A stretch of DNA of 64,000 bases, taken from the IMG/VR virus record IMGVR_UViG_3300039412_000320, one strand, 5' to 3'. Both the position numbers and the translations under genes were made by a program. A model generated the notes under the pieces. That model was not told where the DNA came from. It saw only the letters and a list, made by a program, of their open reading frames with translations, and did no database searches. Positions 1 to 64,000 of the stretch are shown piece after piece (positions within the stretch are counted from its first letter, which is position 1; every line of letters starts with the position of its first letter). The stretch comes from a virus.

Positions 1-483
1 GAGGTAAGGAAGGCAGCCAAAAACCAAGGAGAAAAATTCTATTCTTTCCCTCGTCCTTGTTCGGAGGGACACACGTCAAAACGGTTTGTAAGAAATACAG
101 AATGTTACCAATGTCACATTGAACAGTCTCATGCACGACGGGCTATCCGAGCAAGAACACAACGAGAATACAAAATGTATCATTCAGCTAAAGGACGAGC
201 AAGAGAGGGAGGACTAGAGTTTGGAATCACCATGGAAGATATTAAGAAAGCGTGGCCAAAAGACAATAAGTGCCCAATTTTAGGAATTGAATTAGAGTCC
301 AATAAAACTGGAATGGGGCCTCAACGTCAATCCCCATCACTTGATAGGATTGACCCTAAAGGAGGATATGTGGTTGGCAACATCGCTGTTATATCCTACA
401 AAGCTAATTGCATAAAACAAAATGAAACTAATCCCGAAATTTTTGAATCAATGGCTAGGTGGTTACGTTTTAATAAAAAGTAG
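1..483 (+). CDS. HNH-family homing endonuclease, 5'-partial (frame is open to the window start)
   Basis: In-frame with no stop from nt 1. Zn-finger CSEGH..CYQCH, then SPSLDRIDPKGGYVVGNIAVISYKAN motif shared with ORFs 12924-13310 and 63122-63874. Confidence 0.55.
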   Translation, partial: EVRKAAKNQGEKFYSFPRPCSEGHTSKRFVRNTECYQCHIEQSHARRAIRARTQREYKMYHSAKGRAREGGLEFGITMEDIKKAWPKDNKCPILGIELESNKTGMGPQRQSPSLDRIDPKGGYVVGNIAVISYKANCIKQNETNPEIFESMARWLRFNKK

Positions 484-494
484 AGGAGGAAAGT

Positions 495-2063
495 TTGTCA
501 TTTGATATACAAGCTGATAAAAATCAAATAGGCTCTGTGTATCTTCTTCACTTCTTAGGAGGTGGGATTTTTCATGGGTCTCAAGCAAGGGTTCGCCATT
601 ATTGCGGATTTGCTTTAGACCCCGAGGCCCGCATTGCTTTACATATGAATGGGACTTCACGGGCCAGACTTATGGAGGTTGCCCATCAGCGACATGTAGA
701 ATTTACCGTGGCTCGTATTTGGAGTGGAGTGACTCGTGAGTTCGAGCGCAAACTCAAGAACAGTGGTGGTCTGTCCCGCCACTGCCCAATTTGTAAGGCG
801 GAGGGTACCGACCGGGATTCTGTGCGTAAGAAACAGCAGGCTCCTGCGGTGCAGGAAGTACGGGTAGTGGAGGAGAACGAAGTAAAGCATATCGAGCTTA
901 TCCCAAGACCCAAGACCGCTGCGCTCACAAGAGACAACGCCCGTTGGAATGGCAAGCCGTTTTCCTTGGGAGCGGTGTCCTTGCTGGATGGGCACATTGA
1001 AGAAGCCCACAACTATCAGGAGTGCAAGGCGGGTGGATGGCACCACAGCCACATATTCAGCCAGCCGATTCTGGAGAGGGAACAGAGTGAATACGACTGG
1101 ACCAAAACCGACCCTCGTGCCCCCGAAGGTCCGCAAGGTGGTGGACCCGCCATCGGCTGGGGCGATACCCCATGGGGAGACTCCCATGGAAAGACCAGTG
1201 GAGATATCACCATATTCTGGGTAGAAGATGATGGGTCAATCGGTTGCAACTACCCACTTCCCGAAAATATCAAAGCGGCCATTAAGAAGCAGATTCAGGT
1301 CATCAGGTGGAGAAGGGCCGCTGAGGAGGATACACTTGCCAAGCTCGTATGGCAGTTCCGAGAGGAACAAGAGGATTGGTATGAGTGGTTAGAGGACAAA
1401 TCCTGTTTCCGTGAACAGTGCCTCTGTTTGGCGGACCTGTTAGCGAAGTTTCTGCGGGAACATGGTTTCCCTGATGCCCATCGGGCGGGTGGGTATTATG
1501 GAGAAGGACCGGAGAAGGGTGAGTATTTACAAGTAGGAAGGCATGGACTACATTGGTGGGTAGAGACGCAGGATAAAATCATCGACATCACCTGCGACCA
1601 ATTCCACCCCGGAGAAGAAGATGATTGGCGAGTGGTAATCACCGACCTTAACGACCCGGAGTATCAACGAAAGGGCACCGGCTCGGCGTTGGTCCCCAAG
1701 ACCGCTGAGGAGATTCCCGAGATTCTCTATCACGTGACTTTTAAGAGCCGGGTTCCTAAGATACTTCAAGAGGGACTGGTTCCCCAAAAGGAGCCGAACT
1801 TCCCCTTTGAGGAGAACCGGGGTTTAGTATTTCTGACGGCGATTGAGGGAGTGGATTATTGGAAAAACCTTCTCGCCGAGTTTATACGGGGCAAGGATGA
1901 TGAGTTGGTTACTCTTCGCATCAAGACTGAGGGGATGCGTTTGGCAAAGGACCCCTTGGGAATGGGAGAAACTGGTGTTCTTTCATATTCAACCCACCTT
2001 GTTCCCCCCAAGAATATCACAGTGCTACCAGAGCCAAGAAAGATTGCCTCCGTAGAACAATAG
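495..2063 (+). CDS. Multidomain protein: N-terminal GIY-YIG-like nuclease domain, CPICKAE zinc ribbon, C-terminal KptA/Tpt1-like LYH(V)T domain
   Basis: GSVYLL..HYCGFALDPEARIALHMNG..FERKLKN resembles GIY-YIG motifs. ILYHVTFKS..LVFLTAIEG..LVTLRIKT aligns to KptA FLYHGTAS..YVHLSADEA..VILTVKA. SD aggagg upstream. Confidence 0.5.
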   Translation: MSFDIQADKNQIGSVYLLHFLGGGIFHGSQARVRHYCGFALDPEARIALHMNGTSRARLMEVAHQRHVEFTVARIWSGVTREFERKLKNSGGLSRHCPICKAEGTDRDSVRKKQQAPAVQEVRVVEENEVKHIELIPRPKTAALTRDNARWNGKPFSLGAVSLLDGHIEEAHNYQECKAGGWHHSHIFSQPILEREQSEYDWTKTDPRAPEGPQGGGPAIGWGDTPWGDSHGKTSGDITIFWVEDDGSIGCNYPLPENIKAAIKKQIQVIRWRRAAEEDTLAKLVWQFREEQEDWYEWLEDKSCFREQCLCLADLLAKFLREHGFPDAHRAGGYYGEGPEKGEYLQVGRHGLHWWVETQDKIIDITCDQFHPGEEDDWRVVITDLNDPEYQRKGTGSALVPKTAEEIPEILYHVTFKSRVPKILQEGLVPQKEPNFPFEENRGLVFLTAIEGVDYWKNLLAEFIRGKDDELVTLRIKTEGMRLAKDPLGMGETGVLSYSTHLVPPKNITVLPEPRKIASVEQ

Positions 2064-2075
2064 GAAGACAAGAAT

Positions 2076-3116
2076 GTGGTAGCCCATATAGGAAGCTACC
2101 GTATCGTTGTAGATGACCCCGGAGACGCTAAATATATTACGGCATGGACGGAGGACAACAAATGTGTTGGCAAACTATCTACCAAACGACAGAGCGACAG
2201 TGGACCCCTGAACGACTATCTCGGGATTGCACTGGTGGAAGTGAAACCACGGCATCGGGGATACGGACTGGGCAAGGCGATGTACTTTGCCCTGATGCAG
2301 TTCATGAATCCGAAATGGAAGGGAATCAAGAGCTACCTCCCGGAGAGATACAATAAGAAGCGGGTTCCCAACATCTGGCGTAGACTGCAAGGCTACAAAC
2401 TTCCCGGAGAAGAAGACTGGATGGTTGCCGACCGGGATAAGGTTGCCAAGATAGCGTCAGGTCAGGACTCCCCGGACTGGGAAGAGGATGAGGATTCTCT
2501 CCTCACCAAGAAAGCTTGGCAGGATGAGCGCTTCTCCTATTGGGGATTGCAGTTCGCCGTTGACAAAGCGGAGGGGATCATTGCCGCCAATCCCCGGCCT
2601 ACGCAGAAGGCTCCCAAGGCATTTCTCAAAGCCTTTGTTGGCACCGTGGAAGATGACAAGGCTGAGGAAGAGGGTAGAATCAACCTCATGAATGTGGGCC
2701 TGAATAAGGAACACATGCAGACCGTTGATGCTGAGAAGCCCGGTATTGTTGCTCCCCTCATTTTCAAGCCGGACAAGACTCACTCCGAACCGCAGAAACA
2801 CTACATCCTCATTGACGGAAACCACCGGGCTAAGAAGCGCCTCCAAATGGGTCTGGACTTCATGGAAGTCTACCCCCTCACCCCCGAGGAAGCGTGGCAG
2901 TGCATGGCTCCGTACACCTTCCCCAACCTGTTGAAAATCTATGTTAACCCGACCAAAAAGGTGAGGAAGAAGGCGGAAGAGCAGCCCGCCAGACTCCTCT
3001 ATGTTGACGACATGCGCCGACCCACCGCTCCTGATGTTGATTGGGTCAGGAATTATGAAGAGTTCTTCCAGTACATGACGACGCATCCCATGCCCGAGGC
3101 TATTAGTTTTGGATAA
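2076..3116 (+). CDS. GNAT acetyltransferase - ParB/Srx-like nuclease domain fusion
   Basis: GNAT motif A VKPRHRGYGLGKAMYFAL. C-terminal ILIDGNHRAKKRLQMG resembles the ParB/sulfiredoxin DGxHR motif. Confidence 0.5.
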   Translation: MVAHIGSYRIVVDDPGDAKYITAWTEDNKCVGKLSTKRQSDSGPLNDYLGIALVEVKPRHRGYGLGKAMYFALMQFMNPKWKGIKSYLPERYNKKRVPNIWRRLQGYKLPGEEDWMVADRDKVAKIASGQDSPDWEEDEDSLLTKKAWQDERFSYWGLQFAVDKAEGIIAANPRPTQKAPKAFLKAFVGTVEDDKAEEEGRINLMNVGLNKEHMQTVDAEKPGIVAPLIFKPDKTHSEPQKHYILIDGNHRAKKRLQMGLDFMEVYPLTPEEAWQCMAPYTFPNLLKIYVNPTKKVRKKAEEQPARLLYVDDMRRPTAPDVDWVRNYEEFFQYMTTHPMPEAISFG

Positions 3117-3157
3117 TGGGGGTGATATCTTTTGACTTCGTATCTATTATATAGAGG

Positions 3158-3946
3158 ATGCGAATGACTATTAGAGGCAATTGCACCGTTTGTGGGGGGA
3201 ACTTCAAGCGTCGTTATGCTAAGAACTCCGTTCCTATTGTGAAGCTCTGTTCTAATAAGTGCAGAAGGGAGTGGCTACAAAAGGACAAGGTCAAAAAGGA
3301 GTGCATCGTTTGTAATAAGGTATTTTCCGTAAGCGCCTCAGTAGCTTATAGATATGTCACCTGTAGTATTGAATGCAAGCGTAAACATAAGGAGGGGGAT
3401 AAAAATGGAAACTGGCGAGGCGGTATAGCGGGAAATAGAAAGAAAGAGATTCGTTCCGGTAAGCTTCGTCGTTGGCGGAAAGCGGTCTTTGAAAGAGATG
3501 GACCCCACTGTGTCTTATGCGGGTCTAGTGATGGGTTAGAGGCTGACCGCATAAAGCCATGGTCTCTCTATCCAGAGTTTAGATATGAAGTAAGTAATGG
3601 ACGGATATTGTGCAAGATTTGTCATAACAAGCACACCAGAGAGTTAGCCGCCGAACGAAAGAGACTTGAGGCATTGGGGTATGTACGGATAACTTGTCCA
3701 CGAGAGTACGAGATTTTGGTTTGTCCCAGATGTGGGGTATCTTTCCTTAACAAGAGTGGTCAGAGTATCTATTGCGGAAAAAGGTGTCAAAGAGCGGAAG
3801 GACAGAAACGGTTAAGGGTAGCTAAAGCTGCCCGTGGGGAATGTAAGTGTTGTAGCAATCCAGTTGCCCCTAATTACAGTCGTTGTATTAGATGTCTCGA
3901 AAAGCAAAGAGTGGAGATGGCTGAATACAGAAAGCCTGATGTATGA
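3158..3946 (+). CDS. HNH endonuclease with multiple CxxC zinc fingers
   Basis: Many CxxC pairs. GPHCVLCGS..LEADRIKP..N..LCKICHNKH HNH core. Ends with ATGA overlap onto the next ORF. Confidence 0.55.
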   Translation: MRMTIRGNCTVCGGNFKRRYAKNSVPIVKLCSNKCRREWLQKDKVKKECIVCNKVFSVSASVAYRYVTCSIECKRKHKEGDKNGNWRGGIAGNRKKEIRSGKLRRWRKAVFERDGPHCVLCGSSDGLEADRIKPWSLYPEFRYEVSNGRILCKICHNKHTRELAAERKRLEALGYVRITCPREYEILVCPRCGVSFLNKSGQSIYCGKRCQRAEGQKRLRVAKAARGECKCCSNPVAPNYSRCIRCLEKQRVEMAEYRKPDV

Positions 3947-4656
3947 GAGATTTAACACAACCAGAGGCAGGCGGTCTTGGACTAACCGCTGCTCGTTATG
4001 TTATTGATAACAATCTTTCCATAAAGCGGTGGTTTGTTCATTCACCCAATATAATGGAGAAAAAAGAGTTAGAAAGCCTCTTATTTAACTACTCTCCTGA
4101 TGGCTACGACTCATCTTTGTACAAGACTCCCCACGTTAATGAAGAAGAGCAAGTCTACGGTGGGAAGATAAAGGGAGGCTTCCGGGTGAAGGCTGCCCGG
4201 CGCAGAGTAAATCCCCTTCTGCAACCGTCCGGTCCGTGGCCTGAACGCTCCGCCGATTGGTCTAGGCTTTCTCAAAATGGAGGTTGGATATCTCGGGACG
4301 GGCGACCTCTCCCCATGACTCACCCCTACGAACTCCACGGAGAGTGGGCGATGGCGGAAGACCTGTGCGGCATGGATGATTCAGAGGTGGAGGAGCAGGG
4401 GGGAGAGGATTACCTCGGATATGCCGAGAACCTTGCCATGGAGAATGGGCACCTCCGGGTTGACCGGGATGCTGGTCAGTTTTCCATACAGGCACGAAAT
4501 GTCACAAAGAGCCGCCGACTCATCACCGAGGCTCTGTTGATGACGCCATTCAAGGGAGAAGTGACCTTGGAGATGGGTCCACACGACCGCCCAAACTGGT
4601 CTAAAAGCCTCATTTCCACGCAGGATGCCGCAGATTGGCTAGAAAATATTCAATGA
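3943..4656 (+). CDS. hypothetical protein
   Basis: 237-aa ORF, start overlaps upstream stop (ATGA). No recognisable motif. Confidence 0.4.
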   Translation: MRDLTQPEAGGLGLTAARYVIDNNLSIKRWFVHSPNIMEKKELESLLFNYSPDGYDSSLYKTPHVNEEEQVYGGKIKGGFRVKAARRRVNPLLQPSGPWPERSADWSRLSQNGGWISRDGRPLPMTHPYELHGEWAMAEDLCGMDDSEVEEQGGEDYLGYAENLAMENGHLRVDRDAGQFSIQARNVTKSRRLITEALLMTPFKGEVTLEMGPHDRPNWSKSLISTQDAADWLENIQ

Positions 4657-4664
4657 CAGAATAA

Positions 4665-4701
4665 ATGAACTTTCTGAAGCACTTATAGGGGGAAAGTTCA
4701 T
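4665..4701 (+). promoter_or_regulatory. RBS/start-codon sequestering hairpin upstream of GIY-YIG gene
   Basis: Perfect 10-bp inverted repeat atgaactttc / gaaagttcat. The 3' arm contains the ATG at 4700 and follows the SD aggggga. Confidence 0.5.
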
Positions 4702-5407
4702 GTTTATCTATTTGATTGTAAATCATGAAACAGGAAAGTATTATGTCGGTCAACATACAGGTCATAATCTAAAGAAGTACCTTCAACAAAAATTTTCAGA
4801 TGCCAGACACGGACGAGGGGGAAATTCTCGTCTTTATAATTCCATGCGTAAACACCCCTTTCCTCATCTTTGGTCCATCCACGCCCTCCGTTCCGATATC
4901 CAAGCTAAAGCCGAGCTTGATGAGACCGAGCGGGACTTCATCAAGTTCCTTCGTGCTCAAGACCCTGAGTATGGCTACAATCTTTGTCGTGGAGGGGAGG
5001 GGTTTACCGGACTGCATTCTTCTCAAACTTGTGCTAAAATGAGTGAAGGGGTTAAACGAGCTTGGGCTAACCCCGAAAAAAGAGCCAAGCAATCGGCAAA
5101 TCTCAAAGCTGACTGGGCTAAACCTGAGTCTTTTTCTAATCGGGTTCAAGCGATTAGGGATTCATGGGCGGACCCTTATTCTCGTTCTAATCGTATGAAG
5201 GCTTTTGAAAATCTTGATTTTCACAGTAAAATGAGCACGGTTAATAAGAAAACATGGTCTGACCCAGAGAGAAGGAAAAAACAAGCAGCACTTCAAAGAG
5301 AGCGATGGACAAACCCCGAATACCGTGCCAAAATGAGTAATCTAGCTAAAAATCAAAGCCGAGGTACGGGACAGAAGTTTGTTGAAGCACTACCACTAGA
5401 CTCTTAA
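4700..5407 (+). CDS. GIY-YIG homing endonuclease with NUMOD3-like repeats
   Basis: MFIYLIVNHETGKYYVGQHTG (GIY..YVG), conserved R/E/N downstream. Repeated W(A/S/T)NPE..R.K motifs (NUMOD3-like). Paralogue of 38479-39327. Confidence 0.75.
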   Translation: MFIYLIVNHETGKYYVGQHTGHNLKKYLQQKFSDARHGRGGNSRLYNSMRKHPFPHLWSIHALRSDIQAKAELDETERDFIKFLRAQDPEYGYNLCRGGEGFTGLHSSQTCAKMSEGVKRAWANPEKRAKQSANLKADWAKPESFSNRVQAIRDSWADPYSRSNRMKAFENLDFHSKMSTVNKKTWSDPERRKKQAALQRERWTNPEYRAKMSNLAKNQSRGTGQKFVEALPLDS

Positions 5408-5423
5408 ACTCTTTAATAGGCAC

Positions 5424-6848
5424 ATGGAAGAGCTTATCTACAAGACGGCGGGAGTTTGGGATAACCTTGACCGGGGATTCCTTGAGAAGATACACAACCA
5501 TGCCCCCGGAGTGGTTGTGGGTCATCTCAGTACTTTACTTAGGAATCAACGACTTAGGGAAATATATGAGAAAGTACTTGAAACCCCCATCAAGACCTTC
5601 AATAAACCGGAAGAGGTGGAGTTGGAGGGTGGTTCCCCCTTAAAGTGGCAAGGTGGATACGGGGTTTCCCACGGTGGTTCGATGATATTTATCAACCCCG
5701 CCATCAGCACCACCAACATTGTCAAAACTCTGTTTGAGGAAGGCGCTCACGCTATTTGGGCAGCGGAGGGGCGACCATCTAAACCGTTTGACCCCGCTCA
5801 TCCCCCCACCGAGAAAGAATATCTCTCTGACCCCGAAGAGCTTTTTGCCAAGCGTATGGCAGACCGTGCTTTCGCTATAGCTACGGGAGGGATAAAGACT
5901 GCCGCTTGGGCAGAGGCAACCGACTTCTCTTCCGACCCCCAGTGGCACGACGTGTTCTACGGAAATCCCTCGCCAGAGCGCATAAAGGCCCTTGCCAGCT
6001 TCCTTCGCTCCGACCCCAACCGCTTCATTACCCTTTATCACGGTACCGCCTCTGATTTGCCAGTGATGGAGGAGGGGTTGCTTCCGACCAGTCCCAGCAG
6101 GGCTAAATCGTATCAATCCAGTCCCGGTTACGTGTATCTCTCCGTATATCCGGGGAACGCCAAGAACTTTGGAGAACTGGCTTACCCCGGAGAGGATATC
6201 ACTGTCTACGCTGTCAATGTCACCGCCCGGCGATTACTGCCGGATACTGACCAGCTTGCCAATCAGCGGTCAGTGGGTAAGGAAGTGGGGAACAGCCTCG
6301 CTGAAAGCTTGGCAATCGGACATGGGGCACGAGTAAAGGGAGCAGTAGGTCCGATGCAGCTTTACAAGGCTGCCGCTAAAAAGTTGCGACTCCCCCCCGA
6401 CATCATAGACGGTACACGAAGCTTTCTGTGGGCTATCGTGAATGACCGGGTGATTTTTTCCTTGGAGATTGAACCCCACGTTATCTGGTTTAAACGAGTT
6501 GGACTTTCCGATTCCGGCCCGGCGTTCGACCGTATCCCCCGAGGGAGAATCTGGGTTCAATCGGCCCGTGATGAGGTCGTAATTTTTACCGAGGCAGGAA
6601 GTGGTGGTATCACGGGGCAGGCGGATTTCACCTTCGCCCCGGAGCATGTTGTAAAGGCTATGTTGCAGACCTTCCCTCAGCTTCGAGACTTTAACATCGT
6701 TGACGATATCCCTTCAAATCTTGTGGTAACCTCCTCTGTACATAAAAGAGGGGGAAGTCTCGCATCTAAGACAGCCCACATTTTATTGGCCGGAATAGGA
6801 GAAGATGACCGTGCGTACCTGAAATGGGATAGCAAACAAGCTAAGTAG
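5424..6848 (+). CDS. Multidomain protein: KptA/Tpt1-like LYHGTAS domain plus the ~90-aa GPxFDRIPRG module (paralogue of parts of the 2025-aa protein)
   Basis: ITLYHGTASDLPVMEEGL..YVYLSVYPGNAKNFG..DITVYAVNV matches E. coli KptA FLYHGTASRFLDEIKKQGL..YVHLSADEATARKVG..VILTVKA. N-terminal LSTLLRNQ vs KptA LSFVLRHK. SGPAFDRIPRG..FAPEHVV..FPQLRDFNIVDD module. Confidence 0.55.
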   Translation: MEELIYKTAGVWDNLDRGFLEKIHNHAPGVVVGHLSTLLRNQRLREIYEKVLETPIKTFNKPEEVELEGGSPLKWQGGYGVSHGGSMIFINPAISTTNIVKTLFEEGAHAIWAAEGRPSKPFDPAHPPTEKEYLSDPEELFAKRMADRAFAIATGGIKTAAWAEATDFSSDPQWHDVFYGNPSPERIKALASFLRSDPNRFITLYHGTASDLPVMEEGLLPTSPSRAKSYQSSPGYVYLSVYPGNAKNFGELAYPGEDITVYAVNVTARRLLPDTDQLANQRSVGKEVGNSLAESLAIGHGARVKGAVGPMQLYKAAAKKLRLPPDIIDGTRSFLWAIVNDRVIFSLEIEPHVIWFKRVGLSDSGPAFDRIPRGRIWVQSARDEVVIFTEAGSGGITGQADFTFAPEHVVKAMLQTFPQLRDFNIVDDIPSNLVVTSSVHKRGGSLASKTAHILLAGIGEDDRAYLKWDSKQAK

Positions 6849-6856
6849 AGAGGGGG

Positions 6857-9800
6857 GTGACCCCGACGAGGATACGTCCGACCCCGAAAAGGTTACAGAC
6901 TATGCCTGATAATCTAACCATATACCCAGTTACTCCCGAGTGGGTTTCAAAGGCGAAGGTGTTCTTAGCCGAGAAGTGGAAAGAGCGTGCCCAAGAGTTA
7001 GGTAAATCCAACCCTACGGATATGTCGGGTGCCTGCAAATTTATCTCTCTGTTCGGAAAGACGATTTTCGGGCTTGACATTCAAGGAAACTGGGGGCATC
7101 AGTACAACATCACTCCAGATGGTAAGCCTCTCGACCTTGCTGAGGGGTTTTCGGGAGAGGTTAGTTATCTTCACGATAGTGAATTTTTCAATAACCCCAA
7201 GCATAGGGAATCAATGGCGTCTTGTATGCCGAGGGTGAGGAGATGGGCTGAGGAGTTTATCCAGAGGTATCCCTTATTGGATAAAACGGCGTCCACACAG
7301 ACAAGGTGGTCTCATCCCCTGTTGAATGGGCTTAAGGCGGAAACACGCAAGGCTCCTACCTTCGAGGACTTCAAGCATGACTTCTCCATAGACATTAAGC
7401 ATGGACTGTATTTCCATGTCACCGACAACCCCAACTTCACTATCGACCCGGCGAAGGGTCCTCGGGATATGTCCAGCATGGGAGGCGGGACACCTGTGCC
7501 GGGAAAGTTGATGGTTACTTCTCACTTGGAGAATTGGACGGATTACTACGAAAGCGACCGGGCGTATGTCGCCGTCATTGACATGTCGGAAGTGCCGAGG
7601 GAATCCTACCATCAGGTAAGCCGGGGATTCGGCAATGAGTTTTGGGTGGAGAACCCGCAGGCGGTTAAGGTAGCGGCGGTCATGCCAGTTAAAGAGGCTA
7701 TCAAGCTGGACCGCACATATCAGAACGTTCTGGACCTTCACTCTGATGAAGACCTGTTGGAGTTCTATAACCAGTTCCACGCCCCAGCAGAACCCGAGTG
7801 GAAGCCGCCCAAGGAGCAGGGTAAACTTCCCTTCCGGGGTAAGGGCATTCCCGTAGTCGCTTATGAGCCTTGCGATTTTGAGTTACTGTGGGCAACTTGG
7901 CATAACAAAGTGCTGTTGACCGATGACATGGGTCTCTGGCATGTTAAATGGTTTCAAGAACTCAATCAGCATTCTCAACGGCATGACCCCATTCCTTCAT
8001 GGGGACCGGAGTTTGATAAAGTTCCTCGGGGAAGGGCGGAAGTCAATAAGAAGAAGAAGCGAGTCCGGCTGTACACCGATGCCGCACCCAAGGGGTCAAG
8101 AGCAGGTGAATCCATTACAGGAGAGGTTGACTTTGACTTTACCCCCGAGGAAGTAGTAGCCAAGATAAAGCAGAAGTATCCCTCACTCCGGGACTTTGAG
8201 TTTGTAGATGAGGTTGCTCCTCGGATAATGGGCAAATGGGCAGCCGATGAGTTTGAATACCCTCAGATTGCCTACCATGTCAGCCGTCGCCGTAGCCGGA
8301 ACTCCATTCTAAAAAATGGATTGCAGATGTACCACAAGCAGCAGTATGAGGATGTGGAGCACGAGCCAGCGGTGTATTTGTTCGGTAGCCTCACTGATGC
8401 CGAGAACTGGGTAGGTGAGCAGCAGCCCTACACAGGACAAGCTTGTGACATCTGGGAAGTGAAAGTCCCACAAGGGGAAGGAACGTTTTGGCCGGACTTC
8501 GAGGTTCGGCACGAATACCCCACGGCGTGGAAGTATCTCTGGGATATTCCTCCACAAAATATCAAGCTCATCAAGACTATATCGCTCCCCAAGCAGGCGG
8601 CTCTACCCACTGGAAAAGCCATAGATGACCTCGGGATATCCGGTCAGCAGGGATGGTCATATGACGAGCCGTTCCCGGACCGGCATAATGATTTCTACGA
8701 GGACGACCAAGTTCAGAATCCCCACAATGAGCACCCCCTGACCGCCTCTCTATCCCCGGCCTACACCGAGGAAGTAAAGAAACTGGAATACGAGCACGAG
8801 CTTATCTCCTTGGCGGAGGAGATGGGGAACTTCGAGCGGGTGGTGTGGGAGCGCCAGCCGGTCCTCAAGACTCACATGTTGGACACCGTGGGCTTGGCAG
8901 GCTCCGCAAACGACTACCCACATCTACGGGCCGTCCATGTGGGTGACCCCGACTATTGGTTCAGTCGGCTGACAGAAGATTACAGCCGTGACTCCAAGGC
9001 GTGGGTGGTGGAGATATATCCCACCGAAGATGACTATCTGTGTGATGATGTGCAGTATGCCATGGACCCTAGCGGTGGAGACAAAGCATATAGCGCCATT
9101 CTCATCACTCCTCGCACTCAGTTGGTGGAGGGTAAGGATTTCCGGTACGTGAAGGAATTGACGGAGGAAGACCTCCCCGAAGTCTATGATGAAGATGACG
9201 GGTTTGGTTTCAAGGACGCTGCTATTAAAAAGACAGTCATCATGTGGGTTCGTCATGAGGGAAAGCTTTACACCACCGTACAGGTTGGGGGCAAGAGCCA
9301 TGCCCAGTGGTTGGAAGAACTGAGCCTACCGTTCTCCGGTCCTTCCTACGACCGAATAGAACGAGGGGTAGCGATTGTAGACCGAGGGCACAGAGTCGTT
9401 CACCTCGTCAAGAACGCCGGGGGATACACGCCCAATGACGTAGTGGAATACATCAAGAATCGGTACAATCTGAAGGAGTTTATATTCGTTGATACGGAAA
9501 GCTCCGACACGGGTATTGTAGCCTTCAAAAAAGTTGCCAGTGACGATGCTTACTACGATGCGGCAGAGGCGTTCTTTGACCGGGAGAGCGTGGTAGCCGT
9601 AGAAGTAATCACCGAATACATGCAGCACGTCCGCCAGAAGAGGTATCGTCAGCAGTGGAATGTCGTGCCCGCCGCCCGGCTCATCAAAATTTGGGAAGAC
9701 TACATGAAGACGGGGTTTGTCCGGGACTCAGCGGGTCTTAATCAGATAGCGGAAACCGTCATTGACAACTGCTTTAAGATTTACGTCAATTCCATCCTCT

Positions 9801-12800
9801 GCGGTCATAGTGCGATGGGGCCAGAAGAGTATGCTTTGGAGATGCTGGAAAGGGAAGGTATATCCAAGAAATTCCCGGAGGACTACTTTAAGAGGGCACC
9901 AGACTACTTTGATACCCCGGAAGGCGGCTGGAGGATAAGTGACCAAGCTGAGGGGCGTTTGATGAATCTCGTGCAAGGGGTGTACCTTGCCAAGAGTGAT
10001 GAAGACAAGTTACAAGCGCTTGATAAGGTCTTGCAGTTTTCCCACCCCCGCAGCGACCTGTCAAGCTGGCTGGTGCAAGGCGGAAGGACCACCTTGAATC
10101 GGCTCTTCACCGGCATGAATGAATATGAGCGGTGGGAGCAATACGGCGGCGTGGAGGAGGCAAAAGAGTTAAACAAGGAGTTCAATAAGGGTAGGAATGC
10201 CCCCCTTATTCCCAAGGAGGCGTGGAGCACGGAGCCGGGCGGAGAGCCGCTCAAGCCCGAGACTCAATCCACTATCGCTGAGATGGTAGCGGATATACGC
10301 AAGATATACCCTGAGTGCCAGCGCATCTCCTTGGCAGGCTCCGCCGCTCGTGACGAACTCAAACCCAAGTCTGACATTGATGTGGTCATTGATTTCCCCA
10401 AGGGCACTCCCGCATGGGATATGGTGGAAAGAGACCAACCACTTTGGGACAAGTACCAACAGGTGGAAGGTCGGATGGTGGACTTCATCATCCATGTAAA
10501 AGGTGGACCGCACGCCGGGCAGTATGATTACCGGGAGGAGTTGGGTCTCCCCAATCCCATGAAAACTTTGTGGGAGGCTACAACCAAGACCGCTTCCTTC
10601 TCCGTTGAAGGTGAGGGATGGCTGACCCCCGATGGTCGTTTCCTCCCCAACGCTTTCGGTGAAAAGCACGAAGACAGCGCCCTGCGCCTCGGGTTTTTAA
10701 CCAAGGAAGAAGCCAAGAAGATAAAGAACGACACCCAGCGGAAAGAGCAGGTCATTGCCAAGGGGAACATTCGGGTTGGATTCTCTAACACCGGCAACAC
10801 CATCTTCTTTGAGTCAAAGACTCTTGATGCCGATACCAAGAACCTGATAGGTATGGGCTTGGAGAATCTGCCGAGAGGCGTTCGTAAGGTCTCAGTTTCA
10901 ACCCAAGATGAGATGTATTACCTGTGGACTTTGCAAGAAGCTCAAGAGGTTTTTTGGGGTAATGAGCCGATGCCCCAAAACATGGCCTACCTGAGCGTGG
11001 CTTCCAAGACCGCCGCTCTCCCCGGCCTCGGACTCCTCCAGCCTGGACACGGGGATGATTCCAGTGCGTTTGACCCCGGCTATTACATGACCGAGGGGTG
11101 CGGTATATTTGCTGTGGATGCTGATTACCGGTACTGGGGGAAGGACGTGATTCAACCCCTGATGACCGCTAAGACTGCCAAGACCGCCTCGGAATGGGGA
11201 GGTTTCTGTCCCCGTTGTGGTTCGGACCAGACAGCGTGGGCGATGCACTCTGCGACCACTGACACCTATTTCTGCATGGATTGCAAGGGCAGCACCGACA
11301 TTGAACGGGACATGCACCCCGACTTACGGTCGGCTATGAAGATAGCTGGATTGGTAGGATACCCGTGGGCGATATGGGAGGGCAAGGTTCTCCTTAGCCC
11401 GAGGGGAATGGCACACACCGACTGGTTCTCTCGTATGGGAATCCCCGACCGAGGACCGGAGTTTGACCGCATCCCAAGGGGCAACTTTTACATTGACAAA
11501 GCTAAGAGGCAAATCTACGTCTGGACGGATGCCGAGACTTATGACTACTCTAAGAACCCCTCAGAAGAGAGCCTAGACGATACGGTGGTTTTTGGTCCAT
11601 GGGGAGGAAGGAGATTCGACCTTGAATTTACTCCTCCCGAGGTGATAGAAGCCATCAAGCGAAAGTACCCCTACACCGAAGCTTATGAGGTGGTTGACTG
11701 GATGCCGCCCGGCTCCGTTCACAAGTGGAGTTCCGGCGAGTGGTGGAGGCGTTGGCGCAAGACCTATCTTATCTCCAAGGGTACCATCCTCTACCACGGC
11801 ACAACGGAAGATTTCCCGGCAATGGACATCCAAACCCCGGCATGGTTTAGCACCTCTGAATCTGTTGCCGAGTACTTTAAGGCGTGGCATGGCGGCGAGG
11901 AGGGCGAGCAACGCATTCTCAAATTCCAAGTCACCAAGCCTATCCGTCTCCCAAGGATAGATGGTTCGGAAGACCTTGAAAGACTCGCTGATATGTTCAA
12001 CTTCCCCAGCCCGCTAAGTGGGCATGATTATGTGGAAGACCTTGCCCAAGTCCTCCCCGGCTGGATTATCCCCCACAACTACCCGGACGGCGATGATATC
12101 CTGCTCGTCAGTGACCGGGACATCATACCCATCAATGAGCCGGAAGAGGAAGAAGAGGAAATCTCGCAGGAGGGTTTGCCCCCCGGAGCTTGGAGGAACA
12201 ACTCTGGTCTCCCCGGCTATTGGACTCGTGAGGGTACCACCACCATTTACCACATGACACCCGAGGAGATAGCGGAGCGGGAACAGAGGTTGCAGAAGCG
12301 GTCAGCGGCGGAGCCGGTCAAGGCTGAGGAGGCGACGTGGAGCCGTCCGCTCTACCACGGCACCTCGGCTTACCGGGCGAAGAAAATAAAGGCCCAGAAG
12401 AGCTTCTACGGTGAGACCGAGGGCTACAACGAGATGGGGGTGGGGGTCTATACCCACCCGTCCATGAACCGCACCAGCCCATGGGCAGCGGGCCGGGCGC
12501 AGGGAGCTTTCATGGAGCTTCATTTCACCCGTCCTCTAAAGTTGGCAGTGAAGAATCCGCAAGGCGAGTGGGTATCCTCCATGGGAGGAGAAAGTCATCG
12601 GTTTATTAGCAAGGCACCGACGCAGAGAGAACTCGTTGACGCCGGATACGATGGTATCTACGATAAGCACGGCACTACGCAGGTTCCCCACCAAGTGCTT
12701 CTGTTCAATCAGCCGGTGCTGGGGTCGGGCGGGGCACACAAACTCAATCAACTGATTGACTGGGACAAGGTCCGCATTATCAACTTCAACGAGTCCCAGC

Positions 12801-12934
12801 ATGGTTACCTCAAGGGGTTGGAGAACACCGAAGAAGCACCCCATTACCGGGGAGCTTCTCAAATGACCGCCGCCGATGACCGGCCCATGCCCAAGGAGTT
12901 TGTCACCACCAAGAACCTCAAGACTAACATTTAG
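6857..12934 (+). CDS. Giant polyvalent protein (2025 aa): transglutaminase-like Cys protease, 3 KptA/Tpt1-like domains, 3 copies of the GPxFDRIPRG module, MNT nucleotidyltransferase, zinc ribbon
   Basis: Uninterrupted 6 kb ORF with GTG start after SD agagggggg. GACKFISLF..GHQYNITPDGKPLD (C-H-D TGase-like). GSAARDELKPKSDIDVVIDFP (GS..DxD MNT). CPRCGSD..FCMDCKG. IAYHVS, ILYHGTT and PLYHGTS domains. Confidence 0.7.
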   Translation: MTPTRIRPTPKRLQTMPDNLTIYPVTPEWVSKAKVFLAEKWKERAQELGKSNPTDMSGACKFISLFGKTIFGLDIQGNWGHQYNITPDGKPLDLAEGFSGEVSYLHDSEFFNNPKHRESMASCMPRVRRWAEEFIQRYPLLDKTASTQTRWSHPLLNGLKAETRKAPTFEDFKHDFSIDIKHGLYFHVTDNPNFTIDPAKGPRDMSSMGGGTPVPGKLMVTSHLENWTDYYESDRAYVAVIDMSEVPRESYHQVSRGFGNEFWVENPQAVKVAAVMPVKEAIKLDRTYQNVLDLHSDEDLLEFYNQFHAPAEPEWKPPKEQGKLPFRGKGIPVVAYEPCDFELLWATWHNKVLLTDDMGLWHVKWFQELNQHSQRHDPIPSWGPEFDKVPRGRAEVNKKKKRVRLYTDAAPKGSRAGESITGEVDFDFTPEEVVAKIKQKYPSLRDFEFVDEVAPRIMGKWAADEFEYPQIAYHVSRRRSRNSILKNGLQMYHKQQYEDVEHEPAVYLFGSLTDAENWVGEQQPYTGQACDIWEVKVPQGEGTFWPDFEVRHEYPTAWKYLWDIPPQNIKLIKTISLPKQAALPTGKAIDDLGISGQQGWSYDEPFPDRHNDFYEDDQVQNPHNEHPLTASLSPAYTEEVKKLEYEHELISLAEEMGNFERVVWERQPVLKTHMLDTVGLAGSANDYPHLRAVHVGDPDYWFSRLTEDYSRDSKAWVVEIYPTEDDYLCDDVQYAMDPSGGDKAYSAILITPRTQLVEGKDFRYVKELTEEDLPEVYDEDDGFGFKDAAIKKTVIMWVRHEGKLYTTVQVGGKSHAQWLEELSLPFSGPSYDRIERGVAIVDRGHRVVHLVKNAGGYTPNDVVEYIKNRYNLKEFIFVDTESSDTGIVAFKKVASDDAYYDAAEAFFDRESVVAVEVITEYMQHVRQKRYRQQWNVVPAARLIKIWEDYMKTGFVRDSAGLNQIAETVIDNCFKIYVNSILCGHSAMGPEEYALEMLEREGISKKFPEDYFKRAPDYFDTPEGGWRISDQAEGRLMNLVQGVYLAKSDEDKLQALDKVLQFSHPRSDLSSWLVQGGRTTLNRLFTGMNEYERWEQYGGVEEAKELNKEFNKGRNAPLIPKEAWSTEPGGEPLKPETQSTIAEMVADIRKIYPECQRISLAGSAARDELKPKSDIDVVIDFPKGTPAWDMVERDQPLWDKYQQVEGRMVDFIIHVKGGPHAGQYDYREELGLPNPMKTLWEATTKTASFSVEGEGWLTPDGRFLPNAFGEKHEDSALRLGFLTKEEAKKIKNDTQRKEQVIAKGNIRVGFSNTGNTIFFESKTLDADTKNLIGMGLENLPRGVRKVSVSTQDEMYYLWTLQEAQEVFWGNEPMPQNMAYLSVASKTAALPGLGLLQPGHGDDSSAFDPGYYMTEGCGIFAVDADYRYWGKDVIQPLMTAKTAKTASEWGGFCPRCGSDQTAWAMHSATTDTYFCMDCKGSTDIERDMHPDLRSAMKIAGLVGYPWAIWEGKVLLSPRGMAHTDWFSRMGIPDRGPEFDRIPRGNFYIDKAKRQIYVWTDAETYDYSKNPSEESLDDTVVFGPWGGRRFDLEFTPPEVIEAIKRKYPYTEAYEVVDWMPPGSVHKWSSGEWWRRWRKTYLISKGTILYHGTTEDFPAMDIQTPAWFSTSESVAEYFKAWHGGEEGEQRILKFQVTKPIRLPRIDGSEDLERLADMFNFPSPLSGHDYVEDLAQVLPGWIIPHNYPDGDDILLVSDRDIIPINEPEEEEEEISQEGLPPGAWRNNSGLPGYWTREGTTTIYHMTPEEIAEREQRLQKRSAAEPVKAEEATWSRPLYHGTSAYRAKKIKAQKSFYGETEGYNEMGVGVYTHPSMNRTSPWAAGRAQGAFMELHFTRPLKLAVKNPQGEWVSSMGGESHRFISKAPTQRELVDAGYDGIYDKHGTTQVPHQVLLFNQPVLGSGGAHKLNQLIDWDKVRIINFNESQHGYLKGLENTEEAPHYRGASQMTAADDRPMPKEFVTTKNLKTNI

Positions 12935-13310
12935 TTTTTAGTGCGTTTACCATCCTGTCAAAATCAACATCAGGAAAAGCACCTCGTGCCCTATTATAAA
13001 TCCAACAAGTAAGGCGAGTATTTTCTGGTGAATAATCTCCTGTTTGATTTCTGCGGTCTAAGGAGGGACTAAATGAGTTTGTTCTACTTCCTTTACCATT
13101 ACCAACATTTAACTCAAGGGGTAGGTTAGTTACTTCACATACTCCCCGTTCTAATTTTTTTCTAATCCAGTCCTGAGTTATAAGACACTGCACTTTATCC
13201 TTTATTGCTCTTTTCCGAGCATTGTTGAGCATGAAAGCCGCCCGGCCCTTAGTTGTGGTGTAGTATTTTGAAAACTTACGCCAATTTTGTTCTCGTTCCT
13301 TAGTTGTCAT
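12924..13310 (-). CDS. HNH-family (SxDRxxxxGxY type) homing endonuclease-like
   Basis: SPSLDRRNQTGDYSPENTRLTCWIYNRA parallels the 1-483 and 63122-63874 motif. Confidence 0.5.
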   Translation of the reverse strand: MTTKEREQNWRKFSKYYTTTKGRAAFMLNNARKRAIKDKVQCLITQDWIRKKLERGVCEVTNLPLELNVGNGKGSRTNSFSPSLDRRNQTGDYSPENTRLTCWIYNRARGAFPDVDFDRMVNALKTKC

Positions 13311-13387
13311 AAGACCTCCACTAAGGAATGGATAGTTAGCAGACTATACTAAACTTTGAAATAAACGTGGGAGGGGGGTAGTTTTTA

Positions 13388-13585
13388 TTACTCCCGGAAC
13401 TTGGCAGCGAACGTATATGCCCACGCCGGGGTGGTGTAATCGAATTGTGTGAGGGCGAAGCGCCCGGCTTCCTTGAGAGCTTTTATCGCCTCCGGGCTAT
13501 CCCGGTGCTTGATGATAAGCCGGTCAATTTCCTTCACAAACTCTTCGACGGTCGCCTCCGTGGCGATGTCACCAATCATACTCAT
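13388..13585 (-). CDS. small hypothetical protein (start at MSMIGD)
   Basis: ATGA-coupled to an upstream 56-aa Cys-containing ORF (13582-13751, minus). Confidence 0.3.
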   Translation of the reverse strand: MSMIGDIATEATVEEFVKEIDRLIIKHRDSPEAIKALKEAGRFALTQFDYTTPAWAYTFAAKFRE

Positions 13586-13798
13586 TTGAAGAATACCTCT
13601 GCTACCGTTTCCTTGGACACGGGGAAAGTTCCCTGTATCTGCCCGCATTCCAAACAGACAGTGAACTCTACGTAATCACCCCCGCCGACGTTCAGGTTAT
13701 AGGGCACGTATCCGTCCGTTTCCACGTCCGCTTCTCCATCCTGATAATCATGACGATGGTGGCTGCCTAATGGCTTTCGTGGACCCGGCTGTTCATGT

Positions 13799-13990
13799 TC
13801 AGTCTCCTAATCGCCCCTCGGGTTCGATATCCGACGCCTCGTCTGGTTGTGGGTTGCGGAGGGCTTCCTTGATTTTTCTTCTTGCTGACTCAAAGTCCCT
13901 ATCTGAGTAACCATTGTGGGCGGCGGCGATGTTGCGCTCTTCCAAGATGGCAAAGGCTTCATCCTTAGTCAATTCCAGAATAATCTTCAT
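13799..13990 (-). CDS. small hypothetical protein
   Basis: 63-aa ORF MKIILELTKDEAF.. . Stop overlaps the start of the neighbouring gene. Confidence 0.35.
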   Translation of the reverse strand: MKIILELTKDEAFAILEERNIAAAHNGYSDRDFESARRKIKEALRNPQPDEASDIEPEGRLGD

Positions 13991-14424
13991 ACTTCCTCCA
14001 TCCGAAACGGTATAGCCGAGTCAGTTTGTCGTAGAAGTTCAAGATTGTGAATTTGGCTTTCCAAAAGTTCAATCGGGCGAAAAAAGGCTTTAACCCGACT
14101 TAGAAGTTGCTCCCAAGCGAAGGCGATACGCTGCCGAAAAGTGCGGTGTTGCCGCTCAGCATACTGCCGCAATGCCACTTGGTGAGCGTGGAAGGCGTTT
14201 ACAGAGGCGTGCGGGTCTTTCTTGAGGGCATCGTATGCCTTGTTGGTGCAACGGTCGTCAAAGACCCACAGCGTGAGATTTCCGAAATCCTCAAAAAATG
14301 CCCACAAGATGAGGAGAGCGCCAATCATCGTCACGTAAGTCCCATCGGCAAACAAGAGTGCTCCCCCGACCGCTCCGAGGAGCTTTCGGAAAGAGCCGTT
14401 CCGGTCTGTCATTTTGTTCAACAT
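13987..14424 (-). CDS. membrane protein (N-terminal TM segment)
   Basis: LLGAVGGALLFADGTYVTMIGALLILWAFF hydrophobic stretch. Confidence 0.45.
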   Translation of the reverse strand: MLNKMTDRNGSFRKLLGAVGGALLFADGTYVTMIGALLILWAFFEDFGNLTLWVFDDRCTNKAYDALKKDPHASVNAFHAHQVALRQYAERQHRTFRQRIAFAWEQLLSRVKAFFRPIELLESQIHNLELLRQTDSAIPFRMEEV

Positions 14425-14591
14425 GAGTCATCCTCCTCCGCATAGCGGCGTTCGACGGCAGCGGCTTTAATGCCGCAGTAATAGCCAAAGCATACCGATG
14501 CGAGGACTATAAGTCCCAAACCCAACGGGGCCGCTTTGACTAACCATAACATTCCAAACAGGATACGGGATAGCATCGACTTTACCCCCAT
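14418..14591 (-). CDS. small single-TM protein (holin-like candidate), not in ORF track (57 aa)
   Basis: Manual translation MGVKSMLSRILFGMLWLVKAAPLGLGLIVLASVCFGYYCGIKAAAVERRYAEEDDSC. Stop overlaps start of 13987-14424 (ATGTTGA). Confidence 0.3.
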   Translation of the reverse strand: MGVKSMLSRILFGMLWLVKAAPLGLGLIVLASVCFGYYCGIKAAAVERRYAEEDDSC

Positions 14592-14693
14592 ACCTATAAT
14601 ACTGAAAACCTAGAAAGTTCCCCAAAACCTCTTGCCGGGTAGCCACTGCTCCCATGCGCTGTCGAATAAGCAGTTATCCGGGGGCATCGGTTT

Positions 14694-14991
14694 TTACAAC
14701 GTATCATCGCACCAAGAACCGTATTTCGATATCCAATTTGAGGTGGGATGACGTTTGAATTGATACAGATTAAGCCTTGAGGCTTGAAGGCGGAGCAAGG
14801 TTAACTTTACGGCATCCGCTTTTAGAGATTGACCAGAAGTCATGCAGAGAGCATTCTCAAACCGCTCTAACTTACCACAGAGGGCTTGAAACTCTGCTTC
14901 AAAGTTAGACCCGATATAGCGGGTATCGAATCTTACCGCATCCCTGAGTTCCTGTACGAATCTGAAAAGGTCTCTGCGGCTCTTTGCCATG
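14694..14991 (-). CDS. hypothetical protein (start at MAKSRRDLF)
   Basis: ORF with internal Met start, no motif. Confidence 0.35.
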
Positions 14992-15040
14992 TTCCCTCCA
15001 CTCTCAGTATACCACAAGGTGGAGGGAAACACGGATTATT

Positions 15041-15406
15041 TTATGCCTCAGCATCCACGGCGTGCAGGGATGCCTCGCCATCCTCGGTGGGAGGCGCTGG
15101 CATGGGAGTTGATGCTACCGGGTCGATGGACGGGGGCGCAACCGGAATAGGAGTGGCTGACTTCTTGCCTTTCCTCGGCTTCGCTTCCTCGGGGTCGATG
15201 CGCCACACCCGGACGCCGCCCCCCACCTTGAGACGCTTGAAACGCTTCCCTGTTTTCGTTTGCAGAGCGGCAATGGTCTTGCTCAGACTGGAAGACCGGG
15301 GTACGGCGATGACGGCGCTCTGCCCGACTCTCAGCTTTCCCAACACTGCGTACTTGGATTCTTTCTGAGGAACGGGAACTCCGTCCTCAATCAATTCTCC
15401 GCTCAT
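15041..15406 (-). CDS. hypothetical protein (start at MSGELIEDG), Pro/Ala-rich C-terminus
   Basis: ORF, no motif. Confidence 0.35.
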   Translation of the reverse strand: MSGELIEDGVPVPQKESKYAVLGKLRVGQSAVIAVPRSSSLSKTIAALQTKTGKRFKRLKVGGGVRVWRIDPEEAKPRKGKKSATPIPVAPPSIDPVASTPMPAPPTEDGEASLHAVDAEA

Positions 15407-15638
15407 ATTGCCTCCAATGGGCTGTAGCCCATGTATCCACAAATACCCAAAATATTGCGACTTTCGTGAATAAATCTTCAAACCGTTGATTTTATTGAGT
15501 TAACTTGACGCTGGCGGCGACGTTACCGGGGGCGGAGGAGCGGTTGGGTCCGGTGGTGTGGTTTGGCCGTTTCCACCACATTAACAAATAAACAGCTTGT
15601 GCATAACCTGTGGAGGATTTTTAAAAACGATTAAACAG

Positions 15639-16331
15639 TTACTGGTTGAGGATTGAGGATTGAGGGCTAGGATGTCTGCCGCAGGTGCAAGGCTTACCAT
15701 GATTGATGTTCCATCGTTGGCAAGAAGCTTTGATAAGAACCCCATTCTTAGCATTCTTTTGACCATTCAATTTGCCGCCAACCTTGCCGCCACGAACATG
15801 AGCCTCATGATTCATCTTGGTTATTGCAGTTTTTCCTCCCCGACTACAACTTTCTTTTGTAACAATAGAAGCAAGGTGACCAGTCTCTACATTTTTTCTG
15901 CCTTGTATTCTACCAGTTATTTTTCCACCAATCTTTCCTCCTTTACTACAGCTTTCCTTGGTTGCAAGGAGATAGATACGACCGTTTTCTACACTTTTTC
16001 TACCGGCTTTTGCCATCTTTTTACGAATCTCCGAGGATGGATTACATAACCTATCTCCTCCGTCAGTCCCATTTCTTAGACACCCAGTTCCTTGGTCTAT
16101 TCGCCCATACATAGCTATTAAGAATTTCTCTCCATCCAATGCGTGGACTTCGTTTGGCCACTCCTGAGTTAAGATACAATCAGGATTAGTTGGAGGAGAA
16201 AAATATCTATTGCCTACTTTATGTTTTACAAATGCTCGTCTTCCGTGTCCTTTACCAACATAGTAGGGGCATCCCACCTGTCCACAAACTGGACATGGGT
16301 AGTCACGTAACCACATGTAAGTATAGAACAT
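15639..16331 (-). CDS. GIY-YIG-like homing endonuclease with GGK-repeat region; paralogue of 19855-20538
   Basis: FYTYMWL..PYYVGKGHGRRAF (GIY-YIG variant). Repeated GGK(I/V)GGK..G motifs. C-terminal RWNINHGKPCTCGRHP matches RWNVHRGKPCTCGKH of 19855-20538. Confidence 0.5.
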   Translation of the reverse strand: MFYTYMWLRDYPCPVCGQVGCPYYVGKGHGRRAFVKHKVGNRYFSPPTNPDCILTQEWPNEVHALDGEKFLIAMYGRIDQGTGCLRNGTDGGDRLCNPSSEIRKKMAKAGRKSVENGRIYLLATKESCSKGGKIGGKITGRIQGRKNVETGHLASIVTKESCSRGGKTAITKMNHEAHVRGGKVGGKLNGQKNAKNGVLIKASCQRWNINHGKPCTCGRHPSPQSSILNQ

Positions 16332-16349
16332 AGCAGATTTGTTGCCTTG

Positions 16350-16691
16350 TTATGTTTGCGGTGGGGAAGGAACTACAGGGGAGTCTGAGTCGGCATCTAC
16401 GCCATGTCCATCCCCATTTTGACCATCACCTTTCTTTTTTGTAAAAAACCGCCCTAGAGCATTAAATCCATGACCCCCGCAAAATACTCCCATTATCGTA
16501 GGGTAGCTGGGGTCCGTAGTACCGTGTCGTAAGAATGCAATCGCATAAATGACGCTGTGTTCCAACATCAGGAAACAAGTTACGACTGAGGTTCCGAGAA
16601 AGATTAAACGTGAATTTACGTCAGGTTCTTTCAAGGCTCTTTCAAAGAGATTTGTACTGTAAACTCCTAACTTTCTTATCCAGTTGAACAT
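16350..16691 (-). CDS. small membrane protein
   Basis: Hydrophobic segments, start at MFNWIRKL. Confidence 0.35.
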   Translation of the reverse strand: MFNWIRKLGVYSTNLFERALKEPDVNSRLIFLGTSVVTCFLMLEHSVIYAIAFLRHGTTDPSYPTIMGVFCGGHGFNALGRFFTKKKGDGQNGDGHGVDADSDSPVVPSPPQT

Positions 16692-17296
16692 TTTAGGCTC
16701 CTGAGAGCAGCAGTCATTGCCACCCACTCCTCATAGGTAAACCAACGTCCTTTAGCATAGTTGCACCGCTTGCAGCATACTACTAAGTTCTCTAATGTAT
16801 AGGGTAGTTCATTGTTTTTCCTATCTAGGTTGTATCTGTGCCCACTCCTACTGACATCATATTTCTTCCATGAGACGGGAGCCCCGCAGTAGTGGCAAGA
16901 AGTTACAGATATAAAGGAAAGAAGCTGCTCGTAAGTTAAGTCTAATGGTATGTTTCTATGTTTTGCTGTTTTTGTGAGCAAGATAAAGAGGGCCTCATAC
17001 GGTCTTTTTGAAGCTTTACCATTAGTCCAACGGAAAGAACAGCACTTTGTTCCTCCTCCGGTCATAAGTTGATTGTCAGAAACCGTTTTTGTAGTTTTCT
17101 TTTCACATTGGCATTCACAAAGCCAACGACGGTGAAAACGAGTGTAAGTTGCACATTTATAATGAACAGGAGTGGCGGGAGCAAGGACTCTCCAGTTTCC
17201 GAACAACTGCCCTACCCTGTTCATAGGCAAATGATGACCAAGAGCGAAGCGGTTTTTGACAACCGTCCCGCATCCACATTCACACAAGTTTCCCAT
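16676..17296 (-). CDS. HNH endonuclease
   Basis: Cys-rich N-terminus, HRYNLDRKNNELPYTLENLVVCCKRCNYAKG HNH core. Confidence 0.55.
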   Translation of the reverse strand: MGNLCECGCGTVVKNRFALGHHLPMNRVGQLFGNWRVLAPATPVHYKCATYTRFHRRWLCECQCEKKTTKTVSDNQLMTGGGTKCCSFRWTNGKASKRPYEALFILLTKTAKHRNIPLDLTYEQLLSFISVTSCHYCGAPVSWKKYDVSRSGHRYNLDRKNNELPYTLENLVVCCKRCNYAKGRWFTYEEWVAMTAALRSLKCSTG

Positions 17297-17356
17297 ATAT
17301 AAAGAATACGGTAGTAGTTTTGGCTTGTTCAGGCACCTCTATAAAGGGGTGCATAT

Positions 17357-19843
17357 TTAGCTGGTAGCAGCTTTGGTAGCAGAGGCTTCCTCGTTAACAG
17401 CAACATCTTCGGCGACCAGTACACCCTCGGCAACACGGGTGAAACTAAGGTCTTCGTTGTCTTTATCCACTACGATGAGGTCTCCCATGTTGACTTGTTT
17501 GGTGTTAAGAAAACGGGAAAGCCGCTTCACTACCAGCTTCTCTATTATCCGCTTGAGAGGACGTGCCCCGTTCTTTAAGTCCGTGCCTTGGGTTATCAGC
17601 AGGTCTTTGGCGGCGGGGGTGAACTCCAAGACAAACTGCCGGAGGTCTCGCATCTTTAACACCCGGCTCTGCACCTGTTCGATTTCCAGTTCCACCACCT
17701 GTTTGAGTTGCTTCTTATCCAAGGAGTGAAACACCACTATCTCATCTATGCGGTTGAGGAACTCCGGGGTGAAGCGTTTCTTGGCGGCTTCCAGTCCTGC
17801 TGTCTCCACTTCTTTGTTGAACTCCTCACTGCTCTTTGTGGAAGACCCGGCAAACCCCAATCCACCTCGGGCGAGATATTGCATTTCTCGGGAGCCGAGA
17901 TTTCCCGTCATGATGATGAGGCATTTATCGAAGGTGCTTTGCTTGTTGTCACCCAAGGTAAGTGTGCCTTTGTCAAGTATTCCAAGTAACAAGTTCCACA
18001 GGGCGTCGTTAGATTTCTCAAACTCGTCAAAGAGTAAAAGTGTCAATTTTAACTCTTCGGTGTGGTGGGCATCCAGACTTTCCTGACGTAAGTAGGCTGG
18101 TGTATCCCGGTGTCCTAGATAACCCGGAGGAGAGTTATGTACTTGAAAACAAACCATATAGTATGATTTATCTTTTATGGATAAATCGTACACCATCCCC
18201 TTGTACAGTTCTCGTTCAATCTTTTTTATTCGGGTGTAGATATAGTCATCATCCACATAAGACATACGTTGAATTCCCGAATTTCCCAAGTTTAGAAGGT
18301 TGAGGCTTTTCCCGACTATGCGGAGGTTACTGGCAAACTGTGCTATTTGGTCTCCGGCTACGTATAGCCGGTAACGAGTGGATGCCTTATACCCCCGCTT
18401 ATCCTTCGGGTGTTGCTCCTGCATTTGGACTGCGTACCCCAAGTTATGAAGGAGGAATTGTATCTGGAAAGCCAAAGTTTCGGAGCTTGTGGCGTAGTCA
18501 ATGCGGCGGCAAACAGTCTTCCCCCCATCCCCCAAGATTGCCGTATCTAAAAAGTCGTAGGCTAGTTCTGGGCGTAAGTCGGAGACCCACGCTGGAAAAC
18601 GCTTGCGAAGAGCATGGTCACCAAAAAGGTCAGTCATCATAAGACTTATGGGTCGAGAGGAAAGGTATATCCGATAACTGCTCTTTCGCTCTTTCACCCT
18701 TATGTGAACGTCCCCAAACACCCTGTATATAAGCTCTCTCACCTCTTGAATGCACGGGCTGTCCTGCCCGTGTTTTCCGAATGTAAAATTGATGGATTTC
18801 TTGCTTTTGGAGTTTCCACCTTCGCTAACGTAAAATCCGGCCAAGCGCATAAAATCAGAGCTTACAGGTATAAAGCGGGGGAGCTTTTTTTTCGTCGCCG
18901 TTGACCAGATGTCTTTGTTATCAGACTTAAATCTGGGAAGGCCCCTAGTATATTCGGCTAAGTCGAGGGTTACGTCTTGGAGGGAAGATTTATGGCGAGG
19001 GTATACCACTACATCCCCCGCTTTAAGGTCTCCCGCCGCTATATCTTTAAGATTATTCGGTGAGCAAAACGTGCTGAGGAGCCGTCCCCTCTTTGTCGTC
19101 GCCCGGTTTTTCGTGCATGGGTCCTGAATGGCCCTTATTTCATGCCAAGGAGTGCATCCCACGGGTATGTTGGTGTTTCCAGCCGTTAGTTTTACTATTT
19201 CTCCGGCATATTCGTGGCTATGGGTTTCAATAACAGGGTGCGGTTCCCCATTTTCCCCACTTATGCTAGCGTTTTTTTCGACTTTTTCTATAGGTAGAAC
19301 AGTGCCTCCGGGAAACATCACCCGTGTTCCCGTAATGAAACACCCCACCAATTTGGAAATCTCGTGAGAGTGTTGAAATTCTGCACAATCAACTTTTTTG
19401 AGAGCCTTTTTGGTGCCGAAGAGAAGCTCCGCCATTACTTCAATGATGTAGGTCTTCCCGCAACCGGTGGGACCGAGGAATATTAGATTTCCGACAGGAT
19501 GGTCAGGCGGGGCTAAACCAGCACGGAAGGTTTCGTATGCGTCTACGAGTACCTCAATTGCCCGTGTCTGTCCGACGATAAGATGCTTTAGGCTGCTGGC
19601 AAGTTCTTCCTCAGCCTCGCTCTTGATGTTAGGGTCAAGCCGTTTGCACTGCTTTTTAGGCATTCTTGGCACTGCTTCTCGTCTAAGCATCAGGGTAATT
19701 TCCGGTTCCTCATTACATGATAAGTTCCGTAGTTCGTTTCCTATTTGATGCGTAAAATGCACGGGGTGCGCCCATACTGAAACGCACCCCGTTGACTTGC
19801 GGCAGAGAGAAGGGTGCTTTCTTCCTTTCCCTTCAGTTATCAA
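17357..19843 (-). CDS. Clp-family AAA+ ATPase (ClpA/B/C D2-like) interrupted by an intein; true start possibly the internal Met near 19690
   Basis: Walker A GPTGCGKT. SKLVG[intein]SPPGYLG corresponds to the conserved ClpB SKLIGAPPGYVGY. LLLFDEFEK, GARPLKRII ClpB-like C-terminus. Confidence 0.8.
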   Translation of the reverse strand: MITEGKGRKHPSLCRKSTGCVSVWAHPVHFTHQIGNELRNLSCNEEPEITLMLRREAVPRMPKKQCKRLDPNIKSEAEEELASSLKHLIVGQTRAIEVLVDAYETFRAGLAPPDHPVGNLIFLGPTGCGKTYIIEVMAELLFGTKKALKKVDCAEFQHSHEISKLVGCFITGTRVMFPGGTVLPIEKVEKNASISGENGEPHPVIETHSHEYAGEIVKLTAGNTNIPVGCTPWHEIRAIQDPCTKNRATTKRGRLLSTFCSPNNLKDIAAGDLKAGDVVVYPRHKSSLQDVTLDLAEYTRGLPRFKSDNKDIWSTATKKKLPRFIPVSSDFMRLAGFYVSEGGNSKSKKSINFTFGKHGQDSPCIQEVRELIYRVFGDVHIRVKERKSSYRIYLSSRPISLMMTDLFGDHALRKRFPAWVSDLRPELAYDFLDTAILGDGGKTVCRRIDYATSSETLAFQIQFLLHNLGYAVQMQEQHPKDKRGYKASTRYRLYVAGDQIAQFASNLRIVGKSLNLLNLGNSGIQRMSYVDDDYIYTRIKKIERELYKGMVYDLSIKDKSYYMVCFQVHNSPPGYLGHRDTPAYLRQESLDAHHTEELKLTLLLFDEFEKSNDALWNLLLGILDKGTLTLGDNKQSTFDKCLIIMTGNLGSREMQYLARGGLGFAGSSTKSSEEFNKEVETAGLEAAKKRFTPEFLNRIDEIVVFHSLDKKQLKQVVELEIEQVQSRVLKMRDLRQFVLEFTPAAKDLLITQGTDLKNGARPLKRIIEKLVVKRLSRFLNTKQVNMGDLIVVDKDNEDLSFTRVAEGVLVAEDVAVNEEASATKAATS
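18134..19342 (-). mobile_element. Intein (403 aa) with LAGLIDADG homing endonuclease inside the GAPPGYVG motif of the Clp ATPase
   Basis: Starts CFITG (Cys1) directly after LVG, ends VHN followed by S (+1 Ser). Internal LAGFYVSEGG and LDTAILGDGG LAGLIDADG motifs. Confidence 0.8.
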
Positions 19844-19854
19844 TACTGGTTATT

Positions 19855-20538
19855 TTAAAATTTATTGGAGAGTTGGTGTTTTCCACAGGTGCAGGGCTTG
19901 CCACGGTGGACGTTCCAACGGAGACACATAGCAATACGGTTTAGAACTGCCATATGGCCAGGTATTTTTGCAACTGTTCGTCCCCCTAACCCACTCTTAC
20001 CAAGATTGGAGGCTTGCCCGCTTTTAACATTTTCACGAGCTGTTTCAGTTCCATTTTTAACTGCGATAATGTGAGAGACCCGCTTCTGAAGTGACAGAGG
20101 AGTTGAATCGGCGTATTTTTTCCAGTTTTTTATCCTTGCCTCTCGGGATTGACTTTTCCCCCCTTTAATTTTTGCTTCCCGAGGTTGCATAATCCCCCCA
20201 AGTCTAGAGATGTTTTTATAATCATGGGAGCCGGGAAAGGTAAGGTTCATACCACCAGGGTATCCTCTCCAAGTGTGATATTTGAACATGGCTAAAATTT
20301 CAGCACAATTGGCGTCAAGACAATTATTAGCGGTTTCTTCCCACCTTACAGGTTGGGGTAGAGTAGCGTTAGGAAATAGAGTTTGGAATCTTCTTCCAAA
20401 AGAAGACTTTCCAGAACGATGCCGTTTGTCACGGTCAATACCTTGTCCTACATACAACCATTTATCTTGAATAAACGGGTGAGGGTACCTGTAGAGACAT
20501 ACAACCATAGTTGGTTCTCGCTTTTCGAGGGGAGCCAA
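19855..20538 (-). CDS. GIY-YIG-like homing endonuclease, paralogue of 15639-16331
   Basis: WLYVGQG..R N-terminus, C-terminal RWNVHRGKPCTCGKH shared with 15639-16331. Confidence 0.45.
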   Translation of the reverse strand: MAPLEKREPTMVVCLYRYPHPFIQDKWLYVGQGIDRDKRHRSGKSSFGRRFQTLFPNATLPQPVRWEETANNCLDANCAEILAMFKYHTWRGYPGGMNLTFPGSHDYKNISRLGGIMQPREAKIKGGKSQSREARIKNWKKYADSTPLSLQKRVSHIIAVKNGTETARENVKSGQASNLGKSGLGGRTVAKIPGHMAVLNRIAMCLRWNVHRGKPCTCGKHQLSNKF

Positions 20539-20600
20539 GGCGGGCTCCCCTCTTCAACCACCCATGAAAAGCTATGGTAGACTATTTTGAAGTCTCCAAT

Positions 20601-21359
20601 TCATTCACCGGACTGAGGAGACGCTGGTTCCGCTGGACCGGTCACACCTGACGCTGCCTTGGCTTCCTCTTGCTTTTTGACTATTTCTTCCATGCTCAAT
20701 ATTCTTATAGGCACTACAGGGGAAGCAAGCACTTCCACCGGCTCCGGTTCCTTGGGAGGAAGAATGTAACCAAGCAGGGAAAGCTCCACTTGCATATTCT
20801 CTTTTGCAATCGCCGCCATCTTGGACTCAAACTCCTTCCGGAAATACAACCGGGGACGGGAAAGCAGTTCCTTTAGAGCGGCTATTCTCCCTTGTTCCCA
20901 TTGTTGGGGATCAAGAAATTTCCATGATTGCTGGAGTTTTCTGGAATAGGCGAGATACTTCACCCGGCTCTGTCCCAATATCGCAATGCGCATATCCCCC
21001 ACCACGGAGGAACTTTTTAGAGAGGGGCGGGATTGGGTGATGAGGGGAATGACGTAATTCTCCGCTTCATCGAAAGTGAATCCCAGTTTTTGGCTATCCC
21101 GGAGGAAAGCCACTACCCCGGTCTCCTCATCATTAGGTTCAGCGGCGTGGTAGAGCCATGCTGCCATGGCATCACGAACCGGATATACGCCGAGAAGCCG
21201 GTGATGCTCATGGATACCCAGTAACAGGTAATCGGCGTTCTGCCATTTACGCTTGGGGTCATTGTAAAATAATAGGATGTGTTGAATGGTCTCCTCTACC
21301 TCGGGCTTCCCCTTGGGGTTGAGAACCATTGACAGGATTTCAGAAAGCTGCGGTTTCAT
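20601..21359 (-). CDS. hypothetical protein downstream of tail fibre (start MKPQLSE)
   Basis: ORF trimmed to the first Met that does not overlap the tail-fibre gene. Confidence 0.4.
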   Translation of the reverse strand: MKPQLSEILSMVLNPKGKPEVEETIQHILLFYNDPKRKWQNADYLLLGIHEHHRLLGVYPVRDAMAAWLYHAAEPNDEETGVVAFLRDSQKLGFTFDEAENYVIPLITQSRPSLKSSSVVGDMRIAILGQSRVKYLAYSRKLQQSWKFLDPQQWEQGRIAALKELLSRPRLYFRKEFESKMAAIAKENMQVELSLLGYILPPKEPEPVEVLASPVVPIRILSMEEIVKKQEEAKAASGVTGPAEPASPQSGE

Positions 21360-21370
21360 AAAGAATAATA

Positions 21371-23584
21371 CTATGAACTCAGTAGTTGCCAGCTTAGGAA
21401 CGCCCCGGTAGTGACGGTAATGCCGTTCAAGTTTGCTCCATACAGATTGATGACGTATCCCGCCATGGTCGGAGTCACGTCGTTGGTGTGGGTCTCCGAG
21501 TAAACCTGCTGCCAATCGAGATTCGTCGGGTCAGTGCTGTACCAGTAAGTCCGGGTGCTGCTGTTGTCATGAATCTTCATCCAGAAAAGTGGCGGGAAGA
21601 TGTACATGGAAGTTGCAACATTGTGGGAGAAGGCGCTGGTAGTGGTGTAGTAGTCTATTTCCAATACCGGCACAGCGTTGTTTCCCTTGCCGATGTCAAA
21701 CGTCTTGAATTTCGTCCCGTCCGACAAAGCAATACCCTCCCACCAATTGCCGTTGTAAATGGTACTGGTGCTGTACATGAACATGGGGGGTTTGATGATG
21801 AGAGCCGCAATGACCGTCCAAGGAGTGACCGGGAGGTTTACACCATAGAAGTGGATGTTGTCCGCCCCGTTACCTGTGGCACTGAGTGCCAGCATGTTAT
21901 TCTGGGCTATCAGCGTGGACGTTCCTTGGTTGACCCAAAAGAAGCTGGAGGTGGTCGGCGGGGTGAGGCCAGAAAACGGGTAGGTGCTGCCGCTAGATGG
22001 CCCAGTGTAGCCGGTATATCCAGTAATGTTCGGCCCTGTGTAACCCGTATACCCCGTCGCACCTGTGGAAGACGCCGAACCGGGCGGGCCAGTATCTCCA
22101 GTATAGCCGGAATACCCCGTATACCCCGTAAAATTCCCCGGCCCGGTATAGCCCGTATAACCAGTTGTTCCAGCGCCCGTGTAACCGGTGTAGCCGGTGA
22201 ACGCTCCCGGCCCGGTTGGGCCGGTGTATCCAGTGTAACCGGTGAAATTGCCCGGACCCGTATATCCGGTGAACCCGCTATAGCCGGTATACCCGCTGGG
22301 TCCCGTGTAGCCTGTGGGTCCCTGTGCTCCCACGGGCAGCACGGAGCAGATGACCGAGGCATAGTAGGCGGTGGCGGCAGGGTCTTGGGTATTGAAGTTC
22401 GCCACGATGGGTGCCACGGGGATGCTTGCCGACGATGCGTAGCCGAGGCAGAACTGCTGCCCGTCAAACCCCGAGCCGCCACTGAAGGTGATGGTGTTGG
22501 TGTAGGGAGAGCTAAGGGGAGGGGTATTGAACGAGAATGCGTAGGAGACCGCCGCCCTGTTGCAGCAGAACGAGCCGAAGACCGTGGCGGCGGTATTGAT
22601 GCTGATGGTGGAGGACGTGAGCGTGCCTGCACCGTTGTTAATCGTGGCTATGCCGCTGGCGAAGACGAGCGAGGGCGTACCGGCGACCTCCACCACGCTC
22701 CAATACATATTGCCGTTGTTGACGCCGACGCTTCCTGCCCACGTCTCGCCATCACCGCCGATCACCGTCCTTGACCACACGGTGACGACGATGTCCGAGC
22801 CGGACGAGTAGGAAGTCTGCTGCGTCAAGCCTGCCGGTGGGGTGACCGTCCCCCCGTAGTAGTTGCCCTCAAGGAAGAAGAGGAGCGTGTTCCCGGCTAC
22901 CGGCGTGGTAGCCAAGGTGATGGTGAACGAGGTGGAGTTGGACTTGACAGCCTGCGCCTGCACCACGGCTGGAGGCGTGGCAGAGAGGTATCCCGTATAA
23001 CCGGTAAAGCCCGTGTAGCCTGTGAACCCACTGTATCCCGTGTACCCAGAGTAACCTGTGAAGTTACCCGGCCCGGTATAGCCAGTGTACCCGCTCGGGC
23101 CGGAATATCCGGTGTACCCTGTAAACCCAGTAAAGTTGCCGGGGCCGGTATACCCCGTGTAGCCACTTGCTCCCGTGTAACCCGTATACCCAGTGAACCC
23201 TGTGAAGTTACCGGGGCCGGTATAGCCCGTGAACCCGGTGTAGCCGGTCGGCCCAGAATACCCTGTATAACCCGTAAAATTGCCGGGGCCAGTGTAGCCG
23301 GTATACCCAGTTGGCCCAGTCGCTCCCGAGGAACCCATCTGAACTTGGGAGTAGGTGCCCGGCGACCCCACGGTGACCAACTGCCAGAAGGTCTGGTCGG
23401 AGCGGACGTACACCATCATGCCGACTTCTTGACGAAGCTGGGGGATAGCGTCACGGGCGGTGTAGTCGTCTACCTCACGCCATCCCCCGAGGCCGTAGAT
23501 AGCCTCGTGCGTCGGGAAGGTGTCGGCGTCGGTGAACGGGACAACCTGCGCAGCTACGTTTACTCCTGTGAGTGGTGTCGGCAT
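21371..23584 (-). CDS. Tail fibre protein with collagen-like G-X-Y repeats
   Basis: Two blocks of GYTGYTGPGNFTGYTGYSGPTGYTGFTG triplet repeats. Ser/Thr/Asn-rich beta-type C-terminus. Strong SD upstream. Confidence 0.7.
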   Translation of the reverse strand: MPTPLTGVNVAAQVVPFTDADTFPTHEAIYGLGGWREVDDYTARDAIPQLRQEVGMMVYVRSDQTFWQLVTVGSPGTYSQVQMGSSGATGPTGYTGYTGPGNFTGYTGYSGPTGYTGFTGYTGPGNFTGFTGYTGYTGASGYTGYTGPGNFTGFTGYTGYSGPSGYTGYTGPGNFTGYSGYTGYSGFTGYTGFTGYTGYLSATPPAVVQAQAVKSNSTSFTITLATTPVAGNTLLFFLEGNYYGGTVTPPAGLTQQTSYSSGSDIVVTVWSRTVIGGDGETWAGSVGVNNGNMYWSVVEVAGTPSLVFASGIATINNGAGTLTSSTISINTAATVFGSFCCNRAAVSYAFSFNTPPLSSPYTNTITFSGGSGFDGQQFCLGYASSASIPVAPIVANFNTQDPAATAYYASVICSVLPVGAQGPTGYTGPSGYTGYSGFTGYTGPGNFTGYTGYTGPTGPGAFTGYTGYTGAGTTGYTGYTGPGNFTGYTGYSGYTGDTGPPGSASSTGATGYTGYTGPNITGYTGYTGPSSGSTYPFSGLTPPTTSSFFWVNQGTSTLIAQNNMLALSATGNGADNIHFYGVNLPVTPWTVIAALIIKPPMFMYSTSTIYNGNWWEGIALSDGTKFKTFDIGKGNNAVPVLEIDYYTTTSAFSHNVATSMYIFPPLFWMKIHDNSSTRTYWYSTDPTNLDWQQVYSETHTNDVTPTMAGYVINLYGANLNGITVTTGAFLSWQLLSS

Positions 23585-23585
23585 G

Positions 23586-24356
23586 TTAAGCCCAGACGGT
23601 CTTTATGGACGCTCCTGTCTGTAAGAAGTTGAACCTAATAACGTTATAGGTAGTCGTATATCCCGAGGCGTTAGTGAACGATTGCGGTGTCGTGGTAAAG
23701 GAGGTGAAGCTCAATCCGCTTACCGTGACGTTGGTCGGGATACCGTAGGACGCCGGGAAGCAGAAGTACGGATAGTTCGGCCCGCCCGAGCAGTTGTAAA
23801 AAACCGTGAGGTCAAAGTTGGGGGTGAAATCGCTGCCCCCGGAGAGAGTTCCGGGCAGAGCGAGGATGTCGGAATTGGAGAGCGAAGCACTGGCGTTGAC
23901 ACCCCAGTATCGCTTGCTGTTGAAGCTCAGGGTCGCCGTGGCGGTCAACGTTCCGCTGTTTATGTTGATGCTCCAGCTTGAGTTGCTGGTGAAAGGCCCG
24001 TTCACTAGGTAGGTCAGCGTGCCGGGGCTGACGGATACCGAGCCGGTGATACCGCTGCCGGTGATGACCTGTGATGTGGCAGTGATGTTGGAGAGAGTCC
24101 AATTCAAAATGACCAAAGCAACCGTAGAGCCTATTTCCGCCACACTGGGGGAAGCGGAAAAAGTCATGGAGGGGGTCGGTCCGCTCCCTCCCCCAAAGGA
24201 GGGGTCAAGTTGTCCATTGGCTCCAAGAACCGGTATTGCCCCGGCACTCGCCGCTCCCACAGATTTAGTGATAGCAGGTGCAAGGGTTTGCTGGTAGGGG
24301 CCGTTAGGATACCCGGCGAGTTGAGTCCAAATCGGAATGAAATTCGAGTTGCCCAT
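23586..24356 (-). CDS. Tail fibre-like / receptor-binding protein
   Basis: Ser/Thr/Gly/Asn-rich, adjacent to and co-oriented with the collagen-like fibre gene. Confidence 0.45.
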   Translation of the reverse strand: MGNSNFIPIWTQLAGYPNGPYQQTLAPAITKSVGAASAGAIPVLGANGQLDPSFGGGSGPTPSMTFSASPSVAEIGSTVALVILNWTLSNITATSQVITGSGITGSVSVSPGTLTYLVNGPFTSNSSWSININSGTLTATATLSFNSKRYWGVNASASLSNSDILALPGTLSGGSDFTPNFDLTVFYNCSGGPNYPYFCFPASYGIPTNVTVSGLSFTSFTTTPQSFTNASGYTTTYNVIRFNFLQTGASIKTVWA

Positions 24357-24442
24357 TACTCCTCTCTAAAGAGCTTAGTATCCCGTTTAATCACCCTAAC
24401 CCCCAATTAGCTGTCTATCATTTTACTTAAAAGGAGGAATAA

Positions 24443-24874
24443 ATGAGTACCAAGTGTGCAAAGTGTGGAGAAACGGATAAGTCAAAATTTACTAAGAACT
24501 CCGCCAAGAGTAGTGGTTTACAGTCTTATTGTAAAAAGTGTCATAATGATGCCCAAAAAGCTAGACGATTGCAGCGAGGCTACAACTTTGAGAATCTGAG
24601 AAGGTGCTACCGCATTACAGTAGAAAAATACAATGAGATGCTTATCCAACAAGGTGGGGTTTGCGCTATATGCGGAGAGCCTGAGACAGTGGTTGTAAGG
24701 GGTAGAGTGATAAATTTAGCCGTAGACCACGACCACTCATGCTGTCCCGGAAAAACATCTTGTGGAAAGTGTGTGCGTGGTCTCCTCTGTCGTCGTTGTA
24801 ATTGGATTCTTGCTAGGTGGAGGGATGATATGAAGTTATTTGAAAAGGCAATTTCTTACCTTAGACGGGGGTGA
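24443..24874 (+). CDS. Recombination endonuclease VII-like (T4 gp49 family)
   Basis: CAICGE..NLAVDHDHSCCPGKTSCGKCVRGLLCRRCNWILARW matches EndoVII HLDHDH..GKVRGLLCNLCN. SD aaggagg. Confidence 0.7.
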   Translation: MSTKCAKCGETDKSKFTKNSAKSSGLQSYCKKCHNDAQKARRLQRGYNFENLRRCYRITVEKYNEMLIQQGGVCAICGEPETVVVRGRVINLAVDHDHSCCPGKTSCGKCVRGLLCRRCNWILARWRDDMKLFEKAISYLRRG

Positions 24875-25403
24875 CTATGACGGGGGTGAAGAAGTCTTCT
24901 TTGCGGAATACCTTGAAACTTCCTCCAGCTTTCATGAGGTTTTCGTGGTTGATTTTGGTGCGCTTGAAAAGCTCCAAACAGGCGTCGGCGAACTTCCACG
25001 GACCTACGGACTCGACTTCAATGTAACGGTCAAGTTTACCGGCCCGCTCTAAAGCGGCCAATTCAGCCTTACCAAGCTGGTCTTCCAACCACCAGAAGTC
25101 CTGTGGTTCACCGGGTTTGAGCACCGCCCCGGCTTTCTCGTCCGGGTCTCCGTGCCCCCAGTTCATATACTTGATGTCCTTGACGAGGTCGTGGGCGTAG
25201 AGAACTCGGAGAAGGGTTTGGATGTCCATGTTGCTCGGCGGATTTTCCCATGGCCAGCAGGTGAGCCAGTAGCAGTCGAACAGTTTGGCGAGGACTCGAA
25301 GCTGACTGATGACGCCGGGGCGCAGTTCGAGGAAGGTGTGCTGGCGATACCTGCCCATAATGGTGTCGTCAATGTCGATGTAGAGTCTGCCGAACTTTTT
25401 CAT
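24861..25403 (-). CDS. HAD-superfamily hydrolase-like protein
   Basis: N-terminal LYIDIDDTI (DxDxT motif I). Confidence 0.45.
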   Translation of the reverse strand: MKKFGRLYIDIDDTIMGRYRQHTFLELRPGVISQLRVLAKLFDCYWLTCWPWENPPSNMDIQTLLRVLYAHDLVKDIKYMNWGHGDPDEKAGAVLKPGEPQDFWWLEDQLGKAELAALERAGKLDRYIEVESVGPWKFADACLELFKRTKINHENLMKAGGSFKVFRKEDFFTPVIVTPV

Positions 25404-25520
25404 TTCTCTTCCTCAGCCGTGGTGGGGTAGGAATCGCATGCTTCCAGCGTAAGCTGGTGCTTTTTCGGCCCCTTCGCCACTTTGGCGTGCAAGCTCTCTT
25501 GGCAATAAGGGCAATAGATG

Positions 25521-25880
25521 TCAAACTCCGCCACTGGTGTTAACTTGGGTGCCTTCTTCTTCGTCTTCTCCATGTAGCCTCCGCATTACGGAATATAGCC
25601 CGGTACCACCACAGTGAGAGCATTGCTCTATCGTGGGCTGGTTGGGCTTGAAACCCGTGGCATTGCACCACCCGCAGCCGAGATACGGCGGGGCGGCAAT
25701 CGGCCCCCACACGACGAAATCTTCGGCATCGTACTCAAAGTCGTCGCCGAAAGCCTGCCATAACCCTTTTTCTTCGAGGGCAGTGTAATGCAATATCTCC
25801 AGACGTTGGCTGATTTTGAACACTACCCAGTACCATCCGGTAGTGATAATCAGGTCGCTCATGAGTATTCCACCAGCCAA
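25521..25880 (-). CDS. small zinc-finger protein (DnaJ-type CxxCxGxG x2)
   Basis: CGWCNATGF and CSHCGGTGL. Confidence 0.4.
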   Translation of the reverse strand: MAGGILMSDLIITTGWYWVVFKISQRLEILHYTALEEKGLWQAFGDDFEYDAEDFVVWGPIAAPPYLGCGWCNATGFKPNQPTIEQCSHCGGTGLYSVMRRLHGEDEEEGTQVNTSGGV

Positions 25881-26155
25881 TCAAGTTCTTGGTCCCGGTG
25901 TTTCTTGGCTTCTGTTTCCAGGAGGCTCTCTAATGCCTTGAATACCTCATAGGGAGTCATGTTATGCTGGACGGGATTGGTCTCATCATTCCAGTATAGG
26001 GAGTAGTTCTCAGACGGCCTGTAGCCCTTGACTGTGTAGAGGCTCAATATGCGGCCCCTGATGTTAAACTCCGCCACGGGGGTGAGGGAGTCCGGGTATG
26101 CTCTCCCCATAGGAAATGGATGTCTGTCCAAGGTTTGTGTGCATTTTTCGTTCAT
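25859..26155 (-). CDS. hypothetical protein
   Basis: 98-aa ORF, overlapping start/stop with neighbours. Confidence 0.35.
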   Translation of the reverse strand: MNEKCTQTLDRHPFPMGRAYPDSLTPVAEFNIRGRILSLYTVKGYRPSENYSLYWNDETNPVQHNMTPYEVFKALESLLETEAKKHRDQELDWLVEYS

Positions 26156-26161
26156 ATTACC

Positions 26162-26545
26162 TCATCGAAACATATAGAGGCTTTGCCCGCCCGTTTCCAT
26201 GTGAACACCGCACAGCACGAGAATGCGAATCTCATCAGTGATGACCTTCGCCAATTCCGCCGTGTCAATGCCCAGCCAGATTTGGTCGTGCTCGGCGCAG
26301 GAGACCATATCATCTGTGCCGGGTTGGAGCTTGTCTAAGAGGAGGAAGGCGGTGATGTCATCCCGCTTGGTGAGTGGGCTTTCCGGCTTTCCTTTGGGGC
26401 TCTCCTCTTCGATTTTTTCCCACCGTTCGTATAATTCGTCCGCTATCACAGCCTGTATGTCCCGGCCTTCGAGTTCAACGTAGTGGCCTCTTCCCCCTCG
26501 GGTAGACCACACTCTCCCACTCATCGGGATGGCGGCGTCTCTCAT
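26162..26545 (-). CDS. hypothetical protein
   Basis: 127-aa ORF. Confidence 0.35.
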   Translation of the reverse strand: MRDAAIPMSGRVWSTRGGRGHYVELEGRDIQAVIADELYERWEKIEEESPKGKPESPLTKRDDITAFLLLDKLQPGTDDMVSCAEHDQIWLGIDTAELAKVITDEIRILVLCGVHMETGGQSLYMFR

Positions 26546-26553
26546 AGCGTCTC

Positions 26554-26889
26554 CTAGATGCGCTCAGCGAGAATCAAAGTGTCGCCCATGGAGGCGATGT
26601 TAAAACGGTGCCCGCACGCAGCGCACATGTAGTTCTGGCTTCCACCGCCGCAGGGACCGGGGAGGAATTTCATGTTGCCGCAGTCGGGGCACTTGCCTTC
26701 TTCGAGGCTCTTACGAACCTGCTGTTCATCACTTGGTTCTTTCATGGTCATCTTAAAGTCGGTGATGGTTCCCATGTTGACCATCTCCCCGCCCGGCGTC
26801 CCCATGAACAGCGTGCCGCCTTCCATGAAGGACTTATTTCTCTTCCACCGTTTGAAAGCCTCGGCTATGTGTGAAAAAAAGAACATCAC
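26554..26889 (-). CDS. zinc-ribbon protein
   Basis: CPDCGN..CAACGHRF. Confidence 0.4.
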   Translation of the reverse strand: MMFFFSHIAEAFKRWKRNKSFMEGGTLFMGTPGGEMVNMGTITDFKMTMKEPSDEQQVRKSLEEGKCPDCGNMKFLPGPCGGGSQNYMCAACGHRFNIASMGDTLILAERI

Positions 26890-27070
26890 ATCCCTCCTGT
26901 GGGGTTCGACATTTTGCTACCCGCATGGTAAGCTTGGTTCCCTCAATTGGACGGGAGCCGAGACTGAAAATCGGGTCGGGTTCCTCAGTCGGACGGTTGC
27001 AGTGTCGGCACCCATCAGTGGGATGCACGTGAACCGTTCCGCAGGCCGGGCACTTCCATGGTAGTTTCAT
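26834..27070 (-). CDS. small zinc-ribbon protein
   Basis: CPACGTVHVHPTDGCRHCN. Confidence 0.35.
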   Translation of the reverse strand: MKLPWKCPACGTVHVHPTDGCRHCNRPTEEPDPIFSLGSRPIEGTKLTMRVAKCRTPQEGCDVLFFTHSRGFQTVEEK

Positions 27071-35411: not shown

Positions 35412-36061
35412 TTATCCGACTGGCAGAGGTCCACATTGAGGAAGACTACGACGGCGAGAAGATTCTCCGTCAGATAGAGAAGTACGCTCGCAACTGTTAC
35501 AAGTCCGAAGCCAAGACCACGGACATGGATGGCACGAAGGCGTTCGTGAAGAAACTTCTCCATACCCTCAAACATGAGGGCATTGCCGACCACCATATGA
35601 TTACCGTGCGGGTAGTCTGTGACCGGGGCATAAGCCATGAAATAGTCCGGCACCGCATCGCCGCTTATCTGCAAGAGTCTACCCGCTATTGCGATTATAC
35701 CAAGGCGGGGCAGATTCAAGTCATCGACATCAAACAGTTCATGACCTCGGCGCAGTTCGATGTCTGGACCTATGCCATGAACGAAGCGGAAAAAGCTTAC
35801 AATGAGCTTCGCCGCTTGGGGGCACGCCCGGAGATTGCTCGGTCGGTCCTTCCCAACAGTCTCAAGACCGAAATCATCATGAGCCTGAACCTCACAAGTT
35901 GGCGAAACTTCTTCAAGAAGCGGGCCTGCAACGCCGGGGCGCACGTTCAGATGAAAGAGATTGCTGTACCACTACTCAAGGAGTTCCAGAGAGTCATTCC
36001 CGTGATTTTTGATGACTTGATACCAATAATCATGCCGGAGCGACCAAAGGAGACCAGTTAG
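35408..36061 (+). CDS. thyX: Flavin-dependent thymidylate synthase ThyX
   Basis: ThyX signature RHRIAAYLQESTRY (RHRx7S). Confidence 0.8.
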   Translation: MIIRLAEVHIEEDYDGEKILRQIEKYARNCYKSEAKTTDMDGTKAFVKKLLHTLKHEGIADHHMITVRVVCDRGISHEIVRHRIAAYLQESTRYCDYTKAGQIQVIDIKQFMTSAQFDVWTYAMNEAEKAYNELRRLGARPEIARSVLPNSLKTEIIMSLNLTSWRNFFKKRACNAGAHVQMKEIAVPLLKEFQRVIPVIFDDLIPIIMPERPKETS

Positions 36062-36114
36062 TCTAAAGACCCCAGCACATTTGACTATGCAATCCTTATA
36101 CAGAAGGTATAGCA

Positions 36115-36768
36115 ATGAATTACCAGAAAATCTACTACCAGCTTATAGATAAAGCTAAGAACAGCCCTCTTGAGCTAAGTAGATATTATGAATCTCATCA
36201 CATAATCCCCCAATCCTTGGGTGGTAGCTCTCGGAAAGACAACTTGGTGTGGCTAACTGGAAAGCAGCACTTCATTGCTCACCGTCTTCTAGCCAAGTTT
36301 ACCGAAGGTAGAAACCGATGTAAAATGATTCTGGCTTTGCATAGATTTCTACATAGCAAGAACTGTGAGCTTCATATAAATTCTAGGGAGTACGAGTATA
36401 TAAGGCAGCAAGCCGCCATTTCTATAAGTATCCTAAACACAGGCAGAAGGTTTTCTGATAGAGCAAAAGAGAATATGTCCACAGCACAGCGGGAAAGATA
36501 CTCCTCTGTTCCTACTCATTGGAAGGGGCGACATCATAGTGACAAGACCAAAGAGAAAATGCGGGAAGCCCAAGGGGGAGCACGTAACCCCCAGTTTGGG
36601 AAATCTCGGACCAAGGACGAAAAACTCAGAATATCTTCGGCATTAAGGGGAAGAAAATTGTCTCCCGAACAAGTATTAGAAAGATGTTCTCGGCGTCATA
36701 GTCCTAAAAGCAGAAGAAAGATTAGCCAGAGCATAAAGGAGTGGCATGTTCAACGAAAAATGGGATAG
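36115..36768 (+). CDS. HNH homing endonuclease with NUMOD-like repeats, inserted between thyX and dCMP deaminase
   Basis: HHIIPQSLGGSSRKDNLVWLTGKQHFIAH HNH motif. C-terminal repeated R.SP..RRKIS motifs. Confidence 0.65.
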   Translation: MNYQKIYYQLIDKAKNSPLELSRYYESHHIIPQSLGGSSRKDNLVWLTGKQHFIAHRLLAKFTEGRNRCKMILALHRFLHSKNCELHINSREYEYIRQQAAISISILNTGRRFSDRAKENMSTAQRERYSSVPTHWKGRHHSDKTKEKMREAQGGARNPQFGKSRTKDEKLRISSALRGRKLSPEQVLERCSRRHSPKSRRKISQSIKEWHVQRKMG

Positions 36769-37213
36769 GCGATTTTTAGAACTAGCAGCACACATAGCCT
36801 CATGGTCAAAAGATACAAGTACTAAGACGGGGGCGGTAATCGTGCGCCCGAACAAGTCTGTCGTGGGTGTGGGATTCAACGGCTTTCCGCAGGGAGCCAA
36901 GGATGACCCCGAGCTTTACGCTGACCGGACGTACAAATATGACCACGTGGTTCACTGCGAAATCAACGCCCTGCTTTTCGCCAATAGACCGGTAAACGGG
37001 TGCGTTCTTTACATGTGGCCTTTCATGAGTTGCATCCGTTGTGCCGTGCAGATGGCACAGGCAGGCATCTTCCACTTTGTGGCCCCCAACCCATCCGCCG
37101 ACGCTCTGACCCGCTGGACAGCTTCCTTCAATGCTACGAGGAAATTCCTCGGTGAGTGTAACCTCGGCTTGACCGAAATCGGGATGGCGGAAGATTATGT
37201 GAGGAAACCTTAA
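36746..37213 (+). CDS. dCMP deaminase
   Basis: HCEINALLFA ... PCIRCAVQMAQAGI (H(A/C)E + PCxxC zinc site). Confidence 0.75.
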   Translation: MFNEKWDRRFLELAAHIASWSKDTSTKTGAVIVRPNKSVVGVGFNGFPQGAKDDPELYADRTYKYDHVVHCEINALLFANRPVNGCVLYMWPFMSCIRCAVQMAQAGIFHFVAPNPSADALTRWTASFNATRKFLGECNLGLTEIGMAEDYVRKP

Positions 37214-37496
37214 CGGAGGTGGGTTTTGACTAAAGCGCAAGTGAGACTTAGCGAGATGACTCTCCGAAAGATAGCCTCGGGAGAGACGGTGACTATCCGC
37301 ATAGCCGAGGTTGCGGAGCTTTCCGTATCTTTAGCCCCAGCGCCCGGCAGTCCCCCGCAGCCTCAGACCGCTGGTGAGCGGTTTGTAGACCAGATATTCG
37401 GAAAAGATGGGGGAGACTTCGGTGATTTGTTTTCAAGCCTTTTCGGAAAACACCCACCCAAATAACAGATTTTGGACCCCTTATTAGGGGGAAATT

Positions 37497-38123
37497 ATGG
37501 ATTTCATGTGGATTGACGAAGACCGGCTGGCTACCCTTTACGAGGGAATGAGGATAATGGAGAGCCTCAGTCACGGAAAAGTGTGGGAGATGGAGATTTT
37601 CCTGTACGGCATGACCTCTGACCGGGGTGTCATCAGTGCCGCCAAGGAATCCATCATTGACCTTTTGGAGGAGTACTGGGACGAAGACGGTGAAACCACC
37701 CTTCGAGAGGAAGAGATTGCCCTGAACGAGGTTGCCATCGCTATCCACCTTAACTCCGACACCATCTACACTCTGTTGGGCAGGCACGGACTTGATGTCT
37801 ATCAAATGGATTTCGCCTACCTTGGAAAAGAGGGAGAAGGGGTCCGGGTTACCTCTTTCAGCACCGGAGCCGGAAGCCGAACCCGGCTAATGTTCAGCGG
37901 TCTCAAAAACATCGTCCTTGCCGAGGGAGACATTCATCTGCGGGAATATTTGACCCAGCAGAAGACCGGCCAACCCATGACAATCAATAAGCGAGTGGAG
38001 AGGGGTCAATCCGCCGTGGCTCCCCCGACCCCCACGACTCCACAGGCTCCTCCCACGGGTGGAACTCCTCCGGTACAAAACATTGCCAGTGTTGTGGAGA
38101 AATTCCTTGACCGCCGCCGCTGA
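37497..38123 (+). CDS. hypothetical protein
   Basis: 208-aa ORF, SD upstream. Confidence 0.4.
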   Translation: MDFMWIDEDRLATLYEGMRIMESLSHGKVWEMEIFLYGMTSDRGVISAAKESIIDLLEEYWDEDGETTLREEEIALNEVAIAIHLNSDTIYTLLGRHGLDVYQMDFAYLGKEGEGVRVTSFSTGAGSRTRLMFSGLKNIVLAEGDIHLREYLTQQKTGQPMTINKRVERGQSAVAPPTPTTPQAPPTGGTPPVQNIASVVEKFLDRRR

Positions 38124-38433
38124 AATCCCGGATACTAAAATTGGCATCGCTTCCGTGATGCCCAATCACGTCAAAGTGCAGCTTCGCTATTTGACCAAGG
38201 AAGCCAAGCACTTGAGAAGCTTTCTCTTATCAGGATACACCGGCATTGGGGCACCCTACATGGAAGAGGTGTGCATTCTCATGCCCCACATGAGGGTGTT
38301 TCCCGTGATAGAGTGCTTTTTACCCCCCTTCGAGACCCTCAAGCAAGAGGGAGTGGTCCCCGAGGATGCCGAACTGCAAAGCTACCGCATCCTTGACCAT
38401 GATGAATTAACTCTCGCCTATATTTTAAGATAA
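38059..38433 (+). CDS. hypothetical protein
   Basis: 124-aa ORF overlapping the previous one; uncertain. Confidence 0.3.
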   Translation: MELLRYKTLPVLWRNSLTAAAEIPDTKIGIASVMPNHVKVQLRYLTKEAKHLRSFLLSGYTGIGAPYMEEVCILMPHMRVFPVIECFLPPFETLKQEGVVPEDAELQSYRILDHDELTLAYILR

Positions 38434-38478
38434 TGGAAAAATGAACTTTCCAAAGTATTTATAGGAGTAGAGTTCAAA

Positions 38479-39327
38479 ATGTTCATTTATCTTATCGTTA
38501 ATCATAAGACCGGCAAATATTATGTCGGTCAGCATAAGGGAAACAATCTTAGAAAGTATCTTCAAACCAAGTTATCCGCTGCTCGGCATCAGCACAATGG
38601 AAGTTCTCACCTTTTCAATGCAATGAGAAAATATCCACAGTCTTCTCTCTGGTCTATTTACGCCCTACGTTCCGATATCCAGAATAAAACAGAGCTTGAC
38701 CAGACCGAAAGAGACTTTATTAAGTTCCTGCGGTCGCAGGACCCTGAGTGTGGGTACAACATATGCCGGGGAGGAGAGGGATTTACAGGGCCGCATTCTG
38801 AGGAATGGAAGCAAAATCAAAGCAAAATGAAAATGGCTTGGCACAGAGACCCTAGAAATTCTGAAACTAAAAGACTTTCTAATATAAAAATTAGTGAAAC
38901 CAAGAAATTAAATAGTAGACCAAAGATAAACAAGGTCTGTCCGGTGTGTGGTAAATCATTTTCTGTTTCATTTGGAAGGAAAGAAAAAATATACTGTTCA
39001 CATTTGTGTTATTCTAAACAACCAAAAAACGAAGAAAGTGAAATAAAAAGGTTAAAAAGTCTTCGTAGAGCTATTCAATCCCCACAATGTTATACTAATA
39101 GGTCAAATGCACAACTCCTTAGACGCAAAAGAGAGAAAGAACAAGGCATTAAACCTGTGATGCCCATCCGTATATTAATGCCAAAAAGGATAAAAAGACC
39201 ATACCTTTTAACTCCTAAACATTTGGAAGCTTCAAAGAACCTAGGTAAAAGTAACTTAGGAAACCATCAACGTTGGCATATAAATCGAGGAATTTCAGTT
39301 TTAAGATGCCAACATTGTCAAATATGA
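38479..39327 (+). CDS. GIY-YIG homing endonuclease (paralogue of 4700-5407)
   Basis: MFIYLIVNHKTGKYYVGQHKG. Shares its upstream 40 nt, including aaatgaactttc, with the 4700 copy. Confidence 0.75.
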   Translation: MFIYLIVNHKTGKYYVGQHKGNNLRKYLQTKLSAARHQHNGSSHLFNAMRKYPQSSLWSIYALRSDIQNKTELDQTERDFIKFLRSQDPECGYNICRGGEGFTGPHSEEWKQNQSKMKMAWHRDPRNSETKRLSNIKISETKKLNSRPKINKVCPVCGKSFSVSFGRKEKIYCSHLCYSKQPKNEESEIKRLKSLRRAIQSPQCYTNRSNAQLLRRKREKEQGIKPVMPIRILMPKRIKRPYLLTPKHLEASKNLGKSNLGNHQRWHINRGISVLRCQHCQI

Positions 39328-39358
39328 TTTAATTTTCCCATAAAACTGAGTATTTTAT

Positions 39359-39574
39359 ATGGGAGGTCCTATGGACAAGCCTGCATGTAAGCATTGTGCG
39401 CCAGCCGGTAGCTGTGATGGATACCGGCATAGTACTTGCCCGGAATGCGGGTGCTACGTTTGCGCCGGATGCGGCAGCTATGACCCCCGACTATTGGCTC
39501 CCGAACCGACCAAGCACAAAGTTTGTCCGACCTGTAACGGGTCGGGGCTAGTTCCGGTACCCAAGGAGAGTTAA
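39359..39574 (+). CDS. small Cys-rich protein
   Basis: CKHCAPAGSCDGYRHSTCPECGCYVCAGCGSY. Confidence 0.35.
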   Translation: MGGPMDKPACKHCAPAGSCDGYRHSTCPECGCYVCAGCGSYDPRLLAPEPTKHKVCPTCNGSGLVPVPKES

Positions 39575-39846
39575 TGGCAACCCGCAAACATGACGCCTTA
39601 AACATGGAGACGTTGATTGACTTCGCCAAAGTCTTAGCAAACTGGAAGAAATTCTGTGTGCAAAGCGTCTCCGTCGCCAACCCCAAGGGGGTGGAAGCCA
39701 AGCCATGGGAGCTTGGCGGGATGCAGTGGGAGTCTTTACAGACTTACCATCTGATAGAGGCATTACAGGTGTCTCTCTGGAACCACATGAAGATGGTGGG
39801 TCAGATTCAAGAATTCAAAGCAAGGGGGAAGAGAAATGCTAAGTGA
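39574..39846 (+). CDS. small hypothetical protein
   Basis: 90-aa ORF, ATGA-type coupling. Confidence 0.3.
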   Translation: MATRKHDALNMETLIDFAKVLANWKKFCVQSVSVANPKGVEAKPWELGGMQWESLQTYHLIEALQVSLWNHMKMVGQIQEFKARGKRNAK

Positions 39847-40110
39847 AACTGCCTTGGTTGTAATCTGTATCATCTTCGTGAGTGGAGAGTTCCAAAATGC
39901 TTCGAGCGCTGGCTCTGTACCTGTGCCTGATGCATCGGGAACAGGTTAAGTCCATCATCCAGCTTTCAGCAATGCAGCCCCCGGCTCCCATCGTCATCAC
40001 CAAGGAAATGCTGGATGACCCCCGGCTCATGTGGGTAAAAGACCTCCCACAGGTGAAAGAAGCCATAGGGAAAGCTGAGAAGAAATCAGAATAAAGCAGT
40101 ATCTATAAAC

Positions 40111-41031
40111 ATGGAACAATTCAAAAAAAGTGCCACAGCAGAGACTATATATTCCACTGGAGCACAACGAGACAGTCGTATAGGCAAGGGAGCATTTCAC
40201 TGGATGCCCTGGACAGCCGTTAAGATGGTTTCTCGCATCTATGAAATAGGTAACAAACAACGAGACCTTCTCTCAGGTGGAACAGGTAATGGAGACACCC
40301 GTAATTGGGAGAACGGGATGAAGATTGCGGATTTGCTTGATAGCGCTATAAGGCATATAACCGCTCATTTAGAGGGTGACAGAAGTGAACCCCATCTTTC
40401 ACAAGCTATGTGGAACCTGCTTAACGCCCTACAAACATCTATATGGGTATACACCGGACAGAGGCCCCCAGAACTTAATAATCTCCCCGACCATATCCAC
40501 CCTTGGAAGCCGGGAAATCCGTCTCCATGTCCGCTTAGTTCTCAAGAGATAGAGTGGCTAGAAACCTGGGGAATACAAAGGAACGAGTTTCCAGACCTTA
40601 ATGACCCCGTACAAAGTGCTTCTCATCTCGCTGCCCTCGTAGATGGAGAAGGGACCATTTCAATCGTAAAAAGGGAAACAAAGCGCCGGGAGGCTTACCG
40701 TCTATCCATAAGGGTCTATAATACTTCAGAAACCCTCAAAAATTACCTTGAGAAAAGATGGGGAGCGACTACGGTTAGAAGAAAAGGGCGAAGGAAAATC
40801 CACAAGGACTGCTATACGATGATATGGACGAGTTCAAAAGCTGAAGATATTCTTCGTAGGATATGGCCGTACTTAATCATCAAGACCGCCCAAGCAAACT
40901 TGGCAGTGGCTTTTCAAACTTTGGTAAAAAACATCAATCCTGGATGCAAAGGAATACCAGAAAAAACTCTGCAACAACTGCGGTTTATGAAGGAGGAGAT
41001 AAATCGTATGAACGAAAAAGGACCCAAGTAA
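40111..41031 (+). CDS. Fusion of a nucleotide pyrophosphohydrolase-like N-domain with a LAGLIDADG endonuclease domain
   Basis: N-terminal GAQRDSRIGKGAFHWMPW..AIRHITAHLEGDRSEPHLSQAMWNLLNAL resembles the dATP/dGTP diphosphohydrolase N-terminal domain. C-terminal LAALVDGEGTIS LAGLIDADG motif. Confidence 0.45.
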   Translation: MEQFKKSATAETIYSTGAQRDSRIGKGAFHWMPWTAVKMVSRIYEIGNKQRDLLSGGTGNGDTRNWENGMKIADLLDSAIRHITAHLEGDRSEPHLSQAMWNLLNALQTSIWVYTGQRPPELNNLPDHIHPWKPGNPSPCPLSSQEIEWLETWGIQRNEFPDLNDPVQSASHLAALVDGEGTISIVKRETKRREAYRLSIRVYNTSETLKNYLEKRWGATTVRRKGRRKIHKDCYTMIWTSSKAEDILRRIWPYLIIKTAQANLAVAFQTLVKNINPGCKGIPEKTLQQLRFMKEEINRMNEKGPK

Positions 41032-41116
41032 ACCACCTACCGGAGTCCTTAGTATGGATGTTACTTTTAAAGATGAACGAGGGGCTGTGCATTAGGCTAC
41101 CTAAAGGAGGTGCTTA

Positions 41117-41476
41117 ATGTCCCGCTCTTACCGCAAACCCTACGTGGCTGTCTGTGGTGTCGGCTCCTGCAAGGACGACAAACGGATAGCTCACCGAGGT
41201 GTCCGTCGTTCTCAAAATGCTTGGGTCCACCAAGCTCTCAAAGACCCCGAAACCGATATTATATTCCCCCACTTCCGTGAATGCCACTGGAACGATGTCT
41301 ACAACTGGAAGCGTGATGGCAAGCAACACTGGTGCTATCCCGATGCCCGTGCATGGGACCGTCACATGAAAGCGGTCAACAAGCTCTACCAATACCGCTT
41401 CGAGATGCGCCCCGGTTACCTAGACCCTGAACTTGAGTGGCCTCCCCATTGGTATTTGGAAGCTCTGCGGAAATAG
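41117..41476 (+). CDS. hypothetical protein
   Basis: 119-aa ORF, SD aaaggagg. Confidence 0.4.
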   Translation: MSRSYRKPYVAVCGVGSCKDDKRIAHRGVRRSQNAWVHQALKDPETDIIFPHFRECHWNDVYNWKRDGKQHWCYPDARAWDRHMKAVNKLYQYRFEMRPGYLDPELEWPPHWYLEALRK

Positions 41477-41796
41477 CGGAAAATCTAGTATTATTAGGTG
41501 GAGAATCATTGCTGCCTAAAGACCAACTCGAACACGGTGCCTATTACACTGGCACTTGCCGCAACGCCAGCATTGCCCGGTGGAATGAGAAAGGATTCTT
41601 CATCCATTGGCGCACCAAGTTTTACGACACTTACCCGGAGTGCATCGGTTACTGGGTAGATGCGAAGCCGGGTGAGATTCGATTTGATGAGTTTCAACCT
41701 TTTGCCAAGTTGGATAACCCTCGATTCACCATTCCCTTGACGGAGGAAGAATTTAACGCCAGTGGAGGATTTGTGTATGGCATTCCCAACGGATGA
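41437..41796 (+). CDS. hypothetical protein with LEHGAYYxGxxRNxxxARW motif (probable TTG start near 41508)
   Basis: Motif shared with the next ORF. Confidence 0.35.
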   Translation: MASPLVFGSSAEIAENLVLLGGESLLPKDQLEHGAYYTGTCRNASIARWNEKGFFIHWRTKFYDTYPECIGYWVDAKPGEIRFDEFQPFAKLDNPRFTIPLTEEEFNASGGFVYGIPNG

Positions 41797-42067
41797 AGAA
41801 GAGAGAAAACAAGACCAGGTATGTATCCGATGCGGGAAAATTAAGGTAGTCTCGGAGGGAAGGGGCTGGTGGGATGACCACTGCCCCGACCCCACCAAGG
41901 ATGCCACGGAGCCAATACCTCTGGAGAAGCTTGAGCATGGCGCTTACTACTATGGGTGGGGAAGAAACGGCAAACTAGCCCGGTGGGACGCCAACAAGGA
42001 AGGTTTTCTGGTCCGTACGGGCAAAGTTCCGCTACACCTACACGGAGAACGTGTATTACGCCATTAG
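41762..42067 (+). CDS. paralogue with LEHGAYYYGWGRNGKLARW motif
   Basis: Paralogous to 41437-41796. Confidence 0.35.
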   Translation: MEDLCMAFPTDEEERKQDQVCIRCGKIKVVSEGRGWWDDHCPDPTKDATEPIPLEKLEHGAYYYGWGRNGKLARWDANKEGFLVRTGKVPLHLHGERVLRH

Positions 42068-42189
42068 GCCGATGACTGGGGGGTTTGTACCCTACTGCAA
42101 GACGGAGAACCCGGTGTTCGAGTTCCCCATGGCGCACGACGGGTGGGACCCGCCGCTCGAAGAATAATCCTCAAAAATCCCTCTCACTG

Positions 42190-42206
42190 TGGTATACTGA
42201 GAGTGG
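42190..42206 (+). promoter_or_regulatory. Extended -10 promoter TGGTATACTGAGAGTGG with upstream AAAAATCCC tract
   Basis: tgtggtatact. Same aaaaatccc tract seen upstream of the 48287 promoter. Confidence 0.4.
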
Positions 42207-42214
42207 AGGATATT

Positions 42215-42844
42215 ATGCGCACCGTTCTTGTCTTTCTGCTTGGTGGTCTGTCTTATGCCTTATTGGAACTCACCGTGGCGGCATCCGTTGTCCGCTGGTT
42301 TCCCGGCAAACTCCATTATTTCCAAAGCGTTGGAGATGCCCTCATCGGTTGGTTCAGAAAACCCACCCCTGACTTTTCCTGTGACACCGGTTCTGTAGAT
42401 GACGAAGCCACAGAGGATGGGCTTTGTCAATGCCCGGTCTGCAAGAAAGAACGGGAAGAGGCTTGTCAAGTCCTTGATGACGGTGACCAAGTGGTTATGA
42501 ACGATGACCGGCAAAGCTACGGCATCAGCGCTGGTGTAATAACGGGCGTAATGGCAGACGGAGAAGTTTATGATTTTGCTCGCACCGAGTGTATGCCCGG
42601 TCCTGCTTTTGCTCCCGCCCTCCAACCAGTTCTAAGGTCCCAATTAGCTAAAGTAGAAAAGCTGATTCCCGAGGGAACCGCCGTGCGTTTTTACAACTCC
42701 AAAGATTGCATGACATACAACAACGGTGTGACCTTCAAAGCAAAGGTTGAAGATGGGAATCTCGTCTACACCGTGGAGTACGGAACAGTGGACGACGACG
42801 TAAGCCAGGTGGAAGTAACTTCGGACATGATTTGGGTCAAATAA
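42215..42844 (+). CDS. secreted/membrane-anchored protein (N-terminal signal/TM)
   Basis: MRTVLVFLLGGLSYALLELTVAASVV, SD ggagga. Confidence 0.45.
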   Translation: MRTVLVFLLGGLSYALLELTVAASVVRWFPGKLHYFQSVGDALIGWFRKPTPDFSCDTGSVDDEATEDGLCQCPVCKKEREEACQVLDDGDQVVMNDDRQSYGISAGVITGVMADGEVYDFARTECMPGPAFAPALQPVLRSQLAKVEKLIPEGTAVRFYNSKDCMTYNNGVTFKAKVEDGNLVYTVEYGTVDDDVSQVEVTSDMIWVK

Positions 42845-42854
42845 AGAAAGGAAC

Positions 42855-43454
42855 ATGAGCGAAGTGAGAGTATCTCACGTAACGTGGCCTGCCATGGGGT
42901 TGGACTACGGCTGGAGGTTCGATATCCGGTCGGAGGATGAACTCAACGCCTATTGGAAGGCTCGCCGTCCCAAACAGGTCCGAGCGGCCTTTGCGGAAGT
43001 AAAACGCTATCAGGACGCCAACAAGGTTGGTCCGAGCGAAATGTCCACGGACGGCCCCTCTCACTTCGTTAATGGGCTGGCGGCGGTCTATTGTTACCAT
43101 GGGATGGCACACGAGCAATCATTGTTCGAGTCCGCCTGCCGGGTAGACGATGGCATCATCAAATCCATGCTTGATTGCATTCAGAAACATGGACATGTCT
43201 ACATCCATCACAATGGCTCTTACTTCGCTCACATGCAGGGGTTGGAACTTTTAGAAACCCACATGGTTAAAGGATTTGAGCTTCCTGAGTGCAATAAGAT
43301 TGAAGTCACACAGTGGCCGAGAGGTATTCACTACTATGCCAAGGTGGATGGTGTAGAAGTGAACGTCCGGGGTGAGAACAAGTGGCTATCAAAGTTTTCC
43401 GCCGAACAAGCCGCAAAAGAGTGGATAAAACAAAAAGCGGGGAGGAACCCATGA
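42855..43454 (+). CDS. hypothetical protein
   Basis: 199-aa ORF. Confidence 0.4.
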   Translation: MSEVRVSHVTWPAMGLDYGWRFDIRSEDELNAYWKARRPKQVRAAFAEVKRYQDANKVGPSEMSTDGPSHFVNGLAAVYCYHGMAHEQSLFESACRVDDGIIKSMLDCIQKHGHVYIHHNGSYFAHMQGLELLETHMVKGFELPECNKIEVTQWPRGIHYYAKVDGVEVNVRGENKWLSKFSAEQAAKEWIKQKAGRNP

Positions 43455-43591
43455 ACCAGTTTCCTACAATCAAACCGAGTACGACATTCAAAGTCGCCTT
43501 TATTGTTTGGATTTTTGGCGTGCTAGCGAGCATCGCCGTGGGCGGCGGCTTGCTGTATGTAGCAATTCACTTCATCAAAAAATTCTGGTAG
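43451..43591 (+). CDS. small single-TM protein
   Basis: MNQFPTIKPSTTFKVAFIVWIFGVLASIAVGGGLLYVAIHFIKKFW. ATGA overlap with the upstream stop. Confidence 0.4.
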   Translation: MNQFPTIKPSTTFKVAFIVWIFGVLASIAVGGGLLYVAIHFIKKFW

Positions 43592-43599
43592 GAGGAACC

Positions 43600-44130
43600 A
43601 TGAGTCTTGTCATATCAAGCACCGGGGTGTGCCCGAGCAACTCCGAACCCGGAGTGTTCCCCAATCTTGCCCGGTTAAGTAGTGAAGAGGTTGGCAGCGG
43701 CGAGGAGAGCGCCATTTTCAAAGAGGTTGACGACGCTATCACGGCGGAATTGACGGCGGCGGGATTGCCCATGGGAACCTTGGATAGGGGTGAAGGAATA
43801 GTCGCCATGCCTGAGAGCTTCCGAGGATGCGGCAATGGCTATTACAAGGAGGCCCCGACCAACATCTACGGTTTCTGGCATCACTGGAAGTTCGAGCGAG
43901 CGTGGTACTACTACCGGGCGAGCGGAAGGGGAATCCCCTCGGACATCGCCGAAGAGTTCCACAAGACTTGGGGTCGGCAGGTCCGGGTGAATGGACACTG
44001 CGGCTGCCCCTCTCCACTGGAACAGAACGAAGGCTTCGCCATTGATTTCTACCACATCGACACGCCGGAAGGAATGGCCGCTTTCGTTAAATTTCTGAAT
44101 TCCATCTACAAACCCCGACCGAAAGAGTAG
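43600..44130 (+). CDS. hypothetical protein (start MSLVISS)
   Basis: ORF with SD ggagga. Confidence 0.4.
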   Translation: MSLVISSTGVCPSNSEPGVFPNLARLSSEEVGSGEESAIFKEVDDAITAELTAAGLPMGTLDRGEGIVAMPESFRGCGNGYYKEAPTNIYGFWHHWKFERAWYYYRASGRGIPSDIAEEFHKTWGRQVRVNGHCGCPSPLEQNEGFAIDFYHIDTPEGMAAFVKFLNSIYKPRPKE

Positions 44131-44152
44131 TATTAGTTGAAGGAGTGACCCG

Positions 44153-44503
44153 ATGAACGTCACTATCCCCGACGCACCGATAAAGGTACACGGTTTTCCG
44201 CTCTGCACACAGCACGATTGCCCACACGAGGTTGAAACCAAGGGGCAGGCGTGCGGCCTTCATGGCGGACCACCGGCTACAGTTGACATCATCCATCGCA
44301 CCATTCACCGGCAGATTCGGACGGCATTGTGGGGAATGATTGACTGTCCAGACTGCCGATACACGGCTTTGGATGATATTCGTTGCATTCGGTGCTGCTG
44401 GTACCGGGGGTCGATAATGGGCATGGCGGGTATCGCCGAACAACTGGGGTGGGGGGAAGAGATGGTCCGCTACTTGGAACTGATTGCCCACCGCCGAGAA
44501 TAG
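44153..44503 (+). CDS. Cys-rich hypothetical protein
   Basis: 116-aa ORF with multiple C/H. Confidence 0.4.
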   Translation: MNVTIPDAPIKVHGFPLCTQHDCPHEVETKGQACGLHGGPPATVDIIHRTIHRQIRTALWGMIDCPDCRYTALDDIRCIRCCWYRGSIMGMAGIAEQLGWGEEMVRYLELIAHRRE

Positions 44504-44509
44504 AGGCAT

Positions 44510-44740
44510 ATGGGCACATGTGAGGGGACGTACAATTTTGAAGGTTTCGGTCACCGAGTATTTATCGACCGGGCCTGTTTTCGGGACGAAACTAAAGTTA
44601 CGTTGTGGGGGGAAAATGGTACTCTTGTTTCCGCCCACACCATCACCATATCCACCGACCAGCTTCGGCGCTTTCTGGTCCAAGTAGAAAAAGAAGCCGC
44701 CGAAGAGCGCAGGAAGCTGGAGGAAGCGAAGGCAGAATGA
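44510..44740 (+). CDS. small hypothetical protein
   Basis: 76 aa. Confidence 0.35.
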   Translation: MGTCEGTYNFEGFGHRVFIDRACFRDETKVTLWGENGTLVSAHTITISTDQLRRFLVQVEKEAAEERRKLEEAKAE

Positions 44741-45075
44741 GCAACCTCATCACCGGCAAACAACTATGGGAGGTTTTGGTGCCCGCCTCGGACGGCAGGG
44801 GAATTCCGCTCTTGCTTAACCACCACCGAATATGGGACGAGAAAGTCCGGGAGCTTACGGGCGGCGGGATGACTATCTCCGCCCCGGCGAAGGATGAATG
44901 GGGTAACGGCAAGGAGGGCAACGCCATCCTCCGAGAACCGATGATTCCCGTCCGGCTTCTCACCGACAAGGTTACCATGGACAAAGTCGCTATCATGACC
45001 ATGGAGCATTACGACCAGAAGGCGGTGTTGTACTACATGGTTTCTGACACCGTCTACATGCTAGACAAGGAGTAG
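44737..45075 (+). CDS. hypothetical protein (MSNLITG..)
   Basis: ATGA coupling with the previous ORF. Confidence 0.4.
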   Translation: MSNLITGKQLWEVLVPASDGRGIPLLLNHHRIWDEKVRELTGGGMTISAPAKDEWGNGKEGNAILREPMIPVRLLTDKVTMDKVAIMTMEHYDQKAVLYYMVSDTVYMLDKE

Positions 45076-45076
45076 T

Positions 45077-45469
45077 ATGCCAATCACACCCAAGACCGAA
45101 GAGCAGGTTAAGGCTCAAGCCGCTCTGCTATCGGAGATGAAGCCCCGCATCCGCCGTTACAGCTTTTTCGGGGATGACAACTGGGCGAAAATCGACGTGC
45201 AGATTAAAGTCCTCGAAGAGGATATGAGCGAGGACGAACTCAACGATTACGTTGACGAACAGCAGGGGGAATTGGACCTGACTGACGACCAGAAGTACGA
45301 ACTGTCCAGCGTTGGCTTTGAAGCCATCGACTGGCGGGACGGAACTTTGGATGAACCGCCCTCGGACGGCTGGAAGAGCTTGCTGCCTCACGATGAACCC
45401 AAGACCGAGGCCAAGCCCGCCAAGAAAGCCGTCAAGAAGGCCAAGAAAACTACCAAGAAAAAGAGGTAA
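45077..45469 (+). CDS. acidic protein with Lys-rich histone H1-like C-terminal tail
   Basis: Acidic core, C-terminal KPAKKAVKKAKKTTKKKR. Confidence 0.45.
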   Translation: MPITPKTEEQVKAQAALLSEMKPRIRRYSFFGDDNWAKIDVQIKVLEEDMSEDELNDYVDEQQGELDLTDDQKYELSSVGFEAIDWRDGTLDEPPSDGWKSLLPHDEPKTEAKPAKKAVKKAKKTTKKKR

Positions 45470-45470
45470 C

Positions 45471-45998
45471 ATGAAAGCCGACCTGTCGGACTTCAAAGGT
45501 ACGAGCGAGGATATCAACGCCCTGCCGCAGCGCCTCCGAGATTTCATTCACCACTTGGAAGCCAACTGCGACCCGGCCCACGTAATGCAGGAGAACTTCA
45601 TCCTCCGGGAAATGTACGGCGGGATGTGCGAAGTCATGGCGGATGTCCGGGCGGGCATGTACGTCAGGTGTATCTATTGCCAGACCACCTTTGAACCCGG
45701 AGACAAAGACACCCCGGAGACCATGGCGGAGAAGGTCAAGAAGCATATCACCGAGTGTTCCAAACATCCCACAAGTCTCTTGGTAAAGCGGTGCCGGTAC
45801 TTGGAGCGCATAATCAAAGCGATGCGGCACGGAACCTTGGCACCCAATCAAGACTTGCCCGCCAAGGAATGCAACCGGGCGAGTGGACAGGTGCCTTGTG
45901 AGGTTTGCGGACTGGAACTTGACCAACACTTCCAGCCACTCCCTACGTCCTGCCCCACGATAGTGGAAGACTGTCACGGGAAGTGGTGGAAACTGTAG
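45471..45998 (+). CDS. hypothetical Cys-containing protein (MKADLSDF..)
   Basis: ORF. Confidence 0.4.
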   Translation: MKADLSDFKGTSEDINALPQRLRDFIHHLEANCDPAHVMQENFILREMYGGMCEVMADVRAGMYVRCIYCQTTFEPGDKDTPETMAEKVKKHITECSKHPTSLLVKRCRYLERIIKAMRHGTLAPNQDLPAKECNRASGQVPCEVCGLELDQHFQPLPTSCPTIVEDCHGKWWKL

Positions 45999-46327
45999 GA
46001 GGTACCATGGGATTGATTCTGGATACCGACGACCCCATTCTCGGATTGGAGAAGCGCCGGGAGTCCTTCAACATCTGTGACCTCCAGCGCAAGTATCCCA
46101 ACGACATTGACCAGCCCGGCATAAAGGATGAGGACAAGTACCGGCAGGTCTTGGCAGTGAAGTCCGAACACATCTTCGCTTACGCAGACGGGGAGATTGA
46201 GATATCCAAGGACTTCCTGCGCAGGCTGGTAAAGTTCTTCGATAAACCGGAACGCCGAAGGATGTTGGAAGAAGAGTTACCGGAGACCTCGCCGATGCGG
46301 TGGTTTCCCAAGAAATGGGGGGAGTGA
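45983..46327 (+). CDS. hypothetical protein
   Basis: ORF. Confidence 0.35.
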   Translation: MVETVGGTMGLILDTDDPILGLEKRRESFNICDLQRKYPNDIDQPGIKDEDKYRQVLAVKSEHIFAYADGEIEISKDFLRRLVKFFDKPERRRMLEEELPETSPMRWFPKKWGE

Positions 46328-46638
46328 TGCTACCCGTACAAGTGTTCAGGGCAGAGGTAGTCCGGCTGGAGAACGAACTTCAATCAGCGAAGATACGGCT
46401 GGCGGAGGCGGAGTTGCGGTGCTGCCATGCGTGGAGTAAACCGGTGTATGACCCCATCATCCACGAAGCGTACCATATCGCTGGCGACCCGCCCGGCACC
46501 ATGGGGGTTGACCGGCAACTTCCCACGGATGTGCCCCGGCAGGAAATTCCCCGTTGGATAAGGACTTGTGGACGGTGCGGGGTGGTGGAGACAACGCAGC
46601 AAACCAAGGAAAATATCACAAAGGTACCGGTGTTCTAA
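46300..46638 (+). CDS. hypothetical protein
   Basis: ORF. Confidence 0.35.
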   Translation: MVSQEMGGVMLPVQVFRAEVVRLENELQSAKIRLAEAELRCCHAWSKPVYDPIIHEAYHIAGDPPGTMGVDRQLPTDVPRQEIPRWIRTCGRCGVVETTQQTKENITKVPVF

Positions 46639-47576
46639 TGGAATTCTACGGAAAGCTCAAACAAGCGTTGGTGGAGATTGGGGAGGTTGCCCCCAATAGC
46701 CTGATTCTCGCCTTCGCCTCCGGGAGTTGGCAGCATGGTGCCCGGATGGACGACAAGGCCGACCTTGATGTGTCCGGCGTGTTTGTGGGTCGCCCGGAAG
46801 AAGAACTCCAACTTGACAACGAGAACCCTCGTAAAATGGGTCATGCGAGCGCTAGCACGGCAGGAGACAAGCGCAAGAACACCAAGGCGGACGTTGACAT
46901 CAAAGCTTACTCCCTACGCCGTTGGGCGGGTCTGGCGCTTAAGGGCAATCCTTCGGCGCTTTCCTTCCTGTTTGTCCCGGACAGCATCAAGGACCTATCC
47001 TTGGAGCCAAAGGCACGCTGGTCCTGCCCCTATGATGCGCAGCAGTGTGAGTATCCAAGCTGCATAAGCGACCATGAGGGCTACCGGGACAGCACGTGCG
47101 TGAGGCGTAACCGGGAGGCGCATACAAACACGGTGTGGGACACCATGATTCTGCCCAACACCAATGACTTCCTGTCCGCACGGGCGGCGAAAGCCTTTAT
47201 CGGGTTGGCGGATAACCAGTTCCACCGGATGCTTGGGGAGGGCACGGGTAAGCACGGGACCCGGAAAGCCGAGAAGGAAGAGTACGGCTACGACCCCCAA
47301 GCGGCTATGCACATGATTCGAGGCATCCAAGAATGTCTTGAGCTTTTGCGGACCGGCAGGATGACTTTCCCCCGACCGGAGAAGACCCTCCTGCTTAACA
47401 TTCGCACCGGAAAACTTGGTCTAAAAGAAGTATTAGACCTATATGGGGTTTTACGGAATGAAGTACCCGAAGCAGAGAAGAACACCCCGCTTCCCCCGGA
47501 ATGTGACCGGGATAAGGTCAGCAAGCTCGTCGCCGGGGCCATCGTGAAACATTGGAAAGAGAGGAAGTGGCTATGA
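46638..47576 (+). CDS. Pol-beta-fold nucleotidyltransferase with helical C-terminal domain
   Basis: N-terminal GSWQHGARMDDKADLDVSGVFVG (GS..DxD). Confidence 0.5.
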   Translation: MEFYGKLKQALVEIGEVAPNSLILAFASGSWQHGARMDDKADLDVSGVFVGRPEEELQLDNENPRKMGHASASTAGDKRKNTKADVDIKAYSLRRWAGLALKGNPSALSFLFVPDSIKDLSLEPKARWSCPYDAQQCEYPSCISDHEGYRDSTCVRRNREAHTNTVWDTMILPNTNDFLSARAAKAFIGLADNQFHRMLGEGTGKHGTRKAEKEEYGYDPQAAMHMIRGIQECLELLRTGRMTFPRPEKTLLLNIRTGKLGLKEVLDLYGVLRNEVPEAEKNTPLPPECDRDKVSKLVAGAIVKHWKERKWL

Positions 47577-48034
47577 GGGCAGCGGAAGCAAGGGCGCTCG
47601 CTGAGACCAACGCTGAACGTATTGCTCGGGAGAAAGTGGAGGAGTCCGCCAAGCGCAAGGTTCAGCGGGCGGCTGCGGAAGAGAAAAAGCGGAAAGAGTA
47701 CTACGCCAAAACTCTCGAAGACATTCAATGGCGTATTGACGCCCGTATAAAAGACGGCATAACAAAAATTGAAGACTACCGGCTATCCACGGAGAATTGG
47801 ACTGACCGCCCGCTTGCCGGGGAACAGAAGTTTTTCAAGAATTTTGAGTTCGCTGCCGAGCTAAAGAAAATCATCACCAAGCTACGCCGAGACGGCTACA
47901 AAGTCACGGTCAAAGAAGGGTGGGTGGAGCATGATGACAGTGCCGCTTATTTGAACAGCGGCGGCGAATGCGGCTCCGAGACACCCTACAACATGTATCA
48001 TACTTGGTTGGAAATTTCATGGGAGGGAACCTGA
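47573..48034 (+). CDS. hypothetical protein
   Basis: ATGA overlap, coiled-coil N-terminus. Confidence 0.45.
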   Translation: MRAAEARALAETNAERIAREKVEESAKRKVQRAAAEEKKRKEYYAKTLEDIQWRIDARIKDGITKIEDYRLSTENWTDRPLAGEQKFFKNFEFAAELKKIITKLRRDGYKVTVKEGWVEHDDSAAYLNSGGECGSETPYNMYHTWLEISWEGT

Positions 48035-48286
48035 ATACATTATGGTTCCCACGATGCCGCTTTACTCTAATCCGGTCATTAACTCCAATCGGCTTATCCG
48101 GGGTTACAAAGGAAGTGACGGGTTTGTTGACCGGTGGGAAGTATTTGGACAGCCCTTGAGGTAATACCGGGGATATACGGGCTGAACGGCTAACCAATGG
48201 AAATCAGACAAGTTATCGGGAACTAAAGTTAGGTTCACAGTAAATAAATGGCCGATTAAAAAAATCCCCATATTCTCCCAAAACCG

Positions 48287-48303
48287 TGGTATTATGTAAG
48301 TGA
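48287..48303 (+). promoter_or_regulatory. Extended -10 promoter TGGTATTATGTAAGTGA
   Basis: Same motif as 27424. Upstream aaaaaatcccc tract. Confidence 0.5.
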
Positions 48304-48640
48304 AGGAAGAAAACGAACTACCGACCCTATACTTGTAGGGGTAAAATTGAGGCGGGGAGCCGGACGATATTGTTACCCGGTCAGCCTCACAAGATTCCGG
48401 GCCGAAAGGCCCACCAGTTTGAGGGGGCGAAAGCCCCTACCATTTTACGCCCCGAAAGGGGCACCAGTTTTGGAGAGACATGCGAAATAGGAAACCAAAC
48501 CCGATGCAGTGGCAGCCTAAGCGGCATTTTAGCCGCCCAAGCTTCGGTGGGCTTCCGTTCGCAGGAGTCGCATAGCGAAAAAGCGAACAGAGTGCAAGGA
48601 TGCCCACCGAACTCAAGGTTCTGTGGGCTTTTTTATTTTG
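48296..48640 (+). ncRNA. Candidate ~340-nt ncRNA: three tandem GAAA-tetraloop hairpins each followed by ACCAGTTTT-like tails, ending in an intrinsic terminator
   Basis: gggccGAAAggccc-accagttt, ggggcGAAAgcccc-taccatttt, ccccGAAAgggg-caccagtttt. Bounded by the promoter at 48287 and the terminator at 48603-48638. No credible ORF. Confidence 0.45.
48603..48638 (+). terminator. Rho-independent terminator
   Basis: cccaccgaac-tcaag-gttctgtggg followed by cttttttatttt. Confidence 0.6.
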
Positions 48641-48990
48641 CACTTGCAGTGAATGAGTCGGTGACAACATACGCATAGAGGACGGAGGTTCTCTGGCTGA
48701 TTGTTAGCGTGGTTGTCATCAATGTGATGGATGTCAATCTGGCACGAGCATTTAGCAACAAAGCCGCATTCATCGCAGACTCTCGGGGGGTTTGACTTAT
48801 CTCGGTATGGATGAGAGGGGTAGTTACACCTTCCAGTCCAACGGGCTTGTGAGTTACGGCAAAGATACTTACCACCTTTGAGTCGCACTTTAACATCTCC
48901 ACAGGCGGCACAAAGCCCGGTTTTAGTTTCTTTGTTAACAAAAAGCATTCTATGAATCCACTGTCCCATATTAAAGACAGTGGAAGTCAT
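48613..48990 (-). CDS. HNH homing endonuclease
   Basis: CDECGF..IDIHHIDDNHANNQPENLRPLCVCCHRLIH. Confidence 0.6.
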   Translation of the reverse strand: MTSTVFNMGQWIHRMLFVNKETKTGLCAACGDVKVRLKGGKYLCRNSQARWTGRCNYPSHPYRDKSNPPRVCDECGFVAKCSCQIDIHHIDDNHANNQPENLRPLCVCCHRLIHCKCKIKKPTEP

Positions 48991-49024
48991 AAGATGGGTT
49001 TTTGGGTGGGTTTTTTGCGTTTAT

Positions 49025-49099
49025 GGTGACTGTAACTCAGTGGCAGAGTGCCTGACTGTGAATCAGGATACGGGGGTTCGATTCCCCTCAGTCACCCCA
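49025..49099 (+). tRNA. tRNA-His(GTG) with encoded G-1
   Basis: g-gtgactg/cagtcac, cctga-ctGTGaa-tcagg, ttcgatt T-loop, CCA encoded. Confidence 0.7.
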
Positions 49100-49104
49100 A
49101 GTTT

Positions 49105-49176
49105 GGTGAGTGAACCCCACAGGGTACTCGGTCTGGTCCGAGGGGGCGGGGGCAGCCCACTTCGTCATTCACCCCA
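49105..49176 (+). other. Unclassified CCA-ending structured element (9-bp terminal stem, no T-loop)
   Basis: ggtgagtga...tcattcacc-cca. Internal ctcgg-tctggt-ccgag and G-rich hairpins. Not a canonical tRNA. Confidence 0.3.
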
Positions 49177-49182
49177 ATATAT

Positions 49183-49260
49183 GGTCCCGTAGCTCAGCCC
49201 GTATAGAGCAACTCCCTCCGAAGGAGAAGGTCGTCGGTTAAAATCCGACCGGGACTTCCA
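49183..49260 (+). tRNA. tRNA-Arg(CCG)
   Basis: ggtcccg/cgggact, anticodon loop ctCCGaa, T-loop ttaaaat (atypical). Confidence 0.5.
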
Positions 49261-49266
49261 GATTAG

Positions 49267-49342
49267 GCCCCTGTAGCTCAGTGGACAGAGCGCCCGGTTT
49301 CGACCCGGATGGTCGCAGGTCCGAATCCTGTCAGGGGTTCCA
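49267..49342 (+). tRNA. tRNA-Arg(TCG)
   Basis: gcccctg/caggggt, cccgg-ttTCGac-ccgga, gcagg-tccgaat-cctgt. Confidence 0.5.
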
Positions 49343-49381
49343 AGATTTGAAAACAGTAATTGGACTTCGTAGTCCTTTAGT

Positions 49382-49798
49382 ATGAGGTCTAAGAACTGTT
49401 ACAAATGTGGTAAGGAAAAAGAGCACCGGTCAGCACCATACTGCCTCGAATGCCAGCGAGGCTACAATAAGCAAAACTACGAGAGGAATAAGACCTCGTA
49501 TGTTGAAAAAGCGAAACGGAATGGTGCAAGGTATAGGAAAGAAGCCATAGAGTGGGTCTTACAGTATTTGATGACTCACCCCTGTATCGACTGTGGAGAA
49601 TCTGACCCGATAGTCCTTGAGTTTGACCATCGGGAAGGAGAAAAGAAATTAGCAGCCGTTTCAACTTTAATGACACAAATGAAGGCATCATTAAAGACGA
49701 TAAAGGCTGAGATAGTTAAGTGCGACGTGCGATGCGCCAACTGTCACCGTCGTAAAACAGCGAAAGAAAGAGGTTGGTACAAGATTGAGGCCCCGTAG
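49382..49798 (+). CDS. HNH homing endonuclease inside the tRNA array
   Basis: CIDCGE..EFDHREGEKK..CANCHRRK. Stop codon abuts the start of tRNA-Arg(ACG). Confidence 0.6.
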   Translation: MRSKNCYKCGKEKEHRSAPYCLECQRGYNKQNYERNKTSYVEKAKRNGARYRKEAIEWVLQYLMTHPCIDCGESDPIVLEFDHREGEKKLAAVSTLMTQMKASLKTIKAEIVKCDVRCANCHRRKTAKERGWYKIEAP

Positions 49799-49868
49799 CT
49801 CAGCCCGGACTAGAGCAGCGGTCTACGAAACCGAAGGTCAGTGGGTTCAAATCCCCTCGGGGCTTCCA
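49789..49868 (+). tRNA. tRNA-Arg(ACG)
   Basis: ggccccg/cggggct, gcggt-ctACGaa-accga. D-arm near-identical to Arg(CCG). Confidence 0.55.
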
Positions 49869-50015
49869 AGATTGAGACCACGTGACGCACCCAAAGGGAT
49901 GGCGAGTCTGATGGGTTCGGTGGTAAGCAGGGCACCAGTTCTTCGGAACAGGCGAGGTCCCCAGCTATGCACTTCCCGCCCCTGCGGAGGGCGGTTGTCA
50001 CTGGTCACTGTTTGT

Positions 50016-50089
50016 TGGGATGTCATCCAATGGTAAGATGCCCGGCTGTTACCCGGAGAATGCAGGTTCGAGTCCTGCCGTCCCAGCCA
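50016..50089 (+). tRNA. tRNA-Asn(GTT), short D region
   Basis: tgggatg/cgtccca, anticodon loop ctGTTac, gcagg-ttcgagt-cctgc. Confidence 0.45.
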
Positions 50090-50254
50090 GTTTGAGGTCG
50101 TATGAGCGAGTGTCGCTGGTGTGATGAGGGTCGCCCTTGGTTGGCAGGTTGTGAGGGCAAACAGCACCAGCCGTTGTATGGTTCAGGCGAGCACTCAGGG
50201 ACGATGTGTCATAACAACTCGTCTATATATCCGCCTGAGAAGGAGACAGTTTCT

Positions 50255-50329
50255 TCTGGAGTAGCTCAACGGTAGAGCGTTCGGCTGTTAACCGAATGGT
50301 TGGGGGTTCGATTCCCTCCTCCAGAGCCA
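50255..50329 (+). tRNA. tRNA-Asn(GTT)
   Basis: tctggag/ctccaga (U1-A72), ttcgg-ctGTTaa-ccgaa, ggggg-ttcgatt-ccctc. Confidence 0.65.
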
Positions 50330-50335
50330 AAATAT

Positions 50336-50415
50336 GGAGTCGTGACGCAGATGTGGTTAAGCGTAGCCGCCTTTTAAGCGGACGGTCGTGGGCACCCAAT
50401 CCACCGGCTCCACCA
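50336..50415 (+). tRNA. tRNA-Lys(TTT) candidate with non-canonical T-loop
   Basis: ggagtcg/cggctcc, gccgc-ctTTTaa-gcgga; T-loop cacccaa lacks TTC. Confidence 0.35.
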
Positions 50416-50421
50416 AGATGT

Positions 50422-50498
50422 GCCGCCGTAACTCAACTGGACAGAGTACTCGGCTCTTGCCCGAGGAGTTGGAGGTTCGAGTCCTCTCGGCGGTACCA
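50422..50498 (+). tRNA. tRNA-Lys(CTT) (G37)
   Basis: gccgccg/cggcggt, ctcgg-ctCTTgc-ccgag, ggagg-ttcgagt-cctct. Confidence 0.5.
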
Positions 50499-50503
50499 AA
50501 TTT

Positions 50504-50579
50504 GGGTCGGTAGCTTAACTGGCAGAGCAGGGGCCTCTTAAGCCCAAGGTTGAGGGTTCGATTCCCTCCCGACCCACCA
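50504..50579 (+). tRNA. tRNA-Lys(CTT)
   Basis: gggtcgg/ccgaccc, ggggc-ctCTTaa-gccca, gaggg-ttcgatt-ccctc. Confidence 0.6.
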
Positions 50580-50654
50580 AGATGCTCTTGAGAGCGTATT
50601 ATAGGACTTAAGGTGCTCTCAAGATAATGCCGAGAAGTTTGAAAGTTTGGTTTT

Positions 50655-50731
50655 GCCTCTTTAGCTGATGCGGTGCATAGCGCCCGCCTGAAGAGCGGGA
50701 GAACAGAGTTCGACTCTCTGGGGAGGCACCA
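50655..50731 (+). tRNA. tRNA-Phe(GAA)
   Basis: gcctctt/gggaggc, cccgc-ctGAAga-gcggg, cagag-ttcgact-ctctg. Confidence 0.65.
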
Positions 50732-50737
50732 AGTTAT

Positions 50738-50811
50738 AGCGGAGTAGAGCAGTCAGGTAGCTCGGTTGGCTCATAACCAACAGGCCGCTGGTTCAAATCC
50801 AGCCTCCGCAA
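50738..50811 (+). tRNA. tRNA with CAT anticodon #1 (Met/fMet/Ile2), A1-A72 mismatch, CCA not encoded
   Basis: gagc/gctc D-stem, gttgg-ctCATaa-ccaac, gctgg-ttcaaat-ccagc. Confidence 0.55.
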
Positions 50812-50866
50812 CCTTGATACGCTACAGCGTATTAGCAACAGATATGCGGTGTAGCGTATGGTTTGA

Positions 50867-50943
50867 TGCGGGGTATAACTCTGGTGAGTTTCGGAGTCTC
50901 ATAAGCTCTGTAAAGGTGGGTTCAATTCCCATCCCCGCTACCA
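50867..50943 (+). tRNA. tRNA with CAT anticodon #2, U1-U72 mismatch
   Basis: ggagt-ctCATaa-gctct, gtggg-ttcaatt-cccat, acceptor gcgggg/ccccgc. Confidence 0.5.
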
Positions 50944-50947
50944 TCTT

Positions 50948-51024
50948 AGGGTTGTCTTGTAGCTCAGCGGAAGAGCGACCGGGGTACCGGGAGGTCGGTG
51001 GTTCGATTCCACCCATGCAACTCA
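50948..51024 (+). pseudogene. Degenerate tRNA-like element (good D- and T-arms, no acceptor pairing, aberrant anticodon region with palindromic ccggGGTACCgg)
   Basis: gctc-agcggaa-gagc and ggtgg-ttcgatt-ccacc present, but the 5' and 3' ends do not pair. Confidence 0.35.
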
Positions 51025-51140
51025 AGCCGTACGTGAGTGCCCCTTAAAAGGCCATTGTTTGGGCGGCGTAATTGTCGGGTAACATACTCATGGTGTGGCG
51101 CAGCGCAACCATCATGGCTCCCAAACACCACGTACGTTCT

Positions 51141-51215
51141 GGCTCGCTAGTTCAGTGGCAGAACGCCGCTCTCATAAGGCGGATGTCACAGGTTCGATTC
51201 CTGTGCGAGCTACCA
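51141..51215 (+). tRNA. tRNA with CAT anticodon #3
   Basis: ggctcgc/gcgagct, ccgct-ctCATaa-ggcgg, acagg-ttcgatt-cctgt, CCA encoded. Confidence 0.65.
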
Positions 51216-51371
51216 AGTTATGGCGGAAGCATACTGGACTGGCAAGGCTAACCGGTTTGAGTATGTGGGCTGAGGCCCGAGAGGTGAAAACCTCCCATTG
51301 TCCGTCACCGTTTGGAGGTTGACGAGTACTGGCTCTGATTAGCTGGGGGAGTACTGCCAAACCTCCATTAT

Positions 51372-51446
51372 CAGGTCCTAGCATAATGGTAATGCCCTAG
51401 TCTGGGGGACTAGTGATTGGCAGTTCGACTCTGCCGGACCTGACCA
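51372..51446 (+). tRNA. tRNA-Pro(GGG)
   Basis: C1-G72 acceptor caggtcc/ggacctg, ctagt-ctGGGgg-actag, gcat/atgc D-stem. Confidence 0.7.
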
Positions 51447-51483
51447 AAGTTTACGGGCTGTAGCTGAACGGCCTAACTTGTGC

Positions 51484-51558
51484 CGGGGCGTAGGGTAACG
51501 GTAACCCACTTGCTTTGGGAGCAAGTCGTTGGAGGTTCAAATCCTCTCGCCCCGACCA
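51484..51558 (+). tRNA. tRNA-Pro(TGG)
   Basis: cggggcg/cgccccg, cttgc-ttTGGga-gcaag, ggagg-ttcaaat-cctct. Confidence 0.7.
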
Positions 51559-51602
51559 AAAATATCACTCCGACCAATCTTCTGACTTCAGTATCTATTA
51601 GT

Positions 51603-52193
51603 ATGAAGAGTCAAGAAGTTGGTGGAGTGAATGTAAGACTTCCACACATCTGCAAAAAATGTGGGAAGGCATTAACTGAGGACGGTAAGAACTTCCCAAC
51701 ACGTTGGTCTAATGGGAATAAGTATTACCGATTTCTATGCCGTATTTGCTTTAATAAGCATAACAAACGTTGGAAACCTCGACATGGAATGACCGAGGGG
51801 GTTTACGAGCGAAGGAAACAGACTCTAAGCACCCAAAGGTATAAAGGCGAAGCAAGGCATGTTACAAACGACTGCAAGAGTTGGGATAAACGCCATGGGT
51901 TTGCCTGCGACCTTGACCGGAACTACGTAGCTGCTCTTATATCCACTGGCTGCCGATACTGTGGAGTAACCCAAAGAGAACTACGCATTGGGTTGGACCG
52001 ATTAGATAACATGCGGGGTCATTTGAAAAGTAACGTAATTCCCTGTTGCACAAGATGTAACATTGTTCGAGGAAATATGCCCTACAAAGCGTGGTTACTA
52101 ATCGCTGATACAATGCGAAAAGTTAGGGAGCTTGGGTTATTTGCGGATTGGGTTCCGGGAAATAAAAGCAAAGATTATTCCGGGGTCGTCTGA
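51603..52193 (+). CDS. HNH-family homing endonuclease inside the tRNA array
   Basis: CRYCGVTQRELRIGLDRLDNMRGHLKSNVIPCCTRCNIVRGNM. The longer ORF from 51480 overlaps tRNA-Pro, so the start was moved to MKSQEV. Confidence 0.55.
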   Translation: MKSQEVGGVNVRLPHICKKCGKALTEDGKNFPTRWSNGNKYYRFLCRICFNKHNKRWKPRHGMTEGVYERRKQTLSTQRYKGEARHVTNDCKSWDKRHGFACDLDRNYVAALISTGCRYCGVTQRELRIGLDRLDNMRGHLKSNVIPCCTRCNIVRGNMPYKAWLLIADTMRKVRELGLFADWVPGNKSKDYSGVV

Positions 52194-52203
52194 TTTAAAT
52201 TTT

Positions 52204-52282
52204 CGGTGTGTAGCTCAGCCCGGTTTAGAGCACTCCGTTCGGGGCGGAGGGGTCGGGAGTTCAAATCTCCCCACGCCGACCA
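52204..52282 (+). tRNA. tRNA-Pro(CGG)
   Basis: cggtgtg/cacgccg, ctccg-ttCGGgg-cggag, gggag-ttcaaat-ctccc. Confidence 0.7.
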
Positions 52283-52334
52283 AGATTGATTTATACGTCA
52301 AGTTTACCCCTCTGGGGCTAAAAGTTGACGTAAA

Positions 52335-52409
52335 TAGCAAGATATTCCAGAGTCCTCTAACGGTAGGAGAACCGGCTCTGACCCGGTTAATGAGAGGTTC
52401 GAGTCCTCC
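52335..52409 (+). tRNA. tRNA-Gln(CTG) candidate (U1-A72)
   Basis: accgg-ctCTGac-ccggt perfect anticodon arm, ctct/ggag D-stem. The acceptor has two mismatches. Confidence 0.45.
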
Positions 52410-52460
52410 CCTCGGAGCCAAGCTAGCCCGGAAAATGTGGGTTCGAGTCCCACCGGATAA
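52410..52460 (+). pseudogene. tRNA 3'-half fragment (T-arm plus 3' acceptor only)
   Basis: gtggg-ttcgagt-cccac-cggataa with no 5' half upstream. Confidence 0.4.
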
Positions 52461-52519
52461 TCGCATGGAGTAGCCTTCCCGTCAGGCAGAACGCCCCCAG
52501 CGACCCGTCATTCAATGGT

Positions 52520-52655
52520 AGGATACCGGGGATTGATTCAGGGAGAAGGTTGCGGGTTCGAGTCCCGTCGCCCCGCCATGCGGGGCGTAGCTCAATGGTA
52601 GAGCGTCTCCCATGATGCAGCCGGAAAAACGGGGTTCGAGTCCCCGTAGGACATG
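52520..52655 (+). pseudogene. Cluster of tRNA fragments / degenerate tRNA
   Basis: T-arm gcggg-ttcgagt-cccgt + cgccccg, then ccatg, then cggggcg-ta-gctc-aatggta-gagc with no pairing anticodon arm, then another T-arm cgggg-ttcgagt-ccccg. Repeated catggta motifs. Confidence 0.4.
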
Positions 52656-52749
52656 GTACAGCGTAGCCTCATGGTAGCTGTGACCAAGATAACCATGGTA
52701 CTCTTGGTCTTGACCTTCGTTTATTTGGATAAGACACCGGCGTGAGTTT

Positions 52750-52839
52750 AGGGGTGACGGGCAATCTGGTTCGGCCCAGCGGTCTCCAAAACCGTCTTCC
52801 TTCGGGATACTGGGGGTTCAAATCCCTCCACCCCTGCCA
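52750..52839 (+). tRNA. Class II (long variable arm) tRNA with CCA anticodon
   Basis: aggggtg/cacccct, gcggt-ctCCAaa-accgt, 16-nt variable arm cttccttcgggatact, ggggg-ttcaaat-ccctc, CCA encoded. Confidence 0.5.
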
Positions 52840-52914
52840 AGATTCTAATGTAAATTTTTGGTGCAGATAGAGTCTCCAAATCTACGCTATGCAACTCATA
52901 TATTGGAGGATTGT

Positions 52915-53259
52915 ATGGCGACAGAAGCTTGGAAAACATCTCATCAAGAAGAAATGAAAGCATACAGGAGAAAACATTATCAAAATCACAAAGAGCCATA
53001 TCTTATCCGAGCAAAGAACCAAAGGAAAGAAATTAGAGATTGGTTCAAGGAGTTCAAACGCTCTCTAAAATGTGCTCGTTGCCCGGAAAATCATCCTGCA
53101 TGTTTAGATTTTCATCATAGAGATTCAAGCAAAAAAGACATGTCAATAAGGCAAGCTGTGAACCAAGGTTGGGGAAAGAAACGAATCCTTGCTGAGATAA
53201 GAAAATGCGAAATACTATGCTCTAACTGTCACAGGAAGGAGCACCATCCTGAAATTTAA
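52915..53259 (+). CDS. HNH homing endonuclease
   Basis: CLDFHHRDSSKKDMS..LCSNCHRKEH. SD ggagga before the ATG at 52915. Confidence 0.6.
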   Translation: MATEAWKTSHQEEMKAYRRKHYQNHKEPYLIRAKNQRKEIRDWFKEFKRSLKCARCPENHPACLDFHHRDSSKKDMSIRQAVNQGWGKKRILAEIRKCEILCSNCHRKEHHPEI

Positions 53260-53269
53260 TTATTCGTTT

Positions 53270-53880
53270 GTTTCTCAATCTCTGTGGTATTACCAAGAAT
53301 GGCGTGCAAGGTCCCGTAGGGTCGGCAAGACTGATGGGAACGGTTGTCGTGGCAGAAATCGGGATACCGTGCCTGCACAAGCGGCTTCCGGGCGACGAGG
53401 GGGACCGGTCATTAACCCCGTAGAAAGCGAAGCCAAACCGCCAGTACGCTGGCTGCACGCCGTTGGGTTTAAGTTGGTGCTCCTGACCGACCTAAGTCTC
53501 TGGTGAGTTGACATAACCGGGGGCGATGTCTTAAGGGCGTGGTCACAGGGGCGCTGTTCGGGCGGGGTGAGAGCGTTAGGACAACGCAGTGGGCCTCGGG
53601 GTGAGACACCATAAGAAACCCGACCACATCAACCCGTATGGTGTACGGCAATGAGACCGGCCAATTCGATGGATATGAACCTGAGAGAAGACCGGTTACA
53701 CCCCGCCCAAACCCTAAAAGCTTGACTCGCCGCCTAGTCCTATGGGCGGATACCGGAGTGCGAAGAGCGATGGACGGCTATAGGGGTCGTGCGCAGGCTT
53801 ACCGGCAATTAGCCATCGATCACATTCGGTGTGGCAACGAGCGAGGATTAACGGTTTTCCGAATCTTAGATAAGGAGGCT
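53270..53880 (+). other. ~600-nt GC-rich non-coding region (candidate structured RNA), unclassified
   Basis: Only short overlapping low-complexity ORFs on both strands. The strong SD for the HNH gene lies at its 3' end. Confidence 0.3.
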
Positions 53881-53882
53881 CT

Positions 53883-54434
53883 ATGGGATACGCTGACGTA
53901 CTTGTACTAGACATGAACTGGATACCCGTGGGCTTCATGGGCTGGCAGAACGCCGTCAAGCTCTGGTTCGAGGACCGTGCCAAGATTGTCAAGGAGGACG
54001 AGGGCGGGAAGGTCCTGCACTCACCGTCCTTTGAAATGGGCATGCCAAGGGTGATAGTCGTTCGCAACGCTTGGCATCGCCGTAAGAAGCAGTCCGTCCC
54101 CTGCACCCGGCGCAACCTGTTAGTGCGTGACAATGCAACATGCCAGTACTGCGGCAAGGTGGTCCACACCTCGGAATACACGATTGACCACGTCATCCCG
54201 CTTTGCCAGAAGGGCAAGTCCGACTGGGACAACCTTGCCATCGCCTGTATGCCGTGCAACAAGGAAAAGGCCGGACGTACCCCGGCGCAGGCGGGCATGA
54301 CCTTGCTCAGCAAGCCCTATACGCCGAAGCCCACGGACCCCCGCTTCAACTTCAAGCTGCATATCAGCAAGATAAGGAACGAGTGGAAAGATTACGCACC
54401 GTACCTATACTGGAATGTTGTACTTGATAAATGA
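53883..54434 (+). CDS. HNH endonuclease
   Basis: CQYCGKVVHTSEYTIDHVIPLCQKGKSDWDNLAIACMPCNKEK. SD aaggagg. Confidence 0.65.
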   Translation: MGYADVLVLDMNWIPVGFMGWQNAVKLWFEDRAKIVKEDEGGKVLHSPSFEMGMPRVIVVRNAWHRRKKQSVPCTRRNLLVRDNATCQYCGKVVHTSEYTIDHVIPLCQKGKSDWDNLAIACMPCNKEKAGRTPAQAGMTLLSKPYTPKPTDPRFNFKLHISKIRNEWKDYAPYLYWNVVLDK

Positions 54435-54467
54435 ACTACTTACCCCATTCATTGAAGGAGAGTTTAA

Positions 54468-55265
54468 GTGGAGCCATATGGGGAAGTATACATTATCGTA
54501 AACCAAGTCAACAACAAGGTATATATCGGGCAAACCATAAGAACCCTGCACGAGCGATGGCTGGCTCATTGTAGGAGAGCCAAAGCGGGTGGGACAAATT
54601 GTGCATACTTCTATAATGCCATCCGAAAATATGGAGAAGGTAGCTTCAAAGCCTATCGTATAAATGTTGCCTTCTCCAAAGAAGAATTGGATACCCTTGA
54701 GGTCTCCTATATTGAAAAGTTTAAGGCGTGCGACCCTGAATATGGATACAACTCAACTCTTGGAGGCGGAGGGGTAGTTGCGAATGAGGCTACTCGTCAA
54801 AAATTCAAAGAGGCGAACAAAGGCGAAAGAAATCCAATGTTTGGTAAGCATTGTTCAGAGCAGACTAGACAAAGGATGAGTGCCTCCCAAAGGGGACACT
54901 CAGTCCCAGAAAGCACTAGAAAGGCTGTTGCAGAATCAAACAGGAGAAGAGCTGGAAAACCACAAGCTCCCCACAAGTCTGGCTGGAAACACTCCGATAC
55001 CAGTAAGCAAAAAATGCGGGAAGCATTAAAAGGAAGAACCTCGGCTTGGAATAAAGGCAAAAAAATGCCAGAAGGCTTTGGTGAAAAAATAGCCAAGGCA
55101 AAGCGTGGGAAACCACGACCGGTGCATGTAATAGCAGCCTTGAGGGAAGCTAATAGAAAAAGACCACCTGTGCGCTGGTTATGTAAAGATGGCGTAGCAA
55201 TCAAAATTGCGGCATCCGAAGTTATTAACCGCCTCTGTGATGGTTGGAGGCTAGGAAGGAAATAA
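54468..55265 (+). CDS. GIY-YIG homing endonuclease with NUMOD-like repeats
   Basis: EVYIIVNQVNNKVYIGQTIRTLHERWLAH. Repeated R(N/H)P..GK and SGWKHSDTSKQKMREA motifs. Upstream ataaatgaact motif. Confidence 0.7.
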   Translation: MEPYGEVYIIVNQVNNKVYIGQTIRTLHERWLAHCRRAKAGGTNCAYFYNAIRKYGEGSFKAYRINVAFSKEELDTLEVSYIEKFKACDPEYGYNSTLGGGGVVANEATRQKFKEANKGERNPMFGKHCSEQTRQRMSASQRGHSVPESTRKAVAESNRRRAGKPQAPHKSGWKHSDTSKQKMREALKGRTSAWNKGKKMPEGFGEKIAKAKRGKPRPVHVIAALREANRKRPPVRWLCKDGVAIKIAASEVINRLCDGWRLGRK

Positions 55266-55674
55266 ACAAGTTTACGCCCCCGTGAGCGGAGATGGACATC
55301 GCAACAGTTTCCTAAACTGTCTATGCCGAAAGGCATCGCAGGTTCGAGTCCTGCCGGGGGTACCAAATTTACGGGGGAATCGTCTAACGCAAAAGGCACC
55401 CGTCTTCTAAACGGGCAATCCGGGTTGGACTCCCGGTTCCCCTTCCAATTCCCAAGGAACACCATATGCTGCTCGATTGCGATAAGCGAAACGTGAGGGT
55501 CGTAGCCTCCTTGAACGATGCCAAGGGGCACTCGGAGAACCTCGGGCGTGTCGTATGGGCGCAGGTAGACGACCGCCCGGAGTGGCTGTACAAGGTCTAC
55601 CCTGGAGGGCGGGTAATCCAGTACCCCGTGGCGAAGACCTGGACGAAGGGTCGCCCGGAGGGATTGGAGACCGC

Positions 55675-56064
55675 ATGAGGATTCTTTGCTGCTACTACGG
55701 TGGAAACAGCAGGTCGGTATCGTTGGCTATGCTGCTAAAGCTGAACCATGGTCAGCGAGACGTTCTATCAGTAGGATTGGGATACACCTCCGAGGCTACC
55801 AAGCGAGTGCTGTTCGATTGGTCGGATGTTATTGTTATTGTCGGGGAACGCTTCCTCTTTGACCTTGTACCGGGAGACCAGCAACGTAAGATTGTTTGGG
55901 TCAACATTGGACCGGACAGGTGGTACAATCCAACCCATCCCGAACTCGTGGGGAAGTTGCTTAAAGTTCTGGATTTTTGGGGAAAAAACGGAGCCATTCT
56001 ATTTTATACCGACCCCGAGCTTCCCCCGGAGTTGCTGGACATCAAAACCAACCCATGTCCATAG
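55675..56064 (+). CDS. hypothetical protein (CCYYGGNSRS motif, weak LMW-PTP/ArsC-like resemblance)
   Basis: ORF from MRILCC. Confidence 0.35.
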   Translation: MRILCCYYGGNSRSVSLAMLLKLNHGQRDVLSVGLGYTSEATKRVLFDWSDVIVIVGERFLFDLVPGDQQRKIVWVNIGPDRWYNPTHPELVGKLLKVLDFWGKNGAILFYTDPELPPELLDIKTNPCP

Positions 56065-56492
56065 GGAGTTCCAAGTTTGCAGCAGAAGACTGGAGAGCCA
56101 TGAGCAAAAAGAAGGACGCTGAGTCGGAGCACAGGGTACTGGTTTCATTCTTTTGGGATGAAGAACGGATGGGCGATGTTGAAGGCTTGTTCGTCACCAC
56201 CAAGGAAAAAATCGAGAAGTCCCTCGGCAAGGAAGTTTACTTCGGGGAAATTCTCGGCAAGCATTCGGAAATTTTTGGGACGCTGAAAAAGGAAGACTTC
56301 ACAGTGAAGTCCGACGACCCGGCGTTCATTGACAAGTTGGTCGAAATCATCGGGGCCGAAACCATCTCTGGATACAACCCGTTCGATTACCTTGAAGAAG
56401 AACCGGAACTGGACGAGGGATTCATCACAGTAACGGGAACTCTCCCACTCATTTCCTACTACGTCTTAGACATTGAATTTGTAGAGCTATAA
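56055..56492 (+). CDS. hypothetical protein
   Basis: ORF from MSIGSS. Confidence 0.4.
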   Translation: MSIGSSKFAAEDWRAMSKKKDAESEHRVLVSFFWDEERMGDVEGLFVTTKEKIEKSLGKEVYFGEILGKHSEIFGTLKKEDFTVKSDDPAFIDKLVEIIGAETISGYNPFDYLEEEPELDEGFITVTGTLPLISYYVLDIEFVEL

Positions 56493-56505
56493 CGCCAAGC
56501 TGAAA

Positions 56506-56527
56506 CCCCGGAGGCTGCCCTCCGGGG
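56506..56527. terminator. Terminator-like hairpin between convergent genes
   Basis: ccccggagg-ctgc-cctccgggg (9-bp stem). Weak U-tract. Confidence 0.35.
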
Positions 56528-56534
56528 ATGTCAG

Positions 56535-56843
56535 TTACGCATTGTTGAGGCGGTCCTCGAAGTCAGCCCGGCGTGCGTCAAGCTCTTCCTGCCGCTCGTT
56601 CAGTTCCGCCTGCTCAGCGTCAATCTCCGCCTGCTCGGCTTCGATTTCATCCTCTTCTTCGGCGAACTCTTCGGTCTCTCCATCCACTTCCACGTCGGCG
56701 GAGACTTCACCGTCTTCGGCTACTTCTTCAACCTCGGCAACCTCTTCACCTTCGGTCACCTCATCCAACTCCTCCAGTTCAGCATCACTCATGACCGTCA
56801 TGGTGCCTTCCCAGAGGTCTACCTCTATCATAATTGAAGCCAT
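56535..56843 (-). CDS. Highly acidic protein (DNA-mimic candidate)
   Basis: About 45 percent Asp/Glu: EVAEVEEVAEDGEVSADVEVDGETEEFAEEEDEIEAEQAEIDAEQAELNERQEELDARRADFEDRL. Confidence 0.5.
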   Translation of the reverse strand: MASIMIEVDLWEGTMTVMSDAELEELDEVTEGEEVAEVEEVAEDGEVSADVEVDGETEEFAEEEDEIEAEQAEIDAEQAELNERQEELDARRADFEDRLNNA

Positions 56844-56952
56844 AATTCCTCCTGTGGTTTGAATTAGAGGATAGGGACCGCATCCTCTGGCGGATTCACT
56901 AAAGGGGTGGGTAGTTGTTAATTTTGGTGTAAAGAAAACCGGCTAATTTTCA

Positions 56953-57240
56953 TCAGAATTTAACCGGCCAATCTTGCATAATAGGGGTGGGAAATTTCCA
57001 ACCGGTTAGGATAGGCTGGGTCTGTTTTTGCTGCCCACATCCGCACTCTTCACATATCGCCGGGCGCTTGCGATTGTCCCGGCAAAGCCAAATCCACACG
57101 CCATTTTCGTACAGTACCTCATGCTCACACTGATAGCATCCCCGGCAGCGGGAACACCGGTACAATTTCCATCCGCATTGCCAGCAGGTTACGTCATGTA
57201 CCGGACAATTCTCTCGGGACATCGGGTCTCCAAAATACAC
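56953..57240 (-). CDS. Cys-rich small protein
   Basis: CPVHDVTCWQCGWKLYRCSRCRGCYQCEHE. Confidence 0.35.
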   Translation of the reverse strand: MYFGDPMSRENCPVHDVTCWQCGWKLYRCSRCRGCYQCEHEVLYENGVWIWLCRDNRKRPAICEECGCGQQKQTQPILTGWKFPTPIMQDWPVKF

Positions 57241-57763
57241 ACAGGTTGTCGGTCATGGGTTGGTAGGACGAACAGCACTCGGGGCGGTTCTCATAGATGG
57301 AGCATCGGCCCTCGGGGGTAATCTTGGGGCAGTAGTACCAAAGCTTCACAATTTCCCCCTCCTTGGATTGAAACTCCTCCTCTATCCCTCCCACCTTAAA
57401 AGGCATCCCGGCAGCGGTCAGCATCGCCTGCCCATCTTCAAACATGGAAACTTTCCAGAAAGTCTCGGGGATGACCGGGTCTTTCTCATGGAAAGGCAGG
57501 CAAAACCTGCGACAACAAGCTCCCGGTTCCGGGCAGATGGAACACAGCCAACTACTCTTTTCGATTTTTGCGAGCGCTGCTGGCACGTTGCTTCGCCTCC
57601 CACAGCAAGTTGAAATACTCCCCATGCTGGGGGATGTGTTCACTCTTCTCCAGCCCCAGCGCCTCCCACATCCGGTCCACGCACAGACCGCAGATGACTG
57701 TGGCACTCTCACCAACAAGAAATCCGTCCCGCTTGTCCTCTTTCGATTGAACAATCTTGACAT
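57194..57763 (-). CDS. YkgJ-family (CxxCxxCC) Fe-S/zinc cluster protein-like
   Basis: YYCPKITPEGRCSIYENRPECC. Confidence 0.4.
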   Translation of the reverse strand: MSRLFNRKRTSGTDFLLVRVPQSSAVCAWTGCGRRWGWRRVNTSPSMGSISTCCGRRSNVPAALAKIEKSSWLCSICPEPGACCRRFCLPFHEKDPVIPETFWKVSMFEDGQAMLTAAGMPFKVGGIEEEFQSKEGEIVKLWYYCPKITPEGRCSIYENRPECCSSYQPMTDNLCVFWRPDVPRELSGT

Positions 57764-58033
57764 CGCCGAAATGGCTGCGGCAATCGAGGGCGGCTCGTAT
57801 CACGTCCAGCAGCTTATACTGTGACGCTGGCTTTCCTACCAGCTTTGGTTTTTTTACCGGTGCTGATTTCCGCATTCTGTGCCTCCCGTAACGAAATGGC
57901 GTTGGACTTCGCCGTGGATATGCCCGTCAAGGCGTACTCTCGGCTGGTGGGGTCAAGGTGATTTTCCTTGGCGTAACCCTCCACTATAAAATACTCTACA
58001 AACAAAATATACGTTGACTATGACTTTCATATA

Positions 58034-58630
58034 GTGGGGGTGATTATGCCTGACGTAATTTGTAGTGGTTGCAACAAAACGTTTTCAAAGTCTGAAAATC
58101 GGATACAAACGTGGTTAAAACGTAGGAATCAGAGGCACTTTTGCAGTAAAAAATGTCGGCGGGAATTAACTGTAAAGACCCACACAGTGGGGTGTTCCGT
58201 ATGCAAAAACTACTTCATCAAGGTCGGGATGCCAACTGATAGGATAAAAAACCACTATTGCCCCAACTGTCGAGGTAAAGTTGAATTTAAGTGTTGCATC
58301 TGTGGGAAATCATATAAACGATATAAATCGGCCATTCGTTTCCGAAAAAGAAAGAAGAACTATTGTTCAAAACAGTGCAAAAATGTTGGACAACGCATGG
58401 ATTGGGGTGTCATTACTAATCGAGCTAGTCTTAGATTAAAGTGGGTTCGTCAGTTCGGCAAGGCTGCCCTTATTTGTGTTCGATGTAAGTATGACAAACC
58501 CTATAATATCGAACTTCACCACAAAATTTATGTTGTAGATGGGGGAAGTAACAATCCCGATAACCTAGAACCACTATGTAAAAATTGCCATGGAGAAGAA
58601 CACTACAAAGTCAAGCCGGACGATGATTGA
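58034..58630 (+). CDS. HNH homing endonuclease with Zn fingers
   Basis: IELHHKIYVVDGGSNNPDNLEPLCKNCHGEEH. Confidence 0.6.
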   Translation: MGVIMPDVICSGCNKTFSKSENRIQTWLKRRNQRHFCSKKCRRELTVKTHTVGCSVCKNYFIKVGMPTDRIKNHYCPNCRGKVEFKCCICGKSYKRYKSAIRFRKRKKNYCSKQCKNVGQRMDWGVITNRASLRLKWVRQFGKAALICVRCKYDKPYNIELHHKIYVVDGGSNNPDNLEPLCKNCHGEEHYKVKPDDD

Positions 58631-58681
58631 CGGCTGTATAAATAATACACAAAAATTGGAAAAATCCCAGTATTATTCTTT

Positions 58682-59740
58682 ATGAAACTTACTCCCGTGA
58701 TGGTTCACCGGTCGGACTTCGACACCGACCAGATTATCCACGCCCGGTGGGACCGGCTATTTGAGTTCGAGTCATTGACATGGGATGCTGAATTCCTCGC
58801 CATGGGTTACCACCACCCGCATCAACCCGGAGAAATGCCGGGGTACGCCAGCGGCGTGGTTCTGGGACTAAGCACTATTTTCACCGACATTCCTAAGAAA
58901 TTTCCCATCAAAGACCTTCTCACCCTTCTGCAAGAAAAAGCGCAATCCTGCTGCATGGAAGAAGTGGAGCAACGTCTCACCTTAATGGCAAGACGTTGTT
59001 CTCAGCTTGATTGTGCGGGGGATAGCCCGAACCCCACAGATGAGGAGAAGAAAACGGCGGAGTTAGCCGATAATATGATAGACCACTTGAGTCTCATCGA
59101 AGCTACCGAACGTGCCTGCGGGGAAACCACCCTCGTGGATGCACTGGCGTGGATTTGCGTCTGGGAGAGCGAGCGGGCTATCCGGCAAGCATTCGATAGC
59201 TGCCGTGCATCAGGCAACACTGTAGTCAACTTCGAGACGGCAACGTGGGAGACCTGCTTTAAGGTATGCATCAAGGCGGTAATGGAAGAGTGGGACAAAC
59301 GACACCCCAAGAAGAGATGGGGACCGAATGCAACACAGGAAACCCCGGAGGAGCGGCTTACCCGTCTGGAGGGCAAGGTACACGAGTTGGAAAAGGTCCA
59401 CCCGGATTTGAATGCTTTGGCATCCAAGGTGGACAAGAGCAGTGCCGAAATGGGTCGTCTCCGGGTCCTCGTTGGCGAGAAGTTGCCGGGTTTGGAGGAT
59501 ATCAGGGACCAATGCCGCCACGCACACGCTGTAGGTAAAGAAGAAGTGACGGGAGTAAGACGGCTCGCTGACGCCTGTGCCACAAGGCTGGAATTAAATC
59601 ACGTAAGAGACAAGATAACTTCCGTACTCAAAGAGTTGGGATGGACCATCGCATGGGACGAGGATGGACAACCAATATGGAACGGAAGTAGAGAGAGGCA
59701 TAATGGACCGGTCGATTCAAAAATTATTGGGTATAGCTGA
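58682..59740 (+). CDS. hypothetical protein
   Basis: 352-aa ORF. Confidence 0.45.
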   Translation: MKLTPVMVHRSDFDTDQIIHARWDRLFEFESLTWDAEFLAMGYHHPHQPGEMPGYASGVVLGLSTIFTDIPKKFPIKDLLTLLQEKAQSCCMEEVEQRLTLMARRCSQLDCAGDSPNPTDEEKKTAELADNMIDHLSLIEATERACGETTLVDALAWICVWESERAIRQAFDSCRASGNTVVNFETATWETCFKVCIKAVMEEWDKRHPKKRWGPNATQETPEERLTRLEGKVHELEKVHPDLNALASKVDKSSAEMGRLRVLVGEKLPGLEDIRDQCRHAHAVGKEEVTGVRRLADACATRLELNHVRDKITSVLKELGWTIAWDEDGQPIWNGSRERHNGPVDSKIIGYS

Positions 59741-61217
59741 TGATGCCAAGCGCATCTATCGTTTCATCGAAGGTGATGTGCAGAAAGAAGAGTACCAGTA
59801 CTGCCAGATGTTGGACCAACTGGTATTTGGCGACAAGGGCTACGTGGATACCCTCGGACAGACGTGGGAGATGATTCACGACCCTCGTTTCCAGAAGATT
59901 GAGAACCTGTTCCTCACCGAGCGCAAAGCAGTATTCGGCGGCAACGCCAGCATTGGACGCCAGTACATGACAGCGGATGGTATCTTCGTATCCATCACCA
60001 CGGCGGACTTGGAAGAATACACGGAAATCCTTGGGGAAGGCCGGTATTTCCATACCATCATTGCCCACCCCAACGAAACCTGCCCCGTGCGTCTATGGAA
60101 TTTCCGGCTCTACCCGGATATGCTCGCCGCCAACAAGTGGGAAGTCCCGAAGCCCGAACCAGACCTGAAATGCACCTGTAGCGAGAAACAAGAGGGTCTG
60201 GTCATCAACGCCGACTCTCAATTGGTAGCATGGGTCAAGGACCCCCGGCAGCTTAAAGATGCCTCCGACGACTTCCTGTGGGCGTTCATTAGACGGGAAT
60301 GCCCCAACTACTTCTCACAGGGAGGCAGCCCCAATCCATTGGCAAGACGGTTATTCGACTTGTTCCGGGCGGACCTCTTGGGGCTTATCGCCGACTACAC
60401 ACCCACGCCATTAGTGGACGCCTTCATCGAACTCGAAACCGGGGATATAACCACCGGGGCTACAGAGGATGAAAAACCCAAGGTCTTCCTCGAAGCCGAC
60501 ATCTTGGAGAAGGCGCTGACTTACCGGGCAACCATGCGAGCCACGGCGGCAAAGATTTTGAAGCAGGTGGGAATCGTGGCACAACTGCGGTCACTACCTG
60601 ACCCCCGGCTCACCGATTTTGAACGGGACCACATGCTCCGCATGGTCTATCAGTCTGACTGGCCTGACGAGAAGGTCCCTCTGGTCATGAATTTGATGAC
60701 CTATTTAAGCGGCGTAACAAGAAGGCCCTATGAGGACCGGTTAAGGGAACAACTTGCTCGTGCCTCCGAGGATGCGCTCGAAGACTGCCGGGACCTGCAA
60801 TCCGGCAAGCTCGAACCTATCAATCAAGAAACCGAACCGGCTGTGGAAACCGACCTTGACCCCCACGCCGCTGTATTGGAGTCCATCCTCCGCAACCCCA
60901 TCAAGGCGGAACTGTTTCTTATTTGGGTAGGGGCGGAAGAACGGGGAGAGAATGGTAAGACCGAGGAAGAGAAACTCAACATGCGCCGGTTGAACTCCAT
61001 CCTCACTCCCATGTTCACGGACCCGGAGTTCGAGTTGGACGAAAAGAAGTACTGGGAATACATGGACCAAGCCAACCGGCTCGGCTACTATGGTAAACCC
61101 ACTGTGCAGGTTGTCAAGGAGACGGTCCTCGGCGGCGGCAAACCCGGTGACCCTTGTCTCCTCAAGGAAGTCTACGAGCAAAAGAAGAAAGACGAACCCA
61201 CCGAGGAGGCAAAATGA
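59703..61217 (+). CDS. hypothetical protein (~505 aa)
   Basis: Long ORF; start ambiguous (59664 or 59703). Confidence 0.45.
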   Translation: MDRSIQKLLGIADDAKRIYRFIEGDVQKEEYQYCQMLDQLVFGDKGYVDTLGQTWEMIHDPRFQKIENLFLTERKAVFGGNASIGRQYMTADGIFVSITTADLEEYTEILGEGRYFHTIIAHPNETCPVRLWNFRLYPDMLAANKWEVPKPEPDLKCTCSEKQEGLVINADSQLVAWVKDPRQLKDASDDFLWAFIRRECPNYFSQGGSPNPLARRLFDLFRADLLGLIADYTPTPLVDAFIELETGDITTGATEDEKPKVFLEADILEKALTYRATMRATAAKILKQVGIVAQLRSLPDPRLTDFERDHMLRMVYQSDWPDEKVPLVMNLMTYLSGVTRRPYEDRLREQLARASEDALEDCRDLQSGKLEPINQETEPAVETDLDPHAAVLESILRNPIKAELFLIWVGAEERGENGKTEEEKLNMRRLNSILTPMFTDPEFELDEKKYWEYMDQANRLGYYGKPTVQVVKETVLGGGKPGDPCLLKEVYEQKKKDEPTEEAK

Positions 61218-61480
61218 GGGAAGTAGGTATACGGGTAGGAGCAATTTGCAGTGGTGATGAAAAGACCAAAATCCTGAAATTTTTCGGGTACGGCGTGTAC
61301 GAGGGAGACTTCGTTCCCCCAGCCGGGGCCGGGGGTTTTGCTCAGATGTGCCACGAGGCCGAAGTCACCAACCCCCGCATCAAGCTAGACAATGGAAACA
61401 CCGTGTGGGGCGGCGAATGCTGGTGGGGACCGGAAGAGCAAATCAAGAAGAAGGTCGATGCCTGCATTGCCGCTGGATAG
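61214..61480 (+). CDS. small hypothetical protein
   Basis: ATGA overlap with the previous gene. Confidence 0.35.
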   Translation: MREVGIRVGAICSGDEKTKILKFFGYGVYEGDFVPPAGAGGFAQMCHEAEVTNPRIKLDNGNTVWGGECWWGPEEQIKKKVDACIAAG

Positions 61481-61548
61481 AAAATTGAGGAAGTCGGCAT
61501 TAAGAAGCTGCGGACCGCCGAGAAGAAAGCAAAGAAAGCGAGAAAATA

Positions 61549-61914
61549 ATGGCAATCGTTCAGTACGAGCATCACGGAGTAAAGGTGTTTGTGGAAGACC
61601 GGCTCAAGGGAACGCACCGGGGCAACTGTCTGTGCTTCAAGTGCGCCTCCTTCAAGCCGGGGACCCCGGAAAACTGCCCCAAGGAGCAGGAGCTTTATGA
61701 ATACTGTGTCAAGCATGGCATGACCACGCCGGTCTATGAGTGCCCGGTGTTCGTGGAAATCAAGCCGGAAATAAAGAGGGTGGAAAAATTCCCGGATTGT
61801 CAGTATTGTCAAATGGGTGTGGAACACACCCACAGCAAGACCACCAAATCATCGGCGGTTGCAACCCAGCCGCTCATCAACGTAAAGGCCACTGCTTACA
61901 AAGAGCAGAGCTAG
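61549..61914 (+). CDS. Cys-rich hypothetical protein
   Basis: 121 aa with multiple Cys pairs. Confidence 0.4.
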   Translation: MAIVQYEHHGVKVFVEDRLKGTHRGNCLCFKCASFKPGTPENCPKEQELYEYCVKHGMTTPVYECPVFVEIKPEIKRVEKFPDCQYCQMGVEHTHSKTTKSSAVATQPLINVKATAYKEQS

Positions 61915-62163
61915 GAGACCACCCTGGCGATTGTAGCCGCTCCCGAGGGAGCAGTAGTTCAAGACGGCGACGGCATGGGCGTACCCTTGACCGAGGATAC
62001 GTCGTAGTTTGTTACGGACAGCCCAATGCTCATCGCAGTAGAACCAGAGTTGTCCCCAACCCTGTAGAGGAAACCAGTTTCCCTCTATGTTATAGGCGGG
62101 CTTGCCACAGATTTTTCCCTTAATAAAAAGCCCGCACTTTCTGTTCTTGGCTACAGGCACAGG

Positions 62164-63135
62164 CTACTCCTTTGAAGCGGGGTCACTTCTTGACCCCTCT
62201 GCCAACTGAATCACACCACCATCCAAATAAGGCTCGATAGCATGGCGTAAGTTGTAACTGTTGTCGTCATGCACCACGAGGATGGAACTCATTCTCGGGA
62301 CGATGATGCACGTCTCGTTTGCCACATCGTGAGCACAGAAAATGTTGTAGGCCATACGGCGGGAGAACAGAACTTGATTGAGGATTTCTCCGCCCGACTT
62401 GGAACGGAACACATAGGGAATACCTTCCGCTTGGAAAGTGATGTGGTCAGAAGACGCCGGGGGAATAGTTGCCATGGTCGGCCCGCTCCCCGGCCCCCAA
62501 AAGACATAAGAGGCCCGCAGGCCGGGCATCACCTTAAGATACCTGTCCGCCCCGATACCAAGGCTGCTGACATTATTGCTGTCCACCAGCGCCGGGGTGC
62601 TGCCCTTGGGGCTGACCCGCCATGAAAGGTTGGGGGTAAAGTTGGCGATGATTTTCAATGACCGGATGGTGCTGAGGTCCTGATTGAACTTCTCATCCTC
62701 CGTCGTCATGTTGGCGGAAAGCTTCACCATTTTCGACCCCGGCATGAAGGGGCTACGCTTGTTGTTCTTCCACCACTCTTCCATGGTCTTGAGGTCCTGT
62801 TCGGCGCTCAAAGCTTGGTATGCCATGCCAACATACGATTGCAGGTTGAGCATCACCTGTGTGAAGAGGTTGTAGTCCAGCAGGGTTGTGAGCTTCTTGA
62901 GAACTACACTCCGGTCATAGCCGGTCGGCTCCGCCTTAACTTCTGGCCCGGCCTCCAGCCAAGAATCTCTAAAAAGCAGGTAAATAAGACCACCCCAGTT
63001 ATTTGTTCGGTCAAAGGTAAGGTTAGAAAAGTGTTTTAAAAACCAATCCTTGAGGGTTTGTTCAGACTCAAATACCTCATTAACCTTCTCTGAAAAACTT
63101 ACCGCTACTCGGTCATAAATTTCAGTCGATTCCAT
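62164..63135 (-). CDS. hypothetical protein
   Basis: 323-aa ORF. Confidence 0.45.
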   Translation of the reverse strand: MESTEIYDRVAVSFSEKVNEVFESEQTLKDWFLKHFSNLTFDRTNNWGGLIYLLFRDSWLEAGPEVKAEPTGYDRSVVLKKLTTLLDYNLFTQVMLNLQSYVGMAYQALSAEQDLKTMEEWWKNNKRSPFMPGSKMVKLSANMTTEDEKFNQDLSTIRSLKIIANFTPNLSWRVSPKGSTPALVDSNNVSSLGIGADRYLKVMPGLRASYVFWGPGSGPTMATIPPASSDHITFQAEGIPYVFRSKSGGEILNQVLFSRRMAYNIFCAHDVANETCIIVPRMSSILVVHDDNSYNLRHAIEPYLDGGVIQLAEGSRSDPASKE

Positions 63136-63874
63136 GGGCTTTCATCCTTTCTATAAGCCTTTCAAGCTCTTTCCGGCTGGCGTTATTTTTTAACAAGTTA
63201 GCTCTAAAACTCACCACCCAAACATTACTTTTAACATACCCGGATGAGGGGTTTTTCCTATCTAACGAGGGAGTATTTCCATCCCAACCATGTTTTTTAT
63301 GGGTAAGTTTTATATCCAAGAGGGGGCAAACCTCTGGAATGATGATGTCATCTGGAGAAATGTTGAATAAAATCCCCCGCTTTTTGGCACGGCTCTTAGC
63401 TTTTTCCCACAGCCTGAATTCCGGGGTAGACTTATGTTTTTCCAACCTATATTTGTTTCGTCTTGGTGAACAAGCCTTACACCCCCCTGATTGACTACGG
63501 GGATAAAAATTGAGATTCCCTGTTGTAGCAATCAAGGTGTTTCCACAATCACATCGGCATAACCAATATTGTGCATTTTTGCTTTTATAATGTGGGGGTG
63601 CCTTGGTTCTTTCTACCACAACTAATTTTCCGAAACGTTTACTAGTCAAATCCATACGCTGCTTTCGCCTGCATCCGCAGCTTGTAGATACCCCTTGATG
63701 GAGGACACTAGCGGACACCAGCTTTTCAGTGCCACATTTGCACCTGCATTTATAAACTACTCCCGAGTGACTTGAACCTACGGGTTGACGTTCCCCCACC
63801 GTCCACCACCCAAATTGTTGTCCAGTTAAATCCTCACGATGGTATTTTCCGTTGTTCATTACCGTATCCCCCAC
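63122..63874 (-). CDS. HNH-family (SxDRxxxxGY type) homing endonuclease with Zn fingers
   Basis: Multiple CxC/CxxC motifs. TPSLDRKNPSSGYVKSNVWVVSFRAN as in 1-483 and 12924-13310. Confidence 0.55.
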   Translation of the reverse strand: MGDTVMNNGKYHREDLTGQQFGWWTVGERQPVGSSHSGVVYKCRCKCGTEKLVSASVLHQGVSTSCGCRRKQRMDLTSKRFGKLVVVERTKAPPHYKSKNAQYWLCRCDCGNTLIATTGNLNFYPRSQSGGCKACSPRRNKYRLEKHKSTPEFRLWEKAKSRAKKRGILFNISPDDIIIPEVCPLLDIKLTHKKHGWDGNTPSLDRKNPSSGYVKSNVWVVSFRANLLKNNASRKELERLIERMKAHGID

Positions 63875-63908
63875 TAATTAATCCAATAGTTCGGATTTTC
63901 ATTCCGTG

Positions 63909-64000
63909 GGGTCACCACCGGGAGCATCCACCACCTCTTGTGCCAACTCATACAGCGGCTCCCGCTCTCCCGGAGGAATGATGCTATCCTCATTCATTAA
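63909..64000 (-). CDS. partial ORF running off the window end
   Basis: Frame open to nt 64000 on the minus strand. Confidence 0.2.

Follow-up and report, generated by a model that had tools for sequence, protein, structure and literature searches.

Y RNAs of the YrlA type were described as circularly permuted tRNAs whose acceptor stem is closed, and dimeric tRNA transcripts were proposed as their source (bioRxiv 10.1101/312249; PMC4201824). Tandem YrlA/YrlB pairs can derive from one processed precursor, RNase P cuts the Mycobacterium smegmatis YrlA, which has a 7-bp acceptor-like stem, and the authors who described the family noted that tandem tRNAs yield false-positive matches to their model (PMC4201824). 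Jumbo phages are known to encode tRNA-repair gene sets, and some of them also encode Ro60 (TROVE) together with a tRNA-like partner (PMC7824862). In the Thermus phage phiLo, Ro60 binds the host PNPase and two phage Y-like RNAs (PMC12135203).

Here, an uncultured jumbo phage was analysed in a window of 64 kb, meaning the whole stretch of DNA that was studied, with a focus on its second tRNA array. A Pfam search of the window places a gene for an RNA-repair nucleotidyltransferase of the RlaP family 1.4 kb upstream of the array, and relatives were retrieved via homologues of this gene, which served as the anchor. The related contigs measure approximately 238–317 kb, and a Thg1-like protein and cREC are encoded in relatives. 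The homing-endonuclease genes and most of the array are ordinary. Upstream of the tRNA-Trp gene, however, lies an element of three tRNA-like modules, A to C, with a permuted order (Table 1).

Table 1. Features of the array, its surroundings and its downstream continuation
Feature	Position	Strand	Support
RlaP-family RNA-repair nucleotidyltransferase	46554..47576	+	Pfam RlaP 1.7e-13; phrog_388 4.6e-39
Further HNH-like ORF directly upstream of array	48613..48990	-	phrog_7545 4.3e-5; Pfam HNH_3 7.6e-4, below its cut-off
tRNA-His(GTG)	49026-49099	+	ARAGORN; Rfam tRNA (59-70 bits for His and two Arg)
tRNA-Arg(CCG)	49183-49260	+	ARAGORN; Rfam tRNA
tRNA-Arg(TCG)	49267-49342	+	ARAGORN; Rfam tRNA
HNH1, free-standing HNH homing-endonuclease gene	49382..49798	+	phrog_2255 HNH endonuclease 2.4e-29
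tRNA-Arg(ACG)	49789-49868	+	ARAGORN; Rfam
tRNA-Asn(GTT), two copies	50016-50089, 50255-50329	+	ARAGORN; Rfam
Degenerate tRNA-Lys(TTT)	50336-50412	+	Rfam only, 35.8 bits
tRNA-Lys(CTT), two copies	50422-50498, 50504-50579	+	ARAGORN; Rfam
tRNA-Phe	50655-50731	+	ARAGORN; Rfam
Three CAT tRNAs	50738-50813, 50867-50943, 51141-51215	+	ARAGORN; Rfam
Anticodon-less tRNA-like element, normal order	50949..51023	+	Rfam tRNA 32.8 bits (50953-51020)
tRNA-Pro(GGG)	51372-51446	+	ARAGORN; Rfam
tRNA-Pro(TGG)	51484-51558	+	ARAGORN; Rfam
HNH2, endonuclease VII / HNH-type homing-endonuclease gene	51603..52193	+	phrog_1035 endonuclease VII 7.7e-13; phrog_2214 HNH 1.8e-4
tRNA-Pro(CGG)	52204-52282	+	ARAGORN; Rfam
tRNA-Gln(CTG), chimeric	52346-52420	+	ARAGORN; Rfam just 33.3 bits
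Module A	52427..52530	+	R1 model 44.9 bits
Module B	52541..52611	+	Rfam YrlA 41.9 bits; R1 48.2 bits
Module C	52620..52741	+	R1 60.5 bits; z -2.35
tRNA-Trp(CCA), long variable arm, 90 nt	52750..52839	+	ARAGORN; Rfam 43.6 bits
HNH3, free-standing HNH homing-endonuclease gene	52915..53259	+	phrog_3106 5.1e-23
HNH gene (downstream continuation)	53883-54434	+	Pfam HNH 1.4e-13
GIY-YIG/NUMOD3 homing endonuclease (downstream continuation)	54468-55265	+	Pfam GIY-YIG 8e-10, NUMOD3 8e-18
Long-variable-arm tRNA-Arg(CCT) (downstream continuation)	55276-55365	+	ARAGORN; Rfam
tRNA-Arg(TCT) (downstream continuation)	55373-55447	+	ARAGORN; Rfam

The tRNA Genes and Their Order

ARAGORN and Rfam bear out the tRNA order of the original prediction: His, Arg(CCG), Arg(TCG), Arg(ACG), two Asn, two Lys(CTT), Phe, three CAT tRNAs, Pro(GGG), Pro(TGG), Pro(CGG), Gln(CTG) and a 90-nt tRNA with a CCA anticodon. 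The amino-acid order is retained in phages in which the neighbouring RlaP is just ~60% identical, and neighbouring isoacceptors are 59–71% identical, with 59% identity between the two Asn copies and 60% between the two Lys(CTT) copies. As the order is kept at this distance and copies with the same anticodon are only ~60% alike, the order His, Arg, Asn, Lys, Phe, Met, Pro, Gln and, further on, Trp and Arg is ancestral and common to the phage family, and the grouping by amino acid, likewise ancestral, is a weak sign of recent local duplication.

The tRNA with the CCA anticodon, predicted as class II, is a tRNA-Trp; it is conserved, its variable arm is long, and it has A1-U72, G73 and an encoded CCA. 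Orthologues occupy the equivalent array position in the related loci L054, L058 and L059, and 100 ARAGORN calls (52 unique sequences, 83–91 nt) of such long-arm tRNA-Trp were obtained from viral and metagenome contigs. In L001, the closest relative, the tRNA-Trp genes are class I.

Some members of the array are degenerate. The Lys(TTT) gene has a non-canonical T loop (CACCCAA), and the acceptor stem of tRNA-Gln contains the mismatches A4.C69 and A6.C67. In the anticodon-less element following the second CAT tRNA, at which ARAGORN calls no tRNA, an extended acceptor-like stem (GGGUUG.../...CAACUC) would enclose a D arm, AGGUC and a T arm in normal order, while a stem capped by a tetraloop (CCGG-GGUA-CCGG) replaces the anticodon arm. 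Its computed fold (z -0.3) shows hairpins for the D and T arms with the capped stem between them, and a search of the relatives gave no clear homologue.

Homing-Endonuclease Genes and Mosaicism

PHROG profiles support the three ORFs that had been claimed as HNH genes; Pfam gives no HNH match for any of the three at E≤0.01. As claimed, HNH1 covers the first 10 nt of tRNA-Arg(ACG) and HNH2 ends 10 nt upstream of tRNA-Pro(CGG). HNH3 has a ribosome-binding site (GGAGG) 5 nt upstream and is 33% identical to HNH1. Six of the eleven homing-endonuclease-like ORFs of the window are found within 48.6–55.3 kb, which is above chance (Poisson p ~0.001).

All three genes are polymorphic between the window and L001. 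HNH1 is missing from the equivalent site, where a distant paralogue follows Arg(ACG); HNH2 is absent, Pro(TGG) being followed directly by Pro(CGG); and HNH3 is absent, with homology resuming at 53284, just past the gene. The block from tRNA-His to Arg(TCG) is 98% identical to L001, homology breaks exactly at HNH1 (49347/49382) and starts again at 52394, inside tRNA-Gln. Mosaic breakpoints inside tRNA-Gln and inside tRNA-Trp lie on either side of the permuted element.

Presence in some relatives but not in others and a location at homology breakpoints are usual for free-standing homing endonucleases, as known from SegB of T4/T6, and agree with what was published on SegB and further phage nucleases (PMC13096335; PMC10448857). 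By analogy with T4/T6 SegB, free-standing HNH and GIY-YIG genes may have invaded intergenic sites of the array, and genomes free of the endonuclease would be cut in co-infection and restored by recombinational repair, resulting in a mosaic array. The predicted link of endonucleases to remodelling of the array is supported, but not its extension to the T-arm, acceptor and D-arm pieces downstream of tRNA-Gln as debris. This extension, by which endonuclease cuts and careless repair broke up tRNA genes and left these pieces behind without function, would fit with the density of homing-endonuclease genes, the breakpoints on both sides, the degenerate tRNAs close by (Lys(TTT), the chimeric Gln and the 50949-51023 element) and a hairpin in module B that resembles a junction of two tRNAs. 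It is nevertheless very improbable in view of the structure and conservation of the element.

Three Circularly Permuted tRNA-Like Modules

The T and D arms between 52420 and 52740 are real, yet none of them is orphan: each T arm has its counterpart D arm downstream, with an acceptor-like hairpin between them and a closing helix around them. The supposed fragments are parts of intact structures whose fold had been misread, and complete modules account for every one of them. It is well supported that 52427-52741 comprises three complete, tandem, circularly permuted tRNA-like modules without anticodon. In tRNA terms, each opens with the 3' strand of an anticodon stem and finishes with the 5' strand that closes it; between the two come a variable loop of 5 nt, the T arm, an acceptor-like stem made into a closed hairpin by a loop or an inserted domain, then U8 and N9, the D arm and N26. 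The modules have neither an anticodon loop nor a free CCA end.

Module A begins with CCCGG (equivalent to 39-43), AAAAU and the T arm GUGGG-UUCGAGU-CCCAC, continues with an acceptor-like stem (CGG/AUAA bulge/UCGC ... GCGA/CCG) with a 35-nt insert, and ends with UC, the D arm AUUC-AAUGGUA-GGAU, A and CCGGG (equivalent to 27-31). Its MFE z-score of +0.6 provides no thermodynamic signal; orthologues with compensatory changes are present in L001, L054 and L058. Module B consists of GGGAGA, AGGUU, the T arm GCGGG-UUCGAGU-CCCGU, the hairpin CGCCCCGC-CAU-GCGGGGCG, UA, the D arm GCUC-AAUGGUA-GAGC, G and UCUCCC, and its MFE fold is exactly the permuted fold (z -3.2, ensemble frequency 0.6). In the L058 orthologue the closing stem reads GCCAG/CUGGC, the T stem GGAGG/CCUCC and the acceptor-like stem CUCUCCC/GGGAGUG. 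Module C comprises GCCGG, AAAAA, the T arm CGGGG-UUCGAGU-CCCCG, U, the acceptor-like stem AGGACA/UGACCU, UC, the D arm GUUU-AUUUGGAUA-AGAC, A and CCGGC; two hairpins, H1 (52658-52681) and H2 (52682-52709), are inserted into its acceptor-like stem. Several closing stems are palindromes of the CCGG type, so that alternative pairing between modules is possible.

Conservation and Covariation

Identity to L001 is 97.9% within the element and 86–88% (~87%) in the flanking coding DNA, which makes this stretch of ~330 nt the best-conserved DNA of the region. The five differences comprise two in loops, one repair of an A.A mismatch of module C to U-A, one change from A-U to G.U and one broken terminal pair. 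The element lies between tRNA-Gln and tRNA-Trp also in L001, L054 and L058/L059, and directly upstream of the Trp genes in the group L094-L158, with one to four modules among the relatives. In relatives with a flanking protein of ~60% identity, compensatory changes preserve the helices.

In a MAFFT alignment of module C from seven loci, 93.1% of the cells are paired compared to 33–47% in slid controls, and ten pairs changed on both sides compared to zero to five; none of 500 shuffles reached the observed value. A curated alignment of eleven modules, which was registered by hand and leans towards the structure, yields 98.2% paired cells compared to 39–50%, with both sides changed in 18 of its 20 pairs. 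Position 15:48 of the Levitt pair covaries (U:A six, A:U two and C:G two times), but a control slid by +2 scores equally well. Drawing on only approximately eight distinct orthologous sequences from four to five lineages, covariation thus shows the permuted secondary structure. The covariation of all helices, the conservation and the retained array position argue against debris. Comparison with related uncultured jumbo phages alters the reading of the tRNA order, the HNH genes and these pieces.

Our own covariance model R1, the training set of which included these modules among others, scores them well above the rest of the window (≤22 bits). As R1, like the YrlA model (PMC4201824), also gives false positives on tandem tRNAs, with up to ~45 bits for ordinary isoacceptor junctions in other loci, the modules might be mis-read tandem tRNAs. 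Permuted tRNA genes with closed acceptor stem, known from algae and one archaeon as cited in bioRxiv 10.1101/312249, raise the related idea of permuted pre-tRNAs that mature into functional tRNAs, like those of Cyanidioschyzon. Both are hardly credible for this element. The acceptor-like strands pair at five to six of six positions in the permuted register versus one to five of six in the normal register, in which anticodon and acceptor stems do not form, and an anticodon loop is absent in either register. Modules B and C of L058 are joined by just 2 nt, which leaves no room for an anticodon loop there. ARAGORN calls no tRNA in 52427-52741, and Rfam tRNA matches only partially, with 26.3 bits under the 29-bit cut-off. 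With respect to processing, neither a bulge-helix-bulge motif nor a splicing endonuclease is known from bacteria or phages.

Relation to YrlA and to tRNA Processing

The permuted topology of the modules is that of the tRNA-like domain in YrlA Y RNAs, which they resemble. YrlA is the sole significant non-tRNA Rfam match; it aligns to module B with the T arm, hairpin and D arm within the closing stem, the D stem being YrlA consensus and the T stem near-consensus. Together with the tandem YrlA/YrlB pairs and the Ro60 systems of jumbo phages and phiLo mentioned above, this suggests that the modules might be true Y RNAs that act as tethers or gates for a Ro60 (Rsr) encoded elsewhere in the 240–320-kb phage genome or by the host and bring in nucleases of the PNPase type in the manner of the RYPER complex. 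We regard this as unlikely, though not negligible. The match (E 5e-8) is far below the gathering score of 69, a Ro60-binding 5'/3' stem is not evident, and the GNCGAA motif is absent, the latter being a weak test as phage YrlA matches linked to Ro60 also do without the strict motif. Neither the window nor, in relatives, the 10 kb on either side of the anchoring RlaP gene yielded a Ro60/TROVE gene, whereas genuine phage YrlA matches lie within 300 nt of Ro60, and among the at least 46 TROVE-bearing viral contigs listed there is no member of this phage family.

The modules might alternatively serve as entry sites for RNase P or RNase Z or as exonuclease blocks, shaping maturation of the polycistronic tRNA precursor, perhaps chiefly for the downstream long-arm tRNA-Trp, and play no role in trans. 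Without exception they sit within the array and on the same strand as the tRNAs, immediately before tRNA-Trp, and the acceptor-like stems of modules B and A (~7–8 bp) are similar in length to that of the YrlA cut by RNase P. However, the ordinary tRNAs of the array, 5–90 nt apart, need no such helpers, three to four copies and the conserved inserted hairpins of module C exceed what punctuation requires, and L001 retains the element despite its class I tRNA-Trp genes, making such a role improbable.

Possible Function and Origin

The reading that we favour with some reserve is that the element encodes three intact, conserved RNAs that copy the tRNA body in permuted order and act as protein-binding mimics. 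The modules would be co-transcribed with the tRNAs on the + strand and fold into L-shaped tRNA look-alikes via the elbow of T loop and D loop and the 15:48 Levitt pair, being unable to decode or to become charged. Like the tRNA-like domain of YrlA, such mimics might bind proteins recognising the elbow or the acceptor helix of a tRNA. Candidate partners are processing or modification enzymes, a Ro60/PNPase-type partner, phage tRNA-repair enzymes and host tRNA-targeting effectors, and the varying number of tandem copies would fit a dosage or sponge role.

The modules probably arose from tandem tRNA duplicates. An origin by tandem duplication is plausible from the hairpin of module B, which reads acceptor 3' strand, CCA, UG and acceptor 5' strand like the junction of two identical tRNAs, and the D arm of modules A and C is of the Gln/Glu type.

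Three circularly permuted tRNA-like modules inside the tRNA array

Between tRNA-Gln(CTG) and the last tRNA gene of the array, the original prediction had described several orphan tRNA fragments. However, these pieces belong to three complete circularly permuted modules, A, B and C, which together form an element at 52427-52741. The only significant Rfam match in this region apart from tRNA is to YrlA (Y RNA-like), and in its alignment a T arm is followed by a perfect 8-bp hairpin, CGCCCCGC-CAU-GCGGGGCG, and by a D arm, the whole being closed by GGGAGA and UCUCCC. If the flanks are read in the same way as this match, all base-paired pieces of the element are accounted for. In each module 5 nt lead from the 5' closing strand to the T stem, as the equivalent of the variable loop, 2 nt (U and N) precede the D stem and 1 nt separates the D stem from the 3' closing strand, a spacing that reproduces tRNA geometry exactly. 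The acceptor-like stem carries an insert in modules A and C, consisting of two hairpins in the latter. The minimum free energy (MFE) structure of module B is exactly the permuted cloverleaf (z -3.2), and the z values of modules C and A are -2.35 and +0.6, respectively. A covariance model of the permuted modules (R1), built from 11 modules with the three of the window among them, scored these three with 60.5, 48.2 and 44.9 bits and the rest of the window with at most 22 bits.

A canonical tRNA was rejected, as ARAGORN returned no tRNA call on 52421-52749, the Rfam tRNA model gave only a partial match on the element below the cut-off of 29 bits, and in the normal register the stems do not form and there is no anticodon loop. 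The acceptor strands of successive modules pair at 1-5 of 6 positions in the normal register versus 5-6 of 6 in the permuted one, and the linkers of 2-16 nt between modules show no anticodon-arm pairing. The normal tRNA register is excluded by these predicted pairings, and we assign a next to negligible probability to tandem tRNAs or permuted pre-tRNAs, even though the authors of the YrlA family pointed out that tandem tRNAs imitate the T/spacer/D pattern (PMC4201824). The closing stems are often CCGG-type palindromes and other pairings between modules are possible; the loci with a single module, together with U-A/A-U substitutions in the closing stem of module C, favor independent modules. 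A scan for promoters and terminators remained at background level.

Features of the array and of other parts of the window
Feature	Position	Strand	Evidence or remark
GNAT protein	2076-3116	+	weak cREC match
2025-aa ORF	6857-12934	+	sole match a nucleotidyltransferase domain
ClpB-like AAA+ protein	17357-19843	-	split by intein
First tRNA array	29133-30692	+	ARAGORN; Tyr, Leu x4, Ser x3
HNH ORF in first array	29459-30085		phrog_10822, 5.9e-46
810-aa ORF	30761-33193	-	MVP_shoulder 8e-22, Vault_3 2e-10
Array under study	49026-52839	+	ARAGORN
Island to L001, His to Arg TCG			98% identity
HNH1	49382-49798		PHROG 2.4e-29
tRNA-Lys(TTT)	50336-50412		Rfam 35.8 bits; odd T loop CACCCAA
Island to L001, two Lys CTT			98.6% identity
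Anticodon-less tRNA-like element	50949-51023		normal order
Weak tRNA-like match	50953-51020		Rfam 32.8 bits
HNH2	51603-52193		PHROG 7.7e-13 (endonuclease VII)
tRNA-Gln(CTG)	52346-52420		Rfam 33.3 bits
Island to L001	52394-52794		95.8% identity
Module A	52427-52530
YrlA match	52529-52627		Rfam 41.9 bits, E 5e-8
Module B	52541-52611
Partial tRNA match	52588-52646		Rfam 26.3 bits
Module C	52620-52741
Long-arm tRNA-Trp(CCA)	52750-52839	+	ARAGORN
HNH3	52915-53259		PHROG 5.1e-23
Island to L001	53284-53878		97.3% identity
Small ORF	53638-53910
Two further Arg tRNAs	55276-55447	+	ARAGORN

Genomic context, conservation and covariation

The majority of the large ORFs in the window have no family match, and the matched ones point to a tailed phage of large size with many genes for RNA repair and nucleotide metabolism; among them are genes for a collagen-like tail fibre, an intein-containing ClpB-like ATPase, ThyX, a dCMP deaminase and a NUDIX protein, and the RNA-repair nucleotidyltransferase RlaP is encoded 1.4 kb upstream of the array. 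A search with RlaP retrieved two contigs from IMG/VR, 317 and 238 kb long (protein identity 93%); their 21-kb loci, L001 and L002, do not differ from one another. More distant homologues (59-61% identity) led to the metagenome contigs L054-L059, which show the same synteny of Thg1-like gene, RlaP, epimerase, cREC (cyclic-phosphate processing receiver), tRNA array and HNH gene. Megablast of 48500-53500 against GenBank phages gave no match and tblastn with RlaP gave at most 30% identity; as there is thus no close cultured phage, the annotation cannot be read from one.

The intein of the ClpB-like protein carries a LAGLIDADG domain. The 810-aa ORF with vault-protein matches adjoins the first tRNA array, and a homologue of a vault protein beside tRNAs is unusual in a phage.

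With 97.9% identity to L001, the element lies well over the coding background of 86-88%. Five of the seven alignment differences to L001 fall within the element: two lie in loops, one turns an A.A mismatch into a U-A pair in the acceptor-like stem of module C, one changes A-U to G.U and one opens a terminal pair. The element recurs at the same array position in L054 and L058 with strongly diverged sequence, and the number of modules is two in L054, four in L058 and one in a further group of loci (L094, L106, L118 and L138). The modules are conserved, they keep a fixed place in the array and they vary in copy number. When module C from seven loci was aligned with MAFFT and scored with the structure from the window, 93.1% of the cells were paired versus 33-47% if the partners are slid, and 10 pairs are altered on both sides versus 0-5 in the slid controls; 0 of 500 shuffles reach the observed value. 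In an alignment of 11 modules with trimmed inserts, which was registered by hand and therefore leans towards the structure, 98.2% versus 39-50% are paired and 18 of 20 pairs are altered on both sides; the MAFFT result is the more independent of the two. The tertiary pair 15:48 covaries as U:A, A:U and C:G, one slid control being equally good. The permuted, anticodon-less tRNA-body fold is well supported. That the element is debris of break and repair, as had been suggested from its fragmentary appearance, is highly improbable in view of its identity to L001, the covariation of its helices and the array position kept in the relatives. In phage arrays, 'pseudo-tRNA fragments' ought not to be written off as debris.

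Further RNAs were seen in the relatives. Permuted modules are also present at other places of their arrays: at 18863-18940 L001 has one with a T loop of 8 nt and a D loop of 17 nt (R1 33.9 bits), and L118 has a compact one without acceptor-like stem at 1934-1994 (R1 40.6 bits). Moreover, an RNA of about 205 nt is found in L001 (18652-18855) and in loci of the L094, L106, L118 and L138 type, the window having none. This RNA combines an acceptor stem of 7 bp (GCCCGUG/CACGGGC) with A73, CCA and a T arm of canonical form, the place of the D and anticodon arms is taken by a large insert, and it received no call from ARAGORN or Rfam.

Relation to YrlA RNAs and Ro60

YrlA is described as a circularly permuted tRNA with a closed acceptor stem and tRNA tertiary contacts, for which an origin from dimeric tRNA transcripts was proposed (bioRxiv 10.1101/312249; PMC4201824). 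The modules show the same topology in the Rfam alignment, the MFE fold and the covariation: a T arm, a closed acceptor-like stem of variable length and a D arm follow each other, and the equivalent of the anticodon stem closes the structure. The elbow nucleotides, U8, A14 and the covarying 15:48 pair are common to both, as are the lack of an anticodon loop and of a free CCA and the occurrence in tandem copies, and YrlA is likewise known from phages. Unlike YrlA, three to four modules are joined by linkers of 8-16 nt, they lie inside a tRNA array and not beside rsr, module C has two conserved hairpins within its acceptor-like stem, and the modules have no recognizable Ro60-binding stem or motif.

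Whether the modules are specifically Ro60-bound Y RNAs has to be judged against this background. They share the YrlA topology, and module B has the YrlA consensus D stem and a T stem close to the consensus; however, the Rfam family (RF02553) has a gathering score of 69 bits, and the window and L058 stay below it with 41.9 and 38.8 bits, respectively. The putative Ro60-binding site GNCGAAN0-1G near the 5' end (PMC4201824) was not found by a regular expression in 52421-52749 or in L001, a weak test of low power since Ro60-linked phage YrlAs lack the strict motif as well: it is absent from seven phage YrlA-like matches, at least three of them with a confirmed adjacent Ro60 gene. Linkage was defined as a Ro60 (TROVE) gene within about 4 kb on the same strand. 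Pfam found no TROVE domain in 40 ORFs of the window, the gene tables of the relatives list no TROVE ORF within 10 kb on each side of the anchoring RlaP gene, and tblastn with four Ro60-type proteins from beside phage YrlA matches (three confirmed TROVE) found none in the window or the loci of the family. A scan of the viral collection with a Ro60 alignment yielded at least 46 contigs, with none of this phage family among the matches listed. As positive controls, the viral contigs L004, L015 and L034 carry phage YrlA-like RNAs at most 300 nt from TROVE/Ro60 genes. The 240-320-kb genome may carry a Ro60 gene in another part, or the host may encode one. Taken together, Ro60-bound Y RNAs are an unlikely reading of the modules. 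We consider the element a novel form of YrlA-type tRNA mimic: a tandem that lies within a tRNA array and shows no linkage to Ro60.

In L009 the ORF beside a YrlA-like match encodes a DUF2828/DUF7788 protein, which is not a recognized TROVE protein.

Other RNA classes considered

In Cyanidioschyzon merolae and Thermofilum, permuted tRNA genes keep the anticodon loop together with a bulge-helix-bulge motif, and they give rise to working tRNAs via a circular intermediate. The modules resemble them in their reversed halves, the 3' half lying upstream of the 5' half, in the closed acceptor hairpin and in RNA ends that pair as the anticodon-stem region; unlike them, the modules possess neither an anticodon loop nor such a processing motif for regenerating a tRNA. 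A tmRNA, including the two-piece permuted type, was rejected: ARAGORN called no tmRNA, the Rfam tmRNA matches cover the T loop only (11-13 bits), the acceptor-like stems as read from the sequence have no G3.U70, and there is no tag frame. Two-piece tmRNA, group I intron and attP-type tRNA fragment have no support from Rfam or ARAGORN and were rejected also because selection acts on RNA helices formed from distant segments. The tRNA cluster of phage T4 encodes the small stable RNAs species 1 and 2 (rnaC/rnaD), which have no known function and are processed together with the tRNAs; like these, the modules are structured non-tRNA RNAs encoded among phage tRNAs. To our knowledge, species 1 and 2 are not described as permuted tRNA bodies.

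A wider spread of tandem modules was rejected. When R1 was run on about 100 other loci, many matches of 26-45 bits proved to be junctions between tandem isoacceptors that share anticodon stems (by reading of the sequences, those in L077/L113/L125, L149, L120 and L071/L076/L088), and such ordinary junctions reach up to about 45 bits. The descriptor matches in L012 and L015 are tandem tRNAs, too. A pattern specific for module A found only the two known relatives and chance matches in viral contigs, and a generic scan for T arm, N15-30 and D arm returned mostly ordinary tandem tRNAs and a minority of real YrlA RNAs beside Ro60. YrlA and tRNA covariance models confuse tandem tRNAs and permuted mimics in both directions.

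Possible role and origin of the modules

Many anti-phage systems attack tRNAs. We regard it as fairly probable, by analogy, that the modules are functional tRNA-mimic RNAs that would act through protein binding. They would be co-transcribed with the array tRNAs, would fold into an L shape and might be recognized by proteins specific for the tRNA elbow or the acceptor helix. Since neither decoding nor charging is possible for the modules, a tRNA mimic serving as decoy or scaffold is the most economical role, and it fits the investment of this phage family in tRNA damage and repair, i.e., RlaP, the Thg1-like protein, cREC and more than 25 tRNAs; such a damage-and-repair conflict was described for phages (PMC7824862; PMC12776372). 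As a sponge, the modules might soak up host immune effectors recognizing the tRNA elbow or acceptor helix; as a scaffold, they might be presented to the phage's own repair enzymes of the RlaP/Thg1 type. A role as mere processing or stability punctuation is distinctly improbable.

The permuted modules probably originated from a tandem tRNA duplication. The hairpin of module B has the order acceptor 3' strand, CCA, UG and acceptor 5' strand, and modules A and C share a D arm, UC-GUCU...GGAC, with the neighboring tRNA-Gln of the relatives. Local duplication, which had been proposed for the whole array, is thus retained as the probable origin of the permuted element only and not for the grouping of isoacceptors. 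It is conceivable, if still rather doubtful, that the modules represent a Ro60-independent YrlA-like lineage which arose from tandem duplicates of Gln/Glu type in the array and is used as sponge or cofactor in an arms race. If such a lineage exists, it would represent a surviving intermediate in the proposed descent of Y RNAs from dimeric tRNAs, and a sponge or cofactor would constitute a new class of RNA-based anti-defence element. What is new is the presence of conserved, covarying, circularly permuted tRNA look-alikes inside a tRNA array with no Ro60 gene nearby. The YrlA type of tRNA mimic is thereby no longer confined to rsr loci, the hypothesis of a descent of Y RNAs from dimeric tRNAs gains a concrete case, and attention is drawn to phage RNAs of an unexplored class, which could bind tRNA-recognizing enzymes or defence nucleases.

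Homing endonucleases and mosaicism of the array

The three predicted HNH ORFs between the tRNAs were confirmed by matches to PHROG HNH or endonuclease VII families, the Pfam HNH models being silent on them at E<=0.01, and HNH1 overlaps the start of tRNA-Arg(ACG) by 10 nt. At least 11 homing-endonuclease-like ORFs are found in the 64-kb window, six of them within 48.6-55.3 kb (Poisson p ~0.001). Compared with L001, only islands of the array align and the stretches between them are non-homologous. Homology ends at 49347, 35 nt 5' of HNH1, and restarts 25 nt 3' of HNH3; HNH2 and HNH3 are missing from L001, which has a distant paralogue of HNH1 at another site, 3' of Arg ACG. The three ORFs thus combine a nuclease profile with presence/absence polymorphism at homologous sites and a location at exchange boundaries. 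Moreover, the breakpoint at 52394 falls inside tRNA-Gln(CTG), and this low-scoring gene looks recombinant, with A4.C69 and A6.C67 mismatches between the 5' and 3' acceptor strands.

In the tRNA cluster of T4/T6, SegB drives preferential inheritance and segmental amplification of the tRNA region (PMC13096335); an influence of homing endonucleases on the inheritance and amplification of tRNA genes is also attributed to PMC2330249 (as cited in PMC13096335), and nuclease genes mark the boundaries of exchange between phages (PMC10448857). Like SegB and the HNH genes of T5-like phages, the nuclease genes of the window are intergenic between tRNAs, variably present and located at exchange boundaries. 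Unlike SegB, they belong to HNH, endonuclease VII-like and, in one case, GIY-YIG families with predicted cleavage activity, and no tandem amplification is seen in the window. The presence/absence pattern and the breakpoints correspond to the documented behavior of free-standing phage homing endonucleases. Endonuclease-linked remodelling of the array, as originally proposed, agrees with the coincidence of breakpoints and endonuclease genes and is known biology; an HNH-studded array is an ordinary, already explained feature of large phages. As a whole, the original prediction was largely accurate in what it observed, and half of its interpretation holds, namely mosaicism linked to HNH genes and not the debris.

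The last of the islands, mostly non-coding and located between HNH3 and the next HNH gene, is conserved far above the coding background; Rfam found nothing in it, and it may hold a small gene (the small ORF in the table) or another RNA.

tRNA gene content and order

According to ARAGORN the window has 27 tRNA genes, each of them on the + strand, and an Rfam scan with permissive thresholds added three weak tRNA-like matches. Both together confirmed the predicted tRNA order. The succession (His) Arg, Asn, Lys, Phe, Met, Pro, Gln is also present in L054 and L058/L059, where beyond Gln 342-502 nt without tRNA, a long-arm Trp(CCA) and Arg CCT/TCT follow, and the order is ancestral. The grouping by amino acid had been taken as a mark of local duplication. 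However, neighboring isoacceptors of the window are not close copies, with identities of only 71% for Arg CCG and Arg ACG, 61-63% among the Pro genes, 60% for the Lys CTT pair and 59% for the Asn pair, and the grouping is therefore no sign of a recent event of this kind.

The first array contains exactly the three canonical class II families, Tyr, Leu and Ser, and the reading frame of its HNH ORF passes through tRNA-Leu(CAG). The anticodon-less element at 50949-51023 has CCGG-GGUA-CCGG in place of the anticodon arm and an extended acceptor-like stem; alignment to weak tRNA matches at similar positions in the relatives revealed no convincing homology.

A tRNA-Trp with a long variable arm

In bacteria, a long variable arm (class II) is found in tRNAs for Leu, Ser, Tyr and Sec, and we know of no tRNA-Trp in cellular organisms that is not class I. 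The last tRNA of the array, predicted to be a class II CCA tRNA, has a CCA anticodon, G73, A1-U72, G2-C71 and G3-C70. CCA anticodon, G73 and A1-U72 are what we take to be the bacterial Trp identity set, and by these elements the gene is assigned as a putative tRNA-Trp. Its variable arm of 16 nt with the stem UCC-UUCG-GGA lies within our definition of a long arm (at least 12 nt with a stem); it is like bacterial class II tRNAs in this stem-forming arm and unlike them in its Trp identity. Orthologues in L054 and L058 occupy the same position and have covarying variable-arm stems. L001 has two class I tRNA-Trp genes instead, and the arm is thus gained or lost through mosaic exchange.

A pattern demanding a long arm found 20 viral and 76 metagenome stretches, and ARAGORN called all 100 copies tRNA-Trp, corresponding to 52 unique sequences of 83-91 nt. 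Over 20 diverse sequences the cloverleaf covaries, with A1-U72 present in 15; RNAalifold recovered the cloverleaf of these 20 and not the variable arm, because the arm lengths differ. The long-arm tRNA-Trp has a wide distribution among contigs of phages and metagenomes. No description of such a tRNA turned up in a search of the literature, and its unusual architecture is worth a separate study. Long arms were also observed in other families that are normally class I, i.e., an Arg(CCT) tRNA of the window (55276-55365, 90 nt) and an Asn(GTT) tRNA of L058 (7931-8017, 87 nt).

Follow-up and report, generated by a model that had tools for sequence, protein, structure and literature searches.

A phage tRNA-Trp gene with an extra variable arm, and related long-arm tRNAs in phage contigs and tRNA arrays

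A stretch of viral DNA of 64,000 nucleotides (IMG/VR record IMGVR_UViG_3300039412_000320; hereafter, the window) carries a 90-nt gene in which a CCA anticodon is combined with a variable region long enough to form a hairpin. Judging from its sequence and from that of its relatives, we consider it likely that the product of the gene is a functional, UGG-reading tRNA-Trp to which a bacterial-type TrpRS attaches tryptophan, and that the insertion in its variable region is structurally maintained. A long variable arm is held to be restricted to Leu, Ser, bacterial Tyr and Sec tRNAs. The association of a complete Trp identity with such an arm breaks this textbook rule, and the same combination is met again in many phage contigs and tRNA arrays unrelated to one another.

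ARAGORN predicted a tRNA-Trp(cca) with exactly the boundaries given in Table 1. Rfam RF00005 matched the gene with 43.6 bits (gathering score, 29), placing the same anticodon loop and accommodating the extra bases as an insert within the variable region, and the MFE fold was a cloverleaf with an additional UCC/GGA hairpin capped by UUCG. The full order is AGGGGUG-AC-GGGC-AAUCUGGUUCG-GCCC-A-GCGGU-CUCCAAA-ACCGU-CUUCCUUCGGGAUACU-GGGGG-UUCAAAU-CCCUC-CACCCCU-G-CCA. As read from the sequence, the acceptor pairs are A1-U72, G2-C71, G3-C70, G4-C69, G5-C68, U6-A67 and G7-C66, within a standard 7/5 acceptor/T branch. The anticodon (52786-52788) lies in a 7-nt loop, CUCCAAA (52784-52790), with U33 and A37 present, as is the pair U31-A39, while the extra arm consists of a 3-bp stem (52798-52800 with 52805-52807) and its tetraloop (52801-52804). 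Position 8 is occupied by A instead of the usual U8, which is near-universal in tRNAs. ARAGORN, Infernal and MFE folding all gave this anticodon, and none of them offered an alternative fold with another one.

Every detail that the initial annotation gave of the 90-nt gene (acceptor stem, anticodon arm with CCA, T33 and A37, canonical T arm) was found in the sequence, and the 16-nt variable arm with a ttcg hairpin that it described was recovered both there and in the MFE fold. Its assignment of the gene to class II stands in one respect, the stem-loop in a variable region of more than 10 nt, and falls in another, since the D stem has 4 bp rather than 3 and the stem of the arm only 3 bp. The extra arm is, in fact, the only class II trait of this tRNA: its D stem of four Watson-Crick pairs is class I-like, E. 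coli Leu, Ser and Tyr tRNAs having a 3-bp D stem and a D loop of the class II type. Because the MFE z-score against shuffles was an unremarkable -0.42, nothing can be concluded from folding energy by itself, and the case for the gene is built on the covariance model, on orthologues with compensatory changes and on its position in a tRNA cluster.

Two further readings were dropped. An intron does not account for the extra bases, which sit in the variable region, not in the anticodon loop, and form a small conserved hairpin. A Sec tRNA or allo-tRNA is at odds with the 7/5 geometry, the CCA rather than UCA anticodon and the lack of an 8/5, 8/4 or 9/3 branch. The sole Rfam tRNA-Sec match in the window lies at 30606-30689, away from the tRNA-Trp gene.

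Table 1. Coordinates of the tRNA-Trp gene, its parts and other features located in the window.
Feature	Coordinates	Strand	Description	Basis
RlaP-type nucleotidyltransferase	46554-47576			Pfam scan
Complete tRNA-Trp(CCA) gene	52750..52839	+	90 nt, 3' CCA encoded	ARAGORN, Rfam RF00005, MFE fold
Acceptor 5' strand	52750..52756	+	AGGGGUG, pairs with CACCCCU (52829-52835)	
A8-C9, D arm and A26	52757..52778	+	Stem GGGC/GCCC (4 bp), 11-nt loop AAUCUGGUUCG with G18-G19	
Anticodon arm	52779..52795	+	GCGGU-CUCCAAA-ACCGU	ARAGORN, Rfam model, MFE fold
Variable region	52796..52811	+	16 nt, CUUCCUUCGGGAUACU, read as CU-UCC-UUCG-GGA-UACU	MFE fold
T arm	52812..52828	+	GGGGG-UUCAAAU-CCCUC	Rfam model alignment, MFE fold
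Acceptor 3' strand, G73 and CCA	52829..52839	+	CACCCCU, G73 (52836), CCA (52837-52839)	Sequence
HNH homing endonuclease	53883-54434		Near the tRNA-Trp gene	Pfam scan
GIY-YIG/NUMOD3 homing endonuclease	54468-55265		Near the tRNA-Trp gene	Pfam scan
tRNA-Arg(CCT), class I with extra arm	55276..55365	+	90 nt, variable region CUAUGCCGAAAGGCAUC (5-bp stem, GAAA loop)	ARAGORN, Rfam (47 bits)
HNH homing endonuclease	58034-58630		Near the tRNA-Trp gene	Pfam scan

The determinants of bacterial Trp identity are the CCA anticodon, G73 and the pairs G2-C71, G3-C70 and G4-C69, with A1-U72 and G5-C68 as minor elements and U31-A39 as a predicted one (PMC9976931). This set is present in its entirety in the window's tRNA, from C34-C35-A36 and G73 to the five acceptor pairs and U31-A39. 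We aligned the gene with E. coli trpT, taken from the E. coli genome by its coordinates because a blastn search of the gene against E. coli genomes had returned no match. Six of the seven acceptor pairs, G73 and the CCA are identical, and the two tRNAs share the CUCCAAA loop, the pairs from A1-U72 to G5-C68, U31-A39, the 7/5 branch, the 4-bp D stem and an encoded 3' CCA. They differ in the variable region, which an insertion extends to 16 nt and a hairpin where trpT has 5 nt, and the window's tRNA has a D loop of 11 nt, not 8, and A8, not U8.

The elements read by the synthetases of class II tRNAs were examined in the same way. Leu identity requires A73, and Tyr identity requires A73, U35 and G1-C72 (PMC9976931); the window's tRNA has G73, C35 and A1-U72, and both identities are therefore excluded by its sequence. 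In bacterial tRNASer, G1-C72 and G2-C71 are absolutely conserved, and SerRS, which needs the extra arm while E. coli LeuRS does not, senses its size (PMC9976931). Ser is thus disfavoured for the window's tRNA, whose 1-72 pair is A-U and whose arm is very short, with a stem of only 3 bp.

Codon usage was consistent with a Trp assignment. UGG accounts for 2.0% of the codons in 22 long ORFs of the window, with no in-frame stops, and it mostly aligns with conserved Trp or aromatic residues. The five UGG sites of a major-vault-protein (MVP)-like protein correspond to W at four positions and F at the fifth in its homologue from the genome LR756500 (41.6% identical), and to W at two, Y at two and M at one in that from LR756501. 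The conserved Trp of ThyX (…nltsWrnff…) is also encoded by UGG. The sample is small, and nothing in it suggests reassignment, so that UGG would have kept its meaning.

A subtler departure would be a dual identity, in which the tRNA is mainly charged with Trp while a minor serylated fraction causes UGG to be decoded with low-level ambiguity in the course of infection. An extra arm and G73 do stand here alongside the full Trp set, and engineered double-identity tRNAs are known (PMC9976931). We nevertheless regard this as very unlikely, given A1-U72, the 3-bp arm, the 4-bp D stem and the lack of an evident benefit; the retention of UGG at conserved Trp sites also counts against it, albeit as a test that is blind to low-level ambiguity.

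The body of the tRNA was then compared with those of other phage tRNAs. Once its anticodon was masked and its arm taken out, the window's tRNA had only Trp tRNAs as its 10 nearest among about 640 phage tRNAs; its nearest neighbours were L003/L006, L047 and L048, members of the family described below. We also built isotype profile HMMs in-house from about 900 collected tRNAs, with a held-out accuracy of 61%. The window's tRNA scored 39.4 bits with the long-arm Trp profile, 32.6 with standard Trp, 29.5 with Tyr, 28.5 with Ser and 23.0 with Leu. When the whole anticodon loop was masked, the scores were 29.1 for long-arm Trp, 22.6 for Tyr, 22.2 for standard Trp and 19.9 for Ser. Given the accuracy of this classifier and the small margins, the ranking is weak support for Trp. 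Over nt 28-80, the best match among GenBank phages was a class II tRNA-Tyr of mycobacteriophage Wildcat with a similar CCUUCGGG arm, and the geometry of the window's arm (1-2 unpaired nt on the 5' side, a 3-bp stem and 3-4 unpaired nt on the 3' side) resembles that of bacterial and phage tRNATyr such as this one. Common descent may explain the likeness, as may independent arrival at the stable C(UUCG)G hairpin. We favour an insertion into a Trp body as the origin of the gene, based on its Trp-type acceptor stem and 4-bp D stem.

The + strand of the window bears all of its 27 tRNA genes, which form three clusters, and ARAGORN found no other Trp tRNA in this otherwise broad set. The cluster to which the gene belongs is rich in homing endonucleases (Table 1) and tRNA-like fragments. 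Farther upstream, ThyX, a dCMP deaminase, a NUDIX protein and a dATP/dGTP diphosphohydrolase-like protein are encoded. The MVP-like protein, an 810-aa ORF with major-vault-protein domains, is about 41% identical to ORFs of the uncultured huge-phage genomes LR756500 and LR756501 (462 and 735 kb), and a megablast search with the 10-kb neighbourhood of the gene gave no nucleotide match to GenBank phages. Pfam scans of about 50 ORFs of the window revealed no aminoacyl-tRNA synthetase, TrpRS included, and no tRNA-modifying enzyme. A scan for promoter and terminator consensus sequences beside the tRNA-Trp gene found none; therefore, the gene is probably transcribed together with its cluster.

We searched metagenomes for orthologues by requiring the T arm and acceptor 3' strand of the window's tRNA while leaving the variable arm free. 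Four contigs (L256-L259) were retrieved, carrying related tRNA clusters in a similar order; no YrlA-like element was found in the parts of these contigs that were examined. Their Trp tRNAs, of 88 and 91 nt, share the acceptor stem, A8, the D arm and the anticodon stem with the window's gene. The stem of the extra arm showed compensatory changes, being UCC/GGA in the window and GAC/GUC or AGC/GCU in the orthologues around a constant UUCG loop, and the T stem also covaried (GGGGG/CCCUC in the window versus GUGGG/CCCAC in the orthologues). These changes in both stems indicate that the gene is selected as a folded tRNA and is not a decaying copy. In two equal-length subsets of the wider long-arm family, compensatory changes were observed at three of three and three of four arm pairs, with 100% and 89% of cells paired, figures that are somewhat overstated because the subsets were picked by their fold. 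Covariation means that the arm is kept as a helix; it is no proof that the arm has a function of its own, since the same pattern is expected if an unstructured insertion is simply harmful.

These data also bear on the idea that the tRNA is not primarily an adaptor, serving instead to distract or soak up a host nuclease that targets tRNAs, or being a pseudogene in decay within a tRNA cluster prone to recombination. Defences that cleave tRNAs can be neutralised by tRNAs of phages, with a part played by the variable loop in the case of the SP15 tRNATyr and Retron-Eco7 (PMC12673091); moreover, homing endonucleases and tRNA-like fragments abound in the cluster, and A8 is unusual. However, all helices are intact, the changes among orthologues are compensatory rather than random, the identity elements and the encoded CCA have been kept, and this is the only Trp tRNA in the window's broad set. 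A decoy role, for its part, would be compatible with translation. We find it very unlikely that either version replaces the adaptor function.

To determine whether the architecture is an isolated case, we scanned IMG/VR for a CUCCAAA loop followed by a long variable region and validated the hits with ARAGORN. This yielded at least 52 distinct Trp(CCA) tRNAs of at least 82 nt. A second scan, covering one genome per species and with U72-G73 imposed by the pattern, added about 20 long-arm Trp tRNAs from species-representative genomes. Fifteen of them occur in loci with 7-20 tRNAs per 8 kb, mostly on MAG contigs, which is the pattern of phage or mobile tRNA arrays. In total, we collected at least 74 distinct long-arm Trp tRNAs, mostly from phage contigs or dense tRNA arrays. 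Among the 74 listed, 68 have G73 and 68 have U31-A39, and their variable regions, of 10-25 nt, fold more stably than shuffles (-3.06 versus -0.64 kcal/mol). In the viral subset listed, for which the pattern left positions 72 and 73 free, 47 of 53 had G73 and 38 of 53 had U72. The same loci also hold Ser tRNAs with C72-G73, Leu tRNAs with A73 and Tyr tRNAs with C72-A73, whereas standard-length phage Trp tRNAs share the signature of the long-arm ones, with A-U or G·U at 1-72 in 59 of 96 cases and G73 in 95 of 96. We define the long-arm Trp set by CCA, G73, usually U72, U31-A39 and a hairpin-forming variable region of at least 10 nt; the window's tRNA shows every one of these features.

This family is heterogeneous. 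One member (L048) can be aligned over its whole length with mycobacteriophage Trp tRNAs of 76 nt, while others have class II-like D arms, one of them being 81.6% identical to a roseophage tRNA-Ser. That some members consist of a Trp body plus an insertion and others have class II-like D arms suggests more than one origin.

The prevalence of the arm was estimated with a scan that accepted both short and long variable regions and went through the data in the order of the long-only scan; its first 120 matches could therefore be taken as an unbiased sample. Of 102 validated phage Trp(CCA) tRNAs, 96 had a variable loop of 4-5 nt, the length typical of Trp tRNAs, from which the window's gene departs with 16 nt, and three (about 3%) had a variable region of at least 10 nt. 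A standard Trp tRNA was present within the same fetched locus for only 2 of 69 long-arm Trp tRNAs; the long form is, therefore, usually the only Trp tRNA visible in its cluster. Deposited genomes of cultured phages hold similar genes, such as an 82-nt tRNA-Trp in Brevundimonas phage Kabachok and an 87-nt tRNA-Lys(CUU) in Caulobacter phage CcrBL9, both annotated without comment. We found no description of a long-arm tRNATrp in the openly searchable full-text literature, a scope that takes in reviews of non-canonical tRNAs and the metagenomic tRNA surveys of Mukai and colleagues. The long-arm phage tRNAs are, then, a recurrent set that has apparently gone undescribed so far. The gene had been called unusual at the outset, and both its rarity among the sampled phage Trp tRNAs and this literature agree with that view.

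The initial annotation had offered two readings: a Trp tRNA with an atypical variable arm, or a Leu- or Ser-derived tRNA recoding UGG. The former is upheld by the full TrpRS set, the acceptor stem close to that of trpT and a best body score against Trp profiles. The latter, generalised to any class II tRNA (Ser, Leu or Tyr type) whose anticodon changed to CCA and whose mischarging leads to misincorporation or recoding at UGG, can draw on the extra arm and G73, which are the two main SerRS determinants (PMC9976931), on direct inspection showing tRNASer(CGA) to be one base change from CCA, on the Ser-like D arms and the tRNA-Ser relative noted above in the family, on Tyr and Ser as next-best isotype profiles and on the precedent of the nematode nev-tRNAs (PMC3333845). 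It is nonetheless very unlikely, as the tRNA has G73 and A1-U72 instead of the G1-C72 of tRNASer, U72 and not C72 prevails in the family, four pairs make up the D stem, the stem of the arm is limited to 3 bp compared to roughly 5-7 bp on direct reading of the window's own tRNASer, and UGG, whose usage is normal to high, aligns with conserved Trp and aromatic residues.

How a functional tRNA-Trp could accommodate the arm may be outlined as follows. An insertion of 11-12 nt in the variable region would form the 3-bp hairpin with its UUCG tetraloop. Both the ribosome and EF-Tu already work with extra-arm tRNAs. TrpRS, either that of the host or one encoded by the phage outside the window, would charge the tRNA by reading three parts of it, the anticodon, the discriminator base and the upper end of the acceptor stem, all of which are intact and away from the variable region. 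Together with the abilities of the ribosome and EF-Tu, these intact determinants lead us to expect that the arm is sterically tolerated. Two features of class Ic synthetases point in the same direction: they act as dimers, with the tRNA bound across the dimer, and the closest paralogue of TrpRS, bacterial TyrRS, naturally takes a tRNA with an extra arm (PMC5370408). Selection keeps the arm as a helix, and the arm itself may be either neutral or adaptive in a conflict between phage and host over tRNAs. Several points weigh against a functional tRNA-Trp: A8, the masked-loop score of standard Trp below that of Tyr, the match to the Wildcat tRNA-Tyr and the lack of a TrpRS in the window. G73 plus an extra arm, being the main features used by SerRS, also mean that, judged by sequence alone, some serylation may occur. 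In addition, artificial variable-loop insertions, as in the V-Spinach tRNAs cited in PMC7590224, are reported to leave only marginal tRNA activity.

Several known systems share part of this architecture. Like the bacterial class II tRNAs for Leu, Ser and Tyr, the window's tRNA has a stem-loop between the anticodon and T arms; unlike them, it has a Trp anticodon, discriminator and 1-72 pair and a 4-bp D stem, and its arm is shorter than that of tRNASer. Nematode nev-tRNAs (PMC3333845) and other non-canonical eukaryotic V-arm tRNAs (Hamashima 2016) also combine an extra arm with class I anticodons. However, nev-tRNAs are eukaryotic and have a Leu body and identity that mismatch the anticodon, whereas body, identity and anticodon are all Trp in the phage/bacterial tRNA studied here. 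Allo-tRNAs, selC* tRNACys and the 8/4 phage tRNAHis and tRNASer (Mukai 2017, PMC5389517) are likewise odd architectures with long V-arms mined from metagenomes, some of them in phage clusters, but they have 8/4 or 9/3 branches and Ser-type identity rather than a 7/5 branch and Trp identity; Trp goes unmentioned in that study.

Extra arms are not confined to Trp. The window's tRNA-Arg(CCT) also has one (Table 1), and its body scores as Arg (34.1 bits versus 24.1 for the next isotype). At the same cluster position, two of the orthologous contigs (L257 and L259) carry an 88-nt Arg(CCT) whose arm has a different stem, GCGC/GCGC, and a GUAA loop, and long Asn, Gln and Arg(ACG) tRNAs lie beside standard copies in related contigs. 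It is conceivable that the arm is a phage-specific adaptation of class I tRNAs (Trp, Arg, Asn, Gln, Lys, His, Cys, Met and others), allowing escape from host nucleases or toxins or serving as a mark of 'self'; in the latter version, the phage may deplete host tRNAs while sparing its own. Variable loops can matter in conflicts over tRNA, according to published work: the SP15 tRNATyr, a phage tRNA with a variable loop unlike that of its host, needs its longer variable loop to neutralise Retron-Eco7 (PMC12673091), the MenT3 toxin recognises its substrate tRNASer via the long loop (PMC11162799), and tRNA arrays have been discussed as anti-defence elements (PMC12803027). The SP15 tRNATyr is, however, already class II, and no defence system or nuclease is linked to the window's tRNA-Trp. 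By analogy with these cases, counter-defence or self-marking is a plausible role for the arm, although we hold the adaptive explanation as a whole only tentatively and think it doubtful. If it were true, the arms race between phages and their hosts would in general also be fought through the gain and loss of variable arms in phage tRNAs, bounded only by what each synthetase tolerates.

Correct charging, if it occurs, would mean that TrpRS and other synthetases of class I tRNAs tolerate an extra arm in nature, which could be useful for engineering tagged or orthogonal tRNAs. It would also raise the question of why phages, and apparently not the core tRNA sets of cells, keep such arms, tRNA-targeting defences being one possible reason. 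For annotation purposes, genes of this kind should be called Trp, with no flag for recoding.

In the prevalence-scan sample, about 4% of class I tRNAs were at least 82 nt long, including 5 of 48 for Asn, 6 of 43 for Ile, 7 of 82 for Met, 3 of 35 for Cys and 3 of 53 for Lys. In the same sample, the arm was kept by all 71 tRNASer, while only 45 of 93 tRNALeu reached 82 nt. This pattern fits the dependence of the respective synthetases, the arm being required by SerRS and dispensable for E. coli LeuRS. Finally, a standard-length tRNA with the same anticodon was found in the same fetched locus for 27 of 138 extra-arm class I tRNAs, compared to 142 of 1284 standard ones (odds ratio 2.0, p = 0.005).

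The window encodes a second tRNA with an extra arm, tRNA-Arg(CCT), whose variable region, CUAUGCCGAAAGGCAUC, forms a GAAA loop on a 5-bp stem. Its D stem, of 3 bp, is class II-like and close to that of the window's tRNA-Ser(GGA), the 1-72 pair is G1·U72 and the discriminator is A73. Isotype scoring of the body returned Arg at 34.1 bits, with the runner-up isotype at 24.1. An 88-nt tRNA-Arg(CCT) occupies the equivalent cluster position in L257 and L259, two contigs carrying orthologues of the window's tRNA-Trp, and its arm stem differs from that of the window.

Extra arms were also found on other class I isotypes in phage contigs. In the related contigs L257-L259, long forms of 85-89 nt were detected for Asn(GTT), Gln(CTG) and Arg(ACG), each adjoined by a standard-length copy with the same anticodon, and L258 holds Trp(CCA) tRNAs of two lengths, 88 and 76 nt. 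Over all loci, extra-arm class I tRNAs have a standard partner of the same anticodon at about twice the expected frequency. Some viral contigs (L029, L038 and L127) bear extra arms on many isotypes simultaneously. Similar tRNAs are present in two cultured jumbo phages, which can serve as experimental systems: the tRNA-Trp of Brevundimonas phage Kabachok has a variable region of 8 nt and the tRNA-Lys(CUU) of Caulobacter phage CcrBL9 one of 15 nt, both with a class II-like D arm. The deposited annotations of these two genes make no remark on their unusual form.

Features of the window and of the compared loci (L-numbers)
Feature	Locus	Position	Strand	Remark
tRNA-Arg(CCT), extra arm	window	55276-55365	+	90 nt
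tRNA-Gln(CTG), weak call	window	52346-52420	+	Rfam 33.3 bits
tRNA-Leu(CAG), no extra arm	window	29933-30011	+	79 nt
tRNA-Ser(CGA) or tRNA-Sec	window	30606-30692	+	Ser by ARAGORN, Sec by Rfam
YrlA (Y RNA-like tRNA mimic) match	window	52529-52627	+	Rfam, sub-threshold
tRNA-like fragments	window	52421-52470; 52588-52660	+	no ARAGORN call
RlaP nucleotidyltransferase	window	46554-47576		
HNH and GIY-YIG/NUMOD3 homing endonuclease genes	window	3158-3946; 4700-5407; 16676-17296 (-); 36115-36768; 53883-54434; 54468-55265; 58034-58630		
ClpB-like AAA+ ORF	window	17357-19843	-	split by intein
Major vault protein-like ORF	window	30761-33193	-	810 aa; shoulder and repeat domains
Nucleotide-metabolism block	window	33678-41031	+	
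NUDIX	window	33678-34211	+	
ThyX	window	35408-36061	+	
dCMP/cytidine deaminase	window	36746-37213	+	
dATP/dGTP diphosphohydrolase N-terminal domain protein	window	40111-41031	+	
Large ORF	window	6857-12934	+	2025 aa; sole recognisable domain, nucleotidyltransferase
Collagen triple-helix repeat ORF	window	21371-23584	-	737 aa
Adjoining long and standard same-anticodon copies	L257	6991-7350		
Adjoining long and standard same-anticodon copies	L258	4473-5143		
Adjoining long and standard same-anticodon copies	L259	3294-3653		
tRNA lengths	L029			Phe 82, Lys 88, Cys 87, Met 86, Trp 85 nt
tRNA lengths	L127			Val 86, Pro 86, His 87, Gln 87, Trp 84 nt
tRNA lengths	L038			Val 89, Pro 85, Lys 89 nt
Repeated tRNA-like genes, 93-95 nt	L037	155-579		
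Repeated tRNA-like genes, 93-95 nt	L049	10749-11173		
Repeated tRNA-like genes, 93-95 nt	L116	3843-4267		
Repeated tRNA-like genes, 93-95 nt	L131	1747-2705		
tRNA-Trp, phage Kabachok	L260	2474-2555		82 nt
tRNA-Lys(CUU), phage CcrBL9	L261	2496-2582		87 nt

The class II arm itself seems to be frequently lost from phage tRNALeu. Among the tRNAs at loci of the IMG/VR Trp(CCA) scan, which accepted short and long variable regions, just 45 out of 93 tRNALeu reach at least 82 nt, whereas all 71 tRNASer do (71 out of 71); the window's tRNA-Leu(CAG) is likewise armless. Elsewhere in the window, the gene assigned to Ser(CGA) or Sec has an Rfam tRNA-Sec score of 47.1 bits, at the gathering threshold of 47, and the tRNA-Gln(CTG), with several mismatches in its acceptor stem, may be a degenerate tRNA. 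In four loci of the wider collection, the repeated tRNA-like genes share the same acceptor stem and D arm throughout (TGCGAGCGTAGTTCAACGGTAGAAC…), while their anticodon and variable regions are divergent and badly formed.

Upstream of the tRNA-Trp, the YrlA match scores 41.9 bits (E = 4.5e-8), below the gathering score of 69, and is laid out as T arm, GC hairpin and D arm. The related contigs showed no such element over the portions retrieved. The two tRNA-like fragments have in common the T-arm module CCGGAAAA-N-GGGGUUCGAGUCCCC, and the second of them matches part of the tRNA model with a score of 26.3 bits; they may represent debris of tRNA recombination or pieces of the Y-RNA-like element. 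The window also encodes an RlaP 'RNA repair pathway' nucleotidyltransferase; neither Rsr nor RtcB was found within it.

The density of homing endonuclease genes in the window is unusually high, several of them lying within the tRNA clusters, and the intein of the ClpB-like ORF bears a LAGLIDADG homing endonuclease domain. Among the other protein genes, the nucleotide-metabolism block may be linked to modified DNA bases, and the major vault protein-like ORF has conserved counterparts of 41% identity in two genomes of huge phages, LR756500 and LR756501.
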